Assembly: GCA_964247055.1 (NCBI GenBank)
Contig: OZ176057.1
Span: 1 to 64,000 of the forward strand
Direction of reading: 5' to 3'
Length of the DNA stretch: 64,000 bases
From: Paragordius varius
Lineage: Eukaryota; Animalia; Nematomorpha
This document shows, piece by piece, positions 1-64,000 of this stretch (the first letter of the stretch is position 1; every line of letters starts with the position of its first letter). Both the position numbers and the translations under genes were made by a program. A model generated the notes under the pieces. It ran no database searches, had not been told where the DNA came from, and saw only the letters and a program-made list of their open reading frames with translations.

Positions 1-1
1 C

Positions 2-42
<41 letters not shown>

Positions 43-3000
43 CCCTAGACCCTAACCCTAACCCTAACCCTAACCCTAACCCTAACCCTAACCCTAACCC
101 TAACCCTAACCCTAACCCTAACCCTAACCCTAACCCTAACCCTAACCCTAACCCTAACCCTAACCCTAACCCTAACCCTAACCCTAACCCTAACCCTAAC
201 CCTAACCCTAACCCTAACCCTAACCCTAACCCTAACCCTAACCCTAACCCTAACCCTAACCCTAACCCTAACCCTAACCCTAACCCTAACCCTAACCCTA
301 ACCCTAACCCTAACCCTAACCCTAACCCTAACCCTAACCCTAACCCTAACCCTAACCCTAACCCTAACCCTAACCCTAACCCTAACCCTAACCCTAACCC
401 TAACCCTAACCCTAACCCTAACCCTAACCCTAACCCTAACCCTAACCCTAACCCTAACCCTAACCCTAACCCTAACCCTAACCCTAACCCTAACCCTAAC
501 CCTAACCCTAACCCTAACCCTAACCCTAACCCTAACCCTAACCCTAACCCTAACCCTAACCCTAACCCTAACCCTAACCCTAACCCTAACCCTAACCCTA
601 ACCCTAACCCTAACCCTAACCCTAACCCTAACCCTAACCCTAACCCTAACCCTAACCCTAACCCTAACCCTAACCCTAACCCTAACCCTAACCCTAACCC
701 TAACCCTAACCCTAACCCTAACCCTAACCCTAACCCTAACCCTAACCCTAACCCTAACCCTAACCCTAACCCTAACCCTAACCCTAACCCTAACCCTAAC
801 CCTAACCCTAACCCTAACCCTAACCCTAACCCTAACCCTAACCCTAACCCTAACCCTAACCCTAACCCTAACCCTAACCCTAACCCTAACCCTAACCCTA
901 ACCCTAACCCTAACCCTAACCCTAACCCTAACCCTAACCCTAACCCTAACCCTAACCCTAACCCTAACCCTAACCCTAACCCTAACCCTAACCCTAACCC
1001 TAACCCTAACCCTAACCCTAACCCTAACCCTAACCCTAACCCTAACCCTAACCCTAACCCTAACCCTAACCCTAACCCTAACCCTAACCCTAACCCTAAC
1101 CCTAACCCTAACCCTAACCCTAACCCTAACCCTAACCCTAACCCTAACCCTAACCCTAACCCTAACCCTAACCCTAACCCTAACCCTAACCCTAACCCTA
1201 ACCCTAACCCTAACCCTAACCCTAACCCTAACCCTAACCCTAACCCTAACCCTAACCCTAACCCTAACCCTAACCCTAACCCTAACCCTAACCCTAACCC
1301 TAACCCTAACCCTAACCCTAACCCTAACCCTAACCCTAACCCTAACCCTAACCCTAACCCTAACCCTAACCCTAACCCTAACCCTAACCCTAACCCTAAC
1401 CCTAACCCTAACCCTAACCCTAACCCTAACCCTAACCCTAACCCTAACCCTAACCCTAACCCTAACCCTAACCCTAACCCTAACCCTAACCCTAACCCTA
1501 ACCCTAACCCTAACCCTAACCCTAACCCTAACCCTAACCCTAACCCTAACCCTAACCCTAACCCTAACCCTAACCCTAACCCTAACCCTAACCCTAACCC
1601 TAACCCTAACCCTAACCCTAACCCTAACCCTAACCCTAACCCTAACCCTAACCCTAACCCTAACCCTAACCCTAACCCTAACCCTAACCCTAACCCTAAC
1701 CCTAACCCTAACCCTAACCCTAACCCTAACCCTAACCCTAACCCTAACCCTAACCCTAACCCTAACCCTAACCCTAACCCTAACCCTAACCCTAACCCTA
1801 ACCCTAACCCTAACCCTAACCCTAACCCTAACCCTAACCCTAACCCTAACCCTAACCCTAACCCTAACCCTAACCCTAACCCTAACCCTAACCCTAACCC
1901 TAACCCTAACCCTAACCCTAACCCTAACCCTAACCCTAACCCTAACCCTAACCCTAACCCTAACCCTAACCCTAACCCTAACCCTAACCCTAACCCTAAC
2001 CCTAACCCTAACCCTAACCCTAACCCTAACCCTAACCCTAACCCTAACCCTAACCCTAACCCTAACCCTAACCCTAACCCTAACCCTAACCCTAACCCTA
2101 ACCCTAACCCTAACCCTAACCCTAACCCTAACCCTAACCCTAACCCTAACCCTAACCCTAACCCTAACCCTAACCCTAACCCTAACCCTAACCCTAACCC
2201 TAACCCTAACCCTAACCCTAACCCTAACCCTAACCCTAACCCTAACCCTAACCCTAACCCTAACCCTAACCCTAACCCTAACCCTAACCCTAACCCTAAC
2301 CCTAACCCTAACCCTAACCCTAACCCTAACCCTAACCCTAACCCTAACCCTAACCCTAACCCTAACCCTAACCCTAACCCTAACCCTAACCCTAACCCTA
2401 ACCCTAACCCTAACCCTAACCCTAACCCTAACCCTAACCCTAACCCTAACCCTAACCCTAACCCTAACCCTAACCCTAACCCTAACCCTAACCCTAACCC
2501 TAACCCTAACCCTAACCCTAACCCTAACCCTAACCCTAACCCTAACCCTAACCCTAACCCTAACCCTAACCCTAACCCTAACCCTAACCCTAACCCTAAC
2601 CCTAACCCTAACCCTAACCCTAACCCTAACCCTAACCCTAACCCTAACCCTAACCCTAACCCTAACCCTAACCCTAACCCTAACCCTAACCCTAACCCTA
2701 ACCCTAACCCTAACCCTAACCCTAACCCTAACCCTAACCCTAACCCTAACCCTAACCCTAACCCTAACCCTAACCCTAACCCTAACCCTAACCCTAACCC
2801 TAACCCTAACCCTAACCCTAACCCTAACCCTAACCCTAACCCTAACCCTAACCCTAACCCTAACCCTAACCCTAACCCTAACCCTAACCCTAACCCTAAC
2901 CCTAACCCTAACCCTAACCCTAACCCTAACCCTAACCCTAACCCTAACCCTAACCCTAACCCTAACCCTAACCCTAACCCTAACCCTAACCCTAACCCTA

Positions 3001-3336
3001 ACCCTAACCCTAACCCTAACCCTAACCCTAACCCTAACCCTAACCCTAACCCTAACCCTAACCCTAACCCTAACCCTAACCCTAACCCTAACCCTAACCC
3101 TAACCCTAACCCTAACCCTAACCCTAACCCTAACCCTAACCCTAACCCTAACCCTAACCCTAACCCTAACCCTAACCCTAACCCTAACCCTAACCCTAAC
3201 CCTAACCCTAACCCTAACCCTAACCCTAACCCTAACCCTAACCCTAACCCTAACCCTAACCCTAACCCTAACCCTAACCCTAACCCTAACCCTAACCCTA
3301 ACCCTAACACAAACCCAAACCCTAACCCTAACCCTA
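1..3336. repeat. Telomeric array (CCCTAA)n, i.e. TTAGGG on the - strand; left chromosome end
   Basis: About 555 near-perfect CCCTAA units starting at base 1, with the C-rich strand running from the end as expected for a left telomere. Variant units CACAAA and CCCAAA at 3308-3319, just before the junction. Confidence 0.99.
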
Positions 3337-3538
3337 TAGCAGTATAAAAATTGACGCAGTACTGGCGCATTTTTTTTTAAAAAACTGGCTCAAGGGCCCC
3401 GTTTACCATATAAGAAAATATTTTATAATGGTTTATTAGCTGCTATGCAGATAATATCTATATCAGCACAACAAATTTTTTTGCAAGTTGTTATAAAAAT
3501 CGAAGCTAAAATCCTTTTCCTACGTACCATTTACTAAA

Positions 3539-3772
3539 CAGTAAAAAATGAAATACGGACAAAACGTAAAAATTAGAGGATAAATATTTTTTTCTTGAAG
3601 ATAACCATACTTTTTTAGACCTTGTTTCCTACAGCTATTTACCAATCTACATCTATCGAAATTTCGCAATCTAAAAAGATGTTATCCAAAATAAAAAAGT
3701 ATATAATTCTCTTTTAGAAAAAATAATTGTCTTCTAATTTACGTTTTATCCGTATAATCTAAATTTCTACTG
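3539..3772. mobile_element. MITE (family A), CAGTA...TACTG termini, probably Tc1/mariner-derived
   Basis: Long imperfect TIRs (TACGGACAAAACGTAAA / TTTACGTTTTATCCGTA). Related copies recur through the window, several preceded by TA. Confidence 0.7.
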
Positions 3773-4309
3773 AAAAAAATAATATATAACATCTCTATAT
3801 AATTACATATGTGGACCCATTTTATTAATTACCAGCAATTTTTATGGTATAACTAGGGATGTGCGCTTGACTACTTTTACAAAAAAGTCCGGTCAGACCC
3901 AGTCAGACCATGGTCATCGTCATGACCACTTTTTATTTAAATAAATATCATCCGATATTGGATTGCGAAAATATTGTTCGTACGACACTTGCGTTTCACT
4001 AATAAGGTCATCTTAAAAGTTTATACATTTCTATTAATTATTTACAAATATTTTCATAAAATTTAATCAAGTATTTTGTTTTAAAATAAATTTTGCCACA
4101 TGTTTGTGCCCTTCTAAATCTTTAAATACATAGCTTTTAATACTGGATATTTCAAATGAAATTTTACCTATTTTTTTTTACAATTTCTCTCATCATTGAA
4201 TCCCATTATAAAATGTTTTTTTTATTTTATTGGTTCACATATATGGAATAATTGCATATTTTGCAAAGTGCTCGATAGTTTTGTACATAAAAATAACTGG
4301 ATATGCTTT

Positions 4310-5440
4310 ACACCTCGTTTCAAATCGGGTTATCTTAATACCCCAGATTAAATTTGATTTAGTTTTTTTGAAAAACAACTGAAGATAACGGTCCCAATTT
4401 AAATTTATGCTTCTCTATTAATAAAAACAAATATGGCAAAATATCTAAAATTTTGGACGCCATTTTGATTTCACAAAATTTTTGCAAAATATCGTCTTCA
4501 TTTAATTTTAAGAATAAAATTATAGCTAATTCTATTTAAATTACATCTAACATTAATAGTAGTAAAAAAAGCTATTTATATTGCATTATTTTTCAATTTT
4601 ACCATTGCACACATGTCACGTAGACTAATTATTTACCTTTCGGTTTTAGCCTAAAATAAGTAATATCAGCTATTTTCGATTAAAATTTTTTGTCCATATT
4701 TTTTATAAAATTTAATTCTTAGTCGAATGACTAATATGAATGTGTTGTATCCAAGTGTTAATATAGCATAAAGATAAATCTAAACTAAAATATTTTTTTA
4801 CGATTATACAATATCAGGATTTTCAAAAATATACGCAATAATCACAATTTGGCGTCAAAATTTAAAAAAAAATTTTATTTTTGGCGATATAAAAGTATTG
4901 TTTTCTTTTTTATATGTAATTTAAGACATTTAGTGATTTTTATAGGATTATAAGATTTAGCCAGACAAAATATATTAGCACTTAGATACAACACATTTAG
5001 ATCAGTTTTTCAATTTAAATTGGGGTCGTTGTATACACCAGGCTTATTTAAAATTAATATAAAAAAATCAAAAATATGACACCAAAGCATAAAATTATAA
5101 AATTTATGAACGTGACATGTGTGCATAGGCTTAATATAAAAATCATGCAAAATAAACCACTTCTTTTATATTAATGTTAAATGTAATTTTAATAAAAATA
5201 ACTTTATTTTAGCCTTAAAATCTAAATAACATGAATTTATAAAATGTTGCAAAATAGAAATGCCGTCGATGTAGTTTGGTAAGGACCCTTTTTTTCAAAA
5301 CTAAATTTTAAATAGAAATTTTGTTATTCATATAATTTCTATCAAAAGCATTAATTTTAATTAAAAAGGTTTCTTCTAGTAGATATTTAAAAATATCAAC
5401 TTAAATATTTTATCGGGTTAGATAACCCAATTTGAATCGA
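4310..5440. repeat. ~1.1 kb imperfect inverted-repeat (foldback-like) element
   Basis: TTCAAATCGGGTTATCT (~4320) is mirrored by AGATAACCCAATTTGAA (~5410). TGCACACATGTCACGT with its flank (~4500-4620) is mirrored by ACGTGACATGTGTGCA with its flank (~5110-5220). Confidence 0.6.
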
Positions 5441-6663
5441 AGAGTTAAATTAAATGTGCTTGAGAGCCTATTTTAAATATGGTGCAGTTATAAGGCTGTA
5501 AACCATGAGTGTCATGATACTTTTTGTCAGAATATACCATTTACGATTCAAATTCACTCTCGAACAATTAAATTAATCTCTTGAACAATTCAAGAAAAAT
5601 AAATTATCTGTTTTCCGACTAATATAACTTATTATAAGTATAAAATATATTCTTATAGCATAGTTTATTTTCAGCATTATATTAATTTTATATAAAATTT
5701 CATTATTTTAATATAGTATAGACTAAACAGAAAATTTGTCTTGTCCGCTGCGTAATTAATCTGCTCTGAAAACGGATAGAAACTTATAAATAAAAAGACA
5801 TGCAAACTTTCACATTTTTTTATTTTGGTATGATACTCGTAAACTAAACCATCAGTATTTTTTTTACCGTTAGTAATCATTAAAGATACTAGCAAGTATT
5901 GAAAATATTAGCGAGTTAAATTTTACAAAGAATATTATATCTGTATTATTGTATATATATTTGTAGAGTATTGATAAATTATTGCCCAATGCTTCTATAT
6001 TCTTGCTTTTTTTATATAGGATGTAAGTTACTAAGTATCGCTTGGTTAATAAAACCCTATGTTTACATATTTATAAGATTTTATGAAAACAAAATTAGCC
6101 ATAAGATAAATCACAATGATAAACGATATCTTGTATTTACATAAATTATGATTTTTTAATCGCAATATACTATATAATATCTTATCTCAAACTATATATT
6201 ATAGCTATTTTTTTATGCCTGCTTTTTATATTTTTAAATTGAATTTACAAACACTACACATATTCACCATTCTATTTATACCATTCATTTATTTTTCATA
6301 AGCGCGCATTTATTTTAACCTTTATTCAAATCGATTATCATTATCTGTATTTGAATATACTCAGTTTAATTATATTTTTTCGCTTGGATTTCTTTAATAC
6401 CTTGTTAATTTTGAATTACTTTTATGCCGTTCCAGCTTTTTAAATTAGTCGTACCATTTTTAATCCCTATTTTCGCTTATTTTTAATTTTGCATCAAATT
6501 TAAATTTTTTTAATATGGAAATAATTAATTATTTTAATATGGAACAAATATTAAATTTTCTCTACAAATCTTTTTGTACCATTTTTGTCTTTCAATAAAA
6601 TTCATATTCGTTAAAGTATGTAATAATTTTCAAATATTTTTGATTACAGATGTAATATTCCAT

Positions 6664-6729
6664 AGGTCCATAATGTTATTTTTATTTTTGGAGATTTGGT
6701 CTTTCCCTGGCGTGTACACAGAAGTGGCC
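6664..6729 (+). pseudogene. U2: Degenerate, internally deleted U2 copy in the opposite orientation
   Basis: AGGTCCATAATGTTATTTTTATTTTTGGAGATTT matches the local U2 at 30/34 nt, Sm site included. It is followed by CCTGG..CAGAAGTGGCC, similar to the U2 end CCTGG..CAGGAGTGGCC, and by a similar 3' flank (ATTTGAAACATTTT vs ATTTAGAAACAATTTT). Weak similarity may extend to ~6610. Confidence 0.75.
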
Positions 6730-6862
6730 TGATAATGAAATACTATTTGAAACATTTTATAATTTTTTCTTAAGTTTTCGAGTTCTTTATAAGAACCTTA
6801 TCATTTTATAAACTTTTTCCAAAGTTAAAAAATTGTTTCTAAATTGATTTTATGATTGTGTT

Positions 6863-7013
6863 TGGGCCACTCCTGGAGGTACTGCAATACCAGGTTGACC
6901 CGATGGGGAGAGATAGGCAAGCCCAGAGCGCCTCCCCAAAATCTCCAAAAATAAATTTAATATCATGGACCTCTTTAGAGGTCGTATCAGATATTAAGCT
7001 GATAAGAACAGAT
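6863..7013 (-). ncRNA. U2: U2 snRNA gene, 3' fragment (remainder of the interrupted gene)
   Basis: The reverse complement reads ATCTGTTCTTATCAGCTTAATATCTGATACG, then stem IIb GACCTCT-AA-AGAGGTC, Sm site AAATTTATTTTTGG, stem III, and stem IV CCTGG-TATTGCAGTACCT-CCAGG. It continues the U2 sequence that stops at 12607, with one T missing. The 3' end is approximate. Confidence 0.97.
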
Positions 7014-7284
7014 TTTAATTTATTAATAAACAAAAAAAAAAAATATATATACATGTTTTAATATATGATTGTGATTTGTATATAGGTAAATATGAAGAAA
7101 TGCAATGCAAAGTTCACAATTTGATATGATTATATGTTAATGATTTTAATAAATGTTTATTATTTTAGTTTTTATTTTATGCTACTCTTTTACTAGTTCA
7201 CCCAAAAAAAACTCCTCAGTGAGGAGAAAAAATTTGAAGGAAGGTGGGGTGAACTGGAAACCGAAGAAAAATCTCGAAGAGAGA

Positions 7285-10200
7285 TTAAAAAACTTCGGAA
7301 GAAACCAAAGAAAAGGGGGCGCTGGAGGTTGTAGGCTCTTGGCTAGGAGCAGAAGTCGGAGTCAGAAAGGGGGGATTTGGTTGGGGCCGGATGGTTCCGG
7401 ATTTGAATTCGTGCCACAGCTCCGAGGACAAATGGATGGTAGAACTAATCATGAGTCTGCGGAGGCGCGGAATATCGTTCGCACGGCATAATTTTTTTAG
7501 GACAAGGTCGTTAGGAGGATACCAAGCCCCAAGGGCTCCGACAATTAACGGTAAAACTTCAACAGTATCGTTTTCTTTTTCGAAAAAGGATATTAGGGGA
7601 GAGTATTTTGATATTTTCGCTTCATGGGAACGGGTCAGACTAGCAAACTGGTTTTCAAAAGGGACACTGGCGTCGATAATATATAAAGCATTAGAAGATT
7701 TTAAGACCAAGTCAGGCTTTAAGGGGAAGGGGCGCACAAATTCGTCTTCAAATAAAATTTCAAAACCGTATTTTAAGTTATTTTTGAGGAGGGTTAGAAT
7801 TCGATTATGGCGGAATCTCCACGATTGGGAATATTGGAGGCAGTGGTTAAGGATATGGGGGAGGGTCTCTGGAAACTTACCACATCGCCGACAGGAAGGG
7901 TTTTTTTGTGAGCCTGGCCTACAGTTTATTGGGAGTAGGTTAAGTCGGGCACGGTGAATGAAATTCCAATCGCTAAAGGATGTATAAAGACCAGAAGAAA
8001 GGAAATGGGAACTGGCTTTGTGATGGTGGACAGCGTCAAGGACTTTACCTTGGCTGGGTGAGTTAAGAATTTCTTTTAGGTCTTCACTTTTTATTTGGGA
8101 GGAAATGGATTTTACGATGGCTTTCCGGGAGTTGGGGTCGATGCGAAAGTTTGAGCCTTCGATGAAAATAAGATTATCAGTAAAAACCCATTTTATATTA
8201 AGACGCGAAGAGGCCAGTCTGGATATTGAAAAAATATTGGAAACGCCAGATGCGGGCAGGTTGGAAACGCCGGATAGGAATTCGGATAGGTCAGCTTCAG
8301 TAGGAGAAGGAGTTTTAAAGCGCTGGCTAACCGTGAGTTTGAGTTCCTCTTTTGCCATTTCTGCAATAAGGGGGTCGGGACTAGTTAGGATTTTGTATGT
8401 GGAATCTATTTTATAGATATCGCATAGCGAAGAAAGGCGATTGAAACCTAGTCCCCCGGACTTTGTGTCGATATAAAAGTAAGCAGTCGCTGCACCTTGG
8501 GGAAGTGAAGTCAATGATTTAAGGTTTGCGCGAAGGTGAGTGTCGATTGAGGAAAGGTCGGATTTTAGTACCGATCCAAGACGAAGTTTGTGATGGGTGG
8601 TTGGCATAATAAAAAGTTTTAAGGCGTCGCATTTTTGCCATGGGGTCAGGGAAGATGATATAATTTTGTCAATTAAAAGGTTAAAGTTTGAAAGTTTGTC
8701 TGGAGCTATCAGAAACCCAACAGGTTTTCCCAGAAAATCATGGGATTCACCATCGAGGAGGCATGGGATAGGGTGGTCGTCAATAGATAAATGAAGGGGG
8801 CGCAACCCGTTGGGGTGGGGTTCGTAATTAAGGATTCGGGACTTTGATGGGTTAATTTTAATGCCAATAGAAGATAGGAAGGAGTGGGTAAGGGCAATTG
8901 CGCTTTTCAGAGAGTCGGGGCTATCAGTGATGATAGTTAGGTCGTCAGCGAAGGCCAAGCAGGAGGTGAGGGGTCGATTGTTAAGGGCTATGATAATGGG
9001 GTTAATACACAAATTAAAGATTAGGCCGGAAAGGGGGCACCCCTGCTTGATTCCTTTAAGATAGGGAATGGGGTCGGTCAGGTTTTTATCAATTAAAAAT
9101 TGGGTGGAAGAATTAAATAAAATGAAATTTAGAAGGCTTTCAAGGGGTGGGGGCAGGCCAAGGGACGATAAAATTTGGGTGCAGACAGGCAGGGGAATCG
9201 AGTCGAATGCGGCGGAAACGTCCAGCCATAGAAAGATGGTCTGGTGGTTCGCTGTACGGGCCTTCGACAAGCGGTTGGAAATGTAATAATCATGTTCCAA
9301 CACGCCGTCGAAGGGGGAAAACCCTTTTTGTTGAGGGGCGATAAGATTGTGGAGGGCTACGTGGTGGCTGAGGAATTTATGGATAATTTTAGCGAAGATT
9401 CGATATATTATATTAGAAATGGCGATGGGGCGAAAATTGGAGGGGTCGGAAGTGTCGCCTTTTTTATGAATTAAGATGGAAAAAGATTGAAGCCATGCTT
9501 TGGGGACGGTTTGGAGTAGAAGGCATGTTTCAAAGACCTTGGAAATAATCAGGAAGTTGGGGTCTATAAGGCGCCAATGAGAGGCGGACATACGGTCAGG
9601 GCCGGGCGTAGAATTTAAGCAGGCGTTGAGAGAGCTACTTATTAACTCTTTAGAGAATTCTGGAAATGGCATAGTTGGAGGGGGAGTGATATCGGGTATA
9701 GAATCAGGAGTATAATCAGAGGGGCCAAACCGGTTTTTAAAAAAGGAGAAAACATTATTTAAGGAAGCACTGCACCTAGATGGATTGGGATCAATTATGG
9801 AGCGGATGGCTTTCTTTTTATTTTTATTATACAAGCGGCGGAGATTAAGTTGGGGCATGCCATGGGATATAGGGTTTTCGAGTTTGAGACTGACTCTTGC
9901 TTCAAAGATTAGTTCGTCGTACACAGAATTGAATTCCTGGGCATTTGTGACGGAGGAGAGACGTTCAATTAATTGAGAGAGTGACAATCTGATGTTGTTG
10001 TAGTCAGGTCTGTTAGATGGCCGACTAGAAGAATTGGTGGAGACTCTTGTGGGTTCATCAGGTGTATTATCAGCAGTAGGAGGGTGTTGATTGGTGGGGG
10101 GTAGTTGTTTGATATTCGTCTTTGTTCTCTTCATCGTACGTTTGGGTGGTAATCGACTGTTGTTTGGGAGGATTAGACTCATCAGTGGGATTGGATCTGC

Positions 10201-11496
10201 ATTGGTTTGATTATTATTGTTACGATTGGCGTGAGGACTATCTGAGATGTTTTTAGTATTACTATTGTTGTGTTCTCGCCTGCTGGTATTGAGTTTTTCT
10301 TGATGGTGGATAATACGCGGATACCTGTTGTTGGGGACATCAGAATTGGTACGATTGTGGAAGTTATCATTAGGGGTGTCAACGTGGCTGTTATCTTTGT
10401 GTCCATTGGTTGTTTTGTTCACAGATAAAACCTCGTAACGGTTGGTCAAATCAATCAAGGTTGGGTTGTTCATGCGCCGTTTTAACCAAGCTGGAGAGTG
10501 TCTAGCTCTTTTAGCCGGTGGAGTTTTGGGTGAGGATTGATTGTGTAAACTGGAAGCTGATGTCATGAGACAAGGTTTAGGAGGACAGCTTGATAATTGG
10601 TTTTTGACGGGTGATGACATGTATGGAGATTCGCGATACTTGTAGAGAGGTGGAAGTGATAGACTCATGAGTGAGGGAATATTTCGTGGATTTCTTGGTG
10701 GGGTCATCATGAGATTATTAAAGGATGCCATTGGAACTCGTTGGATTGGAGTAAAATTTTTTGAAGGTTGGGGATTGCGAGTGACAAGTGGAGGATATTG
10801 ACTGCGTGAGGAAGGTAGGTGACCTAGATTGTGAGATATTCGTTGGCTGGGAGGGGTGTGATGAGCATGTGGAACCAAGTGCGATGAATTAGTCGGAGTG
10901 ACTGAAAGTGAATTTGGAGAGTAGAGCTGGAGATTAGATGTTGTTGGAAGTTGTGAATTTAAGGCCTGAGCGTAGGTTGGTCTGGCGTTCGGAGGATGGG
11001 GACTCCATGGTATAAGAACGGGGGAACGCCTCAGTGGGGGTGACCAGTGAAAAGGGGCACGGGATATGAGTGGAGAGACTGGGTGGATACGCCAAGGTTG
11101 CTGCTGGGATTGTCGATTAAGGTAGCTGTTAAAACCGAGAGAAGCTTTTTTATGCGTGTAAGTATGGTTTGCCAAACCTTGATTGCTGGGGAAGGATTCA
11201 GGACAGAGACGGCATTTGAAAGGGTTATTAGAATTTTTTAACATAACTCTATCCTTAAGACAGGGGTGGCGAGACGGTTTAGAAGATATATACTGTCTAC
11301 AAAGCGAGCAGAATTTGAAAACTTTTGTGATAAAAATATTATGATTTATTCTTAAATGGCGCAGAAGAGAGTGACGCGAGATGTACCATTCATGGCCCGA
11401 GAAAGATGCAGGGCATCCTGTTTCCGAGCAAAAAAACGTTTGGGGGATCGGGAATGAAATAAATAAAGAATTATTGTCTCTTTGCGGTTTGGACAT
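7285..11496 (-). CDS. Utopia ORF: three N-terminal zinc fingers, low-complexity linker, reverse transcriptase, CCHC knuckle, restriction-like endonuclease
   Basis: Zinc fingers CSETGC..RHLRINH, CSLC..HPC and CRLC..NHTYTH. RT motifs TPGPD, KKGD..NFRPI, QKGF, LDVSAAFDS, GIKQGCPLS and FADD. Knuckle CRRC..ETLPHILNHC, then RHN, KPDLV, IIDASVPFE and KISKY (PD-D/ExK). Uninterrupted reading frame. Confidence 0.97.
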   Translation of the reverse strand: MSKPQRDNNSLFISFPIPQTFFCSETGCPASFSGHEWYISRHSLLRHLRINHNIFITKVFKFCSLCRQYISSKPSRHPCLKDRVMLKNSNNPFKCRLCPESFPSNQGLANHTYTHKKASLGFNSYLNRQSQQQPWRIHPVSPLISRAPFHWSPPLRRSPVLIPWSPHPPNARPTYAQALNSQLPTTSNLQLYSPNSLSVTPTNSSHLVPHAHHTPPSQRISHNLGHLPSSRSQYPPLVTRNPQPSKNFTPIQRVPMASFNNLMMTPPRNPRNIPSLMSLSLPPLYKYRESPYMSSPVKNQLSSCPPKPCLMTSASSLHNQSSPKTPPAKRARHSPAWLKRRMNNPTLIDLTNRYEVLSVNKTTNGHKDNSHVDTPNDNFHNRTNSDVPNNRYPRIIHHQEKLNTSRREHNNSNTKNISDSPHANRNNNNQTNADPIPLMSLILPNNSRLPPKRTMKRTKTNIKQLPPTNQHPPTADNTPDEPTRVSTNSSSRPSNRPDYNNIRLSLSQLIERLSSVTNAQEFNSVYDELIFEARVSLKLENPISHGMPQLNLRRLYNKNKKKAIRSIIDPNPSRCSASLNNVFSFFKNRFGPSDYTPDSIPDITPPPTMPFPEFSKELISSSLNACLNSTPGPDRMSASHWRLIDPNFLIISKVFETCLLLQTVPKAWLQSFSILIHKKGDTSDPSNFRPIAISNIIYRIFAKIIHKFLSHHVALHNLIAPQQKGFSPFDGVLEHDYYISNRLSKARTANHQTIFLWLDVSAAFDSIPLPVCTQILSSLGLPPPLESLLNFILFNSSTQFLIDKNLTDPIPYLKGIKQGCPLSGLIFNLCINPIIIALNNRPLTSCLAFADDLTIITDSPDSLKSAIALTHSFLSSIGIKINPSKSRILNYEPHPNGLRPLHLSIDDHPIPCLLDGESHDFLGKPVGFLIAPDKLSNFNLLIDKIISSSLTPWQKCDALKLFIMPTTHHKLRLGSVLKSDLSSIDTHLRANLKSLTSLPQGAATAYFYIDTKSGGLGFNRLSSLCDIYKIDSTYKILTSPDPLIAEMAKEELKLTVSQRFKTPSPTEADLSEFLSGVSNLPASGVSNIFSISRLASSRLNIKWVFTDNLIFIEGSNFRIDPNSRKAIVKSISSQIKSEDLKEILNSPSQGKVLDAVHHHKASSHFLSSGLYTSFSDWNFIHRARLNLLPINCRPGSQKNPSCRRCGKFPETLPHILNHCLQYSQSWRFRHNRILTLLKNNLKYGFEILFEDEFVRPFPLKPDLVLKSSNALYIIDASVPFENQFASLTRSHEAKISKYSPLISFFEKENDTVEVLPLIVGALGAWYPPNDLVLKKLCRANDIPRLRRLMISSTIHLSSELWHEFKSGTIRPQPNPPFLTPTSAPSQEPTTSSAPFSLVSSEVF

Positions 11497-11894
11497 TTGA
11501 GTAATTAAATTAAAATGACATTAAGATAAATATGTATGTTGTGGGAAGGAGTCGGGGTAAGAATATCAAAAAAAAAAGGGGGAGATATGTGATAAAGTAT
11601 AAAATATCCATCAAAAAAAAATAAATTAAAATGAGCGATATGTATAATTAGAGTTGAAAATAAAGTGTGTACAGAAGATGGGTATATATAAAAATCAATA
11701 GTGATTAAGTAGCAATTATAATAAAAAAGTAAGGAAAGATAATAAAATATCATTTACCATAGATTAAAGAGCGTTATGTATACCATATGAAAGCAAGCTT
11801 ATTGAAGAACCAAGTGATGGGTGGTATAAATAAAATTTTTGAATTCATTAAATTTTGGGCTTGAGTGTGTTGTTATTTTCACGGAGAAATTTTC

Positions 11895-12255
11895 CGGATT
11901 GTATAGGAGGCAGATAAGACAGAAGTGTGACAACCAGGGATAAATTTTGAAGTAAATTAGTTAAGATTTCCGCGAGTTTGCTTTTGGTGAGTTGAGAAAA
12001 TGTAATAGGTGAGAGGTTAAAGATAAAATTGGTAGGCTTTCCAAGTTAAAGTTGCGAGGATTAATTAATCCGGATTGTATGAGATGCAGAAGATTGACAA
12101 CCAGGGATCCGATGCAAAAAAGTGGAATAAATTTAATGGAATTCGTTAAGATTTCCGCAAATATGCTGTTTTTAGAGGGAGTTGACAGAATGTGATAGGA
12201 GTAGGGTTGAAGATAAAATTGGTAATTTTTCCAAGTTAAAGTTTTGAGAATTAAT
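11895..12255 (-). repeat. Diverged two-copy tandem repeat (~175-185 bp unit) in the Utopia 5' UTR
   Basis: The blocks CCGGATTGTAT, GACAACCAGGGAT, GTTAAGATTTCCGC and AAGATAAAATTGGTA..TTTCCAAGTTAAAGTT each occur twice in the same order. Confidence 0.8.
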
Positions 12256-12606
12256 AAAATTAATTATGAAGAGAATTAAGACGGATATAACCAAACTAAT
12301 GAATGTAAAGAATATATGTTTAATAAAAATTTTCAAAGAAAATATAAAAAGTTTCGAAGGAATAACAAAGTTTCAAAAGGATAAACACAGAAGTAATAAA
12401 CTTCCGCCTCCCAAATAATATCAGGAAGGGCGGAAGGATGGGTCACGAGACCACGCGAAAAGTGTGTAGCTTATGCGATATAGCCGAAGGGAATTAGATG
12501 ATGATTAGGATAAGGATCGATGATGTAATATGTATAGTGATTGGATTAAATGAGATATAATTTAAATTTAATAATAATAGATGGATGTAATATAAAGAAT
12601 TTGCTT

Positions 12607-12643
12607 CTACACTTTGATCTTAGCCAAGAGGCCGAGAAGCGAT
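12607..12643 (-). ncRNA. U2: U2 snRNA gene, 5' fragment (nt 1-37), interrupted by a retrotransposon
   Basis: The reverse complement reads ATCGCTTCTCGGCCTCTTGGCTAAGATCAAAGTGTAG, the conserved U2 5' end, and stops inside the branch-point recognition sequence GUAG|UA. Confidence 0.97.
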
Positions 12644-12684
12644 AACCACATACAAATTTGCGCCTCTCAATATAAATTTATTTA

Positions 12685-12705
12685 TTCCGCTAATTTTGGG
12701 CATTA
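12685..12705 (-). promoter_or_regulatory. Putative snRNA proximal sequence element (PSE) of the U2 gene
   Basis: TAATGCCCAAAATTAGCGGAA begins 62 nt upstream of U2 +1. Its position and TAAT.CCCAA start resemble the insect PSEA as I recall it; not tested against other snRNA genes of this genome. Confidence 0.5.
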
Positions 12706-15700
12706 CCAATTAAAAAAATTTTGATTTGCAACTCCTATGGTTGAAATAAGCATTTTTTTAGCTATCGAATGATACCAAATACTCTATATATCGATTTACA
12801 TATCTATTATTTTGTAATTTTGCCAATTTTTATCATATTTTTATAAATATATGCTTTCTATCAACATTTTATCCATTTGTTTGTTAATTGCTCATCTTCG
12901 TTTTGTATGTATTATCTTTCCCCCATGTTATGTTATTCGAATACCAATATCCATATTTTTATGATACTAGATACGGAATTTAATAAATATTAACTGAATT
13001 TTATATAGTTGTCTTTTGGAGGTAAATATAATTTTAAAGAGAATAATATTAAGATAAAAAATTGGAATTTAATAAGAAGAAAAAATTAATTATTTTTTCA
13101 TTATTCATAATTTGAAATAAGTGGAAAATTTCAAGTTATATAAATCAAAATATTTATTGTAACGATTTTAAGAATTTATAGTAACAGATGATAACATAAC
13201 GGAATAATTTTATTATCAAAAAAGAAATAATTTATTACAAACAATAAAAAGTTGAAAAATCTATAAAAGGAAGATAAAATTGTAACGAAATGTTCAAAGT
13301 CAAAAAAGGAATACAAAATAATTATTGCTAATGAGAAAGAAAAAAGGAGGCATAAAAATTTGAATCGTAATCATGTTATGGAGAAAATAAGGTTTTTCTT
13401 TTTTATTCGCGTATTCAAATGTTTTATAATGCTTATTAAGTGCAATTTCCTTCTTGTATAAAAGTTTTTAAACGGAAAGTAAAAAAAGATTTTACCATAT
13501 CGAAAGATAAGACGCCGTGATAATTGTTTACTTTTAAGATGTGTTTATATATCTTGGTAGCGAAATAACAAAATTTTGCATAAGGTATAATAAATTTAAG
13601 TTTGATGGTTGTAAATTAAAATTTATTTTTAAAAATCATAAAAATTCTAACACATGTATCTGTAAAAAAACTTTTGATGTCCTTAAAATATGGAGTATAT
13701 ATATAAAAATAATGCATACATAAAAGAAATGTTATAATGTGCAAATGTCAGATGAACGTTACAGAAAAGTATGAACAAAGGACGGTATTTTGTTTATTTT
13801 TTTTTGTTCTTTTAACATAACAAGAGATGAAATATAGATTGTATGTGTTTTCTTGTGAGTATTCAAGTTTACATTTTATCAAAAAGTTGCTTTTCCATGT
13901 GTGAATGTTTTGAGTTTAAAAACCGATACACTATATAGGTGTTTACTATAACATAATTAAATAATTTAAATTTATGTTAGTACTTTAATTAAATATCTTT
14001 CAAAAGCATTCGCTAAGCTAATGTCAATATCGTGCAAAGTTGTTTAAACCAATCGTGTACCGTCTAAAAATTATCACAGTAAAATCTTGATTTTGTGAAT
14101 GAATTTAATTACACTAGGTGTATTTTCAAGTTTCCAATTATAATCAGTGGCACCCAAGGCGAGTCTTTTTTGCGGAGCACAGAAATAATTTTCATAAAAC
14201 AGAAATGAAATAATATTTCAAGCAAAAATAAATTTCTAAATATTTTAAGTAAAATTAATTTTACTTTTCATTTTATAGAATACGTTTTTAAAACTTGTCC
14301 ATTTACATATCTGCTGACCATCTTAAATACAACGTAGATAACCATTTTATCTATAAAGTGGACTATTTTTAAGGATTTATATTACTTTGATAATTTTTAA
14401 CAACATTCAATGCAATTTATTCATAAATCCTTAATCCCCTTGCTTACTATATTTTTGGTAAGTTAGGTAAATAGATCTTTCTTCGCCCCCACATTTTTAA
14501 AGCCTTAAAAGGTATTCACCCATAGTCATATTGGATTCATTTGCAAATATCTTTTATTTTATTAAAAATATTTTAAAACATTGGACAATCTAATTAAGCG
14601 TAAATATATTTTTGTGCAAACTATCATGCTAAAAAACAAACAAATTAAAATAAAGTACATTAATCGATACTAAGATATTACAAATATTCTAAATTAACAT
14701 AATAGGTACATTCAAAACCAAAAAACGCAGATGACATGTGAAACTTTCATTAAGAGTAATAATCGTTTACATTCACGAGTTATTCTTGGGTGTTTTAAAT
14801 GGGTAAAAGGGTAATTTTTTATGTCTATTGATATGTAAAAATTTTTTGTTTTTAATGGCTAAATTTTTTATAATTATAGTGAAAAATAGTGTTATAGATA
14901 AACAGACATGTAATTTAAATCCCCAACTAGCCATTTATAATACCGAAATTTTCCTATGATAGCTCTTGTTTTTGGACTATCTATACAGTTTCAAGCATGT
15001 TAACCCATCATCAGTTCGACACAATTATTAGAACCTATAAATCCAAATCTGTTATTATGTGTAAGAGAATATAGTTTTTTTGCTACATTTTGCGCTTTTT
15101 TATCATGTAAAAGACTCACTCAATCAACCATCAGACCCCACCACCAGCATAAAGGGGCATTTAAAATAAATCATGCATTTATAATTAATTTTTTTTAAAT
15201 TTTGTTTAAATTATATCTTATTATATTCTTATGTTTTAGTTATTACATTGAAAAGGATACTGCCATGAATCGAAATTTTTGGATATAGTTTAATTTAATA
15301 AATTTTATGAGAATTCAAATTATTACTTTAATTTAAGAATGTATCCCTCACCAAGAAACTAAAAGTATTTAGAAACACAATTTAAGTATAATTTGCTTAA
15401 AGTTAAAATAAATACTTAATGAAATAAATAATCTCTTTTTCTTTTCCGTCTAAAAAAGATATCCCCATATTTTCTTATTTGATCTGAATCAGAAATGGTG
15501 GTTTCTTGCTACATTAGATGGCATATACCTATATATAAACGCAGTTTTTTATATGTTACTAAATATTTAATTACAGTTTTAATTTAACATCTATAATATT
15601 TTGACTAGGATTTCAAAGTCCTCAATGGTATAATTTAAAAAACTGCATTTAGAGGTCTTTTATGTAAAAATTATTGATATTGCACACAAAAATTTAGATA

Positions 15701-16967
15701 TAAAATTTTTCATTCCACAACTAATATTAACGATAAAAACCAATTTTAAATTTTAAAATTGTTTTTAATTATATTTATAAAAAGAAACTACACTACTACG
15801 TATCATAACGGAAGTAAATAATACGCGTTCATAGACATTAAATTATATGAAAAACACTATTTATAGAGTGTTGAAGATAGGTAAACATTGTAGAATTTCA
15901 AATTTAAATTAAACAGTTTTCGATCTCATATTAGGTTTGAAATGTTATTTTTATAATAAGGGCAGACATTTTACGATATCGTCTTGTATAAAATTGGTGT
16001 GTAGGTATGCCTATTAATCATACCATTTTTCAGTCAAAAGCAACATTTTTTGAAGCAAACGTGATATTTTATTAGCTAACGCAACATTTTTCAAGTAAGG
16101 ATAACTTGTACGTTAGAAAGAAATTTTTGCTCGTAAAAAGTTTTTAACTGAAAGATGGTACTTATGGCTGAAAAATGGTATACTGCCGGTATAATGAAAA
16201 GTAGAATTTAGCATTACGAAATATCGTGTTACAAAACACGTATTTATAACTATTTTAAACTCAAAATATAGGTTTACTTGTTGTTAGTGAAGTATAATTA
16301 TAACTTTGGTTCAGTAATATTTTTTATAATAAAAGTTAATTGATTTTCAGATTTTCCCTAATGGAGGTTATAAACTACAAATAATGGACTTAATATAAAT
16401 GAATCAAAAATTATAAATTTTATTTGTTTTGGATTTTTATTTAATGAATTCTAAATACTCTTTTACTTTAGTAATTTTCTATTTACCTGCATATCTTGTT
16501 AAAAATTTTTTCGCATTGGAAAATGATTTCAATTGAGAAGCAATATTTAAACTCAAAGAAAGGTATATTTTGAAAATAGTGAAATAAATATAAGACATAT
16601 TATCACTGTTCTCTTAACTTAGACATGCTATCATATTTATAAATAATGTGTATAGGAATCGCTTAAATGTCGATGTGAATGACGTAATAAAATATGATTG
16701 ATGTTAATATTAATCACATTTCCAAAAATGTTTGTATATAGTAAATGTGATTTTAATTTGTTGTTGAATTACCAAAATATTTTTATATCCCAATGTTTAA
16801 ATTTTTACAGCCATATATAATAGATATATTTTACTAAAAAATAAGGAAATACATGAGTTGATTTTAAAAAACATCTATAATACCGGGGTTATGGTGGCGA
16901 TGCAAAGGTCATTGACTATTATCGTCAAATTTATAACAGTAAAAAACCATTATTTTATTTGAATATA

Positions 16968-17272
16968 CAGTAAAAACTAAAATTATACAAACAAAACCTA
17001 AAAATATATAGACAAATATTTTTTTCTAAAAGGCAAACATACTTTTATAATCATAATTTTTTTCAATTAAACTCATTGTTTGGAATGGAAAATTGTGAAA
17101 ATAAATATATATTTATATAATATTAAGACAATCAATTGTATATTATATAATTGTAACTAAATAGCTTATATGTGAAAAATTAAGGTTTCAAAAAGTATTG
17201 TTGGTTGTCTTTAAGAAAAAAATATTTATCTTTATATTTTTACGTTTTATCCGTATAATTTTAATTTTTGCT
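16968..17272. mobile_element. MITE family A copy
   Basis: TA-CAGTAAAAAC..ATTATAC start and TTTTACGTTTTATCCGTATAAT end, with the shared internal GACAAATATTTTTTTCTAAAA motif. Confidence 0.7.
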
Positions 17273-17579
17273 TTACGTCGTTCGTGAAAACATACGGTAA
17301 TGATGGAGGTGGGAAAGGCTTGGTATGCCTACCTTCCTGACGAAGTACCATATATTTTTGAAGATGTATTTTTTCTTTTTTCGACAGTATTAATAAAAGC
17401 CTTTATCCAATGCATTAGGCAAGAATTTATCAACTATTTCTCCTACTTTTATCTGATCCCCATACATAAGGTGACCAGATTTTTTGAAGGAAAAAGCGGG
17501 ACAAATTTTAGAACTTATTGTAGAATTTATTTATTTTTAACACAAATACATTATAAATATTAAAAAATATTTAATTCCT

Positions 17580-19238
17580 TGGCATATTTTTTATTTGAGT
17601 GAATGCGTTTTAGCAGATTGTCATCATTTTTTAAAATATTGTAGAATTCTTCACAAGAATTTGTCAAATTATATTTGACCGATAAAATGGTAAAGTTCCA
17701 ACATTTAAATTTGATTTTTCCGATGTCCACATCTGATTTACTGTGGATAAAACGCGCTCAGTAGCAGCGTTGGTTCCACGTAAAGATAATGCAAATTCTA
17801 CAATTTTTAAAATATTGTATGGAACATAGTTTGTTTCAAAATGATGAAATATTTCTAACCATTTCTTTTCTACTGTATTTTTTTCTGTTGTCCATAATTT
17901 AAGTTTTCATTATTAATATATTTTATAACTCATGATATTTTAGAAAAAATATATTTTCTGAAAGGTTACTTTGTGGGAATTTTTGGGAGATGTAGAAATG
18001 ATTTTTGAACATCGCACCAATAAAATTCTGGTTTTAATGTTATCCAATGAAAATGATCAATTTCATTAAATTTCACCGTCCAGTCTTCCAATAATCTTTA
18101 CAGTTTGTATAAAACATTTTTAATGGTACAGGATATCTTGGCGATTTATTAAGCCTTGTTTCTCTAAAATATTTATAATATTGCGGATGGTTACTGGTAT
18201 AAAATTATTTTATAACCTTTCTTGACATAGGAATTTTAGGTTAATAACTTCATTGGCTACTTCGATTGCCGAAGTTTTGTCACTTTCTATCAATTTAATA
18301 ACATTTTGAAAGAGAGAAGCTTGATTATGTAGGAACTCTAACCATATTAAAGAATTACTTTCAAAAAACTTTTCCAAAGTTGTAGGACATTTGTCCTGTG
18401 AAAAAATAGGATTTTAACAACTACCTTTTCCACATCTAGGGGTAACAAATCAGCAGCTGTTTGAATAGCGTTGTGTGTTATATCGCTGCACACCCAACGT
18501 CAATAATGGATGGAGATTATCTGCTAATTACTGAAAATTATTTTTTTCCCTCCTTGCTTTTCCACCGAAGTTCGTATTGGTGTTGTCACCGCAATATGCG
18601 ATGATTTTGTCTTTTATATAATTTTAGAATATTCATTATTGAAGTAAAATTATGTCGGAATTCGCACCGGGTAGAGAAATAAAATTTAAAATTTTAATTT
18701 TACTCCGGTTTCTGGACCAAAATATTTTATTAATGTGGGAAATATTTTTGTTTCCTGATTTGATACATCAGAGTATGGCAATATGAAATTAATTTTCAGC
18801 AAATCTTTTTTTATTCAGAAAATGCATGTGGCGAAAGGACATTGCACACAATGGCTTCAGCCTTTGTACGAGCACATGTAAATTTTTTATTTAATAAGAT
18901 ACGAATAACCTATGAGTTACAATCCATAGATCTAAAGGAATGATTGTGATTAACGCGTGAAACAATAAACGCCTTGGGCTAGTGCCAAATTCTTTTCTTC
19001 CTCTCCAAAAGCGGTTTTCCGATAAAAATCGCTCATTTTGTAAGATGATGCCACCATATCTAAACATTTTTTATGTTTCTGTGTTTCCATATGCTTTGTA
19101 ATATCATGCTTACCGCCATGTGGTAGGGTGAACCCCTAACATAAAGCATTTAACAAATGATTTATTCTTCGTTTTTTTGTTAAAAGGAAATTCTTTCATT
19201 AAATCATCGTTAAATTTACAACCTCTTTTTGTATTCAT
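17580..19238 (-). pseudogene. Disrupted hAT transposase of copy 1
   Basis: Starts ATGAATACAAAAAGAGGTTGT and is collinear with the copy 2 transposase. The hATC-type segment (VEFALSLRGTNAATERV) lies near 17740-17810. Contains stops and frameshifts. Confidence 0.85.
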
Positions 19239-19249
19239 ATTTAAACTAA

Positions 19250-19821
19250 TCTATATATTTATAAAAATGGAAAATGCTGACTTTGTGATCTGGTACCGGA
19301 AAACCGGTAGACATATTCAAATACAAACTTCTAAAAAATAAATATAATCATTAATGAATGCCCCGACAATAGCTTCGCCCTTTTTTTGAAATAGACCCCC
19401 AGTTCGGGCCCACCCCCTGTGAAAAACGGTTTTTTTGAAAACAGAAGTCCACAAAAATCGTGTCTTTGAGACAATTTTCTGGAGAAAGTGTTGGATGATT
19501 CAATTTACTTATTTTCGATTGCGCTGAACATAGTCGTCTCGCTTTTTTGATTTAGTCCCTCTTTTTATCCGCTCCCTTCGTAAAATGCCATTTTTTCAAA
19601 AAACAAAGTCCACAAAAATAATTTTTAAATCTATTTTTCGCCCTATTAAACAATATATTTATATGAATGCACCGTTTTGAAATTCCTATAATCATATCTT
19701 TTAAATAATGTTTCGAAATAATCCACATATGTGGATCATTTTATTGTCCCTTATTTCAAATAGCCCTCCCCCCAGAAAGCCGAATTCCTCGGAATGCGTA
19801 GCAGCACGAGATTTACGCTAG
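19250..19821 (+). mobile_element. Non-autonomous Helitron (~572 bp) inside hAT copy 1
   Basis: Starts TCTATATATTTATAAAAATG, ends with a GCGTAGCAGCACG..TACGC hairpin-like tract and CTAG, and sits between A (19249) and T (19822) with no TSD. It is absent from the equivalent site of hAT copy 2. Confidence 0.8.
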
Positions 19822-20373
19822 TATTAATAAAAAAAATATTATATTACCTTAATTTTCTGGAGTAAACGTATAAGCTACCGATTTGTGATATTAATTTGTC
19901 TTTTTGATAATGTTGGCAGTAGGATTAGGAAGCAAAGTGTATAATCATATGATATAAATTTGATAAAAATAAATATTTTTAATTTAAAAATAAATTAATT
20001 TAAAATTGATACAGATTTTAAAGATAACTAATGATAAAAAATTTAAACGGATAAAAAAAATAAATTTTTTATAAAAAATTATATTTAAAAATTTTTATTT
20101 TATAATCGTGAAAAAGCGGAACATTTCAAAAACGCAGCGGGACGCGGGACAAAGTGTGAAAAAGCGGGACTGTCCCGCCAAAAGCGGGACGTCTGGTCAC
20201 CTTACCCATACATCATCATTCTCAAGAAAACACAAACTAAATAATTGTCCACAAAATATCATTTATCATTCAAAATACAACTCAATTTTTTCCTCATATC
20301 CTTCATCACAAACCTATCGATTGTTAACAAATCCTCCCTAATTCTCTACATCTAAACCAACTAAATTCAGACA

Positions 20374-23215
20374 ATGACTGTTCCGAAAAAAACTAATTCC
20401 TGTGATGTGTTTTTACGCATTGGTACGTGGAACTCTCGCGGCACCACCAACAAAATCGAAGTTATCATAAAAGAAATGGTGAAACTCAACATAAGTATAT
20501 TAGGAATAGCAGAATCCCACATTCCGTTAAACGGCCACATAGAATATGAAAATCACATCCTATTATACTCAGGTCATGATACTCTTAAACGAAACGGTGT
20601 GGCCCTAATAGTAACCAAATCAATCGCCAACGCATCCGAAATTCACCACCCACACAGCGATCGCATAATATCACTTCGATTAAACTCGTCTCCACAACCA
20701 ATAACGATATTCCAAATCTATGCCCCTACCAACTCTAACAACGAAGAAGACTCCGAACAATTTTACGAGGATCTCAGTTCAGCTATTGAGAAAGTTCCTA
20801 AAAAAGACATGATATTTGTTTTGGGCGACTTTAATGCGATAGTAGGTAACGATAATACACATCAAATCACTGGTGGGAAAGGATTGGGAAAAAAAGATAG
20901 AGGAGACCGCCTCATAGAATTTTGCAGTGAACACAAATTATTCATATCAAACTCCTTTTTCCAACAACCTAAGCGAAGCCTATACACATGGATTTCACCT
21001 TGCAAGAGGCACAGAAACCAAATTGACTTTATTCTCGGTATGCAAAAATATAAATCTTCCTTTATGAACGTAAAAACCTACCCCGGTTCCGACTGCTATT
21101 CTGATCATAATCTCCTTGTAGCTAAACTAAAAATTAAAACAGTTCTCTCACGCAAACCAAAACTTCTGCATAAACCTAAATTAGTCTGCGATCTCCCCCG
21201 AGTTTCCTTTGTTACTTGAAAACAGATTTAAAACACTCGAAATAGACGATGACGCTGAAAATCTTTGGAATACAATACAAAATATCACTAGCACTACAGC
21301 CAGCGAATGCATCCCTATCCAAAAATCCCATCTTAACAAAATTAAGCTATCACAAAAAAGTTTAGATTTGGCGGACAAACGGCGCCAAGCTAAACGCAAT
21401 AATAATATGGCAGAGTACAAATCACTTAACGCAGAGTTCCAAAAAAGCGCTCGGGAAGACAAAAACGATCACTACAATCAGCTGTGCTTAAAACTAGAAA
21501 ACGCTGCTAAACATAACAACAACTACTTTGCTGAAGTAGATCACATTGCTCCACGTACGTCTAAAATCTACAAAGGCCCAATGAGAAAGGAAGATGGAGA
21601 TATCATCACAGACAAGAAAACACTGGTGGAACAATGGGAACAATATGTATTAAAACTATACGGCTCCAGTCCATCGAACGCCGATAAAAACAGTAAGATC
21701 TATCAACATGACCCGCCGATCATCAAAGAAGAAGTCGAATGGGCGCTCAACCATTCCCCAAACAACAAATCTGAGGGGTACAACGATTCCAACCGAACTT
21801 ATTCGTTTTATCCCAATTCATATCCTAACTGACTTATTCCAAAAGATATTTGCCCACGCCTCATTCCCCCAAGACTGGTGCAAATCAATACTCATCCCCA
21901 TCTTGAAAAAAGGCGATCCTAAATCATTTAACAACTATAGAACTATAGCGCTAATCAATCAAGCATCAAAAGTTTTCCTCAAAATAATTCACAGGCGTAT
22001 CCAAGGCATAATTGAAGCCGAACTTTCTAATACTCAAGCGTGATTTAGATCCAATCGCGGATGCAGGGACATGATCAGCAATATACGTTGGATATTCGAA
22101 AAACAAATTGAATCTCAGAAAGAAACCCACATCTGCTTCATTTTACAAAAGCCTTCGACAGCGTGAAACACGACACGCTGCGGAAGGCACTATCTCAGAT
22201 GGGAGTTTCAGATCACATTTTAAACATCATAAAATCCCTCTATTCCAATTCATCACTAAACATAAAAACCCCACATGGCACAAGTAATTGGGTACAAATG
22301 AACAATGGTTTAAGACAAGGATGTGTCCTTTCACCCACTCTTTTCAATGTCTGCATAGAAAGCGTATTACGGAACATAGATAAAACCAATGGTATAAGCA
22401 TTGCCGGCAATATTATATCATCACTTCACTATGCTGATGACACTCTGCTGTCAAACTCAGTGGACAACATGAAAAAAACTCCTAACTGAATTCTCAAACG
22501 AATGTCAAAAATTTGGATTGACGATCAACTTTAAAAAAACTAAAATCATGATTATAAACGCTCATAACCACTATAACAACTTATCTTTTCACAACCAACA
22601 AATAGAAGTAGTGTCCCAATACACTTACCTAGGCAGTCTCATAAATACAGCAAACAACAGCACCCTAGACATCAAAAGAAGAATAGGAATTGCTAAGACA
22701 AAAATGATAAAATATAATAAAATATGGTCACCACACGACATCAAACTTAAAACAAAAATCCGTTTAGTTAAAGCCCTAATATTTCCTGGCATACTATATG
22801 CATCAGTAAGCTGGACAATAAAAAAGGTAGACGAAAAATACATTAGCGCCTTCGAAATCTGGTGCTGGCGGAAGGCACTTCAAATCACTTGTAAAGATAA
22901 AGTAAAAAACACTGTAATCCTTGAAAAAATAAACCCCGAGATACACCTGATTGGCATGTGCCTCAAAATGAAATTATCATACTTTGGTCACATTACCAGA
23001 GCTAATGACTTGGAATTCCAACTAATGACAGGCAAGGTCGAAGGATCCAGGAAACGTGGACGCTGCAAGATGCGCTGGATTGAAAACCTAACCAAAGAAA
23101 CCAATCCCTCTTTACAACAGTTAACATCACTCACTTATAATCGAATAAACTGGAGAAAATACACCTTCGAAAAAGCAATAAATCGACAACGATCTTTGCT
23201 ACAATAATAATATGA
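20374..23215 (+). mobile_element. RTE-clade LINE (AP endonuclease-RT), pseudogenised
   Basis: APE motifs IGTWN, GIAESH, QIYAPT, LGDFNA, QIDFI and SDHNLL. RT motifs PILKKGD..NYRTI, GLRQGCVLSP and HYADD. RTE-type C-terminus GKVEG.RKRGR...RW and an (AAT)n tail. Split over five ORFs by frameshifts and a QA*FR stop. The 5' end is not defined. Confidence 0.92.
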
Positions 23216-23968
23216 ATCATATATCATTCGATCTCTTAGAATCTTCAGTAAATGAATATCGAAGGGATAAATGTGGTAACACAAAAAAAGTTATTTGATT
23301 TTTCTGTTATTATTATTAGGCATCCAAAAATCGCGTTGGTATCGCACATGAATAAAATTAAATGCAACGGATAAAACGCGTTTTTGATAAGATATACCTT
23401 AAAATTATTTCTTAACGATAAACACTATTATAAAGATTAAAAAAGTTTAGAGGGTTAACATTAAAGGACTCACAATAATTAATGTGGAAAAATTGGTATT
23501 CGGCGATTCGAATTCAATAAATTAGTTATTATGCGGTAAAAGATTGAATTTTATTTTAACTATCATAGATCTACTATATATACATATATATATAGATTGC
23601 CCAATATATTGCCTTCAAAAAATGATTTAAGGCTTAAACAAAAAATTTACATGCAAAGCGAAATTAGCGTATAATTTTTACAATACATCCAATATATATT
23701 ATAAATACCTTCCCTATACGATTCATTGGGAAAAAACGGTCTATCGATCAGTTTTTTAGATTTGGTGAGTTTTTAAACTCTGTTTTGATTTACGATTCTG
23801 GACAGTTAGCTTTATATTTTTACTCAACAATTAAAATTTTATTAGGAATTCTTACAATTATGGGTTTATACATAACTCGTATGTGGTAATACATTTGCGT
23901 ATATTTCCAAACACTAATTGCATGTTAGCAGTTTATAAATTCAGAAATTACATAACATTACTAATGTA

Positions 23969-24250
23969 CAGTAAATTTAATTATACGGACAAAACTTAAA
24001 AATATAAAGACAAATGTTTTTTTTCTAAAAGACAACCGTATTTTTTAACTTCGATTTTTTCAAAGATCACTTATTGTTTTGGGTTGCTTGCAAAAAAGGG
24101 ATTAGATATACATATTGGTTACACGATCAATTATATATTTACTAATTATATAATTTATATGAGAAAAATAAAGGTTTACAAAAGTATCGTTGTTTTTTTA
24201 AAAAATATTTGTCTTTAAATTTTACGTTTTGTCCGTATGATTTCAGTTTC
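23969..24250. mobile_element. MITE family A copy
   Basis: TA-CAGTAAATTTAATTATACGGACAAAAC start and TTTTACGTTTTGTCCGTATGA end. More copies or half-copies at ~24797-25040, ~25295-25452 and ~26318-26525. Confidence 0.7.
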
Positions 24251-25485
24251 TATATATACTTTGCATCCTAAGCAGTGTGCAAAGCCATCTTAATAAAACG
24301 TTTGAAATTCATTTTAAAATTCGGATACCAAAATGAAACCGGTTCTAAAATCCGCGGTTCCGGAAATGTTAAAATTTTTAAGCGTCCAACCCGATTCAGG
24401 TTACATTCGCTTATAATTATGTGGACGTTTATTTGCCTGTTGTATTAGCGCTAAATTCCAAATATTTTTCACAATAATTTTTCTAAACAAAAATTGTTGT
24501 AGCATGCGCTCAATGCTAAAAATTTATTTTTAAATTTGGCCCATTATCTTGAATGGCTTAAAAGATATTCGATTAAATCGTTCTAAGGTAAAAAATACTT
24601 AAAAGGGCAATAAAGTGTTTTAAAATAAGACAACTATGCTATATTTATTAAGTCAAAATATAATTATTTTAGCTGGTAATCTTCTTTGCGAATTGAATAT
24701 ACGGATTTTGACAGTCTTCTTTTTTACCTGTATATGTTTTTAATATAAAATATTATCAAAAACGTTGGTAAATATATCTATGTACATACATTAAAAATGA
24801 AATTATATGGACAAAACCTAAGACAAATATTTTTTTCTAAAAAGACAGCTACACTTTTTAAATCTTAAATTATCAAAATTTGAAAAGTATTATATAGTAT
24901 ATTGATAACACAATCAATTATATTGATAACACAATGAATTATATTTATAATTTTATATAAATAATTTATAAGGAAAAATTTAGATTTAAAAAAGTATGGT
25001 TGTCTTTTAGAAAAAATATTTGTCTTTATATTTTTTACTGTACGCCACTTGTAATTATTTATACGAAACTTAAAAATTTTACATTTTTTTTAAAAATAAC
25101 CATTACGCAAAATAAGGAATAGTGATGTAAATTGGTAACAATAATAAATAATTTAGATAATATCAGGTTATAAAAAGTATGATTGCCCCTTTAAACAATA
25201 TTTTATCGGGCTTTGTCTATCTATATAATTTGAATTTTACTGTACATTTAATAATTTTTGTTTTATTTTCTTCGCCCAATCTTGGAATATACAGATGAAA
25301 TTATACGGACAAAACGTAAAAATAAAAGGACAAATCTTTTTTTTCAAAACACAACCATACTTTTTTTAAACCTTAATTTATCCTATAAAAAACCTTTTAA
25401 ACAATCGCAAAATACTTAATTTTGTTTTTTTTTCGTTTTGTCCGTATAATTGTAATGTATATTTGTAAAATTATTAGTTGATCAC

Positions 25486-28400
25486 TTATTTTATATTTGG
25501 CTTCAAATTCTAATTGTATGGTATTATTGTCCGAAGTTATGTTTGTTTCATTTAATCCTGATATGCGGTGAAATCGTATGAGAATTAGCATTTCTTGTCC
25601 AATGGCTGAAAATATCGCATCTTTGGGCAACTTAGTTCCGCACAACCTTAAATTTAATAGACAAAGAGATAACTATGGTTATATAAAGGCATTAAGATTG
25701 TTGTAAATTTAACAAAAAATATTTTAAAACCAATTTTTATCTTACGATCTTGGCGATTCAAAACTCCGAAAAGGTTAGTACGAAAAAAATCTGCGAATAA
25801 AAAATCAACCTAATAAAACGAATCTAAAAACCTTAAATAAAGCATAATAATATAATAGCAACACTAATTTAACAATATCATAAAAAATTTGTAAAAACAG
25901 CTTAATGTTAATAATCGGCTATGCGAGTGTTTCTATATATTAGATAAAAAAAGCTTATATTAACAGTTTTGTGAACTTAACGTCTGTAATTGGGACAGCT
26001 CCAAAAGTCGATTGAAACGAACAGCTGATATTAAAATCATAAAATATCAGTTTTTGCTGGTGTTAATGTAGCTTAAAAGCTTTAAGTTAAGTATTTACAT
26101 TTTGTAACATAATACGCATTTATTTGCTTTTGCATTAGCGATTCAAAAAAATTTATAGAAAAAAATGGCGGCAAAAAATTTTTGGATGAGCATTTTTTTA
26201 CAATTTTATTCTTAAAACATATAATGCGCCTAAAAGCCTAAAAAACAAATATTTTGGCCTTAAATATTTTTAAGATATTTAAATATTAAATCTGTGGGAT
26301 ATTAAACTACACCAAAAGTACAGTAGTAAAATTAAAATTAACGGAAAACGTAAAATTATAAAGAATTTAATTTGAGTCTTAAATTATTTAAATAAAATAC
26401 TTAAGAGAATAGAGTTTTATATATTTAAAAATAAATAATTTTCATTGGAAAATCTAAGGCTTAAAAGTATGGCGGTTGTCTTTTTAAAATATATTTGTTT
26501 TTATATTATTAGGTTTTGTCCACTATTTGATACCTTTCACCAGTTTGAGACAAATCTTGCAAAGTGCGAATCTCGACCCAATTCAAACATCTAATGTTAT
26601 CGGGTGCGCGGCCAGGAACATGCAGTTTTGTCACTTCTAATTTAATATCCTCGCATAGACCTGCCTATAATAATCATATGTGAAATGATCTATATAAGAC
26701 TAATTTATAATTAAAACATAGAAAATAATTTCAGTCACCATCTAATTAGACATTTTTGGTTTATTTATAATATAAAATACTGGTTATATAAAAGATCCTT
26801 GCAGCAAATAATTATATGTGGAGGGAAATTTTCAATTAAAATTTCTAATATAATAGGACTAATGTTAAATCTCAACCTTGGGCTATGGTTTTTATTTAAG
26901 ATTAGTTACCCAATCTTATTTTAGGTATATGGCGTAAAATAATTAATCAATATAGTTACCATTTACATAAAAAATTGGAAATAAATTAATTTATGCGTTA
27001 CTTTTATAAGGTAGGTGCATTGATTCAAATAATCGAGTGCCATTTATTTGAACGTATTCTATCAAAGTCACATTTTCATTATTATCACTGATAACATTTG
27101 TGGATGTGAAATTAGTTAGCTCTATTTTATGGTTAACGTATATATGGTTTTCTGGCGCTTCCTTACTACTTAAAATCTGAATTTTTCCGCAACCTATAAC
27201 CAAGAATATTTAGTAAAAATTTAATTTTAAGACAAAACGTAAAAACGTAAATTATTTTCATAAGGCGCATACTTTTCATCCTTGATTTTCTTCCAGATAA
27301 GCTATTTTACTAACATTTTTTTATATAATTGGATGTATTACCATTTAACACAACTCCTTTATCTTCAATCCAAAAATAATTCAAGTGAAAATATGGTAGA
27401 GCCTTTTAAAAATTTGCACATTTTGTCTGTATAATATTAATTATTACATTTTATAATTTTTTTCGTTTTAAACGATATAAAGAATGAAAGAAACTTTGTG
27501 GATGAGAATGCGGTGTTAAATGATCACAGTAGGGTCCTCCGTTAAAGCCATCCGGACACAGGCATTGGGTACAATTATTAGGGTTCGGATATCCATTTCT
27601 ATAACATTTGCTTGCACGATAAACATAATCGCATGTTTCTATTATTTATATAAAATATATGAATATGGAATCAAAATTGAAAAGGCCTAATTCTAAAGAA
27701 ATTTAATTGCAAAAACTTGAAAATTGGAGCAATTAACTATAAATATTGCAAGTTCTTCAGTATCTTTAATTAATTAAAATGGGGTTTATATGTACAGCTA
27801 CTTTCGACTTTATATGATATACATCTAATCTCTATGAGATAAGTGACCAAACTCGTGTCCTTGATCCGTCAAATTAGAAATAATAAAATATAATATTTCA
27901 AAAAGGTAAATAATATGCATGACATTATTGATGTTTTCAATTAAAACGAGAAATTTCGATTCGTTAGCCTTTTCTATTAGTATTTACCCATGATGTTACT
28001 CACTCTTTGATATATTTAATAGTACCTGGACAATATTCTTCATTAATAGCCTTAGCGTCAGAGAATGTTAGATATTCCCTGTTGCCCATACTAGGTTGCA
28101 ATCGTGGTTTTAACGTTTTCAAAGTCGGTTCCTTATTTTTGGACAATGCCTAATATATTAAATAAAAATATTATATAACATTATATTATATTTATCTGTC
28201 ATGCCTTAAAGTTATGGATGGTTTTTAAATGCGACACGGTCAAGCGTTTTATTGAGTATTGCCTTGTGGTTTAACCTCATTTATGTATATTTATTTGACA
28301 AATATTGCAAAAATAGGAAACCCTAATGTTGAACGAGAATATTTATGGCAATATGAATTGTCTCTAATTTTCTAATAGAAGGATATGTCTTCAAATTTTT

Positions 28401-31400
28401 TCGTAAAAATAGTTAACTCCATTGAACCGGTTGATGCGTAGTTACCGTAGCACGTAATTTAATATTCAATGGAAAGAAATTCTGATTAGTATTGTTAACA
28501 GAATCAAAGCAAGTTTTATCTATCAAAATTTAATTTACTCAATTGTAACATAATTTTTTTTATATAAATGCTAGGTCAAAACCTTGTTTTAATAGACAAA
28601 CGGAGACTTTTAAAATTTATAATCCGTAACTCATTCAGTATCAGTTCTTACACATAAACGCGTGTCAGGACAGAACTAATTTTTCAACATAAACTTATTA
28701 ATATATACTTTTTACAATTCAAATTGACCCTTAAACAATTCAAATTTACCCATGAACAATTCAAATTCACCCTAAAAATAAATTATGTGTTTTCGAGCTA
28801 ATATAACTCATAATTAATATGAAATATATCTTTATGACATAGTTTATTATTTTTCATTATTATTTTAATTTTAAACAACATTTTCTAAAAATTTAAAAAA
28901 ATATGAGTAATTTTAAATCTAATAAACACATGATTTATTTTAGGGTGAATTTGAGTGGTTCATGGGTTGATTTGTTCAAGGGTTAATTTAAATTGTTTAA
29001 ATGGTATATTAATCAATACATGCGGATCATAGTGCATTATGGAGCTGAGATCGTATGAGATAGTTAGGATTTTGGTATTATTTTTGGCAACTTTGGCAAA
29101 ATTACGATAAGCATCATTCTCTAAATTTTGGTATTGAACTTCAACATAAAAATCCCGATCTGGTCGACTTTGTTCGTGCCAAAGACCTAAAGCGTGACCA
29201 ATTTCATGAGCTATTTCACCCACCTACAGTTAGTTTACGATAAAAACGGAAATTATATAAAGGGACATAACATAAAAGTTAAAAGTCAAATATTTTTTTC
29301 TAAAAACCACCATAGTTTTGTAAACCTTACTTTTCCAATATAAACTTTCTAATCAGTGGTTCCAAAAGGAGAGCAACGCCCCCAAGATGAGCATAGAAAG
29401 GGCGCGAAAAATTTAGAGAATTAATTAAATAAAACTAGATTAAAATTTTCAGCTGCTAATTATTACTTTTCACTGATATGGAAAAATATTTCAAAAAAAT
29501 GATGTAAGGATGATTGGGATTTTATATAATATATTTTATATTTTTATCTTGGATTTTGAGAGGGGGAGCAAAAAATTTATTTTCGATTTGTTGGAACTTG
29601 AACGAAATAAGGTTGGGAGCTACTGATCTAATTAATATTTAATTGATTATATTACCAATTCACATCTCTATTTCCCACTATGCAGTTTAAAACAATGAGT
29701 TATATATGTTAATCAGGAAAGTATGTTTTTTCTCTATGTGTTTGTACAATTACAATATTTAATGTAATAAATACCTTTACCTGATAATATCTGTTGAGGT
29801 TCATGCTTTATTTGGCCCACAAACAAATTGATATATTTAAAAAACAAAGGCATAACAACGATGTATATGCTACTTACAGTGAATTTTAATTGTCGCTTAT
29901 TTTGCACTATAATTGGACCATTTGCAACAAAATCGTGTATGTAAAGAACAATAAAATGTTGATAATATATTTTTTCTTTCTTACATTATTTTGTTTTTTT
30001 TCCTTACGCTACTGTGTTGCGAATCGCCCAACTATTGTGTGCAATAAGCAACCATTAAAATGCATATTGTAATAGGAAAAAAAATATTGAACTTTTTAAC
30101 CTTGAGACTTCTATTTATATACAACAGTATGAGTTAGTATACATTGCTAGAAATTTATTAATTATTGTCAGATAGCATCTGCAGCAAAGAGATGTATTAT
30201 TGGCTAATTATAGTAGAAAGTGAAAAAATACCTATTAGCCAATAATACTGCCCTTTGTTGTCTATACTCTTTGGCAATAATTAATAACTTTCTAGCAATG
30301 TATACTTACTCATACTGTATATGTATTTATATCAAAAGATTGTCTAAAAACACTAACTTTCGCACATTTCGTTGTTATTGAAATGGTTTGTTCTCCGCCT
30401 GTTTTACCAATGTACGACCAACAGCTAACAATAGTAAAGGTAAATAAAATGTTGCCTTTTCTATATAAAAGAAATAGGTATTTTGAATTACCCAGCCCCA
30501 GAAAAAAATACTAAATGATCTCCTTGGACAGTTTCATTTGAGTTGTCAGGTATGGCTTGGAATCGTACGCAAGTTAAATTTTGCCAAAGATACATTGCTG
30601 CAATAATTTGATCATTTAGCAACGAATCTAATAAAATAATTTTATGTGCTGATTTAAAATTCATAAGAACTATTATAGAGTTAAAAAAAGGAAGCATGAA
30701 ACGTTGTTACTATACATAATTACCTAAATTGTATACTTCAAACACTAAATATATGGGAAAATAATTAATCCCACTATACATTTACATTTAATCATCTCCA
30801 TATTTTTGCTTGTTTAACTTTATTCCAATAGATCCCTATGTCTAAATGATTACTGGCTTTTATAAATTAATAGGTACTACTTAAACAAAGTCATAACTAT
30901 TTACATTTCATATTAATCAAAATGAACAATATTAATTACCAACCTTCCAGGTCTTCCAATTTATATCGGATTGGCATCGTATCTTTCCATGTTTTATAAA
31001 CTCTGGATACTTTTTTGGGTAATATTGAATTCAAATTCTGTTCCGTTGTTTGGGAAAAATTGCTTCCGAAATAATATTGGGCTGTTTGAGGTGTCAAAAC
31101 AATATCCGTTTCAAATAGGCCATTGCTTTTGGTTGAGGGCGTAACTTTTTTGCTAGTACTTTTTTTATATTCAGTAGTTTGATAATTATCAAGATATGCC
31201 ATATATCTTTGAACTAATTCGTATTCTTCCCATGTTCGGCCCTTTAATATCTCGCGATCATCCTTGACACTTATTGGCCTTTGAAATTTGGCTTGTATTT
31301 GTGAACTTAAATAATTTTCCGGTATTTTTTCGGCATATACAAAACTGAAATTGTTTGAAAACTCAACATTACCAGATAAATCATCGATTGTGTTAAAATT

Positions 31401-31535
31401 ATTGGTTAATTCTGAATCGGAAGCATTTTGATATTGAAAGTAAGATGGTGCTTTGGATACAAACACGAACGCATACTGAGGTCGCAAAAAAAGACCCAAA
31501 AAATAGAGTAGGAAGAAGTATAAATCATGATACAT
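25486..31535 (-). CDS. Secreted astacin (M12A) metalloprotease: signal peptide, prodomain, astacin, EGF, CUB (nematode NAS-like architecture); multi-exon
   Basis: GT-AG exons with matching phases: 31535-30944, 30627-30492, 30424-30358 (CWSYIG), 29223-29020 (HEIGHALGLWHEQSRPDRD; Met-turn SIMHY), 28149-28026, 27638-27495 (EGF: CYRNGYPNPNNCTQCLCPDGFNGGPYC), 27193-~27002, 26636-26534 (CLNWVEIR..TGER) and 25646-25486 (LCG..). A possible last exon lies at 24727-24669. One CUB-region exon may be missing from this model. Confidence 0.9.
28723..29005. repeat. Foldback element in an astacin intron, with ACAATTCAAATT(C/T)ACCC subrepeats
   Basis: The left arm (~28723-28790) and right arm (~28925-29005) are reverse complements. 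A related one-arm copy lies at ~5536-5660. Confidence 0.7.
29354..29625. mobile_element. hAT-type MITE (family B)
   Basis: Termini CAGTGGTTCC..AA / TTGGGAGCTACTG. A homologous copy lies at ~35915-36160 in an AUH intron. The TSD is degraded. Confidence 0.55.
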
Positions 31536-33221
31536 TTTATAATTGAAAGAAATTATGCTTATTGTAGAATAATAAAATGGCCTTGAACACACTATATGAA
31601 CATTAATAATTTTTTCAATAATTTTTTAGGTTAAAAAAACATTTTTTATCTATAATCGGTTAAAATTTTCATTTTTTAACGCCCATTGATAGCACATGTA
31701 TTTAATTTACAATTTTATATAAGTGAATAATTTGTAAAAATCTATATATCAGTTAAACAAAAAGCTTACCTGAAAAAAAAACTTCAAAACGATTGATAGG
31801 TTTAGGAGTCATGATAATGTTAATATGTTTATTTATATATAATTATAATTTAATCAAATCATGATGGGAGCTAAAACATTTATATCGTCCATTTTTAACA
31901 GGATTGCAAGAATTTTATTATTGAAAGAGAACGTGATAGAGATTCAAAAGATTCAAGCTAAGAAAAAATGACCACTCATCCGATAAATCTCAGGACAATG
32001 ATTCTGATTCCAGTAAAAATCCGAGGGATCGCCATGAATATGATGGAAGCAGATAGAGGGGGTATTTATTTATTTTAGAGTTTCGTTTTCATTTTAGCCA
32101 TCCACGACACCGTTTTCAATTATAAAGACTATATTTACTCATAATACAAAAATGAAACCGAAAATTTTATTGGAAGTTGTGTTGATTTCTTATTCACGAT
32201 TTCAAATAAGAATATATTAGTTTCTTAACATAAATTTTTTATAATAAGAACAAATAATAATATTGATGTGAGATAACCCCGTTCTAAGAACCAAGTTTTT
32301 CAAAAAACGGCCTTAATTTTTTTAAGCGGATGTTGCCCACAAAAAGGTTAACGTGCAGTTACAGTTATCGGTGAGTTTTTATTATTATCTTTCTTTCTCA
32401 TTTAGATGATGAGAAATACAACCGTCATAATAGCAGAAATTCGGATGAAGACAGGAATCTGAAGATTTAACTACAAACGATGAAGATGTTGCCGAATTCG
32501 ATGATGTTAATGAAAGAGATAAACGAAATAAAAAAGATATTAAAAATATATGCAAACCTATGTTCTGCCATACCATTAATAAATATTTTAATTTACTTGA
32601 TTGTAAATAATATTTAATAAAAGTATTGATTCGAACTTGGATCCTGATGTTAAATTTTTCAGTATATAAAACTATTAAATTATTACTGCTCTTCATATTC
32701 CCACTTATACCATCCACAAAATTAGTGATAAAAAAATTGTGATAAAACATACATTATCACAGATTTTTGATTAAGAATGATTTGTGAAAAACCAATATGT
32801 AGAAAGAGAATATTATAACAACATCTGCATAAATGACAATTATCAATTCTTTTACTACACCGAACGAGATATTACTAACGGGGTATTTTTTGTCCAAAAT
32901 ATTCGAATAAGGCGTGTAAATAGTAATTATTTATGTGTATATATATGCACAAAGTAGGTTTAAGTATGAAATGTATAATCATTGTAAAGCTTTTCAAAGT
33001 ATGGGTGTCGATATTAATGAATGGTGTTATTAAGGGGGTCGGTTTTAGGAAAATGTGATTCAATAATTGTTTTTGAAAACAGAAAGCATAAATTTATTTA
33101 AACCAAATTCTGAAAATGTAATTGGACCCTTCTAAATTAGGCTAATTTATTTAAAGTCAAGCAAGAAAGCCGAATAGCCATAAGAATGTTTATACATAAT
33201 TATAACAATATTAAAAACATA

Positions 33222-33505
33222 CAGTGAAAACCTAAATTATACGGACAAAACTGAAAATAAGACAATTATTTTTTTCTAAAATACAACCATACTTTTTTAA
33301 TCTTGACTTATTTCAATATAACTCATTGTTTTAAATGGCAAAGTATGAAATAGAGATATATATTACTAACACAATCAATTCAATTACACTTGTATTTAAA
33401 TAGCTTATATGGGAAACATTAATGTTGTAAAAAGCAAGGTTGTCTTTTAGAAAAAAATATTTGTCTTTATATTTTTCGTTTTGTCCGCATAACATTAATT
33501 TTTAC
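33222..33505. mobile_element. MITE family A copy
   Basis: TA-CAGTG..ATTATACGGACAAAAC start and GTTTTGTCCGCATAA end. Further copies at ~36608-36865 and ~60999-61235. Confidence 0.65.
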
Positions 33506-34347
33506 CAAATCAATTGAAAATTAACTAACCTTACGATCAGCATCATTCCTATATTAGAAAAGTATTTTTACTATCAAAAAGCTTTTTATACCGTTTCCAT
33601 CATGCCTAAATATAGTAGAAAATATGCTTACTTGCTAAAAATATGTATTTTTTTATAATTTTTTTTAATATAATATTATACTTCAATATTTTATGGCGCA
33701 ATCCCGGTATTTTGGCGTCTAGAAGCACTAGCTCTTAGAAAGAAAAAATGTGACGCAGCCAACATCTAAAAATTAAATTTGACATATAGTTTTGCCTTTA
33801 TAGGTAGTTATTTATTGTTTTTTTGGGATAAGCAAATCAGCTTTCTTTAAAAGTTTTATTTCAAATTAATTGCTCAAATTTTGCCATTTTCCACCACAAA
33901 AATATAAATAACTTTCTTATATCACTCATAAGGTCCAAACCATAAGCACCATCATAATGATACCTTCTATCAGAATAGTTTATTTTTTGTACTTTATTAC
34001 AATCGTAAAATATTTAAAACAATTTTAAATATGTTTAATAATGAGTTTTAAAAAGTAGAGCAGCCTTATATTGAATTTATTTGTATTTTGTCATAATTTA
34101 AACTGTTACTTGGACAATACTACCTCATAGTTCCTATACATATGGATCATCTTAATTTTTTTTTTAAAAAATACGACAACAAATAAAACTTTATTTTGTT
34201 CGAAAACTCCTTTTCGCTTTAAAAACTAGAATAATATAATTTTTTAGGTTAAGCATATGATTTAAAAATTTGACATTACTGGTGTGAAGAATATCTGCAT
34301 TTTCAAAATAATAGATAAAAATTTAGGTATATCTAAAATTACTGTAG

Positions 34348-37300
34348 GAATTTATGCTATTGAGTTAAACAGACCAACTGTAAAAAATGCCTTAAACGTA
34401 GAAATGCTCGATTTAGTACTAATTTAATCCATTTTATCTCAAATAAAGCTAATAACTTTTAATATGTAATTTTATTAAGTTTGAAAATATATTTTATATA
34501 ATATAGCTGTCGAATCACGTTGAAACCGCTTCAAAAGAAACTAATTGTCATGCAATCATCTTACGTAGCCTTGTTCCCGGTGTTTTTTGCTCAGGTCTTT
34601 TTCCCATTAATAAAAAATATTTAATTTATAAGAAAAAAGAACTCATTTAATACTGGCTTTACTTTTTCGACCTAAATCCGAGCTCTGTAACGTGTTTCGT
34701 CCATAGTCTTTTTTTAAGTTTTTCCTGATTTTATTTGGATCAGTAAATCAAGAACAAAAAATAATTTAAATGATGAATTTTGTCAAAATTTGTTTTGACT
34801 ATTTTAATGATAGCTGTGGGCGAGTATTAACCTTATTTTTTATTTGGATTTGTTTTATTCGAATATTACAATGACAATTATTTTTTGGATTATTTGTAGA
34901 GAGGAATTTTTTTAAGTCCAAGGTGCTGGCTGGCCTTGTTGGAAACACATGTTGAAAGTTTAATACGATTTTTTTTAAAATGTTCCATTTTCATTTGGGA
35001 ATTTTATCCTAAATATGAGTGGAACATCACATCTAATTAGATGTTCATTTAGTTTTATTGTTAGAAAGCTAATTCTTAAACGATATTTTTGTCCGAATAG
35101 AAACCAGAATGAGGATAGTCGTCAAAAGCCATCATTAAAAATTTAAATTTCAAATTTACTTTACAATGTAATCACACGTTAGGTTATATCTATAACTAAT
35201 ATTATGCTTTTCTTAATAAAATATTGATTTTTTCAACTTGATTATTTCTATATTGATTGTTATTTGTAGCAATCAAATGTTTTGATCATTTTTTAGGGGC
35301 AGATCTTAAAGAAAGAATATGTATGCCAATAGAACGGGTCGGAGATCATGTTCAAAAAATGCGCAATATTTTCCAACGTTTCTATCGACTTCCACAATTA
35401 ACGATTGCGGCTTTAGATGGTTCAGCTTTTGGTGGGGGTTTAGAATTGGCCCTATCAGCTGATATGAGAATAACCAGTATTTAATATACTTTTTATTTGA
35501 AATTAATTATTGAAAAGACAAAACGTTAAATAAATAGGTAAATATGTATTTAAATATAACGACCATTTTTATCCTTTACTTATAGTTTTTCCAAAAAAAT
35601 TCTCTACCACATATTTTAACATAAATCATAAGGGTTATATTTAATTTAATATCTTAGTTTTAGCATTTTTAATTATTACTGTATGGAAATTTAAACGTAT
35701 CAATATATATCACTTTAGCTGACACTTCTAAGCTTGGTTTAGTTGAAACGAAATTAGGCATCATTCCTGGAGCTGGTATACATTTGAATGAATATATATT
35801 AACGATAAATATGAAAATTAAATCTATATATAAATTCTAAACCTTTTTATTATCATTTAGATTCATTTTGTTCAAATTTTACTAAATTTTTGCGCTTAGT
35901 AAAGGCTGTAAAACAGTGCTTTCCAACGCGAATAATTTGGAGAATTTAATTAAATAATAAAACCTTAAACAAATCGAAGAATTTCAGGTGCGAATTATCA
36001 TAATTTGTAAGCGATATGGAATTTGAAAAATGCAGATATAGGGATCTCATTGATTGGGCTTATAATATAAAATATTTTACATTTCATCTTGAATTTATTG
36101 AGAGGGGCGCAACAATTTTTATTTCAATTTGTTAGGGCCTCAACAAGAGCACTCCTTTAGATTAATATTGTAAGACGGAACGCATAAATCTAAATATATT
36201 TTTTATGTTTGAAGAGCTTTTTCTTTAAGAAAAACTACGCAATTTTTAAGAATTATTTTCCTTTTTAAAGGTGGAACCCAAAGATTAGCAAGACTGATTG
36301 GTACTCTTAAAGCTAAAGAACTCATTTTCTCCGCTTCTATTATTGATGGACAATTAGCCCAACAGCTGGGTTTAGTTAATCAATCCATCAAAATTGAGGA
36401 CACACCTAAGACAGGTTTTTAATTCAAACACTTAACTTAAAAACCCTTTTGGAACCACCAAATATTTTTAAACAAAATTATTATGCTTATTTTAGAGGCG
36501 GTTAATGTTCCGATTAACGATTTAAGGAATATGTTTATTTTAAAAGTTACTTTTTCCAATTTTTTACCTGAATCTCTATTAATCAAATTCCTTTGTTTTG
36601 GTATATGCAGTAAAAGTAGAATTTATACGGGCAAAACTTAAAAATTTAAAGAATTTTTTTCAAAAACAACAATATTTTTTTAATCTCGAATTTTTTATTA
36701 TAACTCATTGTTTAAATTTGGAATTTATGAAACAGAGATGTATATGGAAACATAATCAATTAAATTTATAACGATTTTGACTAAATAATTATAAAGGAAA
36801 ATTTTAGATTTAAAAAGTATGGTTGTCTTTTGAGAAAAAATATTTATCTTTTTTTACGTTTTGCTTGATTATCCCTAATTGGACTTTCTTGACATTTTTT
36901 TGGAATATGTAAAACAAATGGAACCATATTTTTAGGTCATAAATATTACTTGGAACCGGTGAAAATAGTAAATATGTCTATATCCGATTAGATTACAAAT
37001 TTTTAATCATTTTTTATAATTATAGCTCATTTATTATAATAGAGAATTCAAACGAAAATAGGAATGTCATTTTCCCAGCTTACGAGAGATCCCTGGAATT
37101 AGCAACTCAAATTTTGCAAAATTGTGTAAATTATTTATATCCAAATATATTATTATTTACCTTAATGTAAAATTTATAAGAGGTTTTTGAATGAGATAAT
37201 TAATTAAGCTTGTGTTAGTCGATTTTTTTCTATTGATTTAGGACAAATCATTAGTTTCGACCTTTGGTTTTCTAAAATTATAACTTGTAAAACTTTTTTG

Positions 37301-37562
37301 TGCTTTATTATTGTAGAGTCCTTTGAGTATTCGTTGTGCTAAAAAAGCCATAGATGAAGGAATGAACACAACAATGGAAAATGGTTTAGAAATTGAAAGA
37401 ACTTGTTATGAAACTGTACGTAAAATTCCAATAATTAATTATGCTATTAAACATTTTGTCTATAATAAATTTTATAATATTTAGGTCATTTATTCAAACG
37501 ACAGATTGGAAGGCTTAAAAGCATTTACTGAAAAAAGGAAACCAATTTTTAAAGGGAATTAA
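34348..37562 (+). CDS. AUH: Methylglutaconyl-CoA hydratase (AUH-like enoyl-CoA hydratase); multi-exon, 5' exon(s) not resolved
   Basis: Exons 34348-34415 (IELNRPTVKNAL), 34507-34594 (ILRSLVPGVFCSG), 35297-35476 (ADLKER..IAALDGSAFGGGLELALSADMR), 35719-35775 (GLVETKLGIIPGAG), 36271-36414 (GTQRLARLIG..AKELIF), 37043-37125, 37317-37415 and 37485-37562 (DRLEGLKAFTEKRKPIFKGN*). These motifs fit AUH better than other crotonases. Confidence 0.88.
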
Positions 37563-38540
37563 TTAATTGATATTGTTTTATTAATAAATTTATTTATATA
37601 AACATGAAGATTATCAGTTAGTTTTGTTAGATAAAAAGCGTGATGATGAATGTCCTTTTTAATTATTAAATTAGACACAAAGTATACGTTGTTAGCGAAA
37701 TTTAAATAATTCCACTTGATGTGGGAATCTATTGTGTTAAATTTAAAAAATTACTTCTTGACCTTTTTTGATGTGTAAAAAAACTAATGAAACATTTATC
37801 TATCACAGAGTCCTTATATTGTTGTGTGATTAACTTTTAGGCCTATAATAATTATTTATAAAGACGGGTATAATCAGTAAAAAAAATTTCATTTATTAAT
37901 ATTTTAAAAAATTCATACTTCTGCCTAATCTAATTTATTATTCTGAATATCATATGTTATATAGTATTATAGCCAATTTAAAGAAATAGAATATTTGATT
38001 GTCATGAAATATGAGAGCCCTAAAGTAGGTAGATATCAAGCAAAAAGTTTTAAAAATATTTCCTAAAAATTAAGCTATTATAAGATATCATCTTGGATAT
38101 AGGGTAATACTTTGAAATGAATTTATAGCATTTTTTATTCATTATTGAGCGAAATTTAGAGTAATTTACATACTGCAAAGACAACGTGTTAAAATTAAAT
38201 AATTTTTTAAAAAAATTAACCATATCTTCTCTTAATTCCCTTTAAATTTATCATCTCTTTATGTGAAACGGGGATTTATCTCAATTATATGACTTGTAGG
38301 AAATATCTTGCAATATGGCGTAACTATTCATACGAAATAGCTAAAACAACGATATCTAGGTTATGAAAAGTATGGTTGTTTTAATAAAAAAATTTGTCTT
38401 TTAGTTTTAATGCTTTGACTGTCAAATGTTTGGTATAATAAGATTTTTGATCTAGTTAAAAATTGTTTTAAGCATGAGCTTCTATAACTTGCGCAACAAT
38501 CATTTTATTAAATTTAATGTTTTTTAAATTTTGACAATAA

Positions 38541-41500
38541 ATCACCTTCATCCATCCTAATACTGAAACGTCGCGGTTTCGGTGACGGATGGATGTAAAC
38601 CGAATATACGAATATCCATTAAAACAGTTGCATCAATCAGGTCAAAGTCTTACAAAAAACCGTCCTGCAAAATATGTTCAAATTGGTTCTAAGCCAATCC
38701 TCTAACATTCTTAACTCCATCTATCGTAATACTGAAAAGGGGTGGTTTCGGTGACGGATGGATGTAAACTCAATATACGAATATCCATTAAGACAGTTGC
38801 ATCAATCAAATCCAAGTCTTAGAAAAAACCGTTCGGCAAAATATATTCAAATTGGTTCTAAGCCAATTCAACCAACATTCCTAACTCCATCTATCCTAAT
38901 ACTGAATAGGGGTGGTTTCGGTGGCGGATGGATGTAAACTCAATATACGAATATCCATTAAGACAGTTGCATCAATCAGGTCCAAGTCTTACAAAAAACC
39001 GTCCGGCAAAATCTGTTCAAATTGGTTCTTAGCCATATCAACCACCAATCTTAACTCCATCTATCCTAATACTGAAAAGGGGTGGTTTCGGTGGCGGATG
39101 GATGTAAACTCAACATACGAATCATTAAGACAGTTGAATCAATCAGGTCCAAGTCTTACAAAAAACCGTCCGGCAAAATCTGTTCAAATTGGTTCTCAGC
39201 CAATCAACCAATTTTCTTAACTCCATCTATCCTAATACTGAAAAGGGGTGGTTTCGGTGGCGGATGGATGTAAACTCAATATACGAATATCCATTAAGAC
39301 AGTTGCATCAATCAGGTCCAAGTCTTACAAAACCGTCCGGCAAAAACTGTTCAAATTGGTTCTAAGCCAATTCAACCAACATTCCTAACTCCATCTATCC
39401 TAATACTGAAAAGGGGTGGTTTCGGTGGCGGATGGATGTAAACTCAATATACGAATATCCATTAAGACAGTTGCATCAATCAGGTCCAAGTCTTACAAAA
39501 AACTGTCCGGCAAAATCTGTTCAAATTGGTTCTCAGCCAAATCAACCACCAATCTTAACTCCATCTATCCTAATACTGAAAAGGGGTGGTTTCGGTGGCG
39601 GATGGATGTAAACTCAATATACGACTATCCATTAAGACCGTTGCATCAATCAGGTCCAAGTCTTACAAAAAACCGTCCGGCAAAATCTGTTCAAATTGGT
39701 TTTCAGCCAAATCAACCAACCTTCTTAACTCCATCTATCCTAATACTGAAAAGGGGTGGTTTCGGTGGCGGATGGATGTAAACTCAATATACGAATATCC
39801 ATTAAGACAGTTGCATCAATCAGTCCAAGTCTTACAAAAAACCGTCCGGCAAAATCTGTTCAAATTGGTTCTCAGCCAAATCAACCACCAATCTTAACTC
39901 CATCTATCCTAATACTGAAAAGGGGTGGTTTCGGTGGCAGATGGATGTAAACTCAATATACGAATATCCATTATGACCGTTGCATCAATCAAGTCTAAGT
40001 CTTACAAAAAACCGTCCGGAATCTGTTCAAATTGGTTCTCAGCCAATCAACCAACCTTCTTAACTCCATCTATCCTAATACTGAAAAGGGGTGGTTTCGG
40101 TGGCGGATGGATGTAAACTCAATATACGAATATCCATTAAGACAGCTCCATCAATCAGGTCCAAGTCTTACAAAAAACCGTCCGGCAAAATCTGTTCAAA
40201 TTGGTTCTCAGCCAATCAACCAACCTTCTTAACTCCATCTATCCTAATACTGAAAAGGGGTGGTGGTGGCGGATGGATGTAAACTCAATATACGAATATC
40301 CATTAAGACCGTTGCATCAATCAGGTCCAAGTCTTACAAAAAACCGTCCGGCAAAATCTGTTCAAATTGGTTCTCAGCCAAATCAACCAACCTTCTTAAC
40401 TCCATCTATCCTAATACTGAAAAGGGGTGGTTTCGGTGGCGGATGGATGTAAACTCAATATACGAATATCCATTAAGACAGTTGCATCAATCAGTCCAAG
40501 TCTTACAAAAAACCGTCCGGCAAAATCTGTTCAAATTGGTTCTCAGCCAATCAACCAACCTCCTTAACTCCATCTATCCTAATACTGAAAAGGGGTGGTT
40601 TCGGTGGCGGATGGATGTAAACTCAATATACGAATATCCATTAAGACAGTTGCATCAATCAAATCCAAGTCTTAGAAAAAACCGTTCGGCAAAATATATT
40701 CAAATTGGTTCTAAGCCAATTCAACCAACATTCCTAACTCCATCTATCCTCCTAATACTGAATAGGGGTGGTTTCGGTGGCGGATGGATGTAAACTCAAC
40801 ATACGAATATCCATTAAGACAGTTGAATCAATCAGGTCCAAGTCTTGCAAAAAACCGTCCGGCAAAATCTGTTCAAATTGGTTCTCAGCTAATCAACCAA
40901 TCTTCTTAACTCCATCTATCCTAATACTGAAAAGGGGTGGTTTCGGTGGCGGATGGATGGAAACTCAATATACGAATATCCATGACCGTTGCATCAATCA
41001 GGTCCAAGTCTTACAAAAAACCGTTCGGCAAAATCTGTTCAAATTGGTTCTCAGCCAATCAACCAACCTTTTTAACTCCATCTATCCTAATACTAAAAAG
41101 GGGTGGTTTCGGTGGCGGATGGATGTAAACTCAATATACGAATATCCATTAAGACCGTTGCATCAATCAGGTACAAGTCTTACAAAAAACCGTCCAGGCA
41201 AAATCTGTTCAAATTGGTTTTCAGCCAAATCAACCAACCTTCTTAACTCCATCTATCCAAATACTGAAAAGGGGTGGTTTCGGTGGCGGATGGATGTAAA
41301 CTCAATATACGAATATCCATTAAGACCGTTGCATCAATCAGGTCCAAGTCTTACAAAAAACCGTCCGGCAAAATCTGTTCAAATTGGTTCTCAGCCAATC
41401 AACCAACCTTCTTAACTCCATCTATCCTAAAACTGAAAAGGGGTGGTTTCGGTGGCGGATGGATGTAAACTCAATATACGAATATCCATTAAGACAGTTG

Positions 41501-44500
41501 CATCAATCAGGTCCAAGTCTTACAAAAAACCGTCCGGCAAAATCTGTTCAAATTGGTTCTTAGCCATATCAACCACCAATCTTAACTCCATCTATCCTAA
41601 TACTGAAAAGGGGTGGTTTCGGTGGCGGATGGATGTAAACTCAATATACGAATATCCATTAAGACAGTTGAATCAATCAGGGTCTTACAAAAAACCGTCC
41701 GGCAAAATCTGTTCAAATTGGTTCTCAGCCAAATCAACCACCATTCTTAACTCCATCTATCCTAATACTGAAAAGGGGTGGTTTCGGTGGCGGATGGATG
41801 TAAACTCAATATACGAATATCCATTAAGACAGTTGAATCAATCAGGTCCAAGTCTAACAAAGAACCGTCCGGCAAAATCTGTTCAAATTGGTTCACAGCC
41901 AATCAACCAACCTTCTTAACTCCATCTATCCTAATACTGAAAAGGGGTGGTTTCGGTGGCCGATGGATGTAAACTCAATATACGAATATCCATTAAGACA
42001 GTTGCATTAATCAGGTCCAAGTCTTACAAAAAACCGTCCGGTAAAATCTGTTCAAATTGGTTTTCAGCCAAATCAACCACCATTCTTAACTCCATCTATC
42101 CTAATACTGAAAAGGGGTGGTTTCGGTGGCGGATGGATGTAAACTTAATATACGAATATCCATTAAGACCGTTGCATCAATCAGGTCCAAGTCTTTCAAA
42201 AAACCGTCCGGCAAAATCTGTTCAAATTGGCTCTCAGCCAAATCAACCACCATTCTTAACTCCATCTATCCTAATACTGAAAAGGGGTGGTTTCGGTGGC
42301 GGATGGATGCAAACTCAATATACGAATATCTATTAAGACAGTTGAATCAATCAGGTCCAAGTCTTACAAAAAACCGTCCGGCAAAATCTGTTCAAATTGG
42401 TTTTCAGCCAAATCAACCAACCTTCTTAACTCCATCTATCCAAATACTGAAAAGGGGTGGTTTCGGTGGCGGATGGATGTAAACTCAATATACGAAAATC
42501 CATTAAGACAGTTGAATCATTCAGGTCCAAGTCTTACAAAAAACCGTCCGGTAAAATCTGTTCAAATTGGTTTTCAGCCAAATCAACCACCATTCTTAAC
42601 TCCATCTATCCTAATACTGAAAAGGGGTGGTTTCGGTGGCGGATGGATGTAAACTTAATATACGAATATCCATTAAGACCGTTGCATCAATCAGGTCCAA
42701 GTCTTTCAAAAAACCGTCCGGCAAAATCTGTTCAAATTGGCTCTCAGCCAAATCAACCACCATTCTTAACTCCATCTATCCTAATACTGAAAAGGGGTGG
42801 TTTCGGTGGCGGATGGATGCAAACTCAATATACGAATATCTATTAAGACAGTTGAATCAATCAGGTCCAAGTCTTACAAAAAACCGTCCGGCAAAATCTG
42901 TTCAAATTGGTTCTCAGCCAAATCAACCAACCTTCTTAACTCCATCTATCCTAATACTGACAAGGGGTGGTTTCGGTGGCGGATGGATGTAAACTCAATA
43001 TACGAATATCCATTAAGACAGTTGCATCAATCAGTCCAAGTCTTACAAAAAACCGTCCGGCAAAATCTGTTCAAATTGGTTCTCAGCCAATCAACCAACC
43101 TGCTTAACTCCATCTATCCTAATACTGAAAAGGGGTGGTTTCGGTGGCGGATGGATGTAAACTCAATATACGAATATCCATTAAGACCGTTGCATCAATC
43201 AGGTCCAAGTCTTACAAAAAACCGTCCGGCAAAATCTGTTCAAATTGGTTCTCAGCCAATCAACCAATCTTCTTAACTCCATCTATCCTAATACAGAAAA
43301 GGGGTGGTTTCGGTGGCGGATGGATGTAAACTCAATATACGAATATCCATTAAGACAGTTGCATCAATCAGGTCCAAGTCTTACAAAAAACCGTCCGGCA
43401 AAATCTGTTCAAATTGGTTCTCAGCCAAATCAACCACCAATCTTAACTCCATCTATCCTAATACTGAAAAGGGGTGGTTTCGGTGGCGGATGGATGTAAA
43501 CTCAATATAGGAATATCCATTAAGACAGTTGCATCAATCAGGTCCAAGTCTTACAAAAAACCGTCCGGCAAAATCTGTTCAAATTGGTTCTCAGCCAAAT
43601 CAACCACCAATCTTAACTCCATCTATCCTAATACTGAAAAGGGGTGGTTTCGGTGGCGGATGGATGTAAACTCAATATACGAATATCCATTAAGACCGTT
43701 GCATCAATCAGGTCAAAGTCTTACAAAAAACCGTCCGGCAAAATCTGTTCAAATTGGTTCTCAGCCAATCAACCAACCTTCTTAACTCCATCTATCCTAA
43801 TACTGAAAAGAGGTGGTTTCGGTGGCGGATGAATGTAAACTCAATATGCGAATATCCATTAAGACCGTTGCATCAATCAGGTCCAAGTCTTACAAAAAAC
43901 CGTCCGGCAAAATCTGTTTAAATTGGTTCTCAGCCAATCAACCATTCTTAACTCCATCAATCCTAATACAGAAAAGGGGTGGTTTCGGTGGCGGATGGAT
44001 GTAAACTCAATATACGAATATCCATTAAGACAGTTGCATCAATCATGTCCAAGTCTTACAAAAAACCGTCCGGCAAAATCTGTTCAAATTGGTTCTCAGC
44101 CAAATCAACCACCAATCTTAACTCCATCTATCCTAATACTGAAAATGGGTGGTTTCGGTGGCGGATGGATGTAAACAAAATATACGAATATCCATTAAGA
44201 CAGATGCATCAATCAGGTCCAAGTCTTACAAAAAACCGTCCGGCAAAATCTGTTCAAATTGGTTCTCAGCCAAATCAACCACCAATCTTAACTCCATCTA
44301 TCCTAATACTGAAAAGGGGTGGTTTCGGTGGCGGATGGATGTAAACTCAATATAGGAATATCCATTAAGACAGTTGCATCAATCAGGTCCAAGTCTTACA
44401 AAAAACCGTCCGGCAAAATCTGTTCAAATTGGTTCTCAGCCAAATCAACCACCAATCTTAACTCCATCTATCCTAATACTGAAAAGGGGTGGTTTCGGTG

Positions 44501-47500
44501 GCGGATGGATGTAAACTCAATATACGAATATCCATTAAGACCGTTGCATCAATCAGGTCAAAGTCTTACAAAAAAACCGTCCGGCAAAATCTGTTCAAAT
44601 TGGTTCTCAGCCAATCAACCAACCTTCTTAACTCCATCTATCCTAATACTGAAAAGAGGTGGTTTCGGTGGCGGATGAATGTAAACTCAATATGCGAATA
44701 TCCATTAAGACCGTTGCATCAATCAGGTCCAAGTCTTACAAAAAACCGTCCGGCAAAATCTGTTTAAATTGGTTCTAAGCCAATCAACCATTCTTAACTC
44801 CATCAATCCTAATACAGAAAAGGGGTGGTTTCGGTGGCGGATGGATGTAAACTCAATATACGAATATCCATTAAGACAGTTGCATCAATCATGTCCAAGT
44901 CTTACAAAAAACCGTCCGGCAAAATCTGTTCAAATTGGTTCTCAGCCAAATCAACCACCAATCTTAACTCCATCTATCCTAATACTGAAAAGGGGTGGTT
45001 TCGGTGGCGGATGGATGTAAACAAAATATACGAATATCCATTAAGACAGATGCATCAATCAGGTCCAAGTCTTACAAAAAACCGTCCGGCAAAATCTGTT
45101 CAAATTGGTTCTCAGCCAAATCAACCACCAATCTTAACTCCATCTATCCTAATACTGAAAAGGGGTGGTTTCGGTGGCGGATGGATGTAAACTCAATATA
45201 CGAATATCCATTAAGACCGTTGCATCAATCAGGTCCAAGTCTTACAAAAAACCGTCCGGCAAAATCTGTTCAAATTGGTTCTCAGCCAATCAACCAACCT
45301 TCTTAACTCCATCTATCCTAATACTGAAAAGGGGTGGTTTCGGTGGCGGATGGATGTAAACTCAATATACGAATATCCATTAAGACCGTTGCATCAATCA
45401 GGTCCAAGTCTTACAAAAAACCGTCCGGCAAAATCTGTTCAAATTGGTTCTCAGCCAATCAACCAATCTTCTTAACTCCATCTATCCTAATACAGAAAAG
45501 GGGTGGTTTCGGTGGCGGATGGATGTAAACTCAATATACGAATATCCATTAAGACAGTTGCATCAATCAGGTCCAAGTCTTACAAAAAACCGTCCGGCAA
45601 AATCTGTTCAAATTGGTTCTCAGCCAAATCAACCACCAATCTTAATTCCATCTATCCTAATACTGAAAAGGGGTGGTTTCGGTGGCGGATGGATGTAAAC
45701 TCAATATAGGAATATCCATTAAGACAGTTGCATCAATCAGGTCCAAGTCTTACAAAAAACCGTCCGGCAAAATCTGTTCAAATTGGTTCTCAGCCAAATC
45801 AACCACCAATCTTAACTCCATCTATCCTAATACTGAAAAGGGGTGGTTTCGGTGGCGGATGGATGTAAACTCAATATACGAATATCCATTAAGACCGTTG
45901 CATCAATCAGGTCAAAGTCTTACAAAAAACCGTCCGGCAAAATCTGTTCAAATTGGTTCTCAGCCAATCAACCAACCTTCTTAACTCCATCTATCCTAAT
46001 ACTGAAAAGAGGTGGTTTCGGTGGCGGATGAATGTAAACTCAATATGCGAATATCCATTAAGACCGTTGCATCAATCAGGTCCAAGTCTTACAAAAAACC
46101 GTCCGGCAAAATCTGTTCAAATTGGTTCTCAGCCAATCAACCAACCTTCTTAACTCCATCTATCCTAATACTGAAAAGGGGTGGTTTCGGTGGCGGATGG
46201 ATGTAAACTCAATATACGAATATCCATTAAGACCGTTGCATCAATCAGGTCCAAGTCTTACAAAAAACCGTCCGGCAAAATCTGTTCAAATTGGTTCTCA
46301 GCCAATCAACCAACCTTCTTAACTCCATCTATCCTAATACTGAAAAGGGGTGGTTTCGGTGGCGGATGGATGTAAACTCAATATACGAATATCCATTAAG
46401 ACAGTTGAATCAATCAGGGTCTTACAAAAAACCGTCCGGCAAAATCTGTTCAAATTGGTTCTCAGCCAAATCAACCACCATTCTTAACTCCATCTATCTT
46501 AATACTGAAAAGGGGTGGTTTCGGTGGCGGATGGATGTAAACTCAATATACGAATATCCATTAAGACAGTTCCATCAATCAGGTCCAAGTCTTACAAAAA
46601 ACCGTCCGGCAAAATCTGTTCAAATTGGTTCTCAGCCAATCAACCAACCTTCTTAACTCCATCTATCCTAATACTGAAAAGGGGTGGTTTCGGTGGCGGA
46701 TGGATGTAAACTCAATATACGAATATCCATTAAGACCGTTGCATCAATCAGGTCCAAGTCTTACAAAAAACCGTCCGGCAAAATCTGTTCAAATTGGTTC
46801 TCAGCCAAATCAACCAACCTTCTTAACTCCATCTATCCTAATACTGACAAGGGGTGGTTTCGGTGGCGGATGGATGTAAACTCAATATACGAATATCCAT
46901 TAAGACAGTTGCATCAATCAGTCCAAGTCTTACAAAAAACCGTCCGGCAAAATCTGTTCAAATTGGTTCTCAGCCAAATCAACCACCAATCTTAACTCCA
47001 TCTATCCTAATACTGAAAAGGGGTGGTTTCGGTGGCGGATGGATGTAAACTCAATATACGAATATCCATTAAGACCGTTGCATCAATCAGGTCAAAGTCT
47101 TACAAAAAACCGTCCGGCAAAATCTGTTCAAATTGGTTCTCAGCCAATCAACCAACCTTCTTAACTCCATCTATCCTAATACTGAAAAGAGGTGGTTTCG
47201 GTGGCGGATGAATGTAAACTCAATATGCGAATATCCATTAAGACCGTTGCATCAATCAGGTCCAAGTCTTACAAAAAACCGTCCGGCAAAATCTGTTCAA
47301 ATTGGTTCTCAGCCAATCAACCAACCTTCTTAACTCCATCTATCCTAATACTGAAAAGGGGTGGTTTCGGTGGCGGATGGATGTAAACTCAATATACGAA
47401 TATCCATTAAGACCGTTGCATCAATCAGGTCCAAGTCTTACAAAAAACCGTCCGGCAAAATCTGTTCAAATTGGTTCTCAGCCAATCAACCAACCTTCTT

Positions 47501-50500
47501 AACTCCATCTATCCTAATACTGAAAAGGGGTGGTTTCGGTGGCGGATGGATGTAAACTCAATATACGAATATCCATTAAGACAGTTGAATCAATCAGGGT
47601 CTTACAAAAAACCGTCCGGCAAAATCTGTTCAAATTGGTTCTCAGCCAAATCAACCACCATTCTTAACTCCATCTATCTTAATACTGAAAAGGGGTGGTT
47701 TCGGTGGCGGATGGATGTAAACTCAATATACGAATATCCATTAAGACAGTTCCATCAATCAGGTCCAAGTCTTACAAAAAACCGTCCGGCAAAATCTGTT
47801 CAAATTGGTTCTCAGCCAATCAACCAACCTTCTTAACTCCATCTATCCTAATACTGAAAAGGGGTGGTTTCGGTGGCGGATGGATGTAAACTCAATATAC
47901 GAATATCCATTAAGACCGTTGCATCAATCAGGTCCAAGTCTTACAAAAAACCGTCCGGCAAAATCTGTTCAAATTGGTTCTCAGCCAAATCAACCAACCT
48001 TCTTAACTCCATCTATCCTAATACTGACAAGGGGTGGTTTCGGTGGCGGATGGATGTAAACTCAATATACGAATATCCATTAAGACAGTTGCATCAATCA
48101 GTCCAAGTCTTACAAAAAACCGTCCGGCAAAATCTGTTCAAATTGGTTCTCAGCCAATCAACCAACCTGCTTAACTCCATCTATCCTAATACTGAAAAGG
48201 GGTGGTTTCGGTGGCGGATGGATGTAAACTCAATATACGAATATCCATTAAGACCGTTGCATCAATCAGGTCCAAGTCTTACAAAAAACCGTCCGGCAAA
48301 ATCTGTTCAAATTGGTTCTCAGCCAATCAACCAATCTTCTTAACTCCATCTATCCTAATACAGAAAAGGGGTGGTTTCGGTGGCGGATGGATGTAAACTC
48401 AATATACGAATATCCATTAAGACAGTTGCATCAATCAGGTCCAAGTCTTACAAAAAACCGTCCGGCAAAATCTGTTCAAATTGGTTCTCAGCCAAATCAA
48501 CCACCAATCTTAACTCCATCTATCCTAATACTGAAAAGGGGTGGTTTCGGTGGCGGATGGATGTAAACTCAATATAGGAATATCCATTAAGACAGTTGCA
48601 TCAATCAGGTCCAAGTCTTACAAAAAACCGTCCGGCAAAATCTGTTCAAATTGGTTCTCAGCCAAATCAACCACCAATCTTAACTCCATGTATCCTAATA
48701 CTGAAAAGGGGTGGTTTCGGTGGCGGATGGATGTAAACTCAATATACGAATATCCATTAAGACCGTTGCATCAATCAGGTCAAAGTCTTACAAAAAACCG
48801 TCCGGCAAAATCTGTTCAAATTGGTTCTCAGCCAATCAACCAACCTTCTTAACTCCATCTATCCTAATACTGAAAAGAGGTGGTTTCGGTGGCGGATGAA
48901 TGTAAACTCAATATGCGAATATCCATTAAGACCGTTGCATCAATCAGGTCCAAGTCTTACAAAAAACCGTCCGGCAAAATCTGTTTAAATTGGTTCTCAG
49001 CCAATCAACCATTCTTAACTCCATCAATCCTAATACAGAAAAGGGGTGGTTTCGGTGGCGGATGGATGTAAACTCAATATACGAATATCCATTAAGACAG
49101 TTGCATCAATCATGTCCAAGTCTTACAAAAAACCGTCCGGCAAAATCTGTTCAAATTGGTTCTCAGCCAAATCAACCACCAATCTTAACTCCATCTATCC
49201 TAATACTGAAAAGGGGTGGTTTCGGTGGCGGATGGATGTAAACAAAATATACGAATATCCATTAAGACAGATGCATCAATCAGGTCCAAGTCTTACAAAA
49301 AACCGTCCGGCAAAATCTGTTCAAATTGGTTCTCAGCCAAATCAACCACCAATCTTAACTCCATCTATCCTAATACTGAAAAGGGGTGGTTTCGGTGGCG
49401 GATGGATGTAAACTCAATATAGGAATATCCATTAAGACAGTTGCATCAATCAGGTCCAAGTCTTACAAAAAACCGTCCGGCAAAATCTGTTCAAATTGGT
49501 TCTCAGCCAAATCAACCACCAATCTTAACTCCATCTATCCTAATACTGAAAAGGGGTGGTTTCGGTGGCGGATGGATGTAAACTCAATATACGAATATCC
49601 ATTAAGACCGTTGCATCAATCAGGTCAAAGTCTTACAAAAAACCGTCCGGCAAAATCTGTTCAAATTGGTTCTCAGCCAATCAACCAACCTTCTTAACTC
49701 CATCTATCCTAATACTGAAAAGAGGTGGTTTCGGTGGCGGATGAATGTAAACTCAATATGCGAATATCCATTAAGACCGTTGCATCAATCAGGTCCAAGT
49801 CTTACAAAAAACCGTCCGGCAAAATCTGTTTAAATTGGTTCTCAGCCAATCAACCATTCTTAACTCCATCAATCCTAATACAGAAAAGGGGTGGTTTCGG
49901 TGGCGGATGGATGTAAACTCAATATACGAATATCCATTAAGACAGTTGCATCAATCATGTCCAAGTCTTACAAAAAACCGTCCGGCAAAATCTGTTCAAA
50001 TTGGTTCTCAGCCAAATCAACCACCAATCTTAACTCCATCTATCCTAATACTGAAAAGGGGTGGTTTCGGTGGCGGATGGATGTAAACAAAATATACGAA
50101 TATCCATTAAGACAGATGCATCAATCAGGTCCAAGTCTTACAAAAAACCGTCCGGCAAAATCTGTTCAAATTGGTTCTCAGCCAAATCAACCACCAATCT
50201 TAACTCCATCTATCCTAATACTGAAAAGGGGTGGTTTCGGTGGCGGATGGATGTAAACTCAATATACGAATATCCATTAAGACCGTTGCATCAATCAGGT
50301 CCAAGTCTTACAAAAAACCGTCCGGCAAAATCTGTTCAAATTGGTTCTCAGCCAATCAACCAACCTTCTTAACTCCATCTATCCTAATACTGAAAAGGGG
50401 TGGTTTCGGTGGCGGATGGATGTAAACTCAATATACGAATATCCATTAAGACCGTTGCATCAATCAGGTCCAAGTCTTACAAAAAACCGTCCGGCAAAAT

Positions 50501-53500
50501 CTGTTCAAATTGGTTCTCAGCCAATCAACCAATCTTCTTAACTCCATCTATCCTAATACAGAAAAGGGGTGGTTTCGGTGGCGGATGGATGTAAACTCAA
50601 TATACGAATATCCATTAAGACAGTTGCATCAATCAGGTCCAAGTCTTACAAAAAACCGTCCGGCAAAATCTGTTCAAATTGGTTCTCAGCCAAATCAACC
50701 ACCAATCTTAATTCCATCTATCCTAATACTGAAAAGGGGTGGTTTCGGTGGCGGATGGATGTAAACTCAATATAGGAATATCCATTAAGACAGTTGCATC
50801 AATCAGGTCCAAGTCTTACAAAAAACCGTCCGGCAAAATCTGTTCAAATTGGTTCTCAGCCAAATCAACCACCAATCTTAACTCCATCTATCCTAATACT
50901 GAAAAGGGGTGGTTTCGGTGGCGGATGGATGTAAACTCAATATACGAATATCCATTAAGACCGTTGCATCAATCAGGTCAAAGTCTTACAAAAAACCGTC
51001 CGGCAAAATCTGTTCAAATTGGTTCTCAGCCAATCAACCAACCTTCTTAACTCCATCTATCCTAATACTGAAAAGAGGTGGTTTCGGTGGCGGATGAATG
51101 TAAACTCAATATGCGAATATCCATTAAGACCGTTGCATCAATCAGGTCCAAGTCTTACAAAAAACCGTCCGGCAAAATCTGTTCAAATTGGTTCTCAGCC
51201 AATCAACCAACCTTCTTAACTCCATCTATCCTAATACTGAAAAGGGGTGGTTTCGGTGGCGGATGGATGTAAACTCAATATACGAATATCCATTAAGACC
51301 GTTGCATCAATCAGGTCCAAGTCTTACAAAAAACCGTCCGGCAAAATCTGTTCAAATTGGTTCTCAGCCAATCAACCAACCTTCTTAACTCCATCTATCC
51401 TAATACTGAAAAGGGGTGGTTTCGGTGGCGGATGGATGTAAACTCAATATACGAATATCCATTAAGACCGTTGCATCAATCAGGTCCAAGTCTTACAAAA
51501 AACCGTCCGGCAAAATCTGTTCAAATTGGTTCTCAGCCAATCAACCAATCTTCTTAACTCCATCTATCCTAATACAGAAAAGGGGTGGTTTCGGTGGCGG
51601 ATGGATGTAAACTCAATATACGAATATCCATTAAGACAGTTGCATCAATCAGGTCCAAGTCTTACAAAAAACCGTCCGGCAAAATCTGTTCAAATTGGTT
51701 CTCAGCCAAATCAACCACCAATCTTAATTCCATCTATCCTAATACTGAAAAGGGGTGGTTTCGGTGGCGGATGGATGTAAACTCAATATAGGAATATCCA
51801 TTAAGACAGTTGCATCAATCAGGTCCAAGTCTTACAAAAAACCGTCCGGCAAAATCTGTTCAAATTGGTTCTCAGCCAAATCAACCACCAATCTTAACTC
51901 CATCTATCCTAATACTGAAAAGGGGTGGTTTCGGTGGCGGATGGATGTAAACTCAATATACGAATATCCATTAAGACCGTTGCATCAATCAGGTCAAAGT
52001 CTTACAAAAAACCGTCCGGCAAAATCTGTTCAAATTGGTTCTCAGCCAATCAACCAACCTTCTTAACTCCATCTATCCTAATACTGAAAAGAGGTGGTTT
52101 CGGTGGCGGATGAATGTAAACTCAATATGCGAATATCCATTAAGACCGTTGCATCAATCAGGTCCAAGTCTTACAAAAAACCGTCCGGCAAAATCTGTTC
52201 AAATTGGTTCTCAGCCAATCAACCAACCTTCTTAACTCCATCTATCCTAATACTGAAAAGGGGTGGTTTCGGTGGCGGATGGATGTAAACTCAATATACG
52301 AATATCCATTAAGACCGTTGCATCAATCAGGTCCAAGTCTTACAAAAAACCGTCCGGCAAAATCTGTTCAAATTGGTTCTCAGCCAATCAACCAACCTTC
52401 TTAACTCCATCTATCCTAATACTGAAAAGGGGTGGTTTCGGTGGCGGATGGATGTAAACTCAATATACGAATATCCATTAAGACCGTTGCATCAATCAGG
52501 TCCAAGTCTTACAAAAAACCGTCCGGCAAAATCTGTTCAAATTGGTTCTCAGCCAATCAACCAATCTTCTTAACTCCATCTATCCTAATACAGAAAAGGG
52601 GTGGTTTCGGTGGCGGATGGATGTAAACTCAATATACGAATATCCATTAAGACAGTTGCATCAATCAGGTCCAAGTCTTACAAAAAACCGTCCGGCAAAA
52701 TCTGTTCAAATTGGTTCTCAGCCAAATCAACCACCAATCTTAATTCCATCTATCCTAATACTGAAAAGGGGTGGTTTCGGTGGCGGATGGATGTAAACTC
52801 AATATAGGAATATCCATTAAGACAGTTGCATCAATCAGGTCCAAGTCTTACAAAAAACCGTCCGGCAAAATCTGTTCAAATTGGTTCTCAGCCAAATCAA
52901 CCACCAATCTTAACTCCATCTATCCTAATACTGAAAAGGGGTGGTTTCGGTGGCGGATGGATGTAAACTCAATATACGAATATCCATTAAGACCGTTGCA
53001 TCAATCAGGTCAAAGTCTTACAAAAAACCGTCCGGCAAAATCTGTTCAAATTGGTTCTCAGCCAAATCAACCACCAATCTTAACTCCATCTATCCTAATA
53101 CTGAAAAGGGGTGGTTTCGGTGGCGGATGGATGTAAACAAAATATACGAATATCCATTAAGACAGATGCATCAATCAGGTCCAAGTCTTACAAAAAACCG
53201 TCCGGCAAAATCTGTTCAAATTGGTTCTCAGCCAAATCAACCACCAATCTTAACTCCATCTATCCTAATACTGAAAAGGGGTGGTTTCGGTGGCGGATGG
53301 ATGTAAACTCAATATACGAATATCCATTAAGACCGTTGCATCAATCAGGTCAAAGTCTTACAAAAAACCGTCCGGCAAAATCTGTTCAAATTGGTTCTCA
53401 GCCAATCAACCAACCTTCTTAACTCCATCTATCCTAATACTGAAAAGGGGTGGTTTCGGTGGCGGATGGATGTAAACTCAATATACGAATATCCATTAAG

Positions 53501-54822
53501 ACCGTTGCATCAATCAGGTCCAAGTCTTACAAAAAACCGTCCGGCAAAATCTGTTCAAATTGGTTCTCAGCCAATCAACCAATCTTCTTAACTCCATCTA
53601 TCCTAATACAGAAAAGGGGTGGTTTCGGTGGCGGATGGATGTAAACTCAATATACGAATATCCATTAAGACAGTTGCATCAATCAGGTCCAAGTCTTACA
53701 AAAAACCGTCCGGCAAAATCTGTTCAAATTGGTTCTCAGCCAAATCAACCACCAATCTTAACTCCATCTATCCTGATACTGAAAAGGGGTGGTTTCGGTG
53801 GCGGATGGATGTAAACTCAATATACGAATATCCATTAAGACCGTTGCATCAATCAGGTCAAAGTCTTACAAAAAACCGTCCGGCAAAATCTGTTCAAATT
53901 GGTTCTCAGCCAATCAACCAACCTTCTTAACTCCATCTATCCTAATACTGAAAAGAGGTGGTTTCGGTGGCGGATGAATGTAAACTCAATATGCGAATAT
54001 CCATTAAGACCGTTGCATCAATCAGGTCCAAGTCTTACAAAAAACCGTCCGGCAAAATCTGTTTAAATTGGTTCTCAGCCAATCAACCATTCTTAACTCC
54101 ATCAATCCTAATACAGAAAAGGGGTGGTTTCGGTGGCGGATGGATGTAAACTCAATATACGAATATCCATTAAGACCGTTGCATCAATCAGGTCCAAGTC
54201 TTACAAAAAACCGTCCGGCAAAATCTGTTCAAATTGGTTCTCAGCCAAATCAACCACCAATCTTAACTCCATCTATCCTAATACTGAAAAGGGGTGGTTT
54301 CGGTGGCGGATGGATGTAAACTCAATATACGAATATCCATTAAGACCGTTGCATCAATCAGGTCCAAGTCTTACAAAAAACCGTCCGGCAAAATCTGTTC
54401 AAATTGGTTCTCAGCCAATCAACCACCAATCTTAACTCCATCTATCCTAATACTGAAAAGGGGTGGTTTCGGTGGCGGATGGATGTAAACTCAATATACG
54501 AATATCCATTAAGACCGTTGCATCAATCAGGTCCAAGTCTTACAAAAAACCGTCCGGCAAAATCTGTTCAAATTGGTTCTCAGCCAATCAACCAACCTTC
54601 TTAACTCCATCTATCCTAATACTGAAAAGGGGTGGTTTCGGTGGCGGATGGATGTAAACTCAATATACGAATATTCATATAGACCGTTGCATCAATCAGG
54701 TCCAAGTCTTACAAACCGTCCGGCAAAATCTGGTCAAATTGGTTCTCAGCCAAATCAACCAACCTTCCTAACTCCATCTATCCTAATACTGAAAAGCGGT
54801 GGTTTCGGTGACGGATGGATCC
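38541..54822. repeat. Satellite DNA array, 169/170-bp monomer, ~96 copies, with higher-order structure
   Basis: Head-to-tail monomer TCCATCTATCCTAATACTGAAAAGGGGTGGTTTCGGTGGCGGATGGATGTAAACTC...CAGCCAA(A)TCAACC. There are no unique spacers. It is clearly more GC-rich than its flanks, and the edge monomers are more diverged. Confidence 0.99.
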
Positions 54823-55420
54823 AAATCATAATAATAAGATTATCTATGTAGACCAACATCAAAAACATCTAATGCTTTAAGACATTTTCCTTTTCATATA
54901 AATCCAATACAGCTCTCTCACTGTAAATACTTATTTACAAAAAAATTTTGTTATAACTATTATTTAATTAATGTTTTATTATTCAAACCCCCAAAAATGG
55001 GGTCACTATATCATCAAAAAAATAAATAATATAATCATATATAATATATTGAGATATGGTGTGGTTATTTTTACAATCTATTTTTCGTGTCTTGTCAAAT
55101 ATCAATTAGAGGAGATAGCGATTCCGTTACCCTTAATTTTTTAAAACACTAATATTTTCTACAACCAACATCAAAGTTATTGGCAAGATTTATTTTAAAA
55201 ATTAAAACTAAAACCATCTTGTGTTGATTACACCTCTACATATTTCTTAAAAATTAAAATATAGACAAAACGGATAAAGCAAATTTTTTAATATAAGAAT
55301 ATCCATATTTGTTAAAACAGGGTTGTCCACTCTATTCAGTATTTACCAGCTCTAAAAAATGTTAAAACATATAAAATTGAATTTCAATCAAAATTTGAGG
55401 TTTTTTAGATGATATATAAT

Positions 55421-58400
55421 TAAGGTGACCAGACGTCCCGCTTTTTCACACTTTGTCTCGCGTCCCGCTACGTTTTGAAAATGTCCCGCATTTTCACGAT
55501 TATATAAAAAAATTTTTTTTTTAATACAAATAAATTTTTTTTATCCGTTTAAATTTTTTATCATTAAATATCTTTAAAATCTATATAAATTTTAAATTAA
55601 AATTTTTTATTTTAAATTAAAAATATTTATTTTTTTCGAATTTATATCATATGATTATATAATTTCCTTCCTAATACTTATCAAAAAGCCAAATTAATAC
55701 CACAAATCTCTAGATTAAAAGACAAATTGATACCACAAATCGGTACCTTACACATTTATTCCAGAAAATCAAGGTAATATAATATTTATTTATACTAATA
55801 TTATAGTTTTATTACTTGCCAACATTATTAAAAGCCAAATTAATACCACAAATCGGTAGCTTAAAAGACAAATTGATACCACAAATTGGTACCTTACACG
55901 TTTATTTCACTAATAGTAGTTTATAAATATGAGCACAAAAAGAGGTTGTAAATTCAACGATGAATTAATGAAAGATTTTCCTTATATTAAAAAAAACGAA
56001 GAATGAATCATCTGTTTAATGTCTTATATGCGAGAGGGAATTCCTAGTACATAGCAGCAAGCATGATATTACAAAGCATATGGAAACACAGAAACATAAA
56101 AAATGTTTAGATATGGTGGCATCATCTTACAAAATGAGCGATTTTTTTCGAAAAACCGCTTTTGGAGAGGAAGAAAAGAATTTGGCACTAGCTGAGGGCG
56201 TGTTATCTTTTCACGCCGTTAATCACAATCATTCCTTTAGATCTATGGACTGTACCTCAGAGGTTATTCGCACGTTTTTCCATAAAAAATTTACATGTGC
56301 CCGTACACAGGCTGAAGCCATTGTGTGCAATGTCCTTTCGCCATATGCATTTTATGAAATACAAAAAGATTTGCTAAAAATTAATTTCTTATCCCTATAC
56401 TCTGATGCATCAAATCACCATCACACAAAATTATTTCCCACTTTAATAAGATATTTTGATTAAGAAACCGGAATAAAATTTAAATTTTAGATATTTCTCT
56501 ACCCGGTGAAAATTCCGAAATAATATTTACTTTAATAATGCATATTCTAGTAAAAATAATTTAAAAGACAAATCGCCATATTGCGCTGACAACACCAATA
56601 CGAACTTTGGTGGAAAAGCAAGGAGGGGAACAAAAAATATTTTTCATAAATTAACACATAATCTTAATCAAAACATTATTGTCTGTGCAGCGCATACGCT
56701 ATTCAAACAGCTACTGATTTGTTACCCCTAGATGTGGAAAATGTAGTTGTTAAAATATATTCCTATTTTTATATATACATGGTACGTGTTGAAACGCTTA
56801 AAGAATTCTGTGAAAAGGCAGAAGTTCAATATCAAAAAATGCTTGGATATTGCAAAGTTGGTTAGCTTTCATGCCAGCTATCGAATATGATCCTTTAAAA
56901 AAATTTTTTATCACAGGACAAATGTCCTACAACTTTAAAAGAGTTTTTTGAAAGGGATTCTTCAAAAATATGGTTAGAATTCTTACATAATCAAGCTTCT
57001 CTCTTTCAAAATGTTATTAAATTTATGGAAGGTGACGAAATTTCGGCAATCGAAGTAGCCAATGAAGTTAGTAACCTAAAATTCCAATGTCAAGAACGGT
57101 TAGAAAATATTTTTATACCATTAACCATCCGTAATATAATAAATAATTTAGAAAAACAAGGCTTAATAAATCCCCAAGATATCCTGTACCATATAAAAAT
57201 GTTATATACAAACAGTAAAGATTATTTGGAAGACTGGACGACGCAATTCAATGAAATTGATCATTTTCATTGGATTACATTAAAATCAGAATTTAATTGG
57301 TGCGATGTTCAAAAATCATTTGATTATATCTGCTCCAAAATTCTCAAAAAGTAATCTTTCAGAAAATGACTTTTTTCTGAAGTATCATTGGTTAAAAGAT
57401 ATATTAATAATGAAAATAAATTATGGACAAAAGAAAAATATACAGTAAAAAAAATGGTTGGAAATATTTCATCATTTTGAAGCCAACTATATTACATACA
57501 ATAATATTTTAAAAATTGTGGAATTCGCACTATCTTTAGCTGGAACCAACGCTGCTACTGAGCGCGTTTTTTCCACAGTAAATCAGGTGTGGACATCGGA
57601 AAAATAAATTTAAATGTTGAAACTTTAAACGCCGTTTTATCTGTCAAATATAATTTGACAAATTGTTGTGAAGACTTCTACAATATTTTAAAAATGATGA
57701 CAATCTGCTAAAACGCATTCATTTAAACAAAAAATATACCAAAGAATAAAATATTTTCTTTAAAGTTTTTGTGTTAAAAAATAAACAAAATTACTTAAAA
57801 TATTGTATAAGTCTTCATAATTTGTCAAATTATATTTGAACACATAAAATGGCTTTTATTCAACATTTAAATTTGATTCCGTGTCCTTACTTAATTTACT
57901 GTGGAAAAACCCGTTCAATAGGAGTGGTTCAGGTAAAGATAATGCAAATTCTACAATTAAAATATTATTGTATGGAACATAATTTGAAAAACGATTATTT
58001 TAACCATTTCTATCCTACATATTTTTTTTTGTTGTCCATAATATAAGTTTTCATTCAATATATTTATTTAATAATGAGACTTCATAAAAAAGTGTCATTG
58101 TGCACCGTCTTGTCTTCCAAATAATCGTTTCTGTTTGTATAAAACATTTTTATAATCTGGCTATTCATTGAGCCTTGTTTTTCTGGATGCTTTATTATAT
58201 TGCGATTAGATTATATAATTATTTTCTAACCTTTTTTGACTTGGAATTTTGACCTTTGTCCTGTGATAAAAAATAGGATTCTAGGAGATCACATTTTTAT
58301 AAATATTTCAATCGCTGGCAAAAGAGCTAACCAACAGTTCTACAATATCCGAGCATTTTAACATCTATATTTTCCACATCCAGGGGTAACAAATCATTAG

Positions 58401-58731
58401 CTGTTTGAGTAGCGTTGTGTATCTGCCAATAATGTTTTGATTAAGATTATTCGCTAAATTGTTAAAAATATTTTTTGTGTCGCTTCTTGCATCACCCAGC
58501 GCACTTTGTGATGATTTCGTCTTTATTATTTTTTTCTAGAATATTACAATCACTTCACCCTTTGTTTCTGCACATGTAAATTTATTGAATATGGTGCAAA
58601 CAACCTGTGAAGTACAAATATTTTTATATTTATAATGTATTTGTGTTAAAAATAAATAAAGTTGAACCCCCCAATAACCCTCCCTTCTCAGATTTGTCCC
58701 GCTTTTTCCTTCAAAAAATCTGGTCACCTTA
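55421..58731 (+). mobile_element. hAT DNA transposon, copy 2 (same family as 17467-20204; defective and rearranged)
   Basis: Same TIRs. Exact 8-bp TSD TATATAAT at 55413-55420 and 58732-58739. Confidence 0.94.
55929..57740 (+). pseudogene. Disrupted hAT transposase of copy 2
   Basis: MSTKRGCKF start, then AEGVLSFHAVNHNHSFRSMDC..KFTCART, SLYSDASNH..FP..RYF, and the hATC dimerisation motif VEFALSLAGTNAATERVFS. Multiple frameshifts and stops. Confidence 0.88.
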
Positions 58732-58837
58732 TATATAATCCAAAATTGAGCTCAAAATCGAACAAAAATTATTATGTAAAGCAGCCGCAATGATATTTGT
58801 GTTGCCCTGTGATAGAGCTTAATTTTGAATTAATATG

Positions 58838-58839
<2 letters not shown>

Positions 58840-58871
<32 letters not shown>
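58840..58871. repeat. (TA)n microsatellite
   Basis: Pure AT dinucleotide run. Another lies at ~62600-62627. Confidence 0.9.
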
Positions 58872-58875
<4 letters not shown>

Positions 58876-61659
58876 TTAGTTATATTATAGTAATTGTGAT
58901 CATGCAAATAGTTATATTCATATGTGTAAATTCAATAATATTTGGCTGTATATTAATTATATTTCAAGAGCCTTAAACATTTCAAGTTGGTCCTTATTTT
59001 TGTTTTGTTTTTAACCATTACACTGGACAACAAATCGCCACTAGAGATTTTTGTATATTCTGATATTTACTATCAGTTTAACAATAAATTCGAAATAAAA
59101 ATATAATTTCACCTAAGAATTTTGTTTAAATTGTTTTTTTCGATGAAGCGTCCTCTTTATCAAAATTTTACTAAAAAATGTTTTCCAAAAACATACAAAT
59201 GCCCAATTTTAATTCATGATTCGAAAGAGTAGTAAAAACTCTATAAAACGCATACTAATATGTTTTACATCGATAGCTAATATTGGACATAGGAAGCTAC
59301 AAACGCGCGAAGCGAGAGCGTTTTCTTTAATTATTATATTTTTACTAAGGGATGAAAATAGCTACTTTGCATAGATTATAAATGTCCAAAAGATACAACA
59401 AGAATGTTTTTTTATTAAAACACTTATTTGTTGCATTTATGTCATTCAAAACAGCCATTTTTGAGTTTTTGCGATTTTTAAGACAAGGTAATTTTGATCA
59501 TTTTAACGATTATGTAATAAATTTACAGTTATAAATATGGATTATAATATCCACTAAGTAAAATAATTTTGATGATAATAATTTTTATTAAAAAAGCAAA
59601 CCAAAAGCTGTTTCAAAATTCTTTTTATAAATTTTGTACTAATGTAACCCTAACAATTATAATGTCAAAAATATTTATAAGTTTTATTCTATATAGCCAA
59701 AAATTATCGATAAACCCTAATATATGAAAATTTTTAGGTGTTAAACCATTTTTTCAGTCTACTCTTTAGGTATTTTAATAAATTGGATTTTAAATTTACA
59801 AGAATGGCACTTAAAAAAGTCAAATGGTGTCTAGTGTTATCAATCAAATCGTGTATATTCATCTGTTTTATTAATTTTACTCTATTATTTGAAATCAACT
59901 TTAGATCGCTATCGACTTTTGATTATTCAAATACCATAATTTTTTTGATTTCTTCAAAAATTCCAAATATTTATAGGATTTTAACATTTAAATTAAAGTA
60001 TATATGTTGTTTGTATTATTTATTTCGAAATTTTCATTAAAGACATTTATAAGTTAATAATTTTCTTAAATTGAAAAAAATTAGTTGAATTAAAAAAATT
60101 ATTTTTTTAAAAAATATATAATAAAAAAATGAGGTTAAAAAAATAATAATAAAAACATAAAAATTTTGAGGGCCAACTTGAAGGGACTAACTTGAAGTGT
60201 TTAAGGACCAAAGTGAAGTGTTTAAGGACACTCTTTAAGTTTAAATGGTATATATGCAAATCTGTTTTAACATACAACTTTTATAAGTACCCATAACGGC
60301 ACATGAATTATTATAATCTTTTATGTTTAGTTGTTTAAAAATTAACTCTATTGACTTTTTACCTTTATCGTTTGGTTTCTCTAAACGACATTTCTCTAAT
60401 TATTTTATTTGAAACATTTATGTTATATTTGCATATCTGGATGTTATCTTATTTTTAACGTAAATATCGTAAAATAGCTTTATAACAATAAATTACTTTC
60501 ATATTATCTACTAAAGTTAAAGCTAATAATTAACAAATATTTAAATAAATAAAAATAATTTATCACTAATTTTTGCTAGGTATATTATTTGGGTAAATTT
60601 TATATTTGGTTCAAATTAAGTAAGGTGAGATGGGCTTAAATGAGTTTTGATACCTAAGCTTTGAACTTTTTCTTCGTGAAACCCAAACTATTTAAACAGA
60701 AATAATGGATAAAGGTCCTAAAAAGCCTAATTGATTTTTACTTATTAATCTAATTACATGATTGCAATTAGGATATATGGGATCTTAATTTTTTTTATTT
60801 TGCAACAGAAAACAAAAGGGTAAGAGCAAAAATAATATTAAAGCTATATAGTTACTTGTCTTTATAAAATCTTTTAATTTTTTATGTTTTTTTATAATTT
60901 CAATTTTTACTTATAAAAATATAGTAAAAATTGGGAATGTACAGAAAAAAAGGTCTTTCAACAAGACAAATATCCCATATAAATGACTGCAATATTTACA
61001 GTAAATATTAAAAATGTAGGGACAAAATGTAAAATATAAAGACAAATTTTTTTAAAAGACAACGCCATTCTTTTTAAACCATAATTTATCCTATAAACAT
61101 TTAGATACAATCGTAAAATAGATAATACATTATGTTACCCATTTACATTTCTATATTATAATTTGTAGTTTAAAACAATGATAAAAAATTAAGATAAAAA
61201 AGTATTTTTAGATAGAAATATTTGTCTTTATATTTGCATCAAAATCAGTGGTCCATCTAAAAATTCTAATTATACAGGCAACACTCAAAAACTAAAATTT
61301 AATAAAGAATAATCATGTTTTTAAAACCATATTTTTTAAAATATAACTGACCGTTTTGTACACGAATTAAGATGCAAGTATTAACTATCATCTTATATAT
61401 TTAAAAATATTAATTACATGGTTTATGAAGGCATTATCAAGTTTTAAGAAGATAAAATTGTTTTTTTAAAAACATTTTATTATAATTTTTATAGGATAAA
61501 GAGCGACATCTTTAAAATAAACTGCATCAGATAAAGGCTGAGACAAAAAAATAAAATAAAAAAAATATAACAGTTAATTTTATTTATAAAGTTTTGATTC
61601 AGGCAATTGATTTGTTTATATATATGGTCTTTTGAGGTTTAACGTGATTTATCTCTGTC

Positions 61660-62870
61660 AGAACTACCGAATAATCCCTATCACCAATAAACTATATAAA
61701 CTATTTCTCAAGATAAAACTCAAAAAAATTACACTTGAGGAAATTTCTGATGGCCAAGCTGGTTTTAGTTCAAAGCGAAATACTACAGATGATATAGCCA
61801 ATAGTAATGCTATAATATAGAGATATAACGAAATCGGTAAAAGTTTGTACTTTAATTTTTTGGACTTTAGTATGGCATTTGACATATTCAACCATGACTC
61901 TCTCTGGAAGATTTTTCAATCTTGCAGAATTTCATCCCACATAAAACTTTTGTTGTAAACGGTGTGTTCTAAGCAAACAGCTGCGATCAAAGCACAATAC
62001 GGTCCCATCGACTAGTTTCCTATCCTCAGAGGTGTGGGTCACAGATGTGTTTTTCCCCCTCCTATTTAATTTATACAGAGAAACTTTATTCCGAAATTGT
62101 GAACTTTGGCAACATATTGGAGTCCGCATCGATGGTCTTACTGTATGCAATCTCCGATACGCTGATGATACAGTTCTCTTGACTGAATCTCATACGGACA
62201 CTATTTATCTCTTAAATAGATTACAGTCGAAGCAAGTTTTATGGGTCTGAATCTTAATCTCTCTAAATCTAATCTAATAATTCTCAACGCTCCCCAGATA
62301 CAATATCACTTAATGCCTCCTCTCTCGATGTAACCGATTACTGCAAGCATTTGGGTTCAATAAGTTCAGGACATACGAGCAAGGCCTGCATTAGGGGCTA
62401 CCAAAGGCACGCTGTTCAAAAATGAACTGTTCGGTTATAAGAGTTTCAACCAAATCAGCCATCCTAAAGGTTTACCCCGTCGATTTTTAAAAGTTTAAAT
62501 TATAGGTATGTAAATCCGCCGACAAAGTCGGCATCAATTTTTTTCAAATGTGGTGTTCCCGGACGATTTTACCTACCTATAAAGCCCACATCTCTAATTC
62601 ATATATATATATATATATATATATATACTTAACTTCCTCAAACAGAGTTTTCACCTGGTGATCTACCAATCAAATATCTAGGCTACATTCTCCGATCCGA
62701 TTCCCTGAAGAAAAAACATTCTCTCTGAGTTAGTTGATGGGACTCGCAAAAGAGGCCGCTCCAGATATTATTAAATCCATTGAAAACCTTACACTCTCCC
62801 AAATAATTTGAAAGTCTCAAGATCGTCTGGAATGGAAAACGCTTATTTATGAGAGAGCTAAGAGTCGCTA
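61660..62870 (+). pseudogene. 5'-truncated, heavily decayed RTE-like LINE RT fragment
   Basis: NYRIIPI, EEISDGQAGF..NTTD, FLDFSMAFD and LRYADDTVLL in broken frames, interrupted by a (TA)n run. Confidence 0.8.
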
Positions 62871-64000
62871 CCGAATAACTTTTAAACAAACATAAAAAAA
62901 CAACAAATTTACGATATGACTAGACCGTCTTAACGATTGAGTCTAGGATTTGACTTCATATAGACTCACGTATCCGGCGCTTTGAACTATATTAGTGATT
63001 ACTTTGCGAGTTAGGGATGCCACTTTTGCTACTCAAAATTTATCCTATATTTAACCTATTATTTTTTAAATCCATTTATTGGTTATCCTAAAGGGTAATT
63101 AATATAAATGTTAAAATCTTTTACCGTCATTTCTTTATTGTTATTTTTACTCAGAATACTGACTTCTTGGAACTTGTAGGTTTTTTAAGAATTTATCTTA
63201 TGACATATTTACGTAGGATTTTATGTATTATACATATTAATTTAGTAGCTTTTTTAATGTAAAAATTGTATTCCAATAAATGTGCTAGAATGTTTTTTGA
63301 TTCAGGCTAGCAAAAAAATTAAATAACCTCCTATAGCCCATTTGATATCACTATACTATGAATTTCAGCTTTAAAATCAGGATATAAATATATATTTTTT
63401 TGGTGCTCACTGGGTATATGATTATAAGTGTTTGCTAAAAACTTTTTCTCGACATATTATTTCAAATTAAGATTAACATTCATATTATAGCCTAAGGTTA
63501 TTTAAAATTAAAATGGATAAATTTAATCTATGTAATAGATTTCATGGAAAATACAACGTAAAAAATTAAAATTATTATAAAATTTTGTGATAATGCCAAA
63601 TTAACAGTTTTTGGACAAAGGATATTTGAAAGATTTCCAAGATAAAAATAATTACACTTTTGAATCTTTTTATCGAGTGTGTAAATATAAAAAATATTTT
63701 GTCACATATTATGTACATTAAATATTATAAAAAAATGGTTTGTAATAATCTGCCCATATTCGCAGTATTGTTTGGACTCCAGGGTATATCTATATTTTTA
63801 TATGTGTGATGATAATTTTTTCATGACAACTTTCAATATAATAAATCTTTAATTTGTAAATAATGCTTAAATAAAACTCAAATGTTACTCATAAAAATTT
63901 GATGTCTTATCGATTTGTTAGTTTTGTCTGTTGTTTTGTTTTGTGAAAATGTCTCAAACTCGGAAATCTATTGGAGATCCAGCTTAATAAGCCAACAGCA

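Follow-up and report, generated by a model that had tools for sequence, protein, structure and literature searches.

The window analysed here is a stretch of 64,000 nucleotides at the start of contig OZ176057.1 of Paragordius varius (Nematomorpha; assembly GCA_964247055.1). It holds a U2 snRNA gene whose 3' end lies 3.5 kb from the telomere repeat and which is cut in two by a non-LTR retrotransposon (Table 1). Read along the minus strand, the first 37 nt of U2 (12643-12607) run directly into a 5.59-kb element (12606-7013), which is followed by the remainder of the gene (7012-6857). Both parts were matched by Rfam, the 3' part at 6857-7044(-) with RF00004 (124 bits, E 8.5e-25) and the 5' part at 12550-12643(-) (43 bits, E 2e-6); no rRNA was found in the window, and both flanks of the element are U2. 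The intact U2 gene of the same species (L001:1501-1695) was used as the reference for the split gene. Compared with it, the 5' piece (nt 1-37, 12643->12607), which terminates in GTGTAG, is identical at 37 of 37 positions and the 3' piece (nt 39/40-195, 7013/7012->6857) at 156 of 157; the interrupted halves thus carry one mismatch in 194 nt, indicating that the insertion is recent relative to the decay of its flanks. Across the site the intact gene reads GTGTAG-TA-TCTGTTC. T38 is missing from the split gene and A39 is possibly missing as well, because the last base of the element is itself an A and the alignments with one or two lost nucleotides are equally good. Comparison of both junctions with intact U2 revealed no target-site duplication (TSD). 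The initial annotation had placed the break at nt 37, within the branch-point recognition sequence and close to the telomere, and had reported no TSD; the junctions bear out both statements, and Rfam agrees on the split. Its loss of a T also stands, but the loss of that base only is just one of two equal readings.

Table 1. Features of the split U2 gene and its inserted element (positions in the window)
Feature	Position	Strand	Details
Telomere repeat (CCCTAA)n	1..3336 (~3336)	.	Read directly; last ~35 bp degenerate
U2 snRNA 3' part, TCTGTTC to 3' end	6857..7012	-	Species nt 40-195; human numbering nt 39 onward
Ambiguous base A	7013	-	U2 A39 or final element base
Utopia-type non-LTR retrotransposon (family A), full length, 5,594 bp	7013..12606	-	Borders from comparison with intact U2 and the empty locus L001; same orientation as U2
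3' UTR, 272 nt, without poly(A) tail	7013..7284	-	One GC-rich hairpin; fold z -2.1
Single intact ORF, 1403 aa	7285..11496	-	dN/dS 0.16 against second intact copy
CCHC motif and restriction-like endonuclease (RLE)	7603..7893	-	C1202, C1205, H1214, C1219; D1262, D1275, K1294/K1297
Reverse transcriptase (RT), aa 676-890	8827..9471	-	Pfam RVT_1, E 6.7e-34; FADD active site aa 849-852
N-terminal three-zinc-finger module	11152..11430	-	aa 23-52 C2H2-like, 63-79 CCHC, 95-115 C2H2
5' UTR, 1,110 nt	11497..12606	-	~190-bp tandem duplication (11955-12068 and 12140-12258)
U2 snRNA 5' part, nt 1-37	12607..12643	-	Ends GTGTAG, within branch-point recognition sequence GUAGUA
U2 upstream (promoter) region	12644..13643	-	In subtelomeric block paralogous to empty U2 locus, right end of contig C1

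The ORF of the element, which had been described as complete, is indeed open over its whole length. Of the three fingers in its N-terminal module, the first and third were detected by the motif scan, with a Pfam zf-C2H2 match at aa 93-117, and the second was read by eye from the family-A translation; a linker of about 400 aa rich in P, S, and N lies C-terminal of the module. The RT domain can be aligned to the R2 proteins 9nl2, 9dou, and 8gh6, with invariant columns present in the alignment of the relatives. The CCHC/RLE region aligns to the C-terminal zinc-binding and RLE region of R2, and its residues are invariant or nearly so among 16 relatives. In these alignments to R2 proteins and relatives, all catalytic residues of the window ORF are intact. 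Pfam detected no Myb, APE (Exo_endo_phos), or protease (Peptidase_C48/Ulp1) domain in the ORF, and for Myb there was no match even at E<=5 in the N-terminal 560 aa. At E<=10, neither an R2-like HDV ribozyme nor any other Rfam family besides U2 was found in the element, and the fold of its 5' end was no better than that of shuffles (z -0.7). An AATAAA motif stands at 7024->7019, 6 nt ahead of the element/U2 junction.

About 260 kb of assembly sequence was read for the genomic copies, a subset of them in full. All 30 of the U2 3' pieces examined start at one base (|TCTGTTC), although they lie behind at least nine different element families as defined by 3'-end type. Four 3' ends of family A exist in the genome, each followed by U2, and the same holds for 26 of the 26 other U2-family 3' ends seen; the non-U2 majority of flanks that would have spoken against the site specificity proposed initially was therefore not observed. 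A second full family-A copy at C3:290876-296474 has junctions identical to those of the window copy. These two copies are coding-intact, the elements are 96.6-98% identical, and the values between them (dS 0.053, dN 0.0086, dN/dS 0.16) show that they diverged under purifying selection. Because the copies differ by 2-3%, neither is a very recent insertion derived from the other. Other copies are truncated on the 5' side with constant 3' ends (C3:349037, C3:342690, and C4:7260, the last of which retains U2 1-39), which is typical of target-primed reverse transcription (TPRT). The count of inserted against empty U2 genes that had been proposed as a check gave about 35 split copies and 5 full-length genes (2 canonical and 3 divergent), and among canonical U2 targets, 12 were split and 2 intact. 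This is a further example of an animal that can be left with very few functional U2 genes.

The closest proteins elsewhere are 35-39% identical to the window ORF, and the best match among 5.8 billion proteins is 39%. As far as this could be tested, the proposal of an undescribed family therefore holds, and no near-identical described family was found. A metagenome scan with a generic RT motif returned mostly distant RTs; among 19 screened metagenome loci, none had U2 and two had 28S flanks. Two trees were used, a rapid one under a site-heterogeneous model and a more thorough one with 22 rows, both from rows without curated Repbase/Dfam references for Utopia, NeSL, and R2. In the RT-RLE tree, the window element falls inside a 42-sequence clade (SH-aLRT 99) whose other members include oomycete (RNase H-bearing), sponge, cnidarian, nematode (Ulp1-bearing), wasp/ant, turtle, dragonfly, aphid, and spider sequences, and two metagenome elements with 28S rRNA flanks are left outside as the outgroup. 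This position, next to sequences from known Utopia host groups, fits Utopia; membership is probable on the grounds of the host taxa, the hallmarks of the domains, and the common target. The initial description of a Utopia-like RLE element at U2 is accordingly consistent with the architecture, the exact site, the absence of a TSD, and the tree position, the last of these read among rows without labelled Utopia sequences.

In published Utopia elements, the U2 3' flank begins at nt 39, 5' borders vary, and arthropod families lack a TSD (Kojima and Jurka 2015, PLoS One 10:e0140084, PMC4640811). The element described here shares with them the insertion point, which lies between G37 and T40 of U2 as numbered in this species, and the 3' flank from TCTGTTC (nt 39 in human numbering), the single ORF with one to three N-terminal zinc fingers, RT, CCHC, and RLE, and the precise 3' and variable 5' borders without TSD that are known from the arthropod families. 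It also shares the co-residence of several families per genome and the excess of split over intact U2. It differs in that no protein in the searched database exceeds 39% identity to that of family A, in that its host group is outside the published list, and in that it is about 1 kb longer than its local sister families owing to the 1.1-kb 5' UTR and the low-complexity linker. Moreover, some of the U2 targets belong to a subtelomeric block that recurs at five chromosome ends, and a U1-inserting lineage is nested in this genome's radiation. The nearest solved structures are those of R2 (9nl2, 9nl3, 9dou, and 8gh6; E 2e-52 to 2e-32), with which the element has in common the RT, CCHC, and RLE core, precise 3' junctions without poly(A), and presumably the chemistry of TPRT. 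However, R2 was rejected as an identification, since family A targets U2 instead of 28S, has no 28S flank, lacks the Myb domain that marks R2 and has been used as a criterion for it (Genome Biol 2026, 27:174), has no detectable HDV-like 5' ribozyme, and is separated in the tree from the 28S-flanked elements. NeSL-1 belongs to the same broad clade, and Ulp1-bearing nematode sequences lie within the 42-sequence clade, but it was rejected as well because family A has no Ulp1 protease and its target is U2, not the spliced-leader genes. Keno, a U2-specific element of the Tx1/L1 group, shares the U2 3' flank and insertion point with Utopia (Kojima and Jurka 2015, PMC4640811); it encodes an APE-type endonuclease, whereas the ORF here has an RLE and no APE, and it was also set aside. 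A Dada-type DNA transposon was rejected because RT is present. We consider it very probable that the window element represents a new Utopia-clade family, here called A, which homes to one U2 position, and that this copy is full-length and coding-intact. Only the family and the host are new here; elements of this kind are known, and no new mechanism is involved. In the literature searched, we found no link between Utopia and this host group, which the published host list lacks. Among target-specific retrotransposons, the most widespread lineage gains a host group and several deep families.

Since five chromosome ends carry paralogous copies of the U2 block and subtelomeres exchange sequence, the element-bearing U2 unit might have been copied to this end by segmental duplication or gene conversion with no insertion here, and the 99-100% identity of the split halves to the functional gene could result from conversion as well. 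The flanks, however, make this very improbable. The block contains an empty paralogous U2 locus at another chromosome end (C1:15223126, L001), and the window flanks resemble this empty locus at 87% upstream (over 1 kb) and 77% downstream. Against the second full copy, the homology does not extend beyond the U2 unit, and the flanks are either 74% identical in the promoter region (about 240 bp, in C3-type U2 loci) or unrelated. The U2 genes at the three further ends are occupied by three other families. These comparisons support the view that the window copy would be an independent insertion and not a copy of the C3 locus. One subtelomeric U2 block that is empty at one end and carries four families at the same nucleotide at four ends offers a clean natural experiment.

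It is also conceivable that the element descends from a different RLE lineage (R2-, NeSL-, or HERO-like) and came to target U2 convergently, like the APE-type Keno; the trees are free of labelled Utopia references, and the U1-inserting sister of family B suggests that targets do switch in this group. We regard this as very improbable, given that the exact nucleotide, the junction without TSD, and the order of domains are all as in Utopia, that the closest relatives come from Utopia host groups (spiders, aphids, Hymenoptera, turtles, Ladona, and oomycetes with RNase H), and that the clade excludes the 28S-inserted elements with a support of 99. More weight should be given to the suggestion that the element, though a true Utopia, has reached a dead end, with an ORF intact only through youth and a family A that no longer transposes. 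Just two intact copies exist, no identical pair was found, and the empty canonical targets are nearly exhausted. Nevertheless, a dN/dS of 0.16 means that the two copies accumulated their differences while selection maintained a functional protein, the catalytic residues are all in place, and the interrupted U2 has hardly decayed, so that we think a dead end unlikely, although not far-fetched. The intact ORF with a defined DNA target would also make family A a candidate for R2-style targeted insertion; this is speculation, with no sign that it would outperform known elements.

If the process resembles that of R2, the N-terminal zinc fingers may bind U2 DNA, and the RLE would nick the bottom strand opposite A39/T40, with the nick priming reverse transcription at the 3' end of the element RNA. 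The top strand would be cut 2 nt upstream, after G37, and a cut at this place would produce both the loss of 1-2 nt of target and the absence of a TSD. In 8 of 9 U2-targeting 3'-end types and also in the U1 family, an AATAAA motif stands no more than 12 nt from the end, and in almost all families the distance is 4-8 nt; together with the precise 3' junctions lacking poly(A), this suggests a step in which the template RNA runs a few bases into the 3' half of U2 and this tag may pair with the nicked target, fixing the start point. We speculate that transcription of the window element may begin at the U2 start site and yield a U2(1-37)-element chimera, in which short U2 tags at both RNA ends would lead to seamless junctions; we hold this less firmly than the change of target discussed below. 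Very few intact U2 genes are kept by the host. New targets may come from duplication of the U2 block in subtelomeres.

Another family of this genome is inserted in U1 snRNA genes at about nt 19-21 (L061). It is the well-supported sister of the U2-targeting family B, with 50% protein identity, and is nested among families A-D. Judging from this placement, the Utopia radiation in this animal probably includes a natural change of target between U2 and U1. If this is true, Utopia is not strictly a U2 lineage, and matched RLE pairs with different snRNA targets would be available for mapping the determinants of specificity. The three-finger module of family A also occurs in families B and D and in the U1 family.

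The U2 snRNA gene near the left end of the window is split by an element of a known kind, a Utopia-type retrotransposon, which is a new family (here family A) in a host group absent from the published host list. Telomere repeat, (CCCTAA)n, was read directly over the first ~3.3 kb of the window, and the U2 3' end of the split gene lies 3.5 kb from its inner edge. U2 at 6857-7044(-) is the sole Rfam family at gathering score in the window, and a permissive Rfam scan of the window added a second U2 piece, 12550-12643(-). In the two identical intact genes (L001, L002), the site reads ...AAAGTGTAG-TA-TCTGTTCTTATCAG..., and comparison with them upheld the split gene and the absence of a target-site duplication (TSD) described in the initial annotation. 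Its statement that one T was lost needs qualification: T38 is missing, but A39 is ambiguous, being lost too if the last base of the element, an A, is not assigned to U2.

Coordinates of the split U2 gene, its inserted element and related U2 and U1 loci (G000, P. varius assembly; C, contigs; L, loci read from them)
Feature	Location	Strand	Details
U2 5' part, nt 1-37	12643->12607	-	Ends GTGTAG; comparison with intact U2
Inserted foreign DNA, 5,594 bp	12606->7013	-	Comparison with intact U2
U2 3' part	7012->6857	-	Restarts at TCTGTTC; Rfam and comparison with intact U2
5' UTR, 1,110 nt		-	Tandem duplication of ~190 bp inside, 11955-12258; units 81-84% identical
3' UTR, 272 nt		-	Ends ...AATAAATTAAAA, without poly(A) tail
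Paralogous U2 block	Window 3337-13643; L001, L009, L012, L014		6.6-8.6 kb from five contig ends: C8-left (window), C4-left, C6-left, C6-right, C1-right
Divergent full-length U2, 74% identical	L005 (G000:C4:2626169-2626361)		Branch-point box GTAGAA-CTCG vs GTAGTA-TCTG
U1-inserting element	L061 (G000:C6:3724001-3731000), ~1141-5241		Intact 1280-aa ORF, RLE; U1 pieces 1122-1140 and 5242-5388
U1-family copy, 5'-truncated	L063 (G000:C8:178301-184000), 1641-4489		99.6% identical to L061; ~180-183 kb, ~120 kb beyond the window on the same contig

The ORF, which had been called complete, is indeed one open frame of 1403 aa (7285..11496(-)). It begins with a module of three zinc fingers, the first C2H2-like (aa 23-52), the second CCHC (63-79) and the third a classical C2H2 (95-115), and a long proline/serine/asparagine-rich linker, followed by a reverse transcriptase (RT; Pfam RVT_1, aa 676-890, E 6.7e-34; FADD at 849-852), a C-terminal CCHC motif (C1202...C1219) and the PD...D...K residues (D1262, D1275, K1294/1297) of a restriction-like endonuclease (RLE). 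The CCHC and RLE residues align with the corresponding part of R2 proteins whose structures are solved (9nl2, E 1.9e-52) and are invariant or nearly so in an alignment of 16 relatives, and a domain search of the ORF detected no Myb, APE, RNase H or Ulp1 domain. No ribozyme or other RNA family in the element was matched by Rfam, so none was found that could trim a U2-element chimera, should transcription start at the U2 promoter, and the element's 5' end folds no better than shuffled sequences.

The target specificity of family A was borne out by a DNA search across the whole 110.6-Mb assembly, in which all four family A 3' ends (C8:6857, C3:290717, C3:348878 and C3:342531) directly abut the U2 3' half. 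A second full-length copy, C3:290876-296474, keeps a frame of 1410 codons intact and shares the window copy's 5' junction exactly, GTGTAG|AAGCAAATTC, and the remaining copies are 5'-truncated or rearranged, which is what target-primed reverse transcription predicts. The two intact ORFs share 98% protein identity, with dS 0.053, dN 0.0086 and dN/dS 0.16; their differences therefore arose in lineages needing a working protein.

Split U2 genes outnumber intact ones. A census by two independent and agreeing searches, with the Rfam model and with BLAST using the intact gene, found five full-length U2 genes (two identical canonical genes, a pair of variants on C2 with 82% identity, and the variant on C4) and ~35 3' pieces whose first base falls at nt 38-40. 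When the count is restricted to sequences sharing 97% or more identity with the canonical gene, it gives 2 intact and 12 split. The C4 gene may be a pseudogene or else a variant that the Utopia target sequence would no longer match. The 3' junction was |TCTGTTC in 30/30 loci read, although the element 3' ends preceding it are of at least nine types. The 5' junction varies with the family: it follows G37 in families A and D, T35 in B, and A39 in a C copy that is truncated (B, C and D being the genome's other U2-targeting families). AATAAA lies within ~12 nt of the end in 8/9 U2-targeting 3'-end types and in a U1-inserting family. In nearly every Utopia family here and in the U1 family, AATAAA(T) stands 4-8 nt before the last base with no poly(A) (window 7013-7030; L006-L030), a regularity well beyond what AT-richness by itself would produce. 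We also observed a ~280-kb graveyard of U2 and Utopia sequences at C3:245000-528000 (L022-L030, L035-L060), with dozens of decayed U2 3' halves, one intact canonical U2 at its edge (C3:526786) and inverted pairs of family-A-like RT fragments recurring every ~40-80 kb, a spacing that suggests large segmental duplications.

The U2 block occurs at five contig ends, at every one of which U2 points toward the chromosome end. Four are occupied at the same nucleotide by four families (A at C8-left, B at C6-left, C at C4-left and D at C6-right), and C1-right is empty, its intact U2 at C1:15223126 sitting 7.5 kb from the contig end. The window U2 shares 87% identity with this empty locus over the upstream kb and 77% over the downstream kb. 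Copying of an already occupied U2 unit to the window is argued against by the other full family A copy on C3, whose flanks are unrelated outside the U2 unit and whose promoter region is just 74% identical to the window's. Because its flanks match the empty C1 locus and not the other full copy, the window copy is an insertion into a subtelomeric-type U2.

Utopia elements of Phytophthora and Nasonia have a 3' flank starting from U2 nt 39 (the human numbering of nt 40 here) and variable 5' borders; no TSD is seen in arthropods, several families share a genome, and disrupted U2 genes exceed intact ones (Kojima and Jurka 2015, PMC4640811). The site, 5' borders, lack of TSD, co-resident families and excess of split U2 in P. 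varius match this description point for point. In a search of 5.8 billion proteins, the best RT-RLE matches were just 35-39% identical, in keeping with the earlier suggestion of an undescribed family. Spiders, aphids and a plant bug supplied the first of them, followed by sawfly, ant, dragonfly (Ladona), sea turtle, cnidarians and sponges; the matches further included Ulp1-bearing nematode and RNase H-bearing oomycete proteins, largely the Utopia/NeSL host groups and two domain hallmarks of PMC4640811. Within its own genome, family A is 48% identical to C, 44% to D and 38% to B by protein search. Maximum-likelihood trees united these families in one clade (99/98), arranged as (B + U1-inserting family), (D,(C,A)) and sister to a spider/aphid/tick group, inside a 42-sequence clade (SH-aLRT 99) that leaves out two 28S rRNA-flanked metagenome elements, used as R2-type outgroup. 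Judged by co-clustering host groups and hallmarks rather than by Repbase references, the phylogenetic placement of family A is consistent with Utopia rather than proven. Our literature searches found nothing linking Utopia with Nematomorpha, and nothing after 2015 combining Utopia, restriction-like endonuclease and U2 snRNA. The window contributes a comparison of filled and empty subtelomeric sites, an estimate of dN/dS, a census of U2 genes and a tree of the families.

Junction positions, constant 3' and variable 5' ends, 5' truncations and catalytic residues were observed directly, and the remaining insertion steps are inferred from the R2 paradigm. By this analogy, the zinc fingers would place the protein at its U2 DNA target, the RLE would nick the bottom strand opposite A39/T40, and the 3'-OH of the nick would prime cDNA synthesis on element RNA. 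The top strand would be cut 2 nt upstream of the nick, which would cost 1-2 nt of U2 and leave no TSD. Transcripts may end a few bases into the U2 3' half, the nicked target pairing with this template and synthesis starting at the last element base; such a read-through template is suggested by AATAAA just before the end and the lack of poly(A) in DNA copies.

The U1-inserting family is 35% identical in protein to the window ORF and 50% to family B. At L061, where the insertion splits a gene for U1 snRNA near nt 19-21, the junctions are ATACTTACCTGGCGCGGAG | element | ACCAATCGTGATCATGAAGG, and the element ends ...AAATAAATAAAT without poly(A). In the trees the family pairs with U2-targeting family B as its sister (100/100) and is nested in the local Utopia radiation, and an AU test rejects the U2-targeting families as a clade without it (p 5.5e-6, for a group named after the tree was seen). 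The L063 copy, nearly identical to L061, has no U1 sequence following it and so is a very young off-target insertion. The sole U1-targeting element known in 2015 was the DNA transposon Dada-U1 (Kojima and Jurka 2015, PMC4640811), and our literature search found no report of a later non-LTR element targeting U1; what is new here is the nesting of such a family within Utopia. Elsewhere in the window, 38549-54820 is a satellite array (170-bp unit, 96 copies, 95% matching, 40% GC vs a 25% GC background), and three consecutive ORFs at 20374-23207(+), of which the first encodes an endonuclease domain of APE type (Exo_endo_phos, E 9e-10), probably represent a broken LINE of that type, with no relation to the Utopia insertion.
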